A stretch of 61,613 nucleotides of DNA, the filler included, from Hausera hauseri (taxonomy: Eukaryota): the NCBI GenBank assembly GCA_046269625.1. It is 12 parts of 12 records of this genome, joined end to end, with 100 filler letters (N's around TTAATTAATTAA, not from the genome) between each part and the next. Parts side by side here need not be neighbours in the genome. Positions count along the whole stretch, not along the records: positions 44,006 to 47,967 come from JBJURY010854855.1; 11 more parts are not named here. One strand, written 5' to 3'. Of the stretch, positions 1 through 61,613 are shown piece after piece. The first letter of the stretch is position 1. Each line of letters begins with the position of its first letter. A program made the position numbers and the translations under genes. The notes under the pieces are model-generated. The model did not search any database, was not told the DNA's origin, and saw only the letters and a list, made by a program, of their open reading frames with translations.

Positions 1-605
1 TGCCCGAGGAAAACAAGGAAGATTTATACTAGAAGATGGAATAATAAAAACACGAACAGGTAAGATTTGGATACCAATGAACAGACGAGTAGAAATGATA
101 ACGCATAACCATGTCATGCTGTCCCATGCAGGATCAGAAAAACTAATAAAATACATTGACAGTGACTATGACATGCACAACCTACGAGAAGCAGTCCAGA
201 CAGTAGTTCGACATTACGAAACTTGTCAGCGAAGCAAAACTTTGACAACGAGCACGAAGGACGAAACAGTGAACCTATCATCAAACGAGCCATTCGAGAA
301 AATATACATAGATATATGTGGACTAATGAAGGAGACATGGAGAAAAAAGGTACATTTTAGCAATGATAGATCGGTACAGTAGATACGTAACAGTAATTGC
401 TATACCGATGCAAGACGAAGCAGTCATCAAAGCAGAGATAGAAAAGAAATGGATCCTCCAATACGGAGCACCAAAAGAAATACATACAGACTGCGGGAAA
501 GCACTTGAGTCGAAATTGATAAAAGACATGGCGTCATCAATGAATATAAAAATGTGCTATTCGAGCCCATACCACCTTATACAGTCATCCACAAATGGGT
601 GGTGA
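1..605 (+). mobile_element. Ty3/Gypsy integrase fragment (degenerate, frameshifted)
   Basis: HHCC zinc-finger remnant (H..LSHAG...TCQRSK), PFEKIYIDICG, IDRYSRY, WILQYGAPKEIHTDCGK and SSPYH motifs split across two frames. Confidence 0.85.
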
Positions 606-679
606 ATTTCCGTATTTCGCTGGCAAACATAAGGTGGTAATTGGCTACTGCGACGTAAACGATTCGCCTTTCCGACTCA

Positions 680-965
680 GAGAAAATTCGGAATTCCGAT
701 TGCTAAGTCGTTCGGAAAAACAGCCTTAAACACCTTAGATGATGTAATATTCAATAAACATTGCATCAGGGAAGCAATTAAAATCCGAGCATTGGACGTC
801 TTACCTGATATATAATCCAATGCAATTGGTCCGTTAAGTGAATCCCTGGTTTCAACGAAGTAATTTATTGAAGACATACAGAGTGGTAAAGTTATACATA
901 GCTATCGAAAACGGAAACGGAAAGGTAAAACCACTGCAACTATAAACAAATGGAAAAGTATGTAG
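680..965 (+). pseudogene. Polinton small basic core-like protein remnant upstream of MCP
   Basis: Manual translation KFGIPIAKSFGKTALNTLDDVI...QSGK...RKRKRKGK. Position directly before MCP is typical of Polintons; one internal stop. Confidence 0.5.
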
Positions 966-985
966 GATTCATATTGCTAATAATA

Positions 986-2178
986 ATGTTCACTGGAAAA
1001 TCCGAATTGGCTTTGTTTGATCATAATATTCCCCAAGTTGTTGTGGAAAGCTCTACTTTTGAGGAAATCTACCCGAAAAACTCAATAACCGGTAACACAA
1101 GTTCGCAGATAGAATTCAATATAATCGGGTCAGATAATGACCATCTGGATCTGAACGATACACTTTTTCGTTTAGAATGAAAACCGTCAAACAAAATAAG
1201 TCATTTATTGCAACGGATAATGATATTACACCATCAATTTACCTACTACATACACTGTTCAAAGAAACTACATTGGCGCTGAATAGTGTAAAAGTGGAAG
1301 ATCTGAACAATACACACATGCAAAAAGCAATTATTAAAACGCCTCTGAATTTCGAAAACTATGCCAATACTGTTTCTCGAATCAGTTGGATACCATAAGG
1401 AGGAAGTAAAACGTATAGTGGATGAAAAAATCAACATCTCGGACTTTATGTGGTCCTCTGATTCTGGATTTCTTTGACGGACGCGAAACGTTTGTGTGGT
1501 TATTTACAAATAGAAAGGTCAAGATGTTGTATATTTGAAATCTGAACTGTATATTTTGAGACTAAACTGTTGGTTCGATGTGCGTGTTGATCAATCGGTA
1601 ATGATTGGTTATCGTCAGGGCTTGAATATGCAGAATGCAATATATCCATTTCAAGAAACGAAAATCGTCCGCTTTACTATTCCGAAAGACTCCCATGGTT
1701 TATTCAAGGATAACTTGTTTTCCGACGAACGTTTGCCAAAATTCGTATTGATTGCATTCCAATCATCTAAGCAGTTTAGTGGAGATTATGACTCGTTTAC
1801 CATACGTTCTCCAGTTACAACATCAAATCATTATCGTTGATGAGAAATGTCGACTATCGGGAAATCTATACCATGGATTTTTAAAAAGCGGACTGTACCG
1901 AGGCCTAAGTATAATCCATTATTCGGAATATGGGTTTGTTGAACCGGGATGGTAATAACGGTATTACAATGGCCGACTTCAAGGATAACTATTCCTTCTG
2001 TACATTTGTTTTGTCACCGAACTTTGAGATTGAACAGGCACAATTAGGAAAAACTGGTAATCTGAAATAGGATGTAAGATTTCAGAAAGCTCTACCAGAA
2101 TCGATGATAATGTACGCTCATAGTGCGTTTGATTCACAAATCCAAATTACTAAGGATGATGTTGTAATCTTAATATAA
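986..2178 (+). pseudogene. Polinton/Maverick major capsid protein (PY), disrupted
   Basis: N-terminus MFTGKSELALFD..PQVVVESSTFEEIYP...IEFNIIGSDNDHLDLNDT, middle DNLFSDERLPKFVLIAF and C-terminus GNLK*DVRFQKALPES..FDSQIQITKD match Polinton MCP motifs; multiple stops and frameshifts. Confidence 0.85.
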
Positions 2179-2235
2179 ACAATAAAACACACGTGAAGTA
2201 TTTTTTCCTATTTTTTTCTCATTTTATTTTGCAGT

Positions 2236-2330
2236 ATGTCAAATTGGAAATAAGTTAAAGCGTAAGCTGGGCAAACATTTCATAGGTGTCTGTCCATTAG
2301 AACGTCTGCGTGATTACCTACCTCAATATT
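2236..2330 (+). pseudogene. Start of Polinton adenain-like cysteine protease (truncated)
   Basis: QIGNKLKRKLGKHFIGVCPLERL resembles the F.GVF..D.L N-terminus and sits immediately after MCP, the usual gene order. Confidence 0.5.
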
Positions 2331-3796
2331 TCTCAACCTTTTTGAGCTATCAAAATTTTTGATGGGCGATGGAAAAATATATGGTCAATCAAAAGTGTTT
2401 ACGTAGTCTTATTGTGCAATCCAAGTCATCAAAGTCAGACTAATCTGACACTAATTCGACAGATTTTGGATTAATCTGTCAGGTAAATTCAAAGAAAATA
2501 AACAATGACTAACAGAGCTAATTGAAAAAGAAAACTAATTATTTTTGCTTAACTTTTGCTTTTTATAATTGGATTTTCATTGTTGCTAACCGAATAAATG
2601 AATTTTTATTTGTTATATATATTTTCATGATAGATAGATTAGTATATATAAGGATACGATCTGTGTTAAAATAGTAGATTCTAAGGTTTTGACACATCCT
2701 TCATTATGCTTTATGATAGTTGTAAGTATTTTTATTGTATTTTAATATTATTGTACTTTTGATCGTAGTTATTTTCACTGTTTTTGTATACGTAAATTTG
2801 TATTATTTTCTCGTCAGTAATTTAGTAACATTAAAGATTTTCTATCTTTCTTTTGCTTGTATTCTTAATCGTGAATAAATATAATTAAACATACGGTATT
2901 GCAATAAGGTAAATTAATTCAAATTAAAGGGTCCACTTTTGGTATACCCTGCTTTAAAAAGTTTGGTTGTCAAAAATCATTTGAATAAACGCAGAGTAAC
3001 GTCAGTTTACCTCATGACGAAGCTCATACATTAAGGTCAAATAATTGAAATAAAACTTCCGATATCAGCAAGCCAACAGGTTGCTGATTACGCCAATAAA
3101 GTAAATTAAGTTTGAGGCAAGGAGAGGACCCAAACTTTTAAGTAAAGAGAATAGGTTTAAGATCGTAAGACCATTACTTTTACGTCCATAAACTTTTCAC
3201 ATGCACCTATATTATGATGAGGGAAATGATTCTGAAGACGTTCATAAATCTCCTCATCTAAATCAACAAGCATCTTCGGTGCACTTTCATGAATACCCGT
3301 TTGGAAACTCGAACTAACAACACCTTGCTCTTTGTACGGACCACACTTTTCTTTCTTTTTTGTTTAATCCAAAACTCTGCAACCTCATCGTGAGTCAATG
3401 CAGGTAATTGTTCACCATGCAAAAACTCTACTATTTTCGTAATCTCCTTACAATGTTGCTTATCAATTAAATTAGGCATTCTAAGCGGACCCTGTTCAAA
3501 TATCTTCTTTGTATTATTTGAATAATCAAATACATTTTTAAATATTTCTATCTAAAAACAAAATAAAGTAACTAACTTAGACAAATTATTTAATATATAG
3601 ATATTTAGATTTTAAACTTTTCCAAAAGTAGAAGGATGTGAGCGCACTGAACCAAGACCCCCCCCGGGGAAGAAAATTTTTTTGGTGAAATTTTTTTTGG
3701 TGAAGAAAAATTGATGCGTTTAAACAAATTTCACGAATTGATGTACTTGTATATTATCCCCCGGTTGGGAAAATGTTATCGAGAAAATTTTTTTTC

Positions 3797-4071
3797 CTCC
3801 GATTGGGCGAATCCGAAATTAGTCCTCATAATTTTTGTTTAAATTTTTTTGTGTTAATGTGTACTTATTTTCCGATTGGGCGAATCCGAAATTAGTCCTC
3901 ATAATTTTTGTTTAATTTTTTTGTTCCATTGTGTGAATGTGTACTTATTTTTTGATTGGGCGAATCCGAAATTAGTCCTCATAATTTTTGTTACAATTTT
4001 TTTGTGCCATTGTGTGAATGTGTACTTATTTTCCGATTGGGTGAATCTGAAATTAGTACTCATAATTTTTG
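3797..4071. repeat. Tandem repeat, about 74-81 bp unit, about 3.5 copies, runs into contig end
   Basis: Recurrent ccgattgggcgaatccgaaattagtcctcataatttttg...aatgtgtacttattt. Confidence 0.9.
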
Positions 4072-4171
4072 NNNNNNNNNNNNNNNNNNNNNNNNNNNNN
4101 NNNNNNNNNNNNNNNTTAATTAATTAANNNNNNNNNNNNNNNNNNNNNNNNNNNNNNNNNNNNNNNNNNNN
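4072..4171. other. Artificial contig linker (44N-TTAATTAATTAA-44N); identical copies start at 9842, 14255, 20298, 25761, 29846, 38106, 43906, 47968, 53044 and 57126
   Basis: Identical 100-nt structure 11 times; the 12-mer gives stops in all six frames. Confidence 0.98.
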
Positions 4172-6469
4172 AATCCTGATTTCCTTTTTGTCAGAAAAAT
4201 TAATAAATGGTCGAAATTCGATTAAAAAAAATCGTAGAATTCATTCTCTCCTTGCCAAAACGCAAGTTAAGATTGCCATGAAAATTTCTGGCTATAAAAT
4301 TAACAATTAAGGGAAAACAAGCCGTTAATGGATATATATATATATGAAGTTCATGAAGTATATATGGAGTTTGCTGATGAATAATTTTGATTTGGTTTCA
4401 GTAGCTTTAATAAATATTTTATGCATTCGAATTTATTAGTTTACTTCAAATAAGTTATTTCAGAATTCAAATATTATTTTTACTTATCAAGTAAATTATT
4501 GATTTTATGTACTATTCATCTGATAAATTTTAGCTTCTTTTCAAAACGTTTTCCATATTATTAATTATCATAATTTTATACTTGATGAGCCTGTGGAATA
4601 ATGTGATTATTAATCATTTGTTATTATTATTATTTTATTATTATAATTACCGTGTGAAATGAATTCAAAATTTTGCACAATCGATTTTTCCTGATCTATA
4701 TATCATAGTTATAGGTAATGTGACATTAAAACGTTTTGCAAATATTGTTAAGCAAAATCGCAGACATTATCAACAATCAATAAAGAAGAATTTAGTAGGA
4801 TCCGTTTGCTACTTTGCACATTGATTATGAAATAATCACATACTCATTTTATCTAAATTCTTATAATATTGATACTCACGTACATGACAATTTTATTAAA
4901 ATCTACATCAGAGTCGAGTACATAAATGAATGATGCTGTAATTTTCACATTTGTCAGATTTGTGGAATAATGAATATATAACAATGTCGTATGATTTTAC
5001 TGAATACAAAGGGTTAACAGGGAACGAACCGCCAACGGATAACGATCTGAAATTGATATTAAATTCTGCAGTTGTATTCATCGATTTAAGTTTTACATTT
5101 TGGCGAACATTTATTTGCATTCACTCCACAGAATATATAGAGATTCTGATATTGGTTGCATAGATGAATGCATTAATTGGATGTTAATCTTGAAATAAAT
5201 ATTTCCTTGTTCGAATCTTTATCGATTCCGGAGTTACGTATTTATAAGAATACCTCTAATAAATACTTTGGTTTTAGTTATTGATTCAGCCTTTGGGCTT
5301 TGATGTGAATCCAGGAAATGTATAATTATAATGTTGATCTAAAACCTTTAGTAACTAAGGAATCAGAATTGAAGAAAATTTTCGAAGATCAGCAAAGTAA
5401 AGTGATTTATCGGAGTGGATAATTTTTGAAGTTTGGAATCAGATATAGCTCGTCAACGCAAGAGCGAGTATTAAAATTAGAATTAGGATTTATTAACACG
5501 TTTATATTTTTAAGAAATATGTAAAGTACGATTTATGAACATTCTTCGAATAATGATTAATAAACTGTTATTATAATTTTGTGAATAACCGATCATTTAT
5601 ATAGTATTTAATCAGATAACCAATAAATAATGACGTGGGATAATGAGGATAATCAAATGCCAAGATATATGTTAAATATAGGAGGTGATTGGGGACTCAA
5701 GGATAATAGACATTCACTAGTTATAGGATTTCATTTGCGACAAATTATAAATGCCCCAATAAATTTTATGTGGATACGAGCTAAAGATTGAAATAAGACC
5801 CCTGTATCCAACATATTATAATTACTATGCATATGAAATTTATTAATAATGAAATATATAATCGCAAATGATTCTTTCGTTTCTATGTTAAAAAACTGAA
5901 GTATAGACGTAAATGATTAGTGATTTTGTATTTTAATTGATAAGATAAAGAGATTCATAATAATTTTTACGTAACTGTTAATTGCCCAAGATACGTAATT
6001 CACATTCAGCTTATCAGTAATGTAGTAATACTGTTTTCAGAAGCAATTACTAAGTTGTCCATTACACTGAATAAATCACATTACCATAAAGATAATAATT
6101 ATAGTACGTGCTTAATAAATATAATAGTATTTTATAATAATGGTATTTCAATAGTATTTCGCAATAAGAGTAAAAAATCTATTAGAATAAACCGGATATC
6201 ATGATAATTGGATTAATTGAAGTCGTATGGATAATTAGTTTAATTAATACTGCATAGATTAACAGGCACCGGATAGTTGTAGACTATCAGACCGCCAGGA
6301 CTCCCCTTCAGTACAACGTTTGAGTTGGTAGAACATCCAAAAAAATAATTGCCCCGAAAGTTATATGCTGGTACATTATAAAGGTCGAGAAATGACCCTT
6401 GTACTAGCACATAAACTGGTGCCCCGAGTGAGGATACCCAATTACATTGTCGCAGAAAAATATCAATGA

Positions 6470-6769
6470 AAATGCCCGATTTGTTTCGAGAAACTTGGCT
6501 TCAAATATGCATCATTCCGATGCACACATCACATGTGTGTGAAGTGCGCTGATATGTGCCTATCAAAGAAACAAAACTGCCCATTTTGCTGTCGCAAGAC
6601 TACAAGTGATAAATGTTGGGATGTCACAGTAGTAATCTTGCCAGATGACGACGAATACGAAGAAATAATAGAGGAAGATCCAAATGACCTATATTTAATT
6701 GGACCTAATAGTTACATTACTTCATCAGATAAAGCACGTTTATTGGCCGTATGGAGAAATAAATCCTGA
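6470..6769 (+). pseudogene. RING-finger (C3HC4-like) protein remnant
   Basis: CPICFEKLGFKYASFRCTHHMCVKCADMCLSKKQNCPFC, preceded by an in-frame TGA; intronless. Confidence 0.7.
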
Positions 6770-7027
6770 TAGGTGGAAAATAGTTGTTGGCATCTGGTAC
6801 AATATGCGGTTTTGTTTAAGTTTTGAGGATCTTCATCTTCTTTTTTATATCTAAATTTTTCGACAAATTTTGTGGTAATCCGACTGCTTAGATTTTGATA
6901 TAAAGCCTCCAAAACTGAAGTTGATGAGCACCTAAAATGAGAGATGAATTTCTGATATTACTGAGTGAAGAGCAATTATCTAATGATTGTATATTGTGCA
7001 TCGTTTGACGGATCAACAGTGGTCATT

Positions 7028-7169
7028 TGTGACACCAGAGGTGAGATTTGACGTAACTTCTTTCGAGGCGGAAGATCGGGGCCCGCCTATGGGCCCGACG
7101 CGGCGGCAAAGGACGCCAGGCCGCGCCAACCAAATGGGCCAGAGGGCGCCGGCCGCTGTGGGCACCACA
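7028..7169 (-). mobile_element. GC-rich Gypsy LTR fragment (same family as 28555-28665)
   Basis: About 110 bp clearly similar to the reverse complement of 28555-28665; begins TGTGGTGCCC on the minus strand. Confidence 0.8.
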
Positions 7170-8284
7170 GTACAATCATTAATGATGATGAAATTATGGA
7201 TGAAACTTTTGCGGATGAAACAAACGATGCAATTGAAAAGGAATGTCAAACTCCTCTTATAAGCGTATAATTTTATTTTCAATAAACTATAATTACTTTA
7301 ATAGGATTGTGAAGAATGTAAAAATGGAAGTTCAGATACGAGCAAAAAAACGTTTAATGATTATGTGGATCAACTAGCAATGATATATCAGTCTAATGCC
7401 TATGCTACAAAAATTGACATTTATGAAAAGTATTTTGATATTACCAATCTTCTTAAACAATTAAGTGATACAATGGAAAGTGGCATATTTCACAAATCAA
7501 GAATTATGCTTGAAGCTAAATTACCAACAACTGTTTGAAAACATGTTGAATTATTCACTCACTGTATGATCATTTATGACATCATAATGAAAACTGGTGC
7601 CAGAAATGGAACGAAGAAAAATCTAAGACTTGCATGTTTAATGTATTATTAGTAGTAAACTGTAGTGTTTATATATAGTCAAAAAGCCGGAAGTTGCATT
7701 CACGTCACTGAATTCCAACGAAGTAATTAATTTTGCCACAACCATCTCTTCACACAATTTATAAACCGCCATGTCACTATATAAGAAAGTAGATTGATAG
7801 TCCGAGGATACATTTGGGAATGGTCACCAAGATGTACGGTTATCTAGTTAATTTGCAAACTTTCTGTCGAATCTAATTGACCTTAATTACATTACGAATT
7901 CACATTGTGATCTGAAAATGTGACTTAATTTATTCTCTCATGATAGGAACAACTTATCATTCAATATTGTGTTTCATATCTGATCTCTTGGCAACTATTA
8001 TATAATTATCACATAGTAACTGTGATGTAATTTCTAGTAATCTGTTACTTTTAATCTCACGTTCTAAGTTCATTTTTATCACTCATTATTGTCTCTTTAG
8101 ACCGCCATTATTACCTCATTATCTCATTACCATTTTTACCTTGTTAATAATACCGCCAACCTACGTGCACAAATGTAAATATTTCACTTCCTCAATTTGA
8201 CACATCAACTTGTACATTTTATTTACTTCATTTCAATAGTAATGAAGAAAAATTGGCAAACACAAAAAATCGGCAAACTCAACT

Positions 8285-8560
8285 TTATGAGCATCTAAAT
8301 CAACGTTGGATAGGAAGAAGCAGTGAATTACTCTCATGGCCAGCATGTAGTCACGATTTAGCAATGACTTTAGCTGTGGGGCTACGTTCGCGATCGTGTT
8401 TATAAACCACCATTATCTCACGTTACATGATCTACAGAATAGAATTCTTGATTTTCTTCATGCTATTCCAAGAAATATTATTAACTCCTACAACAATTCT
8501 GTTAAAAGATGTAGACATTGTATAGCAGTTGAAGGTCGTCATTTCGAACAATTTCTTTAA
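8285..8560 (+). mobile_element. Tc1/mariner-superfamily transposase C-terminal remnant
   Basis: RWIGR...WPACSHDL (WPPRSPDL-like)...VYK...DLQNRI...CIAVEGRHFEQFL*. Confidence 0.75.
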
Positions 8561-8690
8561 AATTTTCACTTCTTATTGCTGATGTAGCATTTATATTTGT
8601 AAATATTCTACTTCTCCTAAATATAGAATTCTTGTACACATACAGAAACTGTGAGCGTCGTCAGAGATGTAATAAAAACAAATTGCATAG

Positions 8691-9170
8691 TTGCAAATTT
8701 CTGTTCGGGAACAATTGGCAAACCAGGGATTGGATTATTCATTGTCAACTGTAAGAATATTCAAGGAAGCAGGCTTCACGCCAAAACAAATGACAAGTCG
8801 CTCTGAGAAATGCTTCGCACATGCCGCATTCACCAAGAGTAGAATGTCGAATATGTTCCACAACATATACAAAAACATGAAGCTGATATATTTGGACGAA
8901 AGTGCCTTCAAAATTAGCGATGGCACTGGGTACGGTTGGTAAAAGTTAATTGGCCCGCCACAACGTATAAGCCTGCAATCCGTGGACACGATCCATCCAT
9001 GTGCAGTGTCATTTCTGGAAAAATCGAACATTTAACCTTTTCAGAGAGCGGGTACAATAGACACATTTTCCTGGCATTCGTGTCAAATGTCTATTTAATC
9101 CAAATATTCTACTCATCATGGACAATTGTGCATTCCATAAGTGCAATGAGATTTTGCGATTTTTAAATTC
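8691..9170 (+). mobile_element. IS630/Tc1-like DDE transposase remnant
   Basis: SLSTV..GFT.K HTH-like segment, LIYLDESAF...YGW and LLIMDNCAFHK catalytic motifs, with stop and frameshift. Confidence 0.75.
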
Positions 9171-9653
9171 TTATGCATATTAGTGAAAATTAAAGTATGA
9201 AATAATGTTACTTTTAGAAGCCTGATTGCACAATTTTCTTTGTTTTCGAAAACTTTTTTCATACTATCGTAAAAATTTGTATTTGAAGAACTTGACACAA
9301 ATTTATTGCATGAATTATTGGACAAAAGTACGAAATACTGGACATGAAGAAAGTTGTGTAACTCATTTGAATATTTTATTTTACGTATCATGACAAATAT
9401 TATTTTTACTTAATATAAATATAGATATATAATTACACAGCATATAATTTGAAAATATTCTATTTTATAATTACATCATATTATTGTAAATATATTTTTA
9501 CAATTTAGAATATCCATTTACTTATTGTATTATTATTAAAATATTTTCTAAAAACAATATAATGTGTCATTTTATTATTTTACGTTAAGCCTACTTATTG
9601 TAGTATTATGACGTAATTATTAATTATTAGAATATTTTCTAAATATTACATGC

Positions 9654-9656
<3 letters not shown>

Positions 9657-9696
<40 letters not shown>
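9657..9696. repeat. (TA)n microsatellite
   Basis: About 19 TA units. Confidence 0.95.
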
Positions 9697-9698
<2 letters not shown>

Positions 9699-10314
9699 AT
9701 AAAATCCGAAGAATATTTTAAATCTCAATAATCGAATGTTAAAATCAAATAATTGAAGTATCATGTAAAACAAAATAAATATTAAGTCACACATTAACGT
9801 ATCATGTACCATAATATTGTATCACAAAATATTCAAATGAANNNNNNNNNNNNNNNNNNNNNNNNNNNNNNNNNNNNNNNNNNNNTTAATTAATTAANNN
9901 NNNNNNNNNNNNNNNNNNNNNNNNNNNNNNNNNNNNNNNNNCGGCGTTGTCGATTTGACAGGAAACCGTTCATTGCTTGGCAGCAATGGTTCTATTTCCT
10001 GTGTTTCTTCCCCCCCCCCTTGACCCAGACTGCTCTTTTTTCCACTACTCCCCGAAATAAGAGAAAAAAACAAAATAGTCACAGATGTGTAACATATAAT
10101 GATTAATAGTATGAAAAAAACATTTTGCCAGCAAAGTCTAAATAACACAATTTGACAAGATTTTACACTTGTTCAAATCGCCCAACTAAATTTAAAAGTT
10201 TGACAAAATTATGAACTTTGACAAAATCTTTGTTCCTTTTCTTTGACTAATGTTCTTTTAGTATCTGAATTATAGTGTTTCATTGAAGTTCTGTCAATCT
10301 AAAATGTATTCATA

Positions 10315-10437
10315 GTAGGGAGGAAGTGGCGGTTTTGCACCACCCCTCCCCTCCCTCAGGGGTATGCGAATCAAAAAATCAATTTGCACCCCCCGGAGGA
10401 GGGGAGGAGTAGTGCAGAACCGCCATTTCCTCCCTAC
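10315..10437. mobile_element. GC-rich palindromic MITE-like element
   Basis: gtagggaggaagtggcggttttgcac... pairs with ...gtgcagaaccgccatttcctccctac; about 55-bp imperfect arms with a short loop. Confidence 0.7.
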
Positions 10438-11058
10438 GGTTCGTCAGATTATCATTTGCATATTTTCTCAAATTTTGACAATGCACATAAATTTAGGCCG
10501 AATATTTGGTGGATATTTTTCATTTTGGTAAGCCATTAAAAACGATATAAATCAAGTATTAAAGAAATTTAACTCAAGAAAATGGACGAAAATTTTATTC
10601 AAGTTCAAAATTACTAAATTTGGTGTGGTAGACTTAAACAAATGCGAAAAGCTGCCACATTTAAAAGCACTAATTGCGTTATTTTGAACTTCGTTGGGAA
10701 AAGTTTTTTTAATAATTTTAATCAGCATTGACTATTTCTTGTAAAAATCACTGTGTGGTAGTAATAAAGTCTTCCTTCTTACAGTTCATAACAAAAAATT
10801 CGAAGTCATAGAGCATTATTAAAATCATTAATTTTCAATTTATTAGGGATGTATGTGGTGCTCATCTTAGCCCACGTAAAAATAGAAAATATTTATGTAT
10901 ATGTATGTATTTTATATTTGAAAAGCTGTGTATACACTTTTATTTTAAACACTTGTTTTAATATTTAATAGATGATGTTGTATTTTGAAAATTTCTCAAC
11001 TATTTTAATTCCGATTTTCCTAATTCTTCAAGGAAATAGAAATGACAGATTTTCACAC

Positions 11059-11076
11059 TGGTGTCAGAAGTGGGAT
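11059..11076 (+). promoter_or_regulatory. Primer-binding site, tRNA-Leu
   Basis: TGGTGTCAGAAGTGGGAT is complementary to the tRNA-Leu 3' end and lies 1 nt after the LTR. Confidence 0.88.
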
Positions 11077-11197
11077 ACCCGAAACCGTTGTTTTTGGAGA
11101 CCCACATTACTTTCCGTGCATGCCTTTCTTCTTGGACAATGGCGACAGTGCACTTACATGGATCGTCATCCATTCTGGATGGTCGGTCAGCCTTTAA

Positions 11198-11971
11198 ATG
11201 AGTTCCATGGCGAAGGCACTATCGTTTTTCTCTTTGCTTTCGGTCAAATTCCTACAAATATTGAATGGGACTTCAAAAATTTTTAACAAAGATAACCTAT
11301 ACTTAGAAGCCCAAAAATTTCTCTTAAAAATAACAGATCCAATGATCAATCCGGAAAATCTGCCATCTCTAGAACATCATAATCTTGTTGTTGCCGGTGT
11401 TCTAGAGTCAGCCGCTGTCAGTGAACCAACAGAGACAATTTCATTTGTTAAAGAAGATACACCCGGTGAGGATAACGAATTGAAACACCTATTTACGTAT
11501 ACACCTGATCGGTCACGACAGTCAGTCAACAATAATACACTTTTCAATCAGAAGGAGATATCGCAGTCACAACACAATTTGCTAATGCGGCACTTTCCCG
11601 AATCGCCGTTATCATCGGTCAATTTAAAACCTTTAATTTATGAAGAAATGCAGGTTGTCGACGGATGCATCATCACAGTATATTATGACAATTGTCTGAA
11701 CAATTCCTATAGAACTTTCTCACCAGCTTTTTCGAAGTCCAGCGAGAATTCTCATTCCTTTCTGACTACCGGTCATGTCGAGTCGAACTCACCAAACAAT
11801 CAGAAAGACCCCGAGTTCAAATATCGCAAAGCAGAATTCGAAAATTGTTCCAACGATATAGCGTTGTCGAAGGTCAAATCCACAAAACATCTGCTTGAGG
11901 GTCGTTCCAGTCTCATTGCATGCAATACAAAACCAAAAATACTTGGCAATGAAATACCACAAATGTGCTAA
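11198..11971 (+). CDS. Truncated Gag-derived ORF with Ser/Asn-rich tail
   Basis: In-frame upstream PCMPFFLDNGDSALTWIVIHSGW resembles PCVDYFTDKQHSSRTWLQFHAQW of the gag at about 34800; an in-frame TAA precedes the ATG. Confidence 0.55.
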   Translation: MSSMAKALSFFSLLSVKFLQILNGTSKIFNKDNLYLEAQKFLLKITDPMINPENLPSLEHHNLVVAGVLESAAVSEPTETISFVKEDTPGEDNELKHLFTYTPDRSRQSVNNNTLFNQKEISQSQHNLLMRHFPESPLSSVNLKPLIYEEMQVVDGCIITVYYDNCLNNSYRTFSPAFSKSSENSHSFLTTGHVESNSPNNQKDPEFKYRKAEFENCSNDIALSKVKSTKHLLEGRSSLIACNTKPKILGNEIPQMC

Positions 11972-13992
11972 CTTCCAAATGACCCCCGATGGGTCCCTCC
12001 TCAGACAGCATCGATTTCGCCAGACGGGGATAATGTGGTGCTCATCTTAGCCCACGTAAAAACAAAAAATTATGTATATGTATATATTTTATTTTTGAAC
12101 CGCTGTGTATACACTTTTACTTTAAACACTTGTTTTAATATTCAATAGATGATGTTGTATTTTGAAAATTGCTCCGATTTTTCATAATTCTTCAAGAAAA
12201 TAGAAATGACAGATTTTCACAATGTATGTTGGGCGTAGCTGAAAATAATTGTTTGTTGTCAATGTCTGATGATGGACGATTTTATATTTTAACATTACAT
12301 CAGTCTAATCCCATACGCACAGTTAATTCGAATTCTGAACAAAATTTCTTGTTTATCAGGTATTACCATAAATGTATTATTATTTACAACGTTATAAAAA
12401 TAACTTTTTAGACGTGGTAAAATAATTTATATAATGTTCATAACTTTTGTTGAAGTATTCATAGCTTTGTCCTGGCAGGGCGTCGAATGTCGACATATAG
12501 AATTATCAAAATGTTTCAAATCTATAGCCATAACAATGCTGTGGTAATTTTATGAATCATGGAAATTCGACAAATAATTTATATAATACAATTTGCAATT
12601 CTGAATAAACAAAGTTTAATTCAAAATTTCTAACAAGGAACACTATTGGGATGTCTGTAAATGTCTGCAGATATCATTATTATAAGAATTCTACCAAAAT
12701 TTAGCTGCCTTAATTCATTTGAAAGTAAGAAAGTTTGATTTAAAAATATTTAAGAGATTTGTTTAAATTATTTCAATAACTTAATGTTAATGTATTGAAA
12801 TTATAGAACTATTTTACAGTGTTGACAAAAGGTAGATATGCAAATTTCTAAAAATGTGCACAAAAGGTCTACTTTAAATATGGAATTTCCGAGCACAATT
12901 TTTGAAATTTGTACATAAAGTGAGAATTTGAAGTTCTTCGATGAAGTTTTGCCAAAAATTCAGATTTAGTGTGTTGATGTGTCTTCATGATTTGATCATT
13001 ATCCATATGTAATACAATACTATTGATGCGTGCAAATTAATCATCAATAATCAATGACAAATATATCATACGCATTAAATCCGAAATTCTATGAATCAAT
13101 ATATTGCGTATTGTTATTCAACATTTGAGCATTTCATAATCTAGTTATTCACAAAATTTATTGACAGAACGTTGCCAACGCCATTAATTACGAATACACG
13201 AGTTTCTGAGGAACAAGAAAATGTCTATCATTTAATGTCTATAAAATATGTTAATTGATTTCAATTTTATTGGACGCTATAAACGTGTGTTACATTAATA
13301 CACCATCTCGAAATGAAGTTCCTTTTATTATTCCAATCAAAATAAAAACAACAACCCATGCCAAGTAAAATGACGTTTGTAATAAATCATTTAATTGATA
13401 AGTATTATTTTGCATTTACAAATAAAATTAAAACTACGGTTGCGGTAGGGAGTAGAAATTATATGAAAAATGTCTGAATAACGATGTATTTGAAAATCTT
13501 TGTTATCACAAAATTATCAACAACTCGGTCAGTTCGTATAGTTAGCTATTAATAATGTCAGGGTCTTTTAAAGGCGTGTATAGTAGGGGTATATAACTTC
13601 ACATATTTGAAATGAAATAAAAAATGCAATGCAACATACAATGAGGTTTTATAAAAGAAATGCGAAATAAGTATTAACTTTATGCAGTGTTACAAAAACT
13701 GCCCACAGCTAGCACGTTTAAGTTTTTAATTATTTAAAGTTATACACTATAGTTCATGTCAGTTTCAAAGTCGTTCTCCAACAGAATAATAATAGTATTT
13801 CTGGACTGTTGAAAAATTGTATCTGTAGATCGTCAGTGAAAAATATTTTTCGATTAAGAATAAAGTTAAGCCAAAATAAATAAATCGCAGGTATTTCTGT
13901 ATCTGATATGTGGAAGTTCTTTAGGAGCAACATGTAGTGGTATATTAAACGATAAGTCTTTTCGAAGATAATGATGTTGCGAGTTATTTGGT

Positions 13993-14027
13993 TCTGATAT
14001 TTCGATCTTGCTAAGATCTTCCTCAGA
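13993..14027 (-). ncRNA. Minimal hammerhead-ribozyme-like motif in Penelope terminal repeat
   Basis: UCUGAGGAA-GAUCUU(AGC)AAGAUC-GAAA-UAUC-AGA: perfect stem II, GAAA, palindromic AUAU stem III, 80 nt after the PLE stop codon. Confidence 0.6.
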
Positions 14028-14107
14028 GTATGTACTTTTTCGGTTTTGGTGTTTGTATATGAGTTCATTTTTTTATGTTTATCTTTTCGTTCGTTTTTAT
14101 TGGATCT

Positions 14108-14254
14108 TCAGAACAATATACTGTTTGTGTCGCAGATTTCCTGTTTGACGTTTAGTTCAGGTTTGGATCTTTTTATTTGGATGGCCTCTTTGATCCTTAG
14201 ATTAATCTGGTCTCTTGCCGTGTCCAGTACCTCGGTTGAGAATTTTGAGTTACA
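14108..14254 (-). mobile_element. Penelope-like element GIY-YIG endonuclease C-terminus
   Basis: FSTEVLDTARDQINLRIKEAIQIKRSKPELNVKQE matches the L.IKEA..I....P.LN motif; open to contig end. Confidence 0.75.
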
Positions 14255-15164
14255 NNNNNNNNNNNNNNNNNNNNNNNNNNNNNNNNNNNNNNNNNNNNTT
14301 AATTAATTAANNNNNNNNNNNNNNNNNNNNNNNNNNNNNNNNNNNNNNNNNNNNGTTTTTAAAGGACAGTAGCATGTACTAGTTATAGTATGATGTTTAA
14401 TACCAACATTTTGGAGACAAGACACTCAGAATGATGATTAATAATGCACACACGGCTATGCTGGTTTTCGTAACTTTAATATTGTTTCAATCATTTTTCT
14501 TTTCATGTGGGAGATAAAAAGGATGCAATTTGGTTTTTAAAAGCAGGATATGAATACGTGTGACTTTTTGTCACAATTAGTAAATTATAATTGTGACGAC
14601 GTCATTTTGTCACATTCGGTGTTTGTCAGACATCGTTCAATATGCTTGTTATAACAGTACAAAACATTGTGTAGGATGTGAAATCAAGGCGCTGGTACTG
14701 AATTCAGAGTGAAAGTGACAATGAAAAAGATACAAGTCTACGAGGTGACCATTACTCTGAAGGTCTTTCTGGAATCTGATTCAAGTTAGACTGTACGAGA
14801 GCTACCGTTAATACCACAGACAGTTTTATGTCATTCCTTAAGTCTGATGAAATCATTACAACTGAGAGTAAATTTGATCAATTAAACCAAGTGACTGAAC
14901 AGCCAAGAACCTCGAAAAACTGTGCTCAAACGACAAAGAAGACTTGGGTAAGATGAATGGGATAGGCCATGAAACTCTCCTTACTGTGTAAAATAAGACA
15001 ATCAGAGAGTTTCAAAAGTTGCTTGATTTACACAGACAAGGTTGAGCAAAGGCGTGCGGTTGTTGATGATAAAAACTTTGATGAATTTACTTTCCTTCAT
15101 CAAATTTTGTACACATAACCGACCGATTCTTCTGTAACAAATGATTATTTATTAATTATTAATA

Positions 15165-15462
15165 AAGAGGGGAATAATGAAGAAGTACCCAAAATAAAAT
15201 TGAACAATAAAAAACATTCTTAAAATCAAGAGGGGAATAATGAAGAAGTACCCAAAATAGAATTGAACAATAAAAACATTCGTAAAATCAAAAAAGGGAA
15301 TAATGAGGAAGTACCCAAAATAGAATTAAACAATAAAAAACATTCGTAAAATCAAAGAAGGGAATAATGAAGAAGCACCCAAAATAGAATTGAACAATAA
15401 AAAACATTCGTAAAATCAAGAGGGGAATAATGAAGAAGTGCCCTAAATAGAATGGAACAATA
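15165..15462. repeat. Tandem repeat, about 62-64 bp unit, about 5 copies
   Basis: ggggaataatgaagaagtacccaaaatagaattgaacaataaaaaacattcgtaaaatcaa repeated. Confidence 0.92.
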
Positions 15463-16199
15463 ATAAAGAAAATATTAGAAAAACGACTAGAAGAATGATA
15501 AATATGTACCAAAAAGCATCATTATCATCATCAGTTGTAATCAGAAGTACCAATCAAAATAAAATTCCGGAATATTTGTACAGTTATATGAAGACACATT
15601 CGAAAGTGATGTTCAACAATTTAATAACCAAGAAAATAATTGAATGACTGTCATTTACAATTTTCTCTTTTCGTGAATTTTCATTGAATTTATTTATTTC
15701 ACGTTGTCCAATTTAATAAGCATAACAATTTTCCCAATGATATTCAGTTTTAGCTTAATTGAACTATATAGTCCGATTTTATAATAGACATTTTGACACA
15801 AATTTTTTACTGATGAACTGTAAGAAAATATTCCATTTTAATTCGTTGAATTACAAAGAATAGCAATTTACATTTGATAATAAACAAAGTAACACAAACA
15901 AAATCAATTTCATAAATCAAAACATTGTTAAAATTTAATACAAGAAAAGAAGGCTTTATGAGGTTTATCGACACCGATTCGATATCAGATCAAAAAATAG
16001 TAAAATAAATTCAGATATGATAACTTCCGAATTGAAACAAAAGTGTATCAAAATATCACTGCGTAATAAAACTACATCAAAAAGAAAATCTAAAATGTCA
16101 TCGATAAAATGGACAAAACATTTGAGAAAATGAGCTTGACATCGAATTCATTCCAGAAAGTTTATGTTTAATTTTTCGTTGACATTGATTTTTGAAAAA

Positions 16200-16540
16200 C
16201 TAAAAAGTGTTAACCTCGATTTACCAATAATTGACACAATTACCTTAACGAATTCATCATAGGTAATGTATCCATTGTGATCTTCAGCGTCGACTGGTTT
16301 CTCAACAAACGGTTTATGAATAACGTGGCCATTCACCTATAAAATGTAACAAAAATCCCGCAAACTTCATTACCTCAATTGCATCGTCTACTTCAACAAC
16401 TTCAATGTCAAAATTGTCTCGATCAACGAAAATATGTGTTGGCACTGGTATGCCATGACTTTCCAACAATTCATAAACTTTTTTACGATTAAGCAATAAA
16501 TAATAAACTAAATTGAAACAAATTACCTGCTGCATAGGCA
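16200..16540 (-). pseudogene. PPIP5K: PPIP5K/VIP1 kinase-domain exon fragments ending in an EF-hand-like tail
   Basis: LLNRKKVYELLESHGIPVP...DDAIE|VNGHVIHKPFVEKPVDAEDHN; GT-AG mini-introns 16337-16373 (37 nt) and 16215-16243 (29 nt). Confidence 0.75.
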
Positions 16541-17065
16541 ACAATTAACACCAGTAATATTGCTTTTATTAACATCTGAATAATAAAATTTAATTAAATA
16601 ATCTCAAATATTTTGTTAACATAACATTTACACGATATAACATATAATTATGTAAGCAAAAACGCAAATAAAAGTTAATTGCATTAATTTCCCAACATCA
16701 AAGATATTACGATTAACAAAACTCCGTAAGACATAAAAAACTTCCGGTAACTTCTAAACCACAATCATCCATAAACTTTTAACTTTCGAAATTCCCGTAA
16801 TTTCATGTGGGTGCACGTTCGGGTTTTTATTTGATGCATGTGTAATTGTAAAGGAAAACTAATTTCACCCTTCAGCCAAGAAATAATTGAAAAGCAATTG
16901 TATTTTATTGTAAAAGAAAATTGAAATTGTTGTATTACGTCATACGAAAACATGCATAAGTAACATCAAATAATATACCTCCTTTAGCTAAATTGGAACA
17001 AAAATAAATCCATTAAATAACACGATGAACAACAAATCGAAAGAAAAGAATAAACTACTACTTAC

Positions 17066-17301
17066 AAATTTCATCAGCCGTTTCCCTTACTTCAGTTATA
17101 GTTTTAGCAACTTTAAATCCCGGTACATTGACTCCATTTTTTATTAACAATTCCATTGCTAAATATTCGTGAATGTTCAGATATCGGCATGGGACTTTAT
17201 TCTTAATCTACAGTTAAATACCACAATATTGTTAGAAAACATCACACGAGTAAGGATTGAAATTTTGAAAAGTTGATCAATTTACTGGTAAAGATATTCA
17301 T
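17066..17301 (-). pseudogene. SUCLA2: Succinyl-CoA ligase beta subunit, first two exons only
   Basis: MNIFTSKLINFSKFQSLL|IKNKVPCRYLNIHEYLAMELLIKNGVNVPGFKVAKT; 40-nt intron 17208-17247; next expected exon (KAQVLAGGRGKG) not found. Confidence 0.75.
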
Positions 17302-18043
17302 AACCTAAGAATTTACGCAGAAAAATCAAAACAAAAACTACTTATAAAATTATAATTTAAGCATGCATTGCTTATTCATATGGTTAAAAGCGCCATATAT
17401 GTCAACATTTGTTTCAACAGTCAATCTATTAATGTTAAGTAGGCTGATTCTGTCTTATTGTAATTTTAACTATGTTAAATTTGTCATATTGTAAGGCAAA
17501 TCAGTGTACAATTGTGTGAATATGACAGGTTTCATGAAACATCGATTAACTGTTTATTTCATTTGAATTATTAAAATAATATATAAATAAGGTATCAAAA
17601 AAATCTAAATGAAATAAACATCTAATGGGTATCATTATATTACTGAATGGACGATACTGCACAGAATGATCAGAAAAACTAAAATGGGGGTGAATTTAAA
17701 CAAAATAGTGATGAGATTTTTCTTTTATTCTCGCGTTTAAATTATATATACTAGTGCATGTAATCTAATGCATGTGTTTCGAAACATCAGTTTTACAAAA
17801 ATGATAAGGCTAGAAACATTTGTTTCCATGAAACATTCAGCTTGAATATGACCTATAAAATAATTCCGATTATGGCAAAATTCATAAAATCACAAACCTG
17901 AAATGAAGTAATGCTGCAATTGAATTAACACTGGTGTGACAAAATTCCACTAGTGAAATGTCACATACCAAATGGGATACTCAAGGGCGATTCGGGGATG
18001 AATTCCCTCTATGAAATTTGAAAAAGTTTTACATTTTTTGCAG

Positions 18044-19378
18044 GTGTATTCAGGAAACTTGTTGCGGTTGCCAAAAAACCGAAGTGCACTTCAGTAGGGC
18101 TGTGGGCTCGTTCAATTTCCAACCATCTATATTGGACTGCAGCTACCAGTGGTGGGAATGCAGACACGGCCGTGCAGAAATGGACTTCTGTGGCTCGTCA
18201 TGTATGCAACATTCACGAGGGCCATGTAGATCTTTTTCTGAGATGTCAGCATGGAGCCATTGAGAGACAGTGGGTGGAGAAAGGTGGGTACATACAATAA
18301 ATGTTTGTGGAGTCATCTGCTACTACAGTTTGGGTATCAGAAAAACAGTGTCTCATACCCTAACCTCTGGATGTTACATTGTGTGTTGGCAGGCAGCAGA
18401 GCCCAAAAAGCTATAGAGGAAGTTGTACTGAGCACCAGGCTGCTGAAGGATGTCCGTCAGCTGTCCCCTGCAGAGCAGACATCATGCCTGGAATCGTTTC
18501 ACAATGTGGTCTGCTTCTTCGCAAGTAAACATGGACATTTTTTTCATCTATCAACGGAAGCAAGGTATGCACAGTTTGCTCAGCTGATTCAAAATTAGAA
18601 CAGGAACTGTACTCAGTTCATTACAGCACGGATAGAACTGTTACTTTTCTTAACAAAATTACCATTTTTATTTCACTTAAGGCTTATTAAATTATTTTTG
18701 GAGGTTTCAGTGTTTCTTTCTAGCTTTGTGTAAGACTGGGACTTTTATATTGTGCTTGCAGAGTTATTTTGGCAGCCCTCCACTTCAATGAGAATGTGGC
18801 AAAGGAGCAGGCAAGAATAAAACAAGATGGTGCCCCGCAGTGGAAGGTTTCATATCCAAAATATAAGAATGGTGGTGCTGTGGTTAAGCCAGTGAAGGAG
18901 CCTGTCATATATGGTGAGATTATTTCTATTGTGTGTATCTAGTCTTTCAAAACAAACACCAGCCTTAGTTTCTACACACGTTATCTAGATCTACAATTAA
19001 GATGGACACCAATTTGAAAATGTGAAATTCTTCAGCATTTATGTAATACAAGAATATCAATTGTATCCTGGTCACAGATATCCTCTCTAGGCAGGGAATC
19101 ACCCAATTTCTTAGGTTTAGTTTGTTTATTCTGTAACTTGTGTTCTTTTAAGTCTGTTTTCACAAATGTGGTAGGCATTTTCTTGTTCTGTCATTCCAGA
19201 CTATGCCAGAGAGCTGATGGAACTTGCGTGGCAGATGCGGCTGGAGTTTCCCTCATATGCAGAAAGTCTGGTCCCTGAAACTGCGGTTCCGCCCGTCACC
19301 TCAAGACTTGAGAAAGTTCTGAAGACTGAAGCCATAGCTGCCCACAAGTCACGATTCAACAATACACAACTGATGTGA
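18044..19378 (+). mobile_element. Kolobok-type (KolobokP-like) transposase, last four exons
   Basis: Exons 18044-18283, 18393-18564, 18762-18913 and 19200-19378 splice to ...NHLYW...KWTSVARHVCNIH...LLKDVRQLSPAEQTSCLESFH...LAALHFNEN...HKSRF. Confidence 0.7.
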
Positions 19379-20397
19379 CATTATAATCTAAAAATAAATG
19401 AGTAAATAAAAATTTAATGTTATATGTATTTGTTGTATTTCCATACTATATGAGAAGGTATTTTTTTGACTAAATCTATGAATATCTAAAATTACATATT
19501 GGGTAAAGACTTTTTTGTGTCCTGAAAAATAAGTTTAGCGAGGTCTCAAAAGATTAACAAAAAGGAGAAAAACATTTTCACACCAGCAGAAATGAACAGT
19601 TACTATATTTTGACCATACGGTTTTCTTCAGGCACGGTAGGTACAAAATGTAAACCTAGCACTACATATTTATGTAAGATAACCCACTGCTGTCACCTAT
19701 ATTTTCCCAATGTTGACATTATAGAACAACTGAAAAATTGCATGTATTTGTGTTTTTAAATGAGGTTAATGTTTCCTCTTTTCCATAACATCTGTGGACT
19801 TTAGTGTGATGTTATGGTAATTTTTTTTTTTTCTCTGCTGTTGTCTGCCTTCAGCAGGCAACATTTTATTGTGTAGCTGGATTTTTTTTTTTTATCATTT
19901 GTAGATTTTTATCTGCCTCTCTAGTGCAGTGCTTTTTTCATGTTCCAAAGATGTTCTTTCAAAATGGTGTTGTACAATACATTTGATTCTGACACATGGC
20001 CACATTTTTTGTTTCATTTGTTTAAAAAAAAGAAAAAAACTTTTATTCCTTAGTTGAACTTTTTGTGTCAGTAGTCAAAAAAGACATCCTGGCTAATGCT
20101 GGGGTGGATCACCACAGTCCCCTGCAGTATTGGAGCAGTAATGATGATTGCACCTGGGGTGAAAGAGGAGCCATAATAGTGGGACTGATGCTCTGTATGA
20201 GTCCCTGGATGCATGAGAGCCATTACTTCACTAGTTTGTTTAGTTGAAGGGTCAACATTTTCGTACATGGATATATATCCATAAGTGCTCCATTCTANNN
20301 NNNNNNNNNNNNNNNNNNNNNNNNNNNNNNNNNNNNNNNNNTTAATTAATTAANNNNNNNNNNNNNNNNNNNNNNNNNNNNNNNNNNNNNNNNNNNN

Positions 20398-20707
20398 AAA
20401 GGTCTTTCTGAGAATTACAATACTCCTGCCATAGACCTTTGCATTCACCTTTTAGCAGCATGTCGAATGCAAATAAGAGATCGATTGTATTAAACGTTTC
20501 AAAGTCTTTTGTATCCTCAAGCCACATTATCGCATCCTGATTTCGACCATTAAAGAATGGTGGCTTTGGGGCCAAAACATCTTGAGCACTTTGAGGCAAT
20601 AACGAAAAAATTTTTCGTTTTTTCTCTGCTTGCTTCGCTGTTAACGTACAGATTTCAGATTTCATATCACTGATGTGATCGATAGTAAGAGAACTAGAAG
20701 ACTCCAT
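20398..20707 (-). CDS. Retrotransposon Gag N-terminal fragment
   Basis: PPFFNGRNQDAIMWLE...LLKGECKGLW matches the capsid NTD pattern; open to contig end. Confidence 0.65.
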
Positions 20708-21262
20708 ATCAATTTATATCTCTAAGACATTATTTAAACAAATTATCACATTTTCTAACTTTAAATATATCGGGGAAACTATACAAGTGCATCAGTGGAC
20801 TAACCTGTACGTCTAAAAACTTTACTTTCGTTATTTTGGTTCTGTGCAACAAACCTTTTCAGAATATTAACTATCATAATACTTTTTGCCTAAATATTAA
20901 TTTTTATTTGAAACCGCGTTTTTATACTACATCGATAAACAATAAAACATATTGAACATATTGCCCTTGTGTTATTGAGATTCCATTTTACTTTCGATTA
21001 TTTTAATGAATTTTATCTACATAAATTATTAGGCCAAATTTCATAGAACAAAATTTTTTTAGTTTGATTCGGCCAGGAAGTTTGTTTAAATATTGCGCAT
21101 TTTATGCACAATTTGACTTTTGAATTTATTTGTTTCAAATATTCCTTGACTCACGAACTAACAGCATATTTTTAAATCTTCAAAAATTTAATTTAAAATC
21201 AATTTTTGTGGATTTGACATTTGACTTCAGTAATTTAATTTGCAATTTTAATTATATTAAGA

Positions 21263-22209
21263 TAATTAAATTCCATATATAGTGATTACGTAAATTCTTC
21301 AACAGTTTGATTTTTACAATATTTTAGGAAATTAAATGCTACAATTAATCAACCGTTGAAGGTTCAGAAGAATTAATTTAATAATTATATTATATGGGAC
21401 AATCATTCTTAAACCCTATTAATCAATGGTAATATTCGATTTCTCAAAGACGAGCTACAGTGTGTTACGGTTGCGACGAATGTCAAAACAGTATTATGAT
21501 ATATGAAATGATATGACTGGTTCGAAAGTATTACGAGGAAAATGCTTAGTAGTGGATAATTTTTACTTGAAATGATTTTATAAGAATTCTATTGTAGGAA
21601 GGCGATTCAACTGTTGGTAAATGCTTTAGCACAAATCTTTGGCAGTGACGGTCAAAATGTAATGAAACATTAAATGGTTTTTTATATTAATTCTACTGTT
21701 ATTATCATTAGTTAGACAAGTGGCATTGAAATTCTCACAAAATTAGTTACCGTTGTTGAAACTCAATTTACCGTTGTACGATTTTTGTTTTGTAATCAAT
21801 TGGTCAATTGAATTTATAAATTTACTATTTACGACTGTGCCGGCCAGGGATGATTCTTTTCACTCGTTCGGAAATCGGTAAATACGTTAGATTTTCAATT
21901 AATTATGTTAATTATATGTGAATTATCGTGTGTACCGCTGGGTGTTTTGACTTTAATTTTTGAATGATTTTGTGTTTCTGAGCCACTGTTTTGACATTCG
22001 TCGCAACCGTAACACACTGTAGCTTGCCCTTGAGAAATTGAACATTACCATTGATTAAGAGGGTTTAAGAATGATTGTCCCGTATAAAATAATTTTTAAA
22101 ATTCTTCTGAACCTTTAACGGTTGATTAATTATAGCATTTAATTTTCTGAAATATTGTAAAAATCAAACTTGAAGAATTTACGTAATTAGTCTGTAGGGA
22201 ATTTAATTA
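21263..22209. mobile_element. Non-coding foldback/MITE element with about 230-bp terminal inverted repeats
   Basis: 21263-21492 is the reverse complement of about 21985-22209 (e.g. ctacagtgtgttacggttgcgacgaatgtcaaaacagt / actgttttgacattcgtcgcaaccgtaacacactgtag). Confidence 0.88.
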
Positions 22210-22949
22210 AGCAAAATTTATGGATGACAATTTACAATTATTGTTTCAAAAATCTTATTAATAATATTTAATGCGTTTATTCTAAAGTTGCGAATTTACG
22301 CGATGGCTATATAGAAATTTGTTAAGAATGTTCATCTAAATGGAATGAAATGTTCTGCAACATTTTTTTACTTTGTTTTTGTATGTTCCTGTAGAATAAT
22401 TTGTTGGCCGTACTGATGTTGTTACATTATAAATTAAAATGATGTATTGAAATTTGTCAGGACACATCAGAAAATTGAACGCTCGATATGTTCATTTTTA
22501 TGTGCTTGTTCTTTTATTCATTATGCCGATAAGAACAATTGTTTTTATTGCTGGTTTTAGAAATCCAGTCTTTGAAATTCTTTCTGTGATCCGTCAATTT
22601 TGCCGTGCTTTATATTTGTCTTCATATTTTGAGGATTGTACCGCAATATCATTATTAGTCTGTTATTAAAACCAAAATCATTGGTAGATGACGCACTAGG
22701 TACTTCTTAAATACATCTGCTTGTATAATTTATTTATAATTTAGTATTGCACTTATTTAAATATCTTAAAATGCTCGATTTCCTAAGCTTTCTTGATTCA
22801 TAATTTCGAATAACATTCTGTCTGCAAATTTTTTGAATAAGACGTTTAAAATACTGTTTTTCTATTACTAGGTGAATTAGTCATATTCCAAAGTGGTTTG
22901 TCTAATTATTTTCGTTACTTGTTTTTTCTCGGAAATAGAAAAGCTTTGA

Positions 22950-25760
22950 CGTGTCAAATTGAGAATCGTTGGGTTGCTCAGCGAGCTTCTAATATGTCGT
23001 CTGGTTGTATGTGGCATGCTCGTCGCTTATTAAAAGCTGTAGGAGCGAGTGTGCATTTTGACACGGTGGGTTTGATCGCCACCTGTTTTGATGTGACATT
23101 CATGATGCATGTAATCAGACACTCTTTCAAGTCTGTAAGGTTTTACTGGAGTAGAGGTATCTTTGATGCACTCCTGGTACGACTCGATACCGGTGCGACA
23201 GGGGTTTTGTTCCGTATTGTCGTACGCTGCATTTCGGGAGGTGCGGGTGTTAGAGTGATATTTGTTCCAGTTTAGACCGGGGTTGGGCCATGTACTACGG
23301 GCGTGTCCATATCGAATGGTTCAATCTTTTCGGAGTTTTCTCGAAGCTTGTCCACTTCTAATATACTTGTCAGTTGTTCGATTGATTCTTCGGTATCTGA
23401 CTTTTGGTAGCCAAATGCGGGTTTTACGTTTGACAAGTGAACTATATGTTCAGCGTTGTCGCGTAATATTTTGACGTTATACTCAGTAATTTCTATGAGC
23501 TTGTAGGGACCCGTGTAGTATGGTTCAAACTTGTGTCTTTGTTGGCTCTTCAGCCAGATAAAGGATGCTTCTTGTAGATTCTTTGGCACAAGTGGTTTTT
23601 GCGATTGTTGTGGAATGCAGGGTTCGTGTCTATTGATAGGAAATGCCTCCGAGCTTGATTAAGAGAGGGATAGAAGTTACTTCCTCATTGCTCACCAGAT
23701 CTTGAGGGAATGTGAAGTGGACAGAATAATAGCTGTGTCGAAGAGGTATCAGTACTAGTGTTGGGAGTGTTTCTCCAACCCAGTAGCACGATTGGTAGCG
23801 CATCCAGCCAGTTTTTGTTGTCGTGACATAGGATACTTAAAAGTGATTTGAGTGTACGATGAAATCGTTCAATCAAACCGTTCGTCTTTGGATGGCAGGG
23901 CGATGTATGTATGTGCTTAGCACCAAGCGATTTTGTTAATTGGTTAAATATAGCTGATTCGAATTGAGTACCTTGATTTGTTATAATGTTTTTAGGTACT
24001 TCAAACCGAAAAATCCATGTATTAGGTAATACAGCCAAAACGCTTTGCGTTGTTATTTGGCGGATTGGAGTGGCTTCGGGCCATCTTGTTTTCCGATCAA
24101 TAATGGTTAGGATGTATTGATATCCGTTACATTGGGGAAGTGGTCCTAGATTATCCATATGGATGATCTCAAACCGTGAACCTGTAGGATACTGTAGGAT
24201 TGGTGGTTGTATAGTCTTGTTGACTTTATACTGTTGGCAAAGTAAACATTCTTTTGTCCAACGCTTTATGTCGCTTAGCATGCGAGGCCAACATACTCTA
24301 CTGCTTAATAGGTGAGGTATGGCTTTTGATCCAGGGTAATGAATGTAGTAAATGGTGTCAAATGCCTGTTTCTGCAGGTTTGCTTCCAGAATGGGGTGTG
24401 GACAACCACTGAGGATGGTATTGTAGTGTTTTTAATCCGTTATGTCTACTGGTTTGAAGAACGTAACATCATCATCATGTGGAGGGTTCGATTGGAGAAC
24501 CTCTTCCGTGAAAATTGGGTCGAAGAATATTGTTGATATCGCGGTTCTGGAAATGTCAGCGACTGTGTTATCATTTCCAGTTATATGTTCTATCTGGAAT
24601 GAGAATTCCTACAGAAATAAAATGTACCGCTCTTTACGAGGCGATGGGTTTTTCATACTCATAATGTGAATGAATGGTTAGTGATCCGTGCGGATTGTGA
24701 GCATATTTCTTTCGAAGAAATGTCTGAAGTGTTTGAGACTGAAAATTATGGCTAATAATTCTCGGTCGAAAGTTGAGTAGCGTTACTCAGCCAAATTAAA
24801 TTTGTCGCAGCATTTTTGCCATCGATTGATTGGCAAGCATAGCGCCTAAAACGATTGTGGATGCATCTGTTGTTAACATAAGTTGTGTATCTCATTTAGG
24901 ATAGTGTAGTGTAGGTATGTGAAAAGAACCATTTTTGCATTGGAAGATGCCTGTTAGGCCTCATCTGTCCAGTTTACCTGGGATTTTTTTTGTCCTTGGC
25001 TCAGAGCAGATAGAGGTGACAGGATTTCCGAGCAGTGCGAAAGTAGCGATGGCAGAAATTGATTGTGCCAATGACGCTGCGTAGTCTAGTCACGGCGGAC
25101 GGCTTCAGTGTTTGATTTATGGCCTCTAGCAGCTCAGGAAGAGGACCTTGACCATGCGGTGTGAACTGAAATCCGGAAAACACGGCTTCTGTTTTAAAGA
25201 ATGAACATTTGTTTATGCTCACCTGTAGGTTGTTTTCATTAAACCTATGAAACACATGTTCGAGATGTGTTTTGTCAGTCGCTTCATCAGTCGATGCTAT
25301 GAGTATGGCATAAAGCATATCGACGAGGACTTGGTTTATGTGGCGTTGGAATGTTTGACTTACATTCAGTAAGCCGAATGACATGTGTAGATACTCAAAC
25401 AAACCAAAATGCGTTATTACGGCCGTTTTTTGGGATGTCTTTGGTAGAAACTGGGACCCCGTTTCCACATCGATTCTGCTGAATATTGTGGTACCATGTA
25501 GGCGATGTAGTATGTCGGTTACCAACGTACTGGTTATGAATCGTGGACGATGACGTTATTTAACATTCTGTAGTTACCACAGTGCTTGTATGAACCGTCT
25601 TTTTTGAGTACTATATGCAGTGGTAATGACCATATCGATGTATGCCAGCTTCTTCGAGGTGTCGAAATTCGGCTTCTTCGGCAGCTCGTTTGACAGGGTA
25701 GGTACTCGAACAAACCAAAAGGCGTTATTACGGCCGTTTTTGGAATGTCTTCGGTAGCTA
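22950..25760 (-). mobile_element. Degenerate Gypsy (CsRn1-like) pol: RT-RNaseH-integrase
   Basis: KTAVITHFGLFEY, YSTFDRELLA, LTIIDRKTRWPEATP, QGTQFES, NGLIERFHRTLK and YTGPYK motifs; many stops. Confidence 0.92.
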
Positions 25761-25860
25761 NNNNNNNNNNNNNNNNNNNNNNNNNNNNNNNNNNNNNNNN
25801 NNNNTTAATTAATTAANNNNNNNNNNNNNNNNNNNNNNNNNNNNNNNNNNNNNNNNNNNN

Positions 25861-28470
25861 ATTCCGGTGGCACCCGAAGACATAGAAAAAACCGCTGTCA
25901 CTACTTCTTTTGGCCTCTACGAGTACCTGTTTGTGCCATTCGATTTACAAAATGCCGCCCAGACTTTCCAGCGACAATTCGACTCAATTCTCTCAGATTT
26001 CCCGTTTGCGCATCCTTACATTGATGATATTCTGATCGTTTCATTTTTTATCAAACAACATGAGGAACACCAATAAGGCACAATATTCCAATGCCTTAAC
26101 CACCATAATTTCCATGTCAATTTCGACAAATGTCATTTTTTCAAAAAACACATCAACTTTTTGGGCCACGTTATTTCACCAGATGCCACTCTCCTCAACT
26201 AGACCGAGTTGAAGCACTGAAAAATATTGAATTGCCACGTAAGACCACCGAATGCGAAGCTTCCTCGGTACACTACACTTTGTATATAATTATGTACCAT
26301 ATTTCTCCGAATTGACAGCACCATTTGCACACTTAAGCGGTGTCAAAAAACATCAACCAATCCAGTGGACAACTGAGTTGGTAGACAAATTTGATAAGTT
26401 ACGCAAAGGAATTAAGACCGTCGACATTCTCGCTTTCCCAAGCCTGATTCAGAACTTATCCTTATTACAGACGCTTCAACCACTGCAGCAGGTGCTGTAC
26501 TCCACCATATCTACAAAGGAGAAAATCAACTGCTAGAATTTTTCTCTCGCAAGTTAACTTCCCCTAAAACCAGATACTCAACGTTCAATACAGAGTTATT
26601 GACTATCGTTCTTGTTTTAAAGCATTTCTCCCACCTACTTGTCGCTCGCCATTTTACTATACAAACCGATTACAAACCCTTACTTAACATCATGGCTATG
26701 AAACATCCTTCCACACGCCAAGAACGACAGATATCATACTTGTCTACATTTAACTTCGATATAAAACATATTAATGGGGTCAATAATTTAGTTGCCGATT
26801 TTTTATCTAGGTCGGTTAGTTCGACTAATTTTTCACCGATTTTTACGCAAGCTCAACTTTAACAGAACCAGCCACCTCAAGACATGCTTAATTCTTCCAA
26901 GTCTTGAACAATTGGTGACGGTGTAGCTTTAGACACTTCCAAACCAGGTTATTCCATAATAATTCTAGTACCATCATTGCGAAGGCAAGCGTTTAATAGC
27001 GTATATTCGCTACACCACCCTGGTGCAAAAGCCACTTTTCGTCTACTCCATCGACAAGTAATTTGGCCGTCAATGCGTTCTGATGTGCAGGCATGGGTTA
27101 ACGAGTTTGGGGCTTGCCAAAAATACAAAACAACTAAGCATTTAAAGCCACCACTGTTCCACTTGCCCTGCACATCGCGTTTCGAGTTTATGCATATCTA
27201 CATTGTTGGCCCTCTTCCTACAGACAACGGTCATTAATTCATTCTCACCATGATGGACCGTTCCTCGCTATGGCCAGAAGCCATCCCTCTGCGGAGCACA
27301 AACACCGATACCATAGCTGACGTTTTTATTCGTACATGGATTAGCAGGTTTGTATCATCTCGTTTCATCATCACGGACCAGAGTCCACAGTTTGAATCCA
27401 GTTTGTTCAAATCCCTTGTTAACCGATTGGAAATCCATCACATACATACTACGCCTTATCACCCCTAATCGAATAGCCTTCTAGAACATTTCCACCGAAC
27501 GTTAAAAACGTCACTTAAAATTTTGGCAGAGTCCAACACTGGTTTGGCGAATTATCTTCCGTTGTTTTACTCGGCTGGTGGAACACTCCGTCCACTTCTA
27601 TAGGATGCTCACCTAATTAAGCCTTATTCGGAGCTCCTGTACGAGCATTATTCGAACTAACCGCTCTAGACGACACTCCAACGAACGAGACGATATGGGC
27701 GGCGCAAAATCACTTTGTCGAGGTCAGCAAAGATTCGTTCTACAGACTACTTCACAAAGACAAAACATACATAACCGTAGATTTGTATTAGGCAAAATTC
27801 GTATGGCTAAAGAATCAAGAGCATTGGGGTTTTCAACCATGGTACCTGGGTTCCTATAAACTGATACAGCTGCACTCACTCAACGCCATTATCTCTAAAG
27901 ATGGAAAAGAACATACAGTACATATTATCAACTTAAAGCCCGCTTTCTTCGCCGACGACACCTTACCAGCCGACACGTCAATCTCTTTTCTCACTCATAC
28001 ACTCCCTGTTATTCCTATATCTATTGCTACATCCGTTCCATCTTCCCCTTTTGCTTCTAGTCATGCTCCATTATTTTCTACACTTTCTACTCCTATTCCT
28101 ACCACTCCCTCTGTTTCACCTTCCACTTCCACTCTTTCGTCTAACACAGTACCAATCTTTACATCAACTTTCGTCTCTCCTACTTCACTCGCTACTTCAA
28201 TTTTGGTCATTCCTTCGTATTCTACAACTTTCTTCAATACCTTTAATCATCCGTCTTCAACAATCTCTCCTCCTCCTTTACCCTCTTCTTCTCTTTATTC
28301 CGACTCATCTTTGCAGGACATAACACCTACACCAAAATCTAACAATTTTTCCGCAACCTCAATCTCTACAAACAAACACATCGCATAAAGACAAAACACG
28401 CAGAGTCACATTCAGCAAGTATTGCAGGGTAAAATCAATAGAAGGTACCCAGCGTCTTACCCACACTAAG
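25861..28470 (+). mobile_element. Degenerate Gypsy (CsRn1-like) pol with Ser/Pro-rich integrase tail
   Basis: DIEKTAVTTSFGLYEY, YIDDILI, TDYKPL, HPGAKAT and WPEAIPL motifs. Confidence 0.92.
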
Positions 28471-28540
28471 CTCAACTGACACAGATATTTTCGTTTGATA
28501 TTTTTTTCTCAGTCCTCTTACTCTTCATAGTTTTCAATTT

Positions 28541-28665
28541 GCCACGGGGGGTGATGAGGTGCCCACAGCGACCGGCGTCCTCTGACCCATTTGGTTGGGC
28601 ACGGTCGGGCCTCCGTTGCCGCCTCATTGGGCCCATAGGCAGGTCCCGATCTCTCGCCTCGAAAC
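28541..28665 (+). mobile_element. PPT (GCCACGGGGGGTGA) and start of 3' LTR, truncated
   Basis: G-run follows the pol end; the LTR begins TGAGGTGCCC at 28555; the same PPT/LTR start occurs at 61043-61060 on the minus strand. Confidence 0.8.
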
Positions 28666-28689
28666 GGCAGAATATTATCGCGACACTAA

Positions 28690-29060
28690 ACAATAATAGC
28701 CTTGTTAAAGTTTACAAAGCCTATGATAAGCAAAATAATAAACCATTAATAATGAAGGAGTACATAATTTCATTAAAAAAACCGTAGTATAACAAAATCG
28801 AAGTTATTTGGCAAGGAACTCATGTCGTTTTGGAAGCTTCAAGATTCTGATGTTCAACGCTCTAAAATTGTTCAGTTGTACGGCATGTACGCTCATGGTA
28901 GCAAATTTATTTTGGCATGGAACATACGAAAGAAACTTTACGCGATTTCGTCAATCGTAGCGTGTTTCTCAATGATGATGTTGTGACCAGTTTTACTCAT
29001 TAAATACCTGAGGGTTTAGTTTATTTACAAAAAAGGAAAATTCTCCATCGCAACTATTCG
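28690..29060 (+). pseudogene. Ser/Thr protein kinase fragment
   Basis: VKVYKAYDKQNNKPLIMK...KIVQLYG...MEHTKETLRDFV...GLVYLQKRKILHRN; stops and frameshifts. Confidence 0.7.
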
Positions 29061-29945
29061 ACTGGTATATTTCTCAGCTTGAAAGTTTTACCGATATTTT
29101 AACGACTTTAAAAAATGGAATCAAAAAATAAAGAACTCTCTGAAAAACAAAAAATTCTGTTTTTTATTTAACTTCTTTGTATTATTTAAAAAGGAATTCA
29201 TCCATACCAATATCTAAGATTGATAAGTCTAACAAAATCGAATATGGATATAAAATTCAGTTGTCCGTTGAAGTTTGTAATTAATTCGATTCGGTAGAAA
29301 ATCTTAATAATGTAGATGAGAAGGCGAAAAGCAACGACATTATTTCGGACATAAAGGCTAAAAATACTCAGGTGACGAAAGCCATTTGGAAACTGAAAAA
29401 TATTTGTACAAAATGAACCACTAAAGAACATGATACCTAAACGTGTCTAATAAACAAATGTATTATGAGGAAGCATGTCAACATCTTTCGAATCATCAGG
29501 ACCAATACATTGAGGACACCAAATCAATTCAAGCAAATTTAAAATCTTTTATTTCGGTGGACAATTTAACCATAAAAGTAAACTACTGAAAATTTGGAAT
29601 CGATTCTCAATTAGACTTATAACTGTTACAAATTTCTTTAATCGAAAATCAGTTACCAGGAACCATCAAATTAATCACTGAAAATTACAGGTTATTTATC
29701 GAAAATAAATAAAAAAAGAAAACCGAAATTCCACCTCACGAAAATAATTGCGAAATATGAGAAGACTTGCCCGGAGGTTGCTTTTTAATTGCGGAAATTG
29801 CCCAACTTTTCAGCCAAAACTGTGTGAAATATATAAATAACATTANNNNNNNNNNNNNNNNNNNNNNNNNNNNNNNNNNNNNNNNNNNNTTAATTAATTA
29901 ANNNNNNNNNNNNNNNNNNNNNNNNNNNNNNNNNNNNNNNNNNNN

Positions 29946-32900
29946 AGAACGGGAGAGAAAGAAACGAGTTCGGACAGATACGGAAGCTGAGGGACGTGAA
30001 GAAGAAGAGGAAGAGGAAATTAAACCGCCAGCTGCGTTGGATATTTGTGCACAAACCATTAATCAGTTGAAAGATTTTAAGGACAAAATTCCAGTCATTG
30101 CCTGCCTATGTAGACCTGGTATTAGAAAGCGTCACTGGGATAAAATGTCCAGTATAGCTGGCCGTGATTTAACGCCTGACAGTGGAACTACACTGGTGAA
30201 AGTTTTGGCAATAAAATTAGATGCGTATATGGAAGAATTCAACCAAATACCTGCATCTGCGAGCCGAGAATTTACTCTGGAAATGAACATAAAGAAAATG
30301 CGTGATGATTGGGAAACGATAGCTTTTAATTTAACGGCTTATCGAGACAGTGGAATTAGTATTCTTGCATCCGTTGACGATATTCAACAAGTACTTGATG
30401 ATCAAATTGTTAAAACGCAGACGATGAGAGGATCGCCGTTTATCAAACCAGTTGAAAAAGAAATCAAGCAATGGGAAGATAAACTTCTGCATACACAAGA
30501 AACGATTGACCAGTGGTTGAAGATGCAAGCGCAGTGGCTTTATTTGGAACCAATATTCAGCAGTGAAGATATAATGCAACAGATGCCAGAGGAAGGTAAA
30601 TTATTTCGGGCTGTCGACAAAAATTGGAATGACAATGCGAAATGCCGTGCGTGGTCAGAATGTGTTAAAGGCAACTGATTTTCCAGTAATTCTGTAAAGA
30701 CTTAAAGAAAGTAATGGTCTTTTGGAGAAAATAATTAAAGGTCTCAATGCATATTTGGAAAAGAAACGATTGTTTTTCCCATGATTTTTCTATTTGTAAA
30801 ACGACAAAATGCTAGAAATATTATCAGAAACGAAGGATTCATCAAGAGTTCAACCGCATTTAAAAAAGTGTTTCGAAGGAATTGCCAAATTTGAGTTAAA
30901 ATTTAGCCAGACTATATCAACTTCAGAAGCTCGAGGTGCGGTTGAAAAATGGCTACTTCAAGTCCAAGATATCATGCTTATGTCAATGAGAGATGTTATT
31001 TTGGCTTCGAGAGAAGCGTATGTGATGGAAGCTCGGGAAGACTAGGTAATAGAATGGCCCGGACAAGTTGTTCTTTGCGTTTCACAAATCCTTTGGCCTA
31101 TAGTAGTTTATGACGTATTAGAATCGGGTGTCTGTGGTCTCAAATTGTACCATGAGAAGTGCAACACACAAATAGGCGAAATAGTCAAGTCGGTTCGGGA
31201 AAAATTGAATGCTCAACAACGAATAGCACATGGTGCTCTTCTTGTTATTGATATTCATGCTCGGGACGTTGAAGATATATTTGAAAAGTCGGTCGAAACC
31301 GAAAATGATTTCAATTGGCTATCACAACTCCGTTATGATTGAGAAGAAAACTGTTTGCTAAGATTGACGAACGCCGCTGCTCGATACGCATACGAATATC
31401 TCGGAAATACCAGTTGATTTGTTATAACGCCCCCTACAGATCGATGCTACCGAACACTTATCGGTGCATATCATCTCAATTTGAACTGTGTATCTGAAGG
31501 TCCTGTAGGGACTGGAAAGACAGAGACGACAAAACATTTAGCCAAAACCTTGGCAGTTCAATGTGTGGTATTTAACTGTTCAGATGGATTGGATTACATC
31601 GCCATGGGCAAGTTTTTGAAAGGTTTTGCTTCAGCTGGTGCTTGAGCGTGTTTCGATGAGTTCAATAGAATGGAATTAGAAGTTTTGAGTGTGGTTGCGC
31701 AACAGATTTTGTGTATTGTACGTGCTATTCAAAGTTACGTCGAAACGTTTATTTTTTAAGGCACCGAGCTACGATTAAATCCAAGTTGTTATGTATGTAT
31801 TATCATGAATCCTGCTTATGCTGGAAGATCCGAATTACCAGATAACCTGAAGGTTCAGTTTCGTCCAGTAGCCATTATGGTTCCGGATTATGTAATGATC
31901 GGAGAAATATCGCCTTATTCCTTTGGTTTTATGGATGCTCGTAGTTGGGCCGTTAAAATAGCCACGACATACAGATTATGTTCGGAACAGTTGTCATCTC
32001 AGTTCCATTATGATTACAGGATGCGAGCAGTCAAAGCTATACTATCCGCTGCCAGGAATTTAAAATTAAAATTTCAAAATAAAGATGAAAACATTATATT
32101 TCTCCGATTAATTTTAGACGTTAATCGTCTAAAATTTCTATTCCATTACAGACCTCTATTTTGAGGAATCATCTTCAATTTGTTCCCCAGTGTGATTCTG
32201 CCACAAGCCGACTACACGAGTTTTCTAAAAGCAGTTACCGATGTTTGTGAAAAATGAAACCTACAAGCAGTTGAATTCTTAACGGAGAAAATAATTCAGA
32301 GTTACGAAATTATGATTGTTCGACATGGTTTCATGTTAGTCGGAGAGCCTTTTGGCGGTAAAACAAATGTTCTTCATGTTTTGGCAGAAGCGATGACAAA
32401 GCTAAACGAAGAGGGTCATGAAGAATCTGAGAAAGGTTTCTACAAAACTATAAATCCGAAATTGATAACGATGGATCAACTATTCGGTCAGTTTGATTCC
32501 GTGTCTCATGAGTGGACAGATGGAATTACCGCTAACACGTTTCGTGACTTGGCATCGAACGATGAGCCAGATAGTAATGGGTAATTTTTGACGGTCCCAT
32601 CGACACTGGATCGAGAACATGAACACTATGTTAGATGACAACAAAAAACTTTGTCTCATGAGTGGTGAGATCATTCAGATGTCAAAAGTTATGAGTCTAA
32701 TATTTGAAACCATCGATCTGACAGGCATCTCCTGCAACTGTGTCACGCTGTGCAATGATTTGCCTTCAGCCATCTTCTTTGAGCTGGAGGCCTCTATTTA
32801 AATCCTGGCTAAAACGTCAACTCGATGTTTAAAAAAGACAACAGAATTGAAATTATGGACATTTTGTTTGACTGTGGTGTTTATGAATGTATTCGTTTTG

Positions 32901-33640
32901 TTCAAAAAAGCTGCAAAGATGTAATACCTTTTAGCATAATAAATCTGGTTAGAAACCTCATGAACCTGATTGATATGTTAATGGATCCTCATTTAACAAA
33001 AAGTGATATTGAGGAAAATCGTCATTTAAAAACATAGGTCCAATGTTCATGGTTATTTTCAATGCCTTGGTCAGTCGGTGGTGTTCTGGATTTTGATTCA
33101 CGACTAAAATGTGACATATTCTTTCGGGATTTGGTTACAGGACGAAATGAAGAATTTCCGACCCCCAAAGAAATCAATAGATTTGAAACCCCGTTCCAAG
33201 AAAGTGGACTAGTGTATGACTGCTTTTTTGAACTGAAAGCTCGTGGCTATTGGAGACATTTGAACGATTTAAATCGTGGCTCTGCAAAATTTGGAGGAAG
33301 AAGTATCCGAGAAATTCTTGTGCCAACAATGGATACAGCTAGATATAAATATATGATTGAAATGTGCATTTGGTTCAAACAACCATTGATGTTCATGGCC
33401 CCGCAGGTACAGGGAAATCCGTTTATACTAGAGATAAGCTCATGAATGAATTGGAAGCTGATAAGTACATCACGTCATTTGTATACATAAAATAATAATA
33501 ATACATTCAAGTAATACATCAAATACATTTGTCATTTTTTTTGGTTCAGACCAGTGCTAATCAAACTCAGCAAATTATTATGTCAAGATTGGACAGAAGG
33601 AGAAAAGGTGTTTTCGGACCTCCGGATTTATAGGCAGAAT
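29946..33640 (+). pseudogene. DNAH12: Axonemal inner-arm dynein heavy chain (DNAH12/7/3-type) pseudogene, linker to AAA3
   Basis: [69 protein letters not shown] and [13 protein letters not shown]; numerous stops and frameshifts; no clear introns. Confidence 0.9.
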
Positions 33641-34779
33641 TTCCAGAAGACAGTGACTTAGAGTACGACATGTTTCTGTCTCCATTTCAATCACGGACCA
33701 GCAAGACAACAAAAAGAAAGAAAACAAGAAGCAATAATATTTATATTTCCCATCCTCCAACTGCATCACCGTTTAAAGATTGTAATATGGCGTGCAAAAA
33801 TCTAATTGAAAAATCTGTTATAATAAGTGTTACATTAATCGATAAAAATTTTTCATATCTCGATGTCGAATACGATTCGATCGATCGTTATATTGATGCC
33901 GAGTTCGGCGATCTCACAACTCAATCTAGCATTGTGTTCTATGTCGTCAGATTCACAAAACCTTCTTTTGATTTTAAATCCTGTGGAAATTCATGTAAAA
34001 AGTCAGGAAAAAATTTATATAGTTGATCCTAGTCTTATTAATGTTTTTTATGATGATGAAACCTTTTCCAGATTATCATTTCTGGATATTCGTTTGCTCG
34101 TGAATATTCTTCCATCTTTGCAAAGTCAAACAATTCCCTTGACAAATGTCGCACAACGGTCTGGCAAAACGAAGTGCCAGTGGACCTCAATTTCTGATGA
34201 AAGTCAAACAAATAGTGACGCCGAGAACGTCAACCTAACACAAGCTAGTAATAAAAGGAAAGACAAAACTAAATCAGCTTGGATGGCATCCACCGCGGGT
34301 CTTTCGGAATCGGATTACACTGCTGAGTTGTCTTATCTCATTGTTAGAATAGCACCGGAATATCCCGAAATTGTCATAGATGATACAACTATTATAAATA
34401 ATGAATGACAAGATGTTCAGATCAGCCATTACAACTCAGGGATTTTGGGCACGTCCGCGTCCCCGGTAACACTACCATAACATGACACTTACCCTATTCT
34501 CCTTTTTTTCAAAATCGACATATCCACACATTACACACACACTAAGACAACAGTTGCAGATTTGTCTGCAGAGCTTTATTAAGCACAAACGGATACCATC
34601 TACATTATTCTGATCTAATATCATCTTTTTTATCTCCACCTTCATCGCTAATAATTACTTTATGTCCTCGCCTATTCGGTGGTTCCAACACCAAATCATC
34701 ATTAAACGATTCTCAGGAACTCACTGATATTCCCACCATACAGGTTCCTCTCAAACAGTCTATTTTAGTTCTATCTGCA

Positions 34780-37690
34780 GAATCCTCGTTAGTCAATTTG
34801 CCTTGCGTTGATTATTTTACCGACAAACAACATTCCAGTCGCACATGGCTGCAATTCCATGCACAATGGCTAAGATCAAATAAGATCACTTACCCTTTTA
34901 CCACCCAGTCTTAAATCACTACTTCCATACCTTTCTGAAATTTTTCAAACCGTAGACCCATATGAATCACTCTTTAATGCCGTTTCAAAACTCATGAGCC
35001 TTCTCTGAATGACATTGTCCAGAAATATTTCAATGACAACACCACAGGCACATTAAGACCCTCCGAATTTTTGCAAACCTCTTTAACCCCATCAAACAAG
35101 TTAGGAATAAATCAGACAAAGAATGCCGATTTCTTGCGTAGGTATTACCTTCAATCGTTGCCGAAGAAATCGCGCATTATTAACCGTCGTTGAAGTTACC
35201 ACAACGCTAGAAAAACTAGCACAGCTGGCTGATGAAAGCTACGAAATATTAAATGCACACAATACGCCAATTGTTGCAGCCACATTACAACGGTTTATAA
35301 CACAACCTAATGCAGAAATCTGCATTGAATAACCAAATAAACGTTCTCGGCGCTGAAAAAAACTGCAATACACCAAGCAATTTCCGCTTTCACATCTAAA
35401 CTAGACAATCTATCCATGCCCGGACGAAATCGATTCACAACTGATCGTAACCGTGCTTCATCGCATAATTCGAGATCCGCTAGGTCCCCTAATTGACCTA
35501 TGGTGTACTATTATCACACCAAATGCAAAAACCAATCCAACAAATGTATCTACCACGATAGGTTCAGCAATAAAGCTCGAAACTGTATCAACGGTTGTAC
35601 GTTTTCCAATCGACCTAACAAATTCCATAGTATTTCTCCCGACTCACCAAATCCTTCTATCCAAAAAAACTGGTAAAGCTGCCAGATGTTCCGATGCATT
35701 CTGGCAAAGGCTACCATCGTCATTGTAACAGCCGTACGAATGCTGTGTTTGCATTAAATGCTTTTCTTTACACCAAGCCTAAACAACCAATCAACTTTCT
35801 AATAGATTCCGGAGCAGCAGCATCGCTTCTACCAATGTCCACCAAAATATCAGTTACTTCACCGACTTCAGCTGAACTGTATACAGCTAACGGTCAAGCT
35901 TTAAGTGTATTCGGCACGTCCAAGATTTCATTCACATTGCCACCATTCTCTGACATTTTCAATTGGACTTTCATCTTTGCCGACACACAATCTCCAATAC
36001 TTGGCTATGATTTACTATCTTTCTACAACCCCCTTGTAGATTGTAGACAACGTTGGATCATTGAAAGCAGCTCAACAAATCCAACTTCTACAAATAACTT
36101 ACAGGTCACGCAGCCTATCTCGCTCATAAAATCGATATTAAAGAAACCATCAGCCAACGTAAATAAAAACCTTATTAATACCAATATAAATAATCTTACG
36201 TTTTTGTTAAAGTGCGATAATAAAGGAACAAGAAGTGTTGACAAAGACGATTTAGGCGACTCAATTTCTCACGTTTCTCGAACTAAATCCAATCAGTACA
36301 CTGCCACAACAGCCTTTGCTACGCTTAGTCAAGAATTGCAACAATATTTAATCAAGTCTTGTTTTCATACAATAGAAAAGACCCAGCGTTTCGACCAGCT
36401 GACACAACGTTCCATCACATAATCACAAAAAATCCTAGGCCCGTTAGGCAAAATCTCCGCCCACTTTTACCACGCCGTCGACAGGCAGTCCAAGAGGAAT
36501 TCTCTGCACTCGAGCAAGCTGGCACAATAAAGTGCTCAAAATCACCTTGGGCATCACCACTTCACGTCGTTCCAAAAAAGATGACACATTCCGTTCATGC
36601 GGCGACTATCGCCAACTTAATAATGTCACTAGCATGGATGCTTATCCTCTACCCTTCATTAAGGATATATTGCATTCTTTACACAAGACCGCAATTTATT
36701 CCACTATAGATCTTGAAAAAGCCTACCACCAAATACCGGTAGCACCCGATGACAACCAAAACACGGCCATAATAACACCTTGTGGTTATTTTGAATATGC
36801 ATTTATGCCGTTCGGTTTAAAAAACGAAGCACACATTTTCAACGGCACATTGATTTAGTCTTATCAGGCTTGCCATTTGTATATCCATATATCGATGATA
36901 TTCTAGTTGCATCGACATCATCAAAACAACATAAAGAACATCTCAGATTAGTTTTCCAAAGCTTACACAACTACAATTTGCAAGTCAACTAATTCTAAGT
37001 GTTTTTTCTTTCAAAAAAGGTTAATTTTCCTTGCCCACATCATCACACCTGACGGTCACAGTCCACAGCCTAATAGAATTCGCCAGGTACAAAACATTGA
37101 GCTACTAAAAACCACTACTGACATGCGTAGTATTTTCGTGACGTTACATTCTGTTCATAAATACGTCCCACACTGTAGCCAGTGAACTGCCCCTTTTGCT
37201 CAACTAGGAGCAGGGCCGAAGAAAAAGATTATATATTGGACGCTAGAACTTGTAAATCAGTTTGACGAACTCCACAACAAGCTCAAAACAGTTGAAATCT
37301 TAGCTTACCTAAAATCTGATGCCGACCTTATTTTCACAACCAATGAATCAAGCACAGCGGCAAAAGCGGTTCTTCACCAAATATCTCAAGGTATAAATGA
37401 GCTGTTAGAATTCTTTACACGTACGCTTTAACAACAAGAACGCCGTTATTTCATCTTCGATAGAGAACTTTTGGCCATTGTTTTATCTATGAAATATTTT
37501 CACACTTACTTATCGCTCGTTTCTTCACCATTCAAACGGACCACAAACCTCTAGTTCACGTAATGAACATGAAACAACCATCACTTCGACAAGACTGCCA
37601 TATCTCATACCTGTCAACATTCAACTTTAAAATTGCCATATATCTGGTACGGATAATTTAATAGCTGATTTCTTATTGCGGTCAGTCGAC
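34780..37690 (+). mobile_element. Degenerate CsRn1-clade Gypsy gag-pol (gag, protease, RT, RNase H)
   Basis: Gag CHCC motif CIYHDRFSNKARNCINGC, protease FLIDSGA, SPWASPLHVVPKK, DLEKAYHQIP, YIDDIL and TDHKPL. Confidence 0.9.
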
Positions 37691-37739
37691 ATCAGGACTA
37701 AAACGCATAGCAGCAGCAGTCGATGCTGCATCAGAAAGC

Positions 37740-38105
37740 CAAAGACAGCGGCCAGTTGATGCGGCAGCAATAGAGACAAAATGCCGCAGATATGTTATTG
37801 ATGCAACTGGCCAAACAACCCTCCAATATTTCCTCTTATACACAAAGGACGAGACAGAGGGAATTCTTCAGGACAAGATGGCTGAGCTCAAAGCCCTTAA
37901 GGTCAATATGAAACTGGAGGCCACATACATCAATGTTGATGGCGAAGAATCCAATGGGGCCTTCAAGACCAAAAATAGACTCATATTGGAAAACACCAAT
38001 ATAGCAGAATGGCTGCAAGAAGCGCACAAGAAGCTGATCCGTGAAGCCGGGGAGAGCCAAGATAAGAAGAGCGGATGGACTCTGGCAACCATCAAGAGAT
38101 TGCTT
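37740..38105 (+). mobile_element. Polinton protein-primed DNA polymerase B, N-terminal region fragment
   Basis: LKVNMKLEATY...AFKTKN...E....SGWTL..I..L motif; open to contig end. Confidence 0.65.
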
Positions 38106-39540
38106 NNNNNNNNNNNNNNNNNNNNNNNNNNNNNNNNNNNNNNNNNNNNTTAATTAATTAANNNNNNNNNNNNNNNNNNNNNNNNNNNNNNNNNNNNNNN
38201 NNNNNGGTAAGCCTTCACCTTTCTACATGGACGTGTAGAAAATACACAGAAACTTACCTGTAGCTCTTACTTACTGGGAAGTAAACTACGAAACCTTCAC
38301 AAACAACATAAACACATTTCTTTTTTTTTTCTCTCTTTCACTTTTTTTTTGTTTGTTTGCTAACATTAAAATTACCAGGGTTATTAAATCACCAAGGTTA
38401 ATTAAAATTGTTTGCATATTGAATTACATGTCTTTAATTAATGTCATTTGAACTAATGTTTGTTGAAAATTTATGTTACGCTATTAAATTATGTACAGAA
38501 TACCATATCGTGAATCGTATCATATATAATTCAAATTGTATTAAGAGTATATCAATTGAAATTAAAAAATGCTACTTAAGTTAAGGTAGCATGTTTGAAT
38601 ATATATTTCCATTTTGATATGTACTCGAAGACTACTAATACTTTTAATCACAAATATGTATAATGTATACCTTGTTCTATGATATTTTATTATGAATCAT
38701 GTGTTTAAAATATGTTTACTTGTTATAGTATAATATGTTTTATATGGTTAATCAGAATTCAAATATGTAGTATAATATTGTTTCATGAATAAGTGTTGAA
38801 ATTACCCAAAGAACATTACCCAGTGCCAAATTATAATGAGAATTTTGTGTAAAGGGCCCTTAATTACATTAAGATTACTCAATTATAATACTCACTGAAG
38901 GTTCAAATCAAATGTTCATATTTACTCACCTATTAAATGTAAATACATCAATCATTTCAGGATTTATCTAAATGTTTAGTGATCACTTAATATTGTAAGT
39001 TTTAAAATTATTTTTGTATGGAAATGCTATTATTAACTTTTAAAACATACTGTTTATATCATCATATTCTAGTAATTATAATGAATAAGAATGAGTATAT
39101 CTGCTAAATAACCATAAATTGTTTTGTTCTAAGTATTAAACAGTTCTTGTGTATAATGTTATAATTTTGTATAATATAAAATATTTGTATAATCACAAAG
39201 TACCAGAACTTAAGATTAGGAAATTCATATGACATGTTGATATCAAATCCTTCGAAGTATTAACATTGAAGCACTTATTTCCTTATGATGTATAATGCCT
39301 GGTTAAAAAATATGTAAAAATTTATGTAAATTCCAAAATATCAATGTTCATAAGTTTTAATCCAAGTATTTATGATAAAGAATTATGATAATGTAACCAA
39401 ATTGTAAAAATCTTATATACTCAAGGATGCTATGTTATAAAAGAAATATGGTAATATAATTGAATGGTAAAAGAAAGTAACTGGCATTGAAGAGCATGCC
39501 TTCACAGGAAGACATCCTCTTACCCAAAAGGGGAGGATAA

Positions 39541-40187
39541 TGTTAAAAATATTTTAAAGGACCATTCCATATTCTAAATATCCCGACTCACTCAGTAAAA
39601 TCGTTAATTAACCCCTTTTCCAAAAACCCCATCTTTAAATTGCCGTTTTTAATTTCGTACATGCCCTTTATATTTTCCTCTCTTTCGATTTAACTTAAAT
39701 GTATAAAACTCACTTTTATCTTATGTAAGCAAATTCCCACGCACAACGCCGTCTGGATGGCGCTTGTCAAATATGCAGTTTCGGATTCATGATGCTAGTT
39801 GGCTATTTTTATCATAGTCCATTTTCCAGTTTTGATTTAGCCTGTCGTAAGTAAATTGTTCACGCGTTTTAATGCCAATTGCTTTCTTCACACACAAAAC
39901 GATTAAAAGAGGTAACCCTTTTTTGGCGTCGATTGGAAGTCTAGCGCCGTGTGAACTCTTGAGAAGAGAATGAAATAAGTCCCCGATATGATATGACGCA
40001 CTTTTGCGGTGCTCTAAATTGCATTCTATTATGTCTACATTGTAATTAATATCCTATTTTATAATTAAATAAAGAATTAAAGAAGACTCTTTTGTATCGG
40101 CGTCCTCAATGATTTAAAATGCCGCTAATTCAAGTAAGTAAAACTTATTTAACGCTTCGCCCGACTGCAACTAAGAAAATCGTAACA
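39541..40187 (+). mobile_element. Gypsy LTR (647 bp) flanked by an upstream PPT and a downstream PBS-like site
   Basis: TGTTA...TAACA termini; AAAAGGGGAGGATAA immediately 5'; AGTCGACAGGATT (partial tRNA-Ser complement) at 40196-40208; internal AATAAA. Confidence 0.8.
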
Positions 40188-40352
40188 TCTTAACCAGTCG
40201 ACAGGATTTGGGAAGTATTAAATCCCACCTGTGGCTGTCATGATACGGGGAAAAATCCCATGATTTCGAACTATTAAAGAACTAAATTAGACAAAATTCT
40301 GAACGAACTAAAAATCGAAACTTTTCAAATTAAGTCTTCTATTTTGTGCAAC

Positions 40353-41213
40353 ATGGCGACCAATTCGAACATTGTTTTCGCCAATGAAAAATCAACAATC
40401 TCTATTACGAACTTATTTAAATTTATAGAGAAAAAGTTCGAAGAGAATACCACCGATGTTGCGAAAATTAACAGTTTTGTCAACTTCCTATCCGGGGAAG
40501 CATTGACTTTTTACTGTGAAGACTGTGTCGAAATAAATTCCTGGACTGACTTAAAACTTAAATTTACAGAGAAATTCCGACCCGTTCCCCCTGATTATAA
40601 AACATTTTCGGAAATGAAATTGATTGATAAAGAACATTTTGATGAATATTTTCAAAAGAAAGTTTCGATGGGGAAAAAGATGCAGTTGCGAGAGGAAATC
40701 ATCATTGATGCCCTTAATGACGGTTTACCAGATTTTTATAAAAATCTCCTACTCGCTCAAACTTTCGGTAGTATAGAAACTTGGCAGAAAGCAGCCAATA
40801 AAGTAATTCAAGGAGCCGTAATTCCAGTTGAAGAATCTAAAAAGACAGAAAGAAGTTTTCCAAAAAATGATCAGGGTCGAAAGGAATTTTTCCCGCAAAG
40901 GAGGTATTATTCCGCGGCTTCGTCAAGATATCAGAACCCAAGAATTAATGAAACTTCTTTTGTCCCGTCAGCAGTTTATCAACAATCTCAATACGTTCCT
41001 CCACGTTATTATTCTACAAGAGAAACGCAACCACAATACCCACGGCCAGTGTTTAATTATCCAACAAGAAATGAGAGACCCCCCTATTTCCGAAGATATC
41101 AAGATCAGCATTATTCGTATCGTCCTCATACAACTTCATGGAGAGTTCCAGCACCTACTCCTGAACAATTACCGCGTAACTCGAACAATACACAAAATGA
41201 ACAGCTTCCATGA
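40353..41213 (+). CDS. Gypsy Gag
   Basis: FLSGEALTFY...SWTDLKLKFTEKF...IIDALNDGLP capsid pattern; downstream of LTR/PBS. Confidence 0.85.
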   Translation: MATNSNIVFANEKSTISITNLFKFIEKKFEENTTDVAKINSFVNFLSGEALTFYCEDCVEINSWTDLKLKFTEKFRPVPPDYKTFSEMKLIDKEHFDEYFQKKVSMGKKMQLREEIIIDALNDGLPDFYKNLLLAQTFGSIETWQKAANKVIQGAVIPVEESKKTERSFPKNDQGRKEFFPQRRYYSAASSRYQNPRINETSFVPSAVYQQSQYVPPRYYSTRETQPQYPRPVFNYPTRNERPPYFRRYQDQHYSYRPHTTSWRVPAPTPEQLPRNSNNTQNEQLP

Positions 41214-41228
41214 AACTTTATCAAGACT

Positions 41229-43905
41229 GTGGCCCTTTTGGGTGAAACCAATTCTAAAAACTTGCTTGTGAACTTACCTGTGATTATTGATACTGCCAGT
41301 AATGCCTCTATTATTGGGATTAATACTTTAAATCAATTAAACAATACAATTAATTTAGAGGCACAATCTACTCCTTCTAAACATATTAATCTTCATGGAC
41401 TAGCTGGAGGGGTAAGTATTCATTGTTTTCTTAATGTTCCTGTCAAAATTGGCAAATTAGTTAAAGTCATTAAATTACATGTTTTACCCTTTCCCCTTCC
41501 TCATATGATCTTAAGCCTTGAACATATAAAATTATTCAAATTGAAATTAAATTTTGAAAATTTTCAAGTATACCAATTTAAAAATAATATTACTTTGACA
41601 AGATTTGTAAATAATGCCACTTTTGACACTCATGTTGATAACCATAATATTGTAAATTATACAGATGTTGTTAATTTTTATGAACAGGATTACTATACCA
41701 GTCCAACTCACTTTTATGACCCCAATGTATATGATTTTCCTAATAATGTTTTTGAAAATAATTATGCTTTTGAAAATGACTATATTAATGATTATACTGA
41801 AGAGTTTTATGAAAATAATTCTAATTTTGATTTTCCTAATAATGCTTTTGAAAATAACTATGTTTCTGAAAATGACTATACTAATAATTATAATGAGGAG
41901 TTGTATGAAAATAGTTATAATAATTCAAATGAAAGATTTTATAATAATAATGAAAATGAGATATCTTATAACTATACTACTGATTCAAATGGGAACTGGT
42001 CTGAAAAAGATTACAATAATTGTTCTAGTGAAAATTTTTATACTTATCCTCAAAGTGAAATATTTTATAATAATGAACAAGAGAGTTATGAAGAATCTAG
42101 TGTGTACTCTATTCCTCCTAATGAGCAAGCTGACTTTCTTCCTGAAAATTCTTATGACAATAACTTACCTATTGAAGATATTCAGAATTTAAATAATTAT
42201 TATGAAATTCAAGATGCTTAAGAGGACTCATATAATATGAATCAAAATACTTATGATATAAACTATTGTGATGATGAAAATGAGTATTATGACAATCAAT
42301 ATCATAATCCTGACATGAATAGTCATTATAATAAATATTATTGGTATAATGATGATCCTATATATAATGTTGAAGAGGACTATAACCCAAATAATAATAT
42401 TAAGACTCAATTTCACTATAGTAAGAAATATTCTAAGAATTATTTTAAAAATTCTTATTATGATAATTATCATGCCAGAAAAAGGAGAAATAATAATTAT
42501 TATCATGCCAATAAAGGAAATTATCAGAATTTTTATTTTAAGAAAAATTACAATTCTAAACCTACTGTAAGAAAGAATACATGGATTAATAAGAATTATG
42601 GTAAAAATCATTATGACAATTCCTATAAAAATCCTCAGATATCATGTTACAGTAATTATTATAAGGACAAATGTGCAAATTCTCTTAAAACTTATGATGA
42701 TAATAATCCAAGGCAATATTCTTATGTACCTACTCAGAACTCTTATAATGCTCCTATATACAGAAAAGTACAAGTTCAAGCTAACTCAAACCAACATCTT
42801 AAAGACACCACTTATAATCAAAATATTGAACTCTGTGAATCTATTAAAGAGCCTAAATTAAGACAACTCGTTAGACAACATATTAATGTATTTGCTAAAA
42901 ATAAATTTGATATAGGTACCTTAAATGTAAAAATACCTCCCATAAAATTAACGTCAGACGCTCCAGTTGCCTGTAGGCCATATAGGGCAAGTCCAAAAGA
43001 TGAAATGGAAATAAAAACACAATTAGATGCCATGTTAGCTCATAATATTATAACCCCTTCTTGTAGCAATTATGCAGCTCCTGTAACTATGGTTTACAAA
43101 AAAGATGAAAAAGCTAAAACTAGATTTTGCATTGATTACAGAAAAATTAATAATGTTGTACAAAATGATTCAGAACCCCTTCCTCGAATTGATTCAGTCT
43201 TAGATAAATTGCAAGGAGCCAGATATTTTTCCACTGTTGATCTAGCATCCGGATACTGGCACATTAAACTCAATGAAGAAGACTCTTCTAAGCTTGCTTT
43301 TACTACAAATCATGGACTTTTTGAACCCAAGAGATTACCATTTGGTTATCGTAACTCCCCTGCTCTGTTCCAACGAGCTTTAAAACACATTTTAAATAAG
43401 CATAAGGTGACCTATGCCCTTAATTATTTCGACGACATAATCATTTACTCACAAACTTACGAAGAACACCTGAAACATTTAAATGACTTCTTTCAAATAT
43501 GTCTTAGTGAAAATATTAAACTTAAACTTTCAAAATCACAATTGGCAACTAACAAAATAAATTTTTTGGGCTATGAAATAACTGAAGGAACATGCACTCC
43601 AGCCAATGCTAATATTGAAGTTATAAAAAATTTAATACCTCCAAAAACTGTTAAAGAGTTGCAGAGGTTCTTAGGTAGCATAAATGTATATCATAAATTC
43701 ATTCCAAATTATGCAAAATTAAGAGCCCCCCTCAATAAATTATTAAAGAAAAACATTTCATGGAATTGGACAAAAGATTGCCAAGATGCCTTTCAAAATT
43801 TAAAGGAAACATTGATCTCAAAACCCATCTTATCATTGTTTAACCCACAATAACCATGTCATATGTTTGTCGATGCTAGCCAAACTGCTATAGGATGTGT
43901 CCTGA
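41229..43905 (+). CDS. Gypsy Pol (protease, Asn/Tyr-rich insert, RT, start of RNase H) with in-frame stops at 42219 and 43851
   Basis: IIDTAS protease motif, RFCIDYRKIN, DLASGYW, YFDDII and FVDAS, all in the gag reading frame. Confidence 0.9.
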
Positions 43906-44005
43906 NNNNNNNNNNNNNNNNNNNNNNNNNNNNNNNNNNNNNNNNNNNNTTAATTAATTAANNNNNNNNNNNNNNNNNNNNNNNNNNNNNNNNNNNNNNN
44001 NNNNN

Positions 44006-45645
44006 CCTAACCATCCAGAATTAAATTGGCCAAACCACATGTACCATCCCCATGCCGTCGCAAATATATCCTTAGCAATACGCTTAGCATAATCCGGTCC
44101 CATTAAATTTTCCCAATTAGCTCTGCCAGTGTGTTCAGACAACACCTTCATAGCCATCTCTGTTAGAACCTTTTGTCTTTGTTGCGGGAACATCATCATT
44201 CTTCTATGATTTTCCATATCTTGTTGGGAATATACACCCATCTTTACTAGGTCTGTTAATGGCTTGTACGTTTGTTCCGTTTTTAAATTGATCAAGCTAA
44301 TCCTTCTAGGTGAGGTGATGTGCTCCTTGCCAGGCATCCTTATCCAGTAATCATCAGTCAATCTGAACGTTGGTGACATAGTATATGTACAGTTCTGATG
44401 TAGTAGCGGCTTTTCCATAGGATCCAATAGTATCCTAGTAATTGGTTGTAAAAAGCGTGGTTTCTCTTTATACCAAACAGGCAATTCCGTAGTACATTCT
44501 GCGATTGGTCTTAACTTAACAGTTACTCTTGCACATTCGAAGGTTACGAGAGCTTCTCCCATTGTTCTTGCGAACTTTCCTTCCGCATCTGGTGACTCAG
44601 CTGGGTCTTTCATTATGCCATCCGTTATTGCTGATAAGTATATCCGATTTCTAATTATTTCTCTATTCAACTTACAATCGTTTAGTATTATTTCTCGATA
44701 CATCGCGTAAATGTTTTCCTGTTGAAAATGATAGATAAAATCAATTTTATTATCAAAATACAGGTGAGGCTTCACTTCCGATTTGTGTATATTTCTTTTC
44801 GCTTCCTTTATTTTATTTACTGACAAGAATATGCCTTTGTAGTTCGTTCTATATACTACTTCATTACATTTTCTTGTCTCGCCTTCTAATTTGAACCTCA
44901 TTCCTTCATTAGGATCTACTGAATATACTATGGTTGGTGTCTCGATCGTATCTGATACTCGATCTAATCGACTTTTCGATATTTCTTCTTTATATATTTT
45001 TCCTTTGGTTTCATTAAACTTCCCGCTTCGTAACAAGGCCAACTGACATTGATCTTTGTCGACTTCATACGACATGATCGATTCACCCGTTTCACATTCT
45101 TTATTATAATAGTCACATTCTGGGAATGTCATCATTTTTCCAGATGATAACTCAAAAAGAGCATCATATTCCCTCAGCTCGACTTGATAGTCTTCGATAG
45201 CTACAACATTGTCGAGAATTTCACCATTAATATTATACGATTCACCTTTACAGTAGCCTGTTTTGTCGATAGTTCCTGCCATAAAGATTCTCTTGTTTAT
45301 GATTTTCCCTTTTTGAGCTTTAAGTCGAATATTTCCAATAGTTATTTGTCTTGTCACGAAGGCTTCTGTACACATTCGTTTACTTATCAAAAGTGGTTCA
45401 AATGGGGTAGTCGGTTCTACTATAGCCGAATTCCGGTACCAATATCCGCAAATAAAGTAAAAATGGTTTTTCCGGACGAAACATTCCTTTACCTTTGTTT
45501 TCGCAAATTCTGATTCCTGATACACGTGATAGTCTTTTTCTGGTACCGTAGTTAATGATGCTGGGTTGGCGAATGGGCATTTTTCTAAATCCAATAAGGA
45601 ATATATTGGACCTTCCTTAGCTTGACTGCAGTCATAAGCAATGAT
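44006..45645 (-). other. Env domain: chuvirus/gB-like (class III) fusion glycoprotein ectodomain
   Basis: IIAYDC...YSLLDLEKC start, C.V......CG, CTEA, GEALVTFECARVTVKLR...CTTELPV...FLQPITRIL...C and membrane-proximal WGWYMWFG, as in chuviral G and related retroelement envs. Confidence 0.78.
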
Positions 45646-47967
45646 CGAAAGTGTTTTTGGCACCAAACTGAATAGAAGGAGTATAGGTATAACTTTAGTT
45701 AACCATGATAAATCAAAATCTGGTTGTTGATTTCGTTGTCTCTCGGTTTGTTGAGGCGGAGGATGTTCCATTCGTCCTTGTATAGTTGGTACTGATTCAT
45801 GAATAGTTGTGTGAACTAAACTTGTAATCCATCCACCTCTGCACTTTACCCATCCTTCTACATTGGCTTTTAATGCTCTTGTAGCGATTTCTATATTTCT
45901 TTCAATTTCCTCTTGATTTGGATTCACGCCATTCATTACCATTATCTTATACAGGAGGTAGGACATAGCGGTTACGATTTTGTTTCGAGATATACCGGTT
46001 CCCATCATCCTTGAGAGAATATCTCTCTCCTGTATTTCGTTTATCCTTTCATCAGTAGGAATATCCGCGAATTGTTCACTTATTTTTGCAATTTCATTCC
46101 TAATGTTCTGCATTAGTGAGTCTGGTATTTGTAAATTTGTGTTAAATTCAATAAAGGAATTATGCATTCGTGCTAATAGAGTTTGTAGTAATGTAGTTAA
46201 CGACACATTATCTACATCGTATTCATCTTCTGTTGTCAGTAATCTTCGGACAACTTCGTCATCCCTGGCCTTTCTGCCTTTTAATTGATAGAGTTTCGTG
46301 GTTCCTTTAGGTCTTCCACGATTCCTCTTATCGGTTTGCATTTGTTCTGATATAGGCACATTCAATCCGGCCTCTGCCTGTTGAGGCATATATTGATGTT
46401 CGGCTTCTTGTGTTTCTTTTCGCCTAACATCCGTTACAATCTCATCTATTACTTCTTGTTCGGTTAGTCTATACGTAATGCATACTGGATTATATCGGTT
46501 CTCCCAGATACCTACTTCATATAAGGTTTCATGGTCCATTAATATTCGTCCATAGAAGCGTAACTCTAATTCGCCCTGTGGTTGCTTTACTTCGTCGATC
46601 CGACGTTTTAGCATAAGTATTGTATCTGATGATTTCATTCTGAACATCTGGAAATCTTGGTTATATTGTTGAAGAGTGACCATTACTTCTGGGTCTTCTC
46701 CAATGGTTCTCACTCTGATGGCATACCGATAAATTATATATCGTACGATATCCTGATATGGGCTTGTACCAGCAGCATAGGTTAACAATAAGTCCAATAA
46801 GTTAATGAATTGCTGATGGTTGATTGTTGGTGAGAGTAACATAGACAAATCTTGTCTAAACCGATTATCATCGATTAACTCTTGATTGGCATAGTTGGAT
46901 ATTTTCCGAACTATTTCTCTACCATCCTGGTCTAAATCCACAGATGAGGACTCATAACTTGGAGATTTTTCCTTCGTTTTCTTTTTCCTTATTCTTTTTA
47001 TCTTTTCTTTAGGTTCACCTTCTCTGCCTGACTCACTTTTTCCGCTTTCACTTCCGGAAGGTAAGTTCGGTTCAGGAGTCTTCAATTCCTCCTCTTGTAT
47101 CAAGGGCTTATCCTTTTTTTTAACCCTTTTCTTTTCGACATCGGATTCTGATGAAGGAGTCTTTTTTTGTCTACCAACAGGAGCAATGATTGAATTCTCA
47201 TCATTCATTTTCTGCCTTTTCTCGCAGATTTGTTGTTCCTTTAGTTCAAGATATAACTGTTTTAATTCAGCTATCTTGTCTTCATCTTCTATCGTATTAG
47301 TTTTACTCTCCTTCAGTTTTGCTCTGATCTTCTGCTGTAACTTTTCAATTGATTCTTCAGGTTCCGTATCAGTAGTTTCGTGTTCATTATCTGTATCTGA
47401 TACAGTACCTACTATGTCCACATTCTTCTTCTTCTGACTTGACTGTCCTTGATTAGGACAAGTGCGAGCCATGTGTCCATATCTTTGACATGCAAAACAC
47501 AACGGTTGTCCATCTTGATTAATTGGGGGTTTTCTTATGGCAGACTTTTGAGGTTGATTCTGCCAATTACCCTGAGATGGCTTTTGCCACGTAACTTTCT
47601 TCTGAGTCTGTTGCTCGGGTTGATTTTGGTACCTTTGGAATGATTTCGGGAAACTTTTCCTTTGTTGAACATTTTTCTGTTTCTTCTCATCGTTCTTAAA
47701 AGGCTTTTTTGCATTTTCAAGTCTCTCATAATTTACTTCAATTTTCCTAGCTTTGCTAACAGCTTCTTTGTAAGTATCCGGATCTGCAACTATGATGTAG
47801 TTCTGGATTTCTTTATTAACTCCGTAACAGAACTGAGCTAGGAGGGCATCTTCCCTTATATCATCATCTGCGTAGGCTCTCTGAGCCAACTTCTGAAGGG
47901 CACATGCATACTCTTGCACGGTTTCGCCTTTTCTCTGACGTCTTCTATTGAATTCTCCAATTCGACC
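44006..47967 (-). CDS. Gag - ubiquitin-like - AT-hook - Bcl-2-like - signal peptide - viral glycoprotein polyprotein (open at both ends)
   Basis: About 1320 codons without a stop; RRQRKGETVQEY gag motif, CFACQRYGHMARTC knuckle, Ubl-like segment, RGRP, BH-like motifs, hydrophobic signal then IIAYDC and a Cys-rich ectodomain. Confidence 0.88.
45815..46230 (-). other. Bcl-2-like helical domain
   Basis: BH3-like IAKISEQF, BH1-like GISRNKIVTAMSY and BH2-like VEGWVKCRGGW in the right order and spacing. Confidence 0.65.
46465..46686 (-). other. Ubiquitin-like (beta-grasp) domain
   Basis: SDTILMLKRRI...LRFYGRILMDHETLYEVGI versus ubiquitin SDTIENVKAKI...LIFAGKQLEDGRTLSDYNI; no C-terminal GG. Confidence 0.72.
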
Positions 47968-48315
47968 NNNNNNNNNNNNNNNNNNNNNNNNNNNNNNNNN
48001 NNNNNNNNNNNTTAATTAATTAANNNNNNNNNNNNNNNNNNNNNNNNNNNNNNNNNNNNNNNNNNNNTCCGCAACAGTTTCATCCATAATTTCATCATCA
48101 ATTATTGTACCATCGTTTTGTTCATTTGGGTCAATAATTACGACGTTACCATTGTCGTCAACATCTAATCGAAGACAGCACGGTTTGTATTCCATTGTAA
48201 AAATGATTTATTCCACACTCTCAAGTGTATTTATACTAAATTTCATCAACATGCTGCATTCTGATTGGTAGAAAATAAATATATATAGAAGTGTGAGTGT
48301 AAGTTTTTAAAAATG

Positions 48316-49571
48316 TTAGTAAACATTAATTAGTAATATATGTTCTTGGGGTAATACTTGCAGATACCTCGGGTATTCACTAAATCCTTTTCGGAATTTT
48401 TGTATTAGGGTATTGAGGTTATTTTCGGATATCGCATTCTGCATGGGATTTCGGGGTTTCCACTCGTGATCCCATCGTAATGAGTCATAGATATATTTTA
48501 TAAATTTGGTCCTTTGATTTGCTGTCATCAGCTTAGGGAATTTGGATCGTTCGCCATTCATGGCTTCTAGCATCATCTTAAATTGCGATTCTCGCGATGC
48601 TGACGGAAGCAGGCAACCTCTTTTCCGCATCAAGATATTTTTTACTTGGCACACTAGTGCTGGGTTTCGGCTCACGTCTCAAATTCCGGCCATGTATTCT
48701 TGCCTAATTCCTAGTCGCACCAGCGCTTCGTGCACCCGGAATCCGGTAACGACGTATCCGTATAAGGAATGGCTTATATCTTTTTGGATCTCCAAAAAGT
48801 CCTTTCCCTTTTTAAGCTGAACTTTCGTAATTCCTGCGACATAGGGAAAAGTGTCCTTTATTCTAACTCGAGGCGCAATTACTTTATTTAGCATCTCTTC
48901 CCCATTAATATTTCTTATAGAGACCTCAATTGGAGCATACCATCTATCATCTTTTTCTCCATAGTTCATGGTTAATATTCTGCTGTTTCTACCGTCTGAA
49001 ACTAATCTGTAGGATTCTCCATTTTCTCCATCTCGCCTTCCGATGGTTTCTTTACATATAATAAAGGTGGTAGCGGCTTTATTACCTCGGTTTGCCACGT
49101 CATCTCGATCATGATTTTGGTCGGAAGGTCCGCGATCCTAAATCCTAGGGCATAATTTATAAGGCTATAGCAACATGGCTTATAAGTACTAAACTTCCAT
49201 TGCCGCTTATTTTACGTACTCCAAGATTGTCCTACGATCCTATATTAAATTTCTCCATCAGCAGCATGTACGTACAATTCCTCCCGTATCGGCTCATATG
49301 GAATTAGATCTCTTAAAAGGTATGCCCGTACATCCTTTGGATTTCGCAAGGCACATAATCGAACCCATATATTCTCTGTTAAGCTCCGTTTTAGTCCGTT
49401 TGGTATTTTACTCTGTTGGTTTAATTCTAGATAGTTCTGGGTTTTCAGGTTTTCTCCAGTTTGTCGGTATAGACTTTTGGACAGTGGTTTGAGAACCGTG
49501 ACGTGTTGATGGAAGAAACCATCGATATCGTGATTGGAACTGACTGCTGGATTTTTCGCCTTCTCGGCCAT
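48316..49571 (-). pseudogene. Unknown accessory ORF (about 420 codons, disrupted) in Gypsy 3' region
   Basis: ORF pieces 49245-49571, 48679-49098 and 48316-48675 are nearly contiguous; TTATTTCAG acceptor about 10 nt before ATG GCC GAG. Confidence 0.5.
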
Positions 49572-49752
49572 ACTTACTCTGCTGAAATAAAAATAATGGT
49601 TAATGCTAAGACAGATCATCGTTTTAAAACAAAACATTTTCTCTGTCTGATGATAGGATAACCCGACCTGTAGTTGTCAGGTTATGCTATCACAGAGTCC
49701 GTCTTGGTGCCCTTTTTTCAACTTATCTCCCTTCCCATTTTTACAGCATTTA

Positions 49753-50972
49753 TTACAATTTTTGGAAATCATTTTGGAAAATCATTGCCGTTAATATGAT
49801 AAGAAAGAAAATTGACAAACTAAATATAGCTATTATCGGTAAATTATTTGGTTCAACAGAACTTTTCGTAGTAAACACTTTTTGAGTATTGAGATCTTTA
49901 TAATAAATTATTTCGATCTTATTGTCTAGAGTCCGCACGGTATAAGTTTTAGGATTCTTATCCTTTGCGGTGATTCTGACTATATAGTCATATTGCGGCC
50001 GTACTCAGCTTCCTGACTATTCTTTCTCAGGATCATAACTTGGTTGGTAATCAGGGTGCGACATTCAATTTTGACATCTCGATTTAACGTCTCTTCAGCG
50101 TAAAATAGAATTCTATCGCTTTTTGCCAAATTCTTAACTGGTATACTTTCTGGAATTTTGTCCGAAGTGACAATCGTAGTAGTGAAAGTTGTACTCTGAG
50201 CAGTGGACGGTTTTCTCGTAGTGATTGAAAATGGAAGTTCCCATATTCCGTTTTCCGGATGATATGCCCTTAAGTAAGTGCTTTGTTCTCCGGGGTACGT
50301 ATTGTACAAATCGAGTTGCAACTGACACTCTTGTCCTAGTTTTATTACGCAGCATATAGTAGGGCGGCGTCTGGCCAGATAACAATACTCCGGGTTAGGA
50401 ATAGAAGCATTCAGTTGTATAAATCGGGCAGAAATTTGTCTGTCTCCAGGCAGCTCTATTTTAGTCTCAATTCGTATACATTTATTCGTTAAGTCCTTGT
50501 AAATCCCTATAATGTTATAGTCTAAGAGTCTTTTAAACGGATCAGTGCTTCGGATTATTTTGTTCGTCTTGGCTTGGTTTGCGTCCTTTTATTGGGGCAT
50601 TCTTATTACGAGTTCTGTAATTATATAAGCTTGGGCTCCAAACTGATTAGAATAAAACATTTGAAATTTGTATCCGTAGAATTGTCCAAAATCCAAATCA
50701 CAGCATCTTTTGTGATGTCCGTACGGAAAATCACATGTTCTCATCGTGAATCTGGTTACAAATATTATTTAAAATTTTACGTGGCTCTTAACAGGTTTGC
50801 TTGCTTCAAACCATACACATGGTTGGCTCCAGTCCATATCGTGTACTCTAACTGACTGCATGTTCTGGATATCCCTATGTTTTATCGCGTATCGTAGTTT
50901 TTCGGCTCTAGTTATTGATTTCACCTTAGGTACATAAGAAGCGATTAGAGATAGGGCCAGAATTATTTACAT
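49753..50972 (-). pseudogene. Type I membrane protein ORF directly after pol (signal peptide, Cys-motif repeat, Thr-rich stalk, C-terminal TM), disrupted
   Basis: ATG at 50972 is in frame with ORF 49980-50321; IILALSLIASY signal; TM IIAIFSLSIFFLIILTAMIF; 4 stops and 1 frameshift. Confidence 0.6.
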
Positions 50973-53043
50973 ATATGATATCGGTTGGTTACGATTGACG
51001 ATGTTTTTGTTACTTTATTTGTTTTGCTCGAACGCAAATTATATCGTTTGTCCGGTCTTATTTCCGTTTGAACTACTCTCTGAACTGATATGACCTTTTC
51101 TTTACCGTTTTTATTTATATAAATTGCAGTTGGCGTATTCTTGGTTACTTCATAAGGTCCTCTGCCTGTCCTAGTAAGTTTCAGAGATGTGCCTTTCTTT
51201 GCTACTGGATAGTGTACATAAACCTAGTTTCCTGGTTCTAAATTGTGGAGTTTATCTTTCTTATCGTATTGCTTCTTGAATTGTTCCTGGTATTCTTTAG
51301 ATAATTCCTTGGCTATTTCCCAACCCTTGTGTAGTCTTGATTGTAGTACCTCGACAAAACTTTGCTCTAAATCTTCCGCTTTTGTTGTGTAGGGAATTAA
51401 TCCTAAATCTATAGGTAGTACAACTTCTCTGCCATACATCATAAAAATGGAGTGAATCCTGTCGCAGGATGTGGAGTAGTATTAATGGCAAATTGTGTAC
51501 CTTCCAAGAACTCAGCCCAATCTTTCTGGTCTTTTGAGACTATTGTCGATAAGATTCGTATAACTGTTGCGTTCATTCGCTCAACAATTCCATTACATTG
51601 GGGATGATAAACCGCAGTAGTTAGTCGTTCAGTCTCAAAAAATTTGGTAATTTTATCGAACAATTCGCTCGTAAAGTTTCTTCCTCGGTCTTTCAAGATT
51701 TGTTCGGGTGGCCCGTATTTGCAAATGATTTTCCGAAATACTGCTTCTGTTAAAGTCTCGGCCTTTTGGTCTAATAACGCTATAAGCTCCACGAAATGAG
51801 TCAATCGGTCTACACAGGACAAAATGTATTTTTTATTATTGTGGGTCGTATACAATGGTCCTACAATATCCATTGACATTGCTTGCATTGATCTATCGGG
51901 CACGTCGATAGGCTTAAGCTCGGCGATGTAGCTTTTCACTTTTCTTTGTTTGGTTGCACTTAATTCACAAGGGTTCACCCAATTTCTTACGTCGATGTAG
52001 ATGCTCGGCCTATAATATTTATTTAATATTCTTTCCAATGTCTTTTTACATGACATGTGTCCCGCTAAATACGAATCATGCTCGGTCATTAGTACTTCTG
52101 TACGCAATCCTTTTAGTATGACTACCAATTTTTGTCCTTTGCGTTCGTAGTATAACATATTATCGTTGTTCAAGTCTCCAGCGACGCAATATTTATGACC
52201 ATATCGTCGTAGGTGTTTCCGTAACTGATGACCCTTTGGTGTTACGTTGGCATCAACGAACTCGATAATCTGCTGTATAACCTTGTCCTTTTTCTGTTCG
52301 ACAGCAATCCCCAATGCCTTATCTAGTGTAAGGGTCCGTTGTCTTTCTACAAAATTTTCAGGGTGTGCTTTCCTTATTACTGTAACTGCGCTTGTTTTGA
52401 TTTTAAGTCTCGATAATGCGTCGGTGTCGATATGTTTATTTCCGGGATTGTATTGGAATTCAGTATTGTAACGTGAAATTTCCTCAATCCATCTGCTCAG
52501 TTTACAATTTGGATTATTCACTCTACCCTTTAAAGTCTTAACTGCATTATGATCAGTAACGATTACATTCTTTTGCCCATAGACATACATGTTAAAGTGT
52601 CGCAGTGCTTCTGCCACTGCCAACGTTTCCAACTCTGTTACGGAATAGTTCTTCTCAGCTTTCTTTAAGGAACGTCCTCCGTATACAATTGGGTGTTCCA
52701 TTTCCTCGTCTTCTCGTTTTTGGGCCAGTTCATATCCGATGCCTTCCTTAGTGGCATCCGTTTTGATTATGAACGGTAGGTTGAAGTCAGGATATTTTAA
52801 AACAGGTTCACTAGTCAGAATTTTCTTCATTTTATCAAAAGCTTTTTGTTCAACATCGTTTCATTTCCATTTGATTCCCTTCTTCAATAAGCGATATAAA
52901 GGTGCGTTTATCTTCTCATTGTCTGGCAAATAGGTGGCATAATACCCACACAATCCTAACCAGTGCCTTAATTCCTTCTGATTTTGAGGTTCCATACAAT
53001 CCGATATCTTACTTAATAATGATTTATCCGGCTTCCATCCACC
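50963..53043 (-). mobile_element. Gypsy pol: RT end, RNase H, integrase with GPY/F
   Basis: IKTDAT, NYSVTELETLA, TDHNA, HDSYLAGH, MDIVGPL, DRGRNFTS, YHPQCNGIVER and GPYEV. Confidence 0.95.
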
Positions 53044-53143
53044 NNNNNNNNNNNNNNNNNNNNNNNNNNNNNNNNNNNNNNNNNNNNTTAATTAATTAAN
53101 NNNNNNNNNNNNNNNNNNNNNNNNNNNNNNNNNNNNNNNNNNN

Positions 53144-53450
53144 ATTTAGATTTCACACCAATTGCACGTGCAAGACGACTAAATACACCAATGTATGTTA
53201 GCACGTACCGATACCCATCGTTTTTGCTGGCGTACCGAATCATTTCCATCAGATTCATTTGCCATACGTTATTTACACCGGTGGAACGCTATGCACGAGT
53301 GGGAAACCGCCTTCCTGTCGGTTTGGTTAGGCTCTATGCTAACTGTTTCCCGAGCCAACGTTGGATCTATTGCCGAGTCTGTTTGACAGTTTTGCCAGTT
53401 TGCTGACGCCAGTATACCCCACGAGATGATGCGGGTCGAACCACACGTCG
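53144..53450 (-). pseudogene. Polinton retroviral-like integrase N-terminal part
   Basis: YTGVSKL...RWLGKQLA*SLTKP.GRRFP...VWQMNLMEM..YASKNDGYRYVLTYIGVFSR matches the Polinton INT pattern. Confidence 0.8.
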
Positions 53451-53605
53451 CCCATCGGTGTTGTCGTCGTCGATGGTGCCGGTTTTGCTTGCAGTACAAC
53501 AATTTGAACGAAACGTAAATAAAAGATTCAGTAAACTGGGGCAAAATTATGAAAACCATGCACGCATATGGCCTAGTCACAATATACTTACCGTCATTCT
53601 TTATA

Positions 53606-54050
53606 CTATGCTGCAGAACCAATGAGTCCACCCAGCAATAACGTGACAATTGGCAGAACTGCACCAAGGAATCCACCATCTTGCTGCTACATGACCCCTC
53701 GTTTCAGTCGTTTACTACGGGCGTCGGCAAGGCCAATGAGTCGTTTTCGATACTTTAATAAATTCCGTTTTCCACTACCAATGTCAACGTGACCCACAAT
53801 GATATTGTACAAAATTTTCATCAAATCGTCTACTACAAATTGGGGACATGATCACATCATGTTTCGCTTATGTCTCGTTGGTGCCTTGCCACTGTGATGG
53901 TAATTTGCGTCTAGTTGCTACTTTTGTTGTTCGAAGCACAGAATTGATTAATCGCTTGACTGTTGCGGCGGTTCGTTTTGATACAAGATTCTTGCCAGGC
54001 ACCCGCTTGGTATGTTTATTTTTAAAAACTGTTTTTCAGGAATTCTTCAT
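53606..54050 (-). pseudogene. Polinton basic protein with C-terminal GGFL amphipathic tail
   Basis: LYNIIVGHV...LLKYRKRLIGLA...QQDGGFLGAVLPIVTLLLGGLIG. Confidence 0.6.
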
Positions 54051-54057
54051 TTTATCA

Positions 54058-54713
54058 CTATCGTGTCATAGATTTTTGAATTTGTTTATATACACATGCA
54101 CCTTTCTGATTGAAAATGTTTGTTCGTGTACGCATGTCATTGTAACACTGTTGCGTAAAGTCGATGAACAAGTATCTGTGTGGCTCGGTCGTAGCATCAT
54201 GATACCCATCTATCAATTACGCCCGGTTCTCAGGAAATGCTTGTAGTGCAACATAATCAATGATAGTCTGATCACCGGGATTTTTGAACAACACCAAATA
54301 GTGTACGTATAGATTTCATGTTCGATTCTGTCCGCCCTGATGGAACATGTTTTGCGTAATTAAAATAACCGTTACGCCACGGTGTCGTGCAATATTCGTG
54401 AACAGGTTGTTGAAGTCCGATTGTTTTTTTGCCACTTGAAATAAATCGTCAATGGCAATAACGTCACCGTTGCGTAATCTCTCTGGCCAGTTTTCATCAA
54501 ACCCATAAATTACCGTTATTGATTTCAGTTTACAAAATCCTCAATGTGCCAAACCGGACTCACCATCATCACCAACACCCTGATGCCAGTATATGTGATT
54601 GTACCGCGGTGAATGGAACATGTCACGGTAGTTCTGCAATAGTTTACATAGTATGTTTTGCCACTTCCACTGGGGCCTACAAACTGGAAAATTTCATCAT
54701 TCTGCAGCTTCAT
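54058..54713 (-). pseudogene. Polinton packaging ATPase (A32/FtsK-like)
   Basis: GPSGSGKT, VIAIDDL, LFTNIARHRGVTVILITQN, YLVLFKNP, DATTEPHRYLFIDF and RTNIF. Confidence 0.9.
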
Positions 54714-54810
54714 ATAAATAATAATAATGATGCAATCTTTCCTCACCACATGATTTGTTTATAATCGTGTTACACGCATATAAAAAGGTGTAGTATAAAC
54801 ACTTTCCATA

Positions 54811-55201
54811 ATGTTAGCTTATATGAACTATCGCGGACATGTTACCGAGTGTGACATTAACACACTACCTTTTAATCCATGGAAGCCGAGGCAGTATGTC
54901 TTCAAGTGTCCACCAGATTTTACATATATGATATTTCAATTGGGAACGTGTCGTATTATGGGTTGTTGGAAACCAATCACAGCTGATAAACTACTATTGT
55001 TCGGAATTGTCATTGACCAAATTCAAAAAATAACGGTAACGACTCAGTTAGACTACCAAACAATCAATCTGTACAAATTAGCAATGGCCGCTGAATGTAC
55101 ATATGAACCCGAACTGTTTCCTGCACTGAGACTGACATCGTTTCGCACACCGTATTAATGTGTTTAGCAGTGGAAAAATTGTTGTGCTGGGTGGACTATA
55201 A
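54811..55201 (+). pseudogene. TATA-binding-protein-like gene (two TBP repeats, frameshifted)
   Basis: MIFQLGTCRIMG (repeat 1), INLYKL...YEPELFPALR...INVFSSGKIVVLG (repeat 2). Confidence 0.8.
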
Positions 55202-55592
55202 ACCGATTATTAATCAAATTAAAATCCACATTTCACAACAAACTATAAATACCTTTCCCATGCTCATTCAAGCAGTACTTCCATCGAAGACGACGATAAA
55301 GCGATTCTATTCAATGATACCGATGATGAAACTTCAGATTGGTCGTGGTTGTTTGGCTACGAAAAGGACAATTCTAATGTCAAAATGCTGAAACGAAAAC
55401 AGAATCTGTCCAACAATTATAAAAATCTAATGACGATTGTCTGGAAACGAAAAAGGAACTTGCTCAGAAATCATCAGTAACAAAACCGACGTTAAAAAGG
55501 CAAAATTCAATGATTGGAATAAGTAAACGAAAATCAAAACATCGTGTCAAACACAGACATTTTTACCGAAACGTATTTTTCGAAAGTATTAA

Positions 55593-55943
55593 ATGCATTT
55601 TCTGCAAACGCGTGTACTGATTTCATTGAATGATCCCGTGTATCTATGCGTACCCAAGTACAGCTATCGTGTAAAACGGCTTTCGGGTGAAAATTTGGAT
55701 AAACTTTCTGATGCTCTACATAAATTAAACGTTGATTTAAAGTTGAACGGAACGATCGTGCAACAGCAGTCTGTCGTTTTACCGGCTCAGAAAACGAAAT
55801 TATTTGATTTTATCAGTTGTGAAATGTCTCGTGCCCGACATGATGGCTTAAAGTGTCGAATGTATATTGAGTTACAAGGATACAAGGAAAAAGCTGGTAT
55901 CAAAAGCCCGATTTGGCGTGTAGCTGAAGCACAATTTGATTAG
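55593..55943 (+). CDS. Hypothetical Polinton accessory protein
   Basis: Intact 116-aa ORF followed by AATAAA and a T-rich tract, like its neighbours. Confidence 0.5.
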   Translation: MHFLQTRVLISLNDPVYLCVPKYSYRVKRLSGENLDKLSDALHKLNVDLKLNGTIVQQQSVVLPAQKTKLFDFISCEMSRARHDGLKCRMYIELQGYKEKAGIKSPIWRVAEAQFD

Positions 55944-56008
55944 CAATAAATTTTATTGTTTTGTTTTACCGTTTTTCTTTTTTCATTAACCCAATTAATA
56001 AGTGATTA

Positions 56009-56450
56009 ATGAATGATGTAAAGATTATCTTAACAGACGAAAATGCTTTTGTACCGAGACGTGTTACAGCAAACAGTGATGTGCTTTCCTATGTCAATAC
56101 GACAATTCCTGACAGCACAATCAAATGCATAACGACTGGAGTTCGATTGGCGATTTTGCCCGGTTACTACGGCCAACTTTTATGGAAAAGCAGATTGGCA
56201 AAACTCAGACTGACGGTTGTGGGGAGCGGCGGTGTCATTGATTCAGACCTTCGTGGTGAAATTAAGGTGTTGCTGTAAAACCAATCCGGGGAACCGTATG
56301 CTTTTTAGAAAGGCAATGCAATTGCACAAATCGGTTTTCTTCGCTATGAAGATGCGGAATTCAGTGTAATGTCACCGGAACAATGGGGATTGTTTTGCGT
56401 CAATGAATCGGCACGAAATGAACGCAAAGAATTTGGCTTTGGTGATATGG
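56009..56450 (+). pseudogene. dut: Trimeric dUTPase
   Basis: ITTGVRLAILPGYYGQL, GGVIDSDLRGEIKVLL, GNAIAQI and R.E.GFG motifs; internal stops. Confidence 0.88.
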
Positions 56451-56544
56451 ACAAAACCACCTATGTTTAATGATTGGGATATTAATAATAGTCAGTTGTT
56501 TTGCTTGTATTATAAACAAAAAATGATTTTGTACATGATAAGTA

Positions 56545-57031
56545 TTGGCGACAAGATTTATAGATATTGAAGCTTTCCAAGATGATAATACCCGGTACTT
56601 AATAAAGGAATTATGCATTATGGACGTCGGTAACATTTTTGAACCTCTTGTGTACATATTCAAGCCCGTTATTGTGTGGAAAGACCTGACGGAAAAAAGG
56701 AAAATTACAAATGGATTTCTCTTTCGACATCGTCATGGACTTCATTGTTATGAAGGCAATTTAACGTTTTATTCTCCATGTATAATGGGAGAGATTTGTG
56801 ATTGTTTTGACATTGAAAGTACAATAATTTACATTAAAGATCAAATTGACGGACAAAAGTTTACGCAACTTCATTCAGTTTTTCGAGTTGCGAATGACGA
56901 CGTATTCAACAACATCGAACAACTCGCTGGATATGGTACCTGACAATATCCGATATCCGTATCGTGATCACGGACCACATTGTGCTTACAAAAAATTCTG
57001 CGGCTTTGTATTGACTGTTTTGTGCAAATAA
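56545..57031 (+). pseudogene. DEDD-type 3'-5' exonuclease-like protein
   Basis: FIDIEAFQ...LIKEL...IFKP..W...HRHGLH.YEG...HCA pattern seen in Polinton/insect DNA-virus genes. Confidence 0.55.
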
Positions 57032-58013
57032 CTAAATATATGTACGTATTTCCTTTTTTCTGTAAATAATTTTCATGTCATGTTTAGCAGTTTTGATCAG
57101 TTGAATAATTCAAAAACCATAAATANNNNNNNNNNNNNNNNNNNNNNNNNNNNNNNNNNNNNNNNNNNNTTAATTAATTAANNNNNNNNNNNNNNNNNNN
57201 NNNNNNNNNNNNNNNNNNNNNNNNNTCATTTCATGTTGCGATTGCTTAAGTAATTCAAGTAAACAATTAATCTTTCATAAATAATTCGGAGCAGAGCCGG
57301 CGTACTGTAGGACCGTGGTTCAAGTAAATTAAATAAACAATAACTACACATTACCCATAGGATAGATAAGAAAGGTTTTCGCAAGATAATATCTCTGTTC
57401 ATAGATTGTTATTCGTCTCATTTATTCAACTTTTAATTGATTCTGTCACGTAACATTAAATAAGCCTCTCCCACATAAATTGACGGCGACTGAACAAGTA
57501 TGTAGTTAATGTTTTCTGTTTTCATAAAATTATTTAGTTAAAACTTAATTTTTCTCAATATTTGAGTGACACCGAAAAAATTCAAATAGATCTTTGAATG
57601 AATCCTGAAAGTGAAAACACCTCAGTCAGAGAAACTGCTAAGAAACTATACAGATGCAACAAGGAAATCCGAAATTATTTAAAGAAATGAACGAATTGCG
57701 GATTCAAAAGACCTTAAAAAGGCAATCGAATATTGACGTAACATCAACTTGGTTAAATTCGAGATGAGCTTGCCAAAAATCAACTGCATTCGACACAAAT
57801 TAATCGTAAGTTAGATCTTCCTGTGCCTATTAAACATGTTTCTCGCATGTTATTCAAAGATATTCAAAGAAAATTGAAAAAATCCAAATTATAAGTATAA
57901 ACCTGAAAAATAACAGGGTGGTATATAATTGTGAATGGCAATTTTAATTACTAAAAATACCCAAATAAAAATTTCGAAATTTTTATAAAGTAGGTAGTTA
58001 ACATAAAAATTAC

Positions 58014-60550
58014 CCGTAGCATTAATTTTAACCTTACGAGAACTGTCATTTAACAATCTCACCAAAAGTGGAATGGCTGGCTTTACGGATTGATACAATT
58101 TGTCGTTGTGAAAGAGGGAATTTTCAATAATCAGAGCACAACACTTACGAACAACTTGATCTGAATTTTCTAAATTTATAATAATAAACGACATCAGATT
58201 GAATGAATCGAGAACATCATAGAATGAACTTCTGCTACGTGTCAAAAGTCCAACTAAACTTATAGATCGAGCCAAAACTTCAGGCCTTTGGTCCTTCAGT
58301 ATTTGTATGAGTGGATCGTAGTCATCTTTATCGCCTTTAAGAATTGAACAGACAAGTTCTTCCGATTCAGGTACAAACCGAAGTATTTGACACAAAATTC
58401 CACAAACGCCACATTTAATGTCACAATCAGACTGGTTATCTGCCGATGGGGCAGGTTTAGTTAACATCCAGTCTCGAATTAATTGCCGATATTTTGAGTT
58501 TGACTTTACTGTAGCATAGATCTGATCCAGAAATATTTCGTCACTCATTGATAAATAAAATAGCAAGCCGACAACCATTTCAGCTTGTCCTCGGGCAAGA
58601 TATTTTTCAGAAGACGCCAAAATGTTATAAACAATTTTTAGATCGGAATAACTTTCTAAAAGCGCTTGATGCATTTCACTGGATAGCTAAACTACAAAGG
58701 GAAAACATAACATCTGAATCGAACAAATTAAAATATCTTGAATCAAAGTGTTATTATTTGGTTTGCTGGCTGGGCAATCGTAAATAAACTGAATGAAACG
58801 TTGATCAATCAATGCCCTAATGCAATTAAGACTCAGAGAATTACTCGAAACTAAACTTTCCACAGACGCAAATGGTTCCTTTGTAAAACTACAAATAGCA
58901 ATATTGAGAAATAACAGAATTCCCTGAGGAGAAACTAATGACCATAGTACATGATCCTCATCAGAATTTTCCAAAAACCCATCGATAACACCCAACGTTT
59001 GAGCCAACCTTTGCCAAAAATAATCCAATACTCGGTTTTCGAAAATTAGATGTACCAAAGAAAGATCAGGATCATATGTCGTTATCTGGTAAAGAAAACT
59101 AAATATGCCATCGAGTACTCCATAATTCAGCGGACACATTTGGTATACTTGATCGAGATCCATCAAAAGGTTTTTTGTAGCCTGTACAATTTCATGAGGT
59201 TCGATATGAATCGCAGTATTGTGAGTAATGAGCTGACTACACAATAATGCTGCAGCGGCCGTATGACTCGGCAGCTTTGAATCAAGCAACAACGCTACCA
59301 AGAGACCAATGTTTTCCGAAACTAATTTAGGAACTAATTGTACTTGGATCATTAACAGCGTAATACAGTGGATGACAGTTTCGATTGTAATTGGGAAGTC
59401 AATTTCTACAACAGATATCTTTCCATGTAGGATCTGAAAACATTGGTTTAAGAAATCCTTATTGTCAAAACACTGTCTTGCAAATCGAGAAGATATTTGC
59501 AAACAAACATAAATAATCTGTAGAGATCCCAAACATAAATTGTGATTACCCAGAAAATCCATAAGTAAATCAATAACATTCTCATTATATGATGAATATA
59601 ACGTTTCAGCTAAGTAGAATGCTATCTTTCTGCGAGCCTTAAATCCGGTTGCTTCTGGAAATGAAGTACTAATTAACGAATATATAGCACTGAGTGTGTG
59701 AAGAATAATTTCGTCAAGTTTACTGTTTGTTTGCAAAGACTCCAATTCAGACGTAGATCTCAATTTCTGTACCATCAGTGTCTCATCTTTCCACATTAAT
59801 AGAAATTTCAGCATTGAGTCGAGACTTTGTATGTTGATTGAATATCACAGTAAAAATCATATTTGATATTTCTTCTGGTCTATTTTCCAAACGATCACAG
59901 AGATATTTCAAACACAGAACACTTTGCTCTCTAAGTTTCATGTCAGCGTCACACTTCTGCGAAAATAATTTTGGAATAATGCTCACGAATTTCATTGAAA
60001 TATTCGAATAAAGATCTAATGCATCTCGTGCAGCATCATTCTCATGGGCGACTTCACTAGCAAAATAGGCATTAACACCGATCAGCAGATCCAATAAAAT
60101 TTGCTGATGCCATGGTTGCTTCTTAGCAACTTGTCGATCAATGAGATCAGCTAGTAATTTTATGATGTGTGACGGAATATTTGTCTTTGAATAAAAATGG
60201 AGTATTACGTCTAAATCACATTTTATAGTAATTGCATTCGTAATAACTTTCAACAGTGATCTGATTTTTGTAGCTCCCTCAATGTTACCTTCCAGAATCT
60301 TTTCGCGACAAAATCTAAGTCTTGCGGCTACTTTGGCAATAAAATCTTCTGATAGAAGAATATTGGGATCGCTGTGCTCTTCGGATTCATCAGCTAGTGC
60401 TTGCCATTCATCATCACTATTCTGGTCATCTTCAATATATTCGATCTGCTCAATTTGCGTAAGGGATTTTTTAAGACTTAAATTTTTCATTCCTTTTTCA
60501 TAATCGACACTAATTCGATTTTCCAATTCAGTGGGAGGATCAACTTTATC
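58014..60550 (-). pseudogene. STK36: STK36/Fused C-terminal regulatory (ARM/HEAT) region, no kinase domain, disrupted
   Basis: SDDEWQAL...ILEGNIEGA...QPWHQQILLDL...NAYFA...REQSVLCL, GVLDG, LVSPQG, QMLCFPF and AIPLLVRLLND; frameshift near 59800, stop at 58687. Confidence 0.85.
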
Positions 60551-60568
60551 ATCCCACTTCTGACACCA
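60551..60568 (-). promoter_or_regulatory. Primer-binding site, tRNA-Leu
   Basis: Exact TGGTGTCAGAAGTGGGAT on the minus strand, 3 nt after the LTR end ...CCCACA. Confidence 0.85.
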
Positions 60569-60571
60569 AAT

Positions 60572-61043
60572 TGTGGGTTGAAGTAAATCCATTAAGAATG
60601 ATAAGAAACAAATCCAAGACGAGATAGATACGACGATATAATGTAATCACAATTACAAAAAATTCAAAATCAATAACCAATAAAAATTCAATTTCCATAT
60701 TTACATTCATTTTTATTTACATACACATATACACTGCGAAAAGAAAGTTTGAAAACAAAACAATTACAACACAATTCTGGAAGAAACATCTACAAAGAAG
60801 CAATTCAAATCCATACACACATTCTGTTTGTAATAGCCTTCTCCACTTAAAGAACTGGCGGCTAAATTTTTCTTACAAAAGAAATTCTCCATCAGCAGTC
60901 GAATGAATCTGGTGGCACTGTTTGAAGCTTTGAGCAACATCATTTGATAAAGGTCTTTTCCGATAAAATAATTCCGTAGTATGAGAAATGAGTAAAATCT
61001 TTCCGTCGGAAAAACCAGACGCGCCCACCATCGCGGCACCACA
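60572..61043 (-). mobile_element. Gypsy LTR (472 bp)
   Basis: TGTGG...CCACA termini, preceded by PPT GCCACG9TGA and followed by PBS. Confidence 0.8.
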
Positions 61044-61092
61044 TCACCCCCCCCCGTGGCGGAAAAGAGACTGTGTAGTTGAAGAGGAAAAG

Positions 61093-61613
61093 CTATTCGG
61101 TTTTAGTACGGGCCAGGCGTTGTGTGCCATCAAGGAATTGTTCTCTGCTGTACGTGTTGAATGTCACTCTACGTGCCTTGTTAGGTGAATTTGTACATGG
61201 TTGTTGAGTGATGTTTTGTGATGGAGAAAATAGGGAAGATGAGTTAGGCGGGAATGAAGGTGATGAAGGTAAGACTGATGGAGGAGATGATGATGATTGA
61301 GTGTGATCAAACACTGAGTGCTGCAATGGCGCAAAATCATTTAGAAAATTGGTAGAAATGCCAGTTGAGTTTGAAGTGGAGGAAGAATTGGCATCCGGAA
61401 TGTCATCAATGAAGAAGGCGGGTTTTAAATTAGAAATGTGAATGTTATAAGGTTTGTCATGGCGTAAAATTGTGGCTGTGTGTGATGAGAGATTTAGTAG
61501 TTTATATGGGCCAACATATTGAGGTCTAAAACCAGAGGGAGATTGATCCTTTAACCACACAAACTTCGCAGAGTACAGATCTTTTGGAATATAGGGTTTG
61601 TTGTTGTTATAGA
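61093..61613 (-). mobile_element. Gypsy integrase C-terminus with Ser/Pro-rich tail (family of 25861-28470)
   Basis: VWLKDQ..GFRPQYVGPYKL...IHISNLKPAF...ARRVTF. Confidence 0.88.

Follow-up and report, generated by a model that had tools for sequence, protein, structure and literature searches.

The contig at positions 44,006 to 47,967 of the window (the whole stretch of DNA analysed, 61,613 nucleotides in 12 joined parts from the Hausera hauseri assembly GCA_046269625.1) carries one open frame that runs from Gag through a cargo region into an Env of the mononegavirus/chuvirus fusion glycoprotein family, and the same domain order is found in three elements. We regard it, with good confidence, as coming from within the first frame of a Ty3/gypsy-type element of high copy, probably of a flatworm, encoding a polyprotein of Gag, a ubiquitin-like domain (Ubl), a likely Bcl-2 domain and a gB-type Env, with pol likely beyond Env. 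A flatworm host is judged probable from the relatives of the Env, and an animal host is indicated by a DNAH12-like exon in another part of the window.

The frame lies on the minus strand, as do all features given below, and runs without a stop from 47967 to 44008 (1,320 codons, open at both contig ends; protein P0001). The other two frames of the same strand hold 100 and 114 stops, and from base composition a stop-free frame of this length would arise by chance with a probability of about 1e-44. The N-terminus is incomplete (about 101 aa are missing, judged from the second copy, P0002), and at the C-terminus the contig stops short of any transmembrane anchor of Env. The order in P0001 is the end of the Gag capsid, a CCHC knuckle, a linker, a helical domain, the Ubl, an AT-hook, the Bcl-2-like domain, a hydrophobic signal and Env. 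When the whole protein was scanned with Pfam, only Monjiviricetes_fusion (aa 760-1319, E 2.5e-67) passed the curated cut-off, followed by ubiquitin (2e-4), zf-CCHC (8.5e-4), Bcl-2 (4.1e-3) and Ty3_capsid (0.029). Neither Pfam nor motif inspection revealed a protease motif or pol domain inside the frame, the whole protein had no match among PDB sequences at E<=10, and no Rfam family was found in the window. The frame has no match in any other contig of the window, and there is therefore no link between it and the neighbouring contig with RNase H-integrase. A preliminary description had claimed a single stop-free frame over the contig, the absence of protease and RT between gag and env, and Gag, cargo and Env domains in that one frame; the first two hold, the third is supported by Pfam, by separate scans of the Ubl and Bcl-2 parts and by P0002 (the Bcl-2 match being below the cut-off), and its positions agree with ours for the knuckle (47499-47458), RGRP (46320-46309), IIAYDC (45645-45628) and the hydrophobic segment (about 45714-45646).

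At 47713..47967 lies the C-terminal portion of a Gag capsid of Ty3/gypsy type (aa 1-85; Pfam Ty3_capsid E 0.029); a copy with a fuller Gag, P0005, reaches E 0.0036 with the same family, and a profile that includes the N-terminus of P0002 matches the Drosophila Arc2 capsid (E 0.025-0.041). The zinc knuckle (47458..47499, aa 157-170; Pfam zf-CCHC and motif) is the only one, and the count is likewise one in P0002, P0003 and P0005. It is followed by a charged, probably disordered linker (46936..47442, aa 176-344), which is 74% identical to that of P0002 and 23% to that of P0003. Between linker and Ubl lies a helical domain of about 80 aa (46693..46935, aa 345-425) that was overlooked in the preliminary description and is kept in a distant element (L001, 23% identity with 19 invariant columns). 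This domain had no Pfam match at E<=0.05 and a single match in a PDB profile search (E 0.8); a single-sequence fold of aa 340-736 was of low confidence (pLDDT 36.7), and Foldseek with this model returned nothing at E<=0.001. We take its resemblance to TFIIS N-terminal/IWS1 domains as a lead only, such chains appearing in that Foldseek search at E 2.6-3.2, which is not significant.

The Ubl (46462..46692, aa 426-502) is of the ubiquilin/RAD23 type. Scanned alone it passes the Pfam ubiquitin cut-off (E 6.3e-6, 26.3 bits against 25.4), its counterpart in L001 gives E 2.9e-4, and its best PDB profile matches are ubiquilin UBLs (E 0.0025-0.024). Downstream, an RGRP AT-hook core (46309..46320, aa 550-553; assigned by motif) is present between the Ubl and the Bcl-2-like domain in P0002 and P0003 as well. 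The next segment (45808..46230, aa 580-720) is likely a Bcl-2-like domain. Scanned alone it remains below the Pfam Bcl-2 cut-off (E 3.6e-4, 21.5 bits against 31.4), as does that of L001 (E 0.017), and it is 90% identical between P0001 and P0002. The GGW of a BH2 motif (W..xGGW) occurs in P0001 (aa 711-713), P0002 and P0003, aligned to Bcl-2 BH2, and the NWGR signature of BH1 is absent, SRNK standing at the aligned aa 660-663. Weak matches in a PDB profile search were mostly to the Bcl-2 family, the best match in a PDB sequence search was a designed repeat protein, and the ESM Atlas gave no usable match for this part. The AlphaFold model is all-helical but of low confidence (pLDDT 47.6); with it Foldseek gave no match at E<=0.001, many Bcl-2 chains among the weak rows (best E 0.72), and, in a wide fold search, generic helical bundles with no Bcl-2 chain in the top 50.

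The internal hydrophobic segment (45646..45714, aa 752-774), a predicted signal or signal-anchor, is the sole Kyte-Doolittle peak above 1.3 in P0001, and a matching stretch precedes Env in L001. The Env ectodomain (44008..45645) belongs to the mononegavirus/chuvirus fusion glycoproteins (HSV gB-type, class III; Pfam PF24664, E 2.5e-67), which bears out the earlier assignment of the C-terminal half to a gB/chuvirus-type Env. The top ESM Atlas clusters (0.90) are Monjiviricetes_fusion, all 13 of the 13 covered cysteines are kept in L001, and an Env profile found no PDB match within the Env part. Where the contig stops, the last part of Env is an aromatic stretch.

P0002 starts with a Met, has about 810 aa from Met to Env and shows the same domain order at 74% identity over 1,095 columns. 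The distant element (L001/P0003), which has 66 bases ahead of its Met, also keeps the order, at 22-56% identity by segment from Gag to Bcl-2 and 38% in Env. A locus search with P0003 gave two loci, of which the second (L002) is a chance match among phage-like primase/helicase genes; P0004, a ubiquitin-repeat protein that matches the Ubl only, was dropped. Locus searches of IMG/VR and of GTDB contigs brought up no relative, nor did JGI metagenomes queried with the C-terminal half of Env. Word-based searches returned only P0002 among proteins of 726-2310 aa and only P0005 among those of 30-547 aa; Burro-like polyproteins would be longer than 2310 aa.

In P0001, P0002 and L001 the sequence stops within Env, either where the contig ends or at a break, with pol, LTRs and tRNA primer site unseen; by analogy with related elements, pol probably follows Env beyond the contig. 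The absence of pol from all three Env-bearing elements, though all of them end there, would also fit a non-autonomous element, or one half of a two-part system, that provides capsid and envelope and relies on a helper's enzymes to be copied, and the rotifer family TelKA2n is a non-autonomous, env-carrying family without most of pol (PMC5408684). We consider this unlikely: 4-kb contigs without pol are expected if Env precedes pol, and all of the closest Env relatives come from a catalogue that kept elements only if GAG, ENV and POL were intact (PMC13524379).

Over about 1,400 codons L001 contains a single in-frame stop, located at the junction of the Bcl-2-like domain with the signal, so that the fusion of Gag-cargo to Env may not be universal. 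If this stop were leaky and normally separated Gag-cargo from Env (and pol), which would then be made at lower output, P0001 would be a derived, permanent fusion; the junction is a place where such regulation would be useful. Yet P0001 and P0002 have no stop there and read through, and with a single copy of L001 a decayed frame looks the same as a designed stop. The sequence that follows the stop matches none of the readthrough contexts known to us. With the Burro elements of planarians also described as in-frame (PMC6431247), we hold this explanation to be quite improbable.

The family is large, diverged and under purifying selection. In run X1, 18,339 contigs match the stretch and cover all 30 bins (a contig count, not a copy number), 1,317 of them at least 99% alike and 13,636 less than 95%. 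Among the 40 best-supported of 1,292 variants, 28 are synonymous against 11.7 +/- 2.8 expected, and none creates a stop; runs X2-X4, which together with X1 make up the four runs analysed out of ten, gave the same variants and are not independent of X1. The element had been called young or selected: the synonymous excess argues for selection, and the many contigs below 95% (13,636 of 18,339) lend no support to youth. An intact frame with such an excess might also be expected of a domesticated host gene derived from a Gag-Env element, which we think very improbable, as thousands of diverged contigs cover every bin in the manner of a repeat family, introns are absent, and active elements are likewise expected to be under purifying selection. 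We find it hardly credible that gag, host genes and env were brought together by a chimeric assembly of collapsed repeats, although it may be said for this that no contig listed spans the whole stretch and that assemblers do merge copies of such families. For the domain order the idea is refuted, since this order recurs in P0002 and also in L001, a much more distant element, and single records in X3 and X4 run from the end of the Bcl-2-like domain into Env. The preliminary concern about misassembly can be put to rest, while the exact bases may be a mosaic of close copies.

For the polyprotein of a repeat family of this kind, the following mode of action may be proposed. The Gag-to-Bcl-2 half would be made in the cytosol, the hydrophobic stretch (aa 752-774) would insert in the ER, and host signal peptidase, whose cleavage of the Gag-cargo-Env polyprotein is predicted and plausible, would cut before IIAYDC and release Env into the lumen. 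Transfer would be halted by a transmembrane anchor lying directly beyond the contig, and any protease-RT-RNase H-integrase part after it would be back in the cytosol. After the cut, Gag-cargo would remain tethered to the membrane by aa 752-774, bringing capsid assembly beside Env for budding, and the protease of the element would later free capsid, nucleocapsid and cargo. Cellular Bcl-2 proteins have a C-terminal anchor in the same place, and the stretch may therefore also anchor the Bcl-2-like domain. The most likely target of this domain is cell-death or immune signalling of the host, reached via a non-canonical surface because BH1 lacks the NWGR. Likely partners of the other two modules are the proteasome or ubiquitin receptors for the Ubl and AT-rich chromatin for the AT-hook.

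Several known elements share parts of this layout. Anakin elements of mosquitoes are BEL/Pao elements with a chuvirus glycoprotein (PMC7642597). They resemble P0001 in the capture of a chuvirus/gB-like Env by an LTR element and differ in being BEL/Pao, whereas P0001 has a Ty3/gypsy-type Gag with one knuckle. To our knowledge, Anakin has no cargo between Gag and Env. Non-canonical nematode ERVs (Sacco et al. 2022, as cited in PMC13524379) likewise have env before pol, captured from an RNA virus, in nematode lineages. Env had been taken to lie normally after pol. Errantiviruses with a gB-type Env and GAG-ENV-POL order have been catalogued in nematodes, bryozoans and flatworms and are not monophyletic (Chary and Hayashi, eLife, PMC13524379). 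Among these, Smed_errantivirus_1-6 of Schmidtea mediterranea (HSV/gB-type Env, cysteine type C1a; multi-copy, with up to 215 copies listed) resemble P0001 in having Env directly after the gag region with no pol between. By eye, their Env shares with that of P0001 the motif order and 8 of 8 cysteines over aa 809-1050 of P0001. Five motifs of the P0001 Env occur 19 times in the Env table of that paper, 18 of these in the six Schmidtea C1a sequences, a proportion biased upward because the motifs were picked after viewing these sequences; KMMT occurs there in two of the six and in no other entry. They differ in that pol is included, whereas the P0001 contig lies inside its element and ends within Env. 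Cargo is not described in the main text of PMC13524379, where the terms "Bcl-2" and "ubiquitin" have no match.

The closest published layout is that of Burro/GYPSM1, giant gypsy-like LTR retrotransposons of planarians (Arkhipova and Yushenova, PMC6431247). Their ORF1 is described as containing Gag, knuckles, Ubi2/SUMO-like and BCL-2 domains and an Env matching mononegavirus fusion proteins, in frame between BCL2 and the protease, and the frame continues past Env through protease, dUTPase and RT (PMC6431247). P0001 likewise has, in a single frame, Gag, CCHC, Ubl, a BCL-2-like domain (below the Pfam cut-off) and a mononegavirus-type Env, with no protease before Env, so that the novel architecture suggested in the preliminary description is not supported, and the layout by itself is no discovery. 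The likeness is one of published description. Burro ORF1 has 4,873-5,140 aa, two or three knuckles and AIR1, Smc, MATH, BIR and ankyrin cargo (PMC6431247), whereas the P0001 family is compact, with one knuckle and, in P0002, about 810 aa ahead of Env, and AIR1, Smc, MATH, BIR and ankyrin had no Pfam match in its frame at E<=1. The Burro section of PMC6431247 makes no mention of an AT-hook or of the helical domain. Literature searches for the compact form brought up PMC6431247 and PMC13524379 as the relevant sources; a fuller description may be given in Sacco 2022, Grohme 2018 or Lee 2026. One might go further and see in Gag-helical-Ubl-AT-hook-Bcl-2-Env a minimal core, deeply conserved and older than the giant expansion of Burro, that occurs in hosts outside the planarian families from which Burro is reported, the membrane tail of a captured Bcl-2 gene having become the signal peptide of Env, or, most boldly, a pol-less enveloped satellite, but we regard this as doubtful.

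Two divergent compact lineages, the P0001 family and L001, are thus added to the little-studied enveloped retroelements with host-like cell-death and ubiquitin modules. Their short cargo (about 380 aa) shows which of the modules remain where the giant cargo of Burro is lacking, and it offers small domains that can be studied one by one. This matters the more because B-IAP of Burro1, another anti-apoptotic module, has been reported to protect planarian stem cells (Lee et al. 2026, via PMC13465017). With one knuckle, about 810 aa before Env and no Pfam matches to the giant cargo, the element is therefore best said to work like Burro and is not filed as Burro: its layout is already published for planarian elements, and the P0001 family is a new, compact member of that group.

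The contig at 44006-47967, one of the unrelated contigs strung together by spacers in the window, contains a single stop-free minus-strand frame of 1,320 codons, running from 47967 to 44008 and left open by both contig ends (its product is P0001, along which amino acids are counted), as had been described beforehand, against 100 and 114 stops in the remaining two frames of that strand. The chance of such a frame, given the composition, is ~1e-44. Pfam families were found along it, all on the minus strand, in the order Ty3_capsid (E 0.029), zf-CCHC (E 8.5e-4), ubiquitin and Bcl-2 (E 2e-4 and 4.1e-3 in the whole-protein scan), and Monjiviricetes_fusion (E 2.5e-67). The positions reported in the preliminary description for the knuckle, RGRP, the hydrophobic stretch and IIAYDC were all matched, and its claim that neither protease nor RT lies between Gag and Env agrees with Pfam and sequence inspection, which found no protease motif or pol domain in the whole frame. 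Its account of the domains was accurate but overlooked a conserved helical domain of ~80 aa (46693-46935, minus strand; aa 345-425) immediately upstream of the ubiquitin-like domain (Ubl), for which no Pfam family was matched at E<=0.05.

Judged from sequence comparison, the Gag-cargo-Env fusion in one frame is real. Against a misassembly, the same domain order is present in two relatives. P0002, a copy on a separate contig, has 74% identity to P0001 across 1,095 columns, carries all modules in the same order, and has a Met start ~101 aa upstream of the first residue of P0001; a third copy (P0005) comprises the N-terminal part only. A search of aa 340-770 against 1.84 billion representatives gave three matches: P0002, P0003, and a ubiquitin-repeat protein, which was set aside as unrelated. 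P0003, on the contig L001 of a distant element, contains Gag, a single knuckle, linker, helical domain, Ubl, RGRP and Bcl-2-like domain (18-56% identity to P0001 by segment), and past one in-frame stop the same frame resumes with a hydrophobic stretch and then Env (38% identity to that of P0001; 13/13 covered cysteines kept). Because the module order is common to P0002 and L001, it is old and conserved. The stop (L001:3058-3060), the only one in frame in the distant element, lies exactly at the boundary between Bcl-2-like domain and Env signal, and reflects either decay or programmed readthrough. Between capsid and knuckle, ~60 aa (47518-47712, minus strand) present in P0001 and P0005 are absent, in frame, from P0002; contigs from two of the sequencing runs (X2 and X3) likewise jump a comparable segment.

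The Ubl call is firm, since the domain scores above the Pfam cut-off when scanned alone, the corresponding L001 domain is also matched (E 2.9e-4), and the top matches of a three-sequence profile are ubiquilin UBL domains (E 0.0025-0.024). The region aa 580-720 is likely, not proven, to be a Bcl-2-like domain: this earlier call is backed by Pfam matches in both distant versions, both below the cut-off (E 3.6e-4 in P0001, 0.017 in L001), but the structure model is poor (pLDDT 47.6; fold searches from it gave no clear match) and the BH1 NWGR is replaced by SRNK in P0001. The BH2 GGW is kept in the alignment to Bcl-2. In a PDB profile search, the majority of the 60 rows shown were Bcl-2 proteins (E 0.15-1.1), but two other proteins, a designed repeat protein and a BMC-H fusion, ranked above them. 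The loss of NWGR disfavours canonical BH3 binding; a non-canonical route in cell-death or immune signalling seems more likely.

P0001 belongs to a large, diverged repeat family. Of the ten listed runs, four (X1-X4) were analysed for matching contigs, and in each of them 30/30 bins were covered. X1, which may be the source run of the DNA, gave 18,339 matching contigs (contig matches, not element copy number): 1,317 at >=99% identity, 3,386 at 95-99%, 7,702 at 90-95% and 5,934 below 90%. X2-X4 carry the variants of X1 at far lower depth, so the four were counted as one source. The suggested selection on the element is borne out by the 40 best-supported of 1,292 variants: 28 are synonymous, compared to 11.7 +/- 2.8 expected when the same substitution types are placed at random positions, and none creates a stop. 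Between P0001 and P0002, identity is higher in the Bcl-2-like segment (90%) than in Env (82%); linkers show 62-78%.

Beside the observed single frame, conserved order, selection and Env family, we infer a scheme that draws on what is known of membrane-protein biogenesis. In it, the half from Gag to Bcl-2 would remain in the cytosol, aa 752-774 would act as an internal signal, and signal peptidase would release Env; an anchor right beyond the contig end would return any downstream pol to the cytosol, and the element's own protease would mature the parts. By analogy with the relatives, pol would follow Env; the loci examined end before that point. In cellular Bcl-2 proteins, a tail anchor follows BH2 at the site matching the signal stretch, which lies 25-40 aa downstream of BH2 in the two lineages; a single stretch may thus serve as the membrane tether of Gag-cargo and also as the beginning of Env.

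Elsewhere in the window, at 38206-43905 (plus strand), single in-frame stops divide gypsy gag, protease-like and RT frames from one another, and the protease and RT frames lie on either side of a long insert rich in Asn and Tyr. A decayed gypsy RNase H-integrase at 48068-53043 (minus strand) is followed by several frames without a Pfam match at E<=0.05, one of which (49756-50588, minus strand; one stop, hydrophobic end) resembles a membrane-anchored third ORF. The stretch 53144-57125 carries disrupted genes from a DNA-virus-like or Polinton-like element, namely a dUTPase (E 6.8e-8), a TBP-like gene (E 1.5e-5), part of a P-loop ATPase and what we take to be a possible exonuclease motif. An axonemal dynein exon at 29947-30675 (plus strand), nearest to vertebrate DNAH12 (E 8.5e-86), points to an animal host. 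An armadillo/HEAT-repeat gene with long exons (57226-61613, minus strand) presumably resembles the C-terminal half of Fused/STK36.

Env is firmly assigned to the mononegavirus/chuvirus-type fusion glycoproteins, since Pfam and the ESM Atlas (top clusters 0.90) agree. The C-terminal half thereby matches the class III fusogens, as had been proposed, this family being class III and gB-like according to PMC13524379. Chary and Hayashi describe there gB-type errantiviruses with the order GAG-ENV-POL from nematodes, bryozoans and flatworms, six of them in Schmidtea with up to 215 copies, the Env stretch of each being given in a supplementary table. By eye, all six Schmidtea Envs of the C1a cysteine type share the motif order and 8/8 cysteines of P0001 Env aa 809-1050. 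Five short P0001 Env motifs occur 19 times in the Env file of that source, 18 of them in these six sequences, a count that is supporting, not independent, because the motifs were chosen after viewing the sequences. Neither Bcl-2 nor ubiquitin is mentioned in its main text. The architecture can no longer be called undescribed: gB-type errantiviruses with Env before pol were already reported there, and Burro, the giant planarian gypsy-like elements, are described with Gag, ubiquitin/SUMO-like, BCL2 and in-frame Env ahead of the protease (PMC6431247). Unlike Burro, the present element has one knuckle, ~810 aa before Env and none of Burro's extra domains, and as the size and cargo features differ it is not classed as Burro. 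Its noteworthy points are now the compactness of its conserved core, the helical domain without a family, the non-canonical form of the Bcl-2-like domain, the L001 stop and the host. In its gB-type Env, in the Env sequence and cysteine pattern compared by eye, and in having Gag ahead of Env with no pol between them, the element fits the planarian GAG-ENV-POL errantivirus group.

Follow-up and report, generated by a model that had tools for sequence, protein, structure and literature searches.

A shortened TBP and a TATA-like word as a likely late-gene switch in a Polinton family

The described elements closest to the locus studied here are the adintoviruses and Polintons-Mavericks (Starrett et al. 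2021, PMC8502044); they share with our element an rve integrase, an FtsK/A32 ATPase and a pX-like GGFL gene, and with its relatives an adenain protease and a PolB-like gene. Its Supplementary Fig. S2 bears the labels dUTPase, MAEL and SSDBP on animal elements, and TBP stands as a label only in the legend of Fig. 5, in the section on non-animal datasets. This figure label is the one mention in print of a Polinton TBP that we found, and the accessible portion of the paper describes no TBP family, structure or promoter. In beta- and gamma-herpesviruses, which encode a vTBP (KSHV ORF24, EBV BcRF1), the late box is TATT and the vTBP surface that faces DNA is more polar (PMC7498053, PMC12529657). 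Canonical TBPs insert four intercalating phenylalanines into DNA, in yeast F99, F116, F190 and F207 (PMC12529657 Table 1).

We studied a Polinton copy in the genome of Hausera hauseri and its relatives in metagenomes. The results suggest that this family likely owns a switch that turns on late genes by means of a shortened TBP (mini-TBP) and a TATA-like word, a matter that bears on Polinton gene timing and on whether animal Polintons make virions unaided.

Gene content of the Polinton contig

The window, i.e., the whole stretch analyzed (61,613 nucleotides, filler included), joins 12 separate contigs of H. hauseri (NCBI GenBank GCA_046269625.1) with identical 100-bp spacers between them. Contig JBJURY010841302.1 (3,982 bp, window positions 53144-57125) is a decayed piece of a high-copy Polinton with nearly all its genes broken: stops or frameshifts were found in the integrase, GGFL, ATPase, TBP, dUTPase and nuclease genes, and coverage in run X1 showed the stretch to be a high-copy repeat, the TBP gene being covered to the same order as the ATPase and integrase. 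The contig ends inside the element and carries no PolB, capsid genes or termini; nor was a PolB seen elsewhere in the window. The features were as follows, the last on a separate contig:

53145-53470, minus strand: Polinton-type rve integrase, N-terminal part, broken and truncated by the contig end (tblastn 50% to the L038 integrase, E 2e-25)
53606-53860, minus: small gene with GGFL motif and stops (tblastn 39% to the L010 homologue, E 3e-25)
53846-54050, minus: short K/R-rich ORF with stops (translation)
54058-54713, minus, ATG at 54713: packaging ATPase of A32/FtsK type with P-loop (61% to L010, E 7e-74)
54084-54090, minus: TATAAAC box in the terminal portion of the ATPase gene, lying 40 nt upstream of the basic K/R-rich ORF
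54757-54763, minus: TATAAAC box, candidate late promoter, 50 nt upstream of the ATPase ATG
54779-54787, plus: canonical TATA box TATAAAAAG, candidate early promoter, 32 nt upstream of the TBP ATG
54794-54800, plus: second TATAAAC, absent in relatives; its distance to the TBP ATG, 17 nt, does not fit the family spacing
54811-55260, plus, 3' end approximate: mini-TBP gene of ~150 codons (Pfam PF00352, E 1.4e-10)
55259-55519, plus: acidic low-complexity ORF remnant (translation)
55575-55943, plus: ssDNA-binding-type ORF (T7 gp2.5/Enc34) with a predicted OB-fold
55945-55982, plus: AATAAA and T-tracts, candidate poly(A) site directly after that ORF
56009-56470, plus: dUTPase with two in-frame stops (Pfam PF00692, E 1e-13)
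56511-56517, plus: TATAAAC box upstream of the nuclease-like gene
56542-56995, plus: DEDD-fold Cys/His nuclease-like gene, frameshifted (35% and 41% to L029, in two pieces)
986-2172 (stretch 941-2180), plus: putative major capsid gene, decayed (tblastn E 3e-69 to L038)

The integrase, GGFL gene and ATPase that the initial annotation had placed on the minus strand were all recovered there by tblastn and translation. The integrase matched Pfam rve with E 0.04, and that of the relative L012 with E 1e-12. The ATPase has a frameshift near 54645-54651 in addition to its stops; the intact ATPase of L012 matched Pox_A32 (E 1.8e-6), and in the ATPase tree the window copy grouped with mini-TBP elements (99/97). 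A gap of about 100 bp to a divergent TBP-like gene had also been described, and the two start codons are 98 bp apart. The K/R-rich ORF had no tblastn match among the 56 metagenome loci with mini-TBP, nine of which have a homologue of the GGFL gene; we take the latter to be a pX-like virion core gene, a label drawn in part from PMC8502044. A Gypsy integrase at 51442-52860 was rejected as part of the Polinton; it lies on a different contig and did not align with the Polinton integrase piece (E 16).

On the plus strand, the ORF at 55575-55943, listed before as unknown, gave an AF2 model (pLDDT 78) whose four best matches among 48,161 chains were DUF2815, Enc34 SSB (VIA, rmsd 2.8, 109 aligned), T7 gp2.5 and ASFV CP312R (Z 8.8, 8.8, 7.7 and 6.7; next 4.8). 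The model indicates an OB-fold of gp2.5 type and a putative ssDNA-binding protein. The acidic ORF before it likely belongs to the same gene, as its N-terminal portion or as a first exon: an acidic ORF or extension precedes the ssDNA-binding domain in relatives, and the remnant itself had no tblastn match in the 56 loci. AATAAA and T-tracts had been reported after several genes; they stand for the ssDNA-binding ORF (AATAAA at 55945, T-tracts at 55972 and 55978) and the ATPase (AATAAA at 54020, minus strand), and 'several' was generous because a close AATAAA follows the stops of these two genes only.

The dUTPase and the DEDD-like nuclease of the initial annotation were both present. The dUTPase is 35% identical to that of Polinton L069, and dUTPase adjoined mini-TBP in 0/56 loci; divergent TBP and ATPase genes occurred in 2 of the 14 loci with an ATPase, and both were rejected as family traits on these counts. 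The nuclease-like protein resembled RNase_T/Rv2179c-like models in the Atlas (TM 0.65-0.71), with a Maelstrom lead at 0.86; the Maelstrom domain combines a DEDD fold with an E-C-H-C zinc site, and E, C, H and C are conserved in relatives of the gene; none of 11 such proteins matched PF13017, and no Pfam family was found for them. It is likely the 'MAEL' of the adintovirus maps. Sequence searches against the PDB with alignments of the ssDNA-binding and nuclease proteins gave no credible match.

Relatives supplied genes that the contig lacks. A PolB-like ORF of 879-1089 aa with Endonuclease_7 was found in L012, L023 and L057; it is without PF03175 and therefore falls in the Beta class by the definition in PMC8502044, which replaces a 'group 2' label considered for it. 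An adenain protease is present in L036 (Pfam C5, E 1e-7). The capsid-like gene at 986-2172, which by its sequence putatively belongs to a related Polinton, has TATAAAC at 941 (45 nt upstream of its ATG) and at 2174. Relatives carry a putative major capsid gene as well. 'Capsid' and 'penton' are our presumed labels, given from size and gene order; the putative capsid proteins had no Pfam or PDB match.

The mini-TBP family

The window mini-TBP has two breaks, one near 55146-55154 and one near 55200; it is 77% identical to the intact relative P0004 over 54811-55146, with a further piece at 55154-55210 (tblastn). With the break read as X it scored 41.3 bits against Pfam TBP (cut-off 22.9), and seven of seven relatives scored 45-67 bits. 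The AF2 model of P0004 (pLDDT 85) aligned with human TBP 164-337 over 148 residues (VIA Z 10.8, rmsd 2.9), the next non-TBP chain reaching Z 6.3. The TBP fold is thus predicted across both repeats, as a two-repeat saddle whose first repeat is without both helices; the gene had been called compact and two-repeat, and the two repeats stand by structure while repeat 1 is cut down.

Among 1314 candidates 710 matched mini-TBP, of which 120 were listed and the other 590 may include canonical TBPs. In the 120 listed members, 115 have 140-165 aa and no extra domain; a search for longer forms, weak as evidence, gave two among 7995 scored, of which one is fused to an adjacent gene and the other is TRF2-like. 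Polinton core genes were found in 22 of the 56 loci, and they flank mini-TBP in 14 of the 21 loci of at least 3 kb; L012 and L023 are near-complete elements, and L057, retrieved by its ATPase rather than by TBP, carries a mini-TBP (E 8e-50). Scans of IMG/VR with TBP, ATPase, capsid, integrase and full-length TBP queries, and of a phage collection, gave no relative; neither a Polinton without TBP nor an NCLDV TBP sequence came out of them. The initial annotation had proposed a Polinton lineage with a TBP; TBP-family genes are indeed there, in more than one lineage, since full-length TBPs occur in Alpha-PolB elements.

These data bear on the idea that the gene is peculiar to this locus, either retrocopied from a host TBP or inserted by chance. 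The mini-TBP model shares 19-28% identity with cellular TBPs and 8-20% with viral TBPs, as a retrocopy would have it, and because of this difference its distant origin may, on sequence grounds, be cellular. The hundreds of equally short members, their Polinton context in many samples and the high copy number in run X1, with coverage of the order of the ATPase and integrase, refute a copy unique to this locus and leave that idea a negligible probability. The TBP tree had a single TRF2-like protein (P0131) on the TRF side and is subject to long-branch effects.

Residue conservation was counted in the 120 members. Three of the four intercalating phenylalanines are kept (F40 120/120, F117 120/120, F101 119/120), and the yeast F99 position is a KP-xQ motif without phenylalanine. 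Repeat 2 keeps a YEPELF stirrup and two intercalating phenylalanines; its acidic TFIIB-binding residues appear retained in the alignment, E99 (yeast E188) in 120/120 and position 97 as E in 115 and D in 5. N4, the equivalent of yeast N69, is kept in 117 and that of N159 is Ser in 117, leaving the symmetric asparagine pair incomplete. Lineage-specific polar or altered residues are N6 (116), R46 (119), M48 (120), S72 (117), C113 (120) and N115 (120). Mini-TBP is no canonical TBP and is at best TBP-like in its working, and the missing phenylalanine could mean weak DNA binding.

The YEPELF motif on the TFIIB side, which is the best-kept part, the loss of Phe99 and the single letter that separates TATAAAC from a canonical TATA box would also suit a decoy that binds host TFIIB or TBP regulators and damps host transcription, with TATAAAC read by host TBP or TRF. 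The concave face of repeat 1 has near-invariant, family-specific residues (N4, N6, F40, R46, M48), which is more than a pure decoy needs, and box type follows TBP type (see below); we consider a decoy unlikely. A third idea, that mini-TBP binds A/T-rich DNA of the element and acts with the neighbouring ssDNA-binding protein in replication or packaging rather than transcription, would fit with the ssDNA-binding-type gene, F1 or F10 and never both, of 29/56 loci (the family of ORF 55575-55943 in 22/56; F1 and F10 are weakly alike, hhalign probability 19%). Such a role is improbable given the retained TFIIB-binding glutamates and a box that sits at promoter spacing ahead of genes, not at the ends.

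The TATAAAC box and the proposed switch

In mini-TBP loci ATAAAC occurred 15-75 nt upstream of 33/52 core genes versus 8/88 accessory genes; shuffles gave a mean of 3.3, with a maximum of 10 in 500. The counts are not independent because the 56 loci were picked by TBP, are mutually related and come from few samples. The box also ranked first among 6-mers and among 7-mers found de novo. All 12 ATPase genes counted in relatives have ATAAAC, at -31 to -47, and the ATPase of L057 lacks the exact word; the window ATPase box, at -50, is beyond this range. It preceded 6/8 nuclease-like and 3/4 F11 genes and was scarce before integrase (1/7), GSGW (1/6) and ssDNA-binding genes (3/20). Several copies overlap coding sequence and may be maintained by the codons there. 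The 3,982-bp contig has five TATAAAC, among them one at 55197, versus about 1.1 expected; the whole window is not enriched (21 versus 17.25 expected).

Before 42 related TBP genes ATAAAC was found twice and TATAAAC never; a canonical TATA preceded 19, CCAAT 13 and an initiator-like word 30. The intergenic TATAAAAAG noted earlier exists; most likely it serves the TBP gene itself as a promoter of host type and is not the target of mini-TBP. As a control, in Polintons with full-length TBP (contigs of a single assembly, G002) the box preceded 2/35 core genes (shuffle mean 2.0). There a TATAAAAG-like word, chosen after inspection, stands at -35 to -39 before 4/5 GGFL and 3/6 integrase genes. L052 and L055 have a longer repeat 1 yet ATAAAC, therefore helix loss is not required for the box.

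These observations led us to propose, with a probability of roughly 0.6, that an early-made mini-TBP reads TATAAAC and brings host Pol II to late genes via TFIIB. The protein would be made early from its host-type promoter, would bind TATAAAC(A/G) about 35 nt upstream of packaging and putative virion genes, and would recruit RNA polymerase II through TFIIB; we infer the timing, the DNA binding and the TFIIB contact. The transcription-initiation factor suggested in the initial annotation is likewise an inference still, now joined by a matching promoter word. In TBP-DNA structures, repeat 2 is the TFIIB side and reads the 5' TATA half, the 3' end being left to the repeat 1 half. TATAAAC departs from TATAWAWR at its 3' end, and both helices and the Phe99 equivalent are gone from mini-TBP repeat 1. 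On this proposal mini-TBP would favour TATAAACA over TATAAAAG. The surfaces through which TAF1, Brf1 and Mot1 control TBP include helix H2, whose loss would release mini-TBP from this control. The ssDNA-binding protein and the dUTPase would act in replication, and the nuclease-like gene might perhaps counter host small-RNA defence.

Alternatively, the box could be read by the late machinery of a helper virus, in a virophage-like manner, or be a 3'-end signal of the gene before it, the TBP gene being unrelated cargo. Virophages reportedly have promoter motifs in common with the giant viruses that help them, as do some Polinton-like viruses; ATAAAC also looks like AATAAA and is frequently found where the upstream gene ends. 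However, the letter before ATAAAC was T 31, C 6, G 2 and A 0 times (n=39), unlike AATAAA, the window ATPase box is situated between head-to-head genes, where no gene of that strand ends, and accessory genes bear host Pol II-type promoters, which point to nuclear transcription; both versions seem rather doubtful. As for the wider form of the mini-TBP switch, that a single self-encoded TBP and its cognate box make an early-to-late switch in animal Polintons and co-evolve (trimmed with TATAAAC, full-length with the TATAAAAG-like word), we see the chances as even.

With a defined factor and a box of seven letters, Polinton timing becomes directly testable, and the box could call late genes in unannotated elements. 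If the proposal is true, mini-TBP is an orthogonal TFIIB-recruiting factor outside TFIID control, and a natural experiment on how far TBP can be reduced and which residues set box specificity.

Comparison with other TBPs

Like cellular TBP and TRF (PF00352), mini-TBP has the predicted two-repeat saddle, with a near-canonical repeat 2 (YEPELFP, FSSGK); it differs in a repeat 1 of ~60 residues instead of ~90, without helices, in having no N-terminal extension and in the replaced Phe99 and Asn159 equivalents. If it works, this ~150-aa protein is to our knowledge the smallest TBP saddle. The TBP-like factors of NCLDVs (ASFV B263R-type, Mimiviridae, phycodnaviruses, poxvirus VITF-3) were matched with Foldseek E of 1e-5 to 1e-3, have 186-500 aa and are 8-20% identical to mini-TBP. 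These factors work with an RNA polymerase that the virus itself encodes, and a gene for such an enzyme was not seen in the mini-TBP Polinton loci.

The herpesvirus vTBP offers a precedent: a viral TBP fold with polar substitutions where it faces DNA, an altered box at late or structural genes, early genes that have canonical TATA, and host Pol II, a function that in Polintons would be similar. ORF24 has 752 aa and several domains and belongs to a complex of six members; it keeps the four phenylalanines but not the TFIIB-binding acids, and its contact with Pol II is direct, whereas mini-TBP (~150 aa) has kept the acids and has lost one phenylalanine and two helices. The herpesvirus vPIC type pairs a vTBP that has a Pol II-binding N-terminal domain with five partner activators; 115 of 120 mini-TBP members, at 140-165 aa, have no extra domain. 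If our reading is true, these Polintons represent a second, far smaller and independent instance of the herpesvirus late-gene strategy.

Gene content of the Polinton fragment

The window comprises 12 contigs of 4-8 kb each, separated by identical 100-bp spacers; in all 11, a 12-letter linker with stops in every frame sits between two blocks of 44 N. Since these joints are artificial, synteny across them is artificial too and neighbouring contigs are unlinked. The element lies on a single contig of 3,982 bp (53144-57125), whose genes were read by six-frame translation and by tblastn with intact relatives. The features are:

Minus strand: integrase, N-terminal part (tblastn 50%, E 2e-25)
Minus strand: GGFL gene, named after its motif (tblastn 39%)
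Minus strand: basic ORF, between the GGFL gene and the ATPase in listed order
ATG at 54713, minus strand: ATPase (tblastn 61%, E 7e-74)
54779: TATAAAAAG, observed in the sequence
54811-55146 (ATG at 54811) and second piece 55154-55210, plus strand: TBP-like gene, 77% to the intact relative P0004 over 54811-55146
Plus strand: acidic remnant, after the TBP-like gene and before the next ORF
55575-55943, plus strand: ORF with ssDNA-binding-type fold
Plus strand: dUTPase (Pfam E 1e-13), with two stops
Plus strand: nuclease-like gene, split over two frames
986-2172, plus strand, contig 1: putative major capsid gene of a second Polinton piece, flanked by TATAAAC at 941 and 2174

Translation and tblastn thus recovered the arrangement proposed in the initial annotation, with integrase, GGFL and ATPase on the minus strand, the TBP-like gene, an unknown ORF, dUTPase and nuclease on the plus strand, and TATAAAAAG in the intergenic region. 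Six genes carry stops or frameshifts, so this copy is dead; the element is a real, dead Polinton fragment. Structure comparison gave the formerly unknown ORF (55575-55943) a T7 gp2.5/Enc34-type ssDNA-binding protein fold. The nuclease-like family has DEDD-fold structural neighbours (Maelstrom lead 0.86) and conserved Glu, Cys, His and Cys, and had no match in the Pfam search.

The second decayed Polinton piece (633-2330, plus strand) includes GSGW-like and protease-like remnants. Other contigs carried pieces of LTR retrotransposons and, split over several short ORFs, a dynein heavy chain, which makes the host a eukaryote and most probably an invertebrate. A single open frame of ~1,300 aa (44006-47967, minus strand) is an LTR-element-like ORF with unusual cargo: besides parts resembling a Ty3 capsid and zinc knuckles it contains ubiquitin, a domain of Bcl-2-like type and a fusion glycoprotein of the Monjiviricetes type (E 1e-67). 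A long intronless HEAT/ARM-repeat-like frame interrupted by frame changes (57889-60646, minus strand) is possibly a host retrocopy or an assembly error.

In the sequencing run X1, 28,455 contigs aligned to the stretch, covering 30/30 bins mostly at 90-99% identity. Summed depth, which is no copy number and comes from what may be the window's own source sample, was 148,000-282,000 in the TBP bins and of the same order in the ATPase and integrase bins. The coverage shows that the stretch, its TBP gene included, is repeated at high copy.

The mini-TBP family and its relatives

The TBP-like gene was expected to have a compact two-repeat TBP fold, and this held. With X at the break it scored 41.3 bits on Pfam TBP, and the model of P0004 (pLDDT 85), whose best structural matches were TBPs, aligned with TBP at Z 10.8 and rmsd 2.9 over 148 residues spanning both repeats. 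In this model repeat 1 has four strands and zero helices and repeat 2 is complete; alignment to full-length TBPs placed two deletions in repeat 1. The window gene as query found 7 relatives among 11 candidates, and a profile from these 7 matched 710/1314 candidates. Among the best 120 of the 710, lengths were 131-192 aa (140-165 aa in 115/120).

Residues were mapped by alignment, less surely in repeat 1, to the yeast DNA contacts in Table 1 of PMC12529657. Equivalents of F116, F190, F207, P191 and N69 are retained and that of F99 is lost; V71, V122, T124, N159 and L205 line up with Asn, Arg, Met, Ser and Asn, each in 116-120 of the best 120 of 710. Both glutamates of YEPELF are retained; counted back from F190 they are 186 and 188, versus the TFIIB-contacting acids E184 and E188 of the same source. 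Beside this retained pair we set the reading of the mini-TBP as a TFIIB decoy, a minor possibility.

In the protein record P0130 and at loci L030, L033, L035 and L047, the mini-TBP and family F10, its second ssDNA-binding-like neighbour, were called as one protein; F10 and the other such family, F1, never shared a locus. A replication role for the mini-TBP appears improbable.

A metagenome scan yielded 100 pattern matches and, from these, 56 mini-TBP loci, many of them short. Among these, tblastn found ATPase in 14 loci, nuclease in 11, GGFL in 9 and integrase in 8. By ORF families a core gene was present in 22/56 loci and in 14/21 loci of 3 kb or more; 45/56 had a core gene, nuclease or ssDNA-binding-type gene. 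The divergent TBP-ATPase layout stood for the window copy and failed as a shared trait (2/14 loci); dUTPase is present on the element contig and was found in 0/56 mini-TBP loci, many of them short. Loci L012 and L023 were near-complete, with TBP, ATPase, GGFL, integrase, putative penton, putative major capsid and PolB, and the window ATPase clustered with their type in the tree (support 99/97). Their PolB, without PF03175 and with Endonuclease_7, is of the Beta class by the definition in section 7 of PMC8502044. The TBP-like gene thus recurs in Polintons, has an architecture of its own and is matched by a candidate late promoter; its origin as a retrocopy is exceedingly improbable.

Cargo genes in mini-TBP Polintons encoded a ubiquitin-conjugating enzyme (L023:225-719), a leucine-rich repeat protein (L033:1918-3327) and a RING finger (L038:1710-2168), and penton-like genes were duplicated at L023:5616-7684. 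GTAA...AG intron-like spacers between the acidic ORF (F5) and the ssDNA-binding domain (F1), at L005-L007, L009, L011, L012, L015, L017, L018 and L026, suggest a putative spliced two-exon gene; L023 and L031 carry a long unspliced form.

Four loci were chosen by ATPase alone: a mini-TBP is present in L057, the Alpha-PolB element L058 carries a full-length TBP (185 aa), and no TBP was seen in the partial loci L059 and L060. The assembly G002 had TBP matches on 4 contigs, three being whole genes (183-188 aa), one of which adjoins a dUTPase. Intermediate TBPs at L052:1-537 and L055:747-1235 retain the length of both repeat-1 helices, carry the mini-TBP motifs KP-xQ and RxMGC, and have a divergent ATPase alongside with ATAAAC upstream. 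TBP genes are therefore spread over several Polinton lineages. The G002 contigs L058, L064, L069 and L072 are Alpha-PolB Polintons within a bacterial MAG, with two-repeat full-length TBPs. The ~250-aa neighbours of the G002 TBPs had no match in the Pfam search; by eye, from their motif, they look PC4-like.

PMC8502044 (preprint 10.1101/697771) uses 'TBP' as a label in the legend to Fig. 5, and its Supplementary Fig. S2 bears the labels dUTPase, MAEL and SSDBP; the term 'TBP' was absent from the searched portion of the supplement, the remainder of which may hold annotations of the gene. Term searches found neither TBP nor TATA in the main texts of PMC11161782, PMC11296320, 10.1101/2023.08.22.554363, 10.64898/2026.10.13.758929 and PMC11071296, and a literature search for 'polinton' with 'TBP-like' returned zero papers. 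Literature listings yielded no Polinton TBP family or promoter; subscription journals, Repbase, figures and bioRxiv supplements may annotate the gene.

The ATAAAC word and a proposed late-gene switch

Upstream regions were taken from the first ATG where 100 nt were available and de-duplicated at 80%, the rest being dropped, and ATAAAC was scored at -75 to -15. It preceded ATPase in 12/12 cases (-31 to -47), GGFL in 6/9, capsid in 6/7, penton in 4/7, protease in 3/4, integrase in 1/7 and GSGW in 1/6, so that pooled core genes had it in 33/52, where shuffles averaged 3.3 and reached at most 10 in 500. Among accessory genes it was present in 8/88 (TBP 2/42, ssDNA-binding 3/20 and family F11 3/4 included), and nuclease, counted in neither pool, in 6/8. 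TBP genes were preceded by a canonical TATA (19/42), CCAAT (13/42) or an initiator-like TCAY word (30/42). The base before ATAAAC was T in 31/39 and A in 0/39, and that after it A or G in 39/39. As a control, core genes of full-length-TBP Polintons on 9 G002 contigs had ATAAAC in 2/35 (shuffle 2.0); there a TATAAAAG-like word, a pattern chosen post hoc in one assembly, occurred at -35 to -39 before GGFL (4/5), integrase (3/6) and penton (1/5). TATAAAC occurred 21 times in the whole window (17.25 expected) and 5 times on the contig of the element, where about 1.1 would be expected (Poisson P 0.006); P values are exaggerated, since the loci are related to one another.

Against a promoter stand a TATAAAC 17 nt upstream of the element's TBP ATG, the element's ATPase box at -50, and the L057 ATPase without an exact ATAAAC match. 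The box as a helper-virus or 3'-end signal is unlikely.

We favour, at a probability of about 0.6, the mini-TBP as the element's late-gene switch, with host TBP acting first and the mini-TBP next on TATAAAC(A/G). Host TBP would first transcribe the accessory genes, those for TBP and the ssDNA-binding protein among them; the mini-TBP would then bind TATAAAC(A/G) with a specificity set by its remodelled first repeat, its intact second repeat would recruit TFIIB, and packaging and virion genes would be switched on. Which half of the box each repeat would read, and what helix H2 would bind, are assumed here. For comparison we look to the herpesviruses, as described in PMC7498053, PMC12529657 and PMC12917281.
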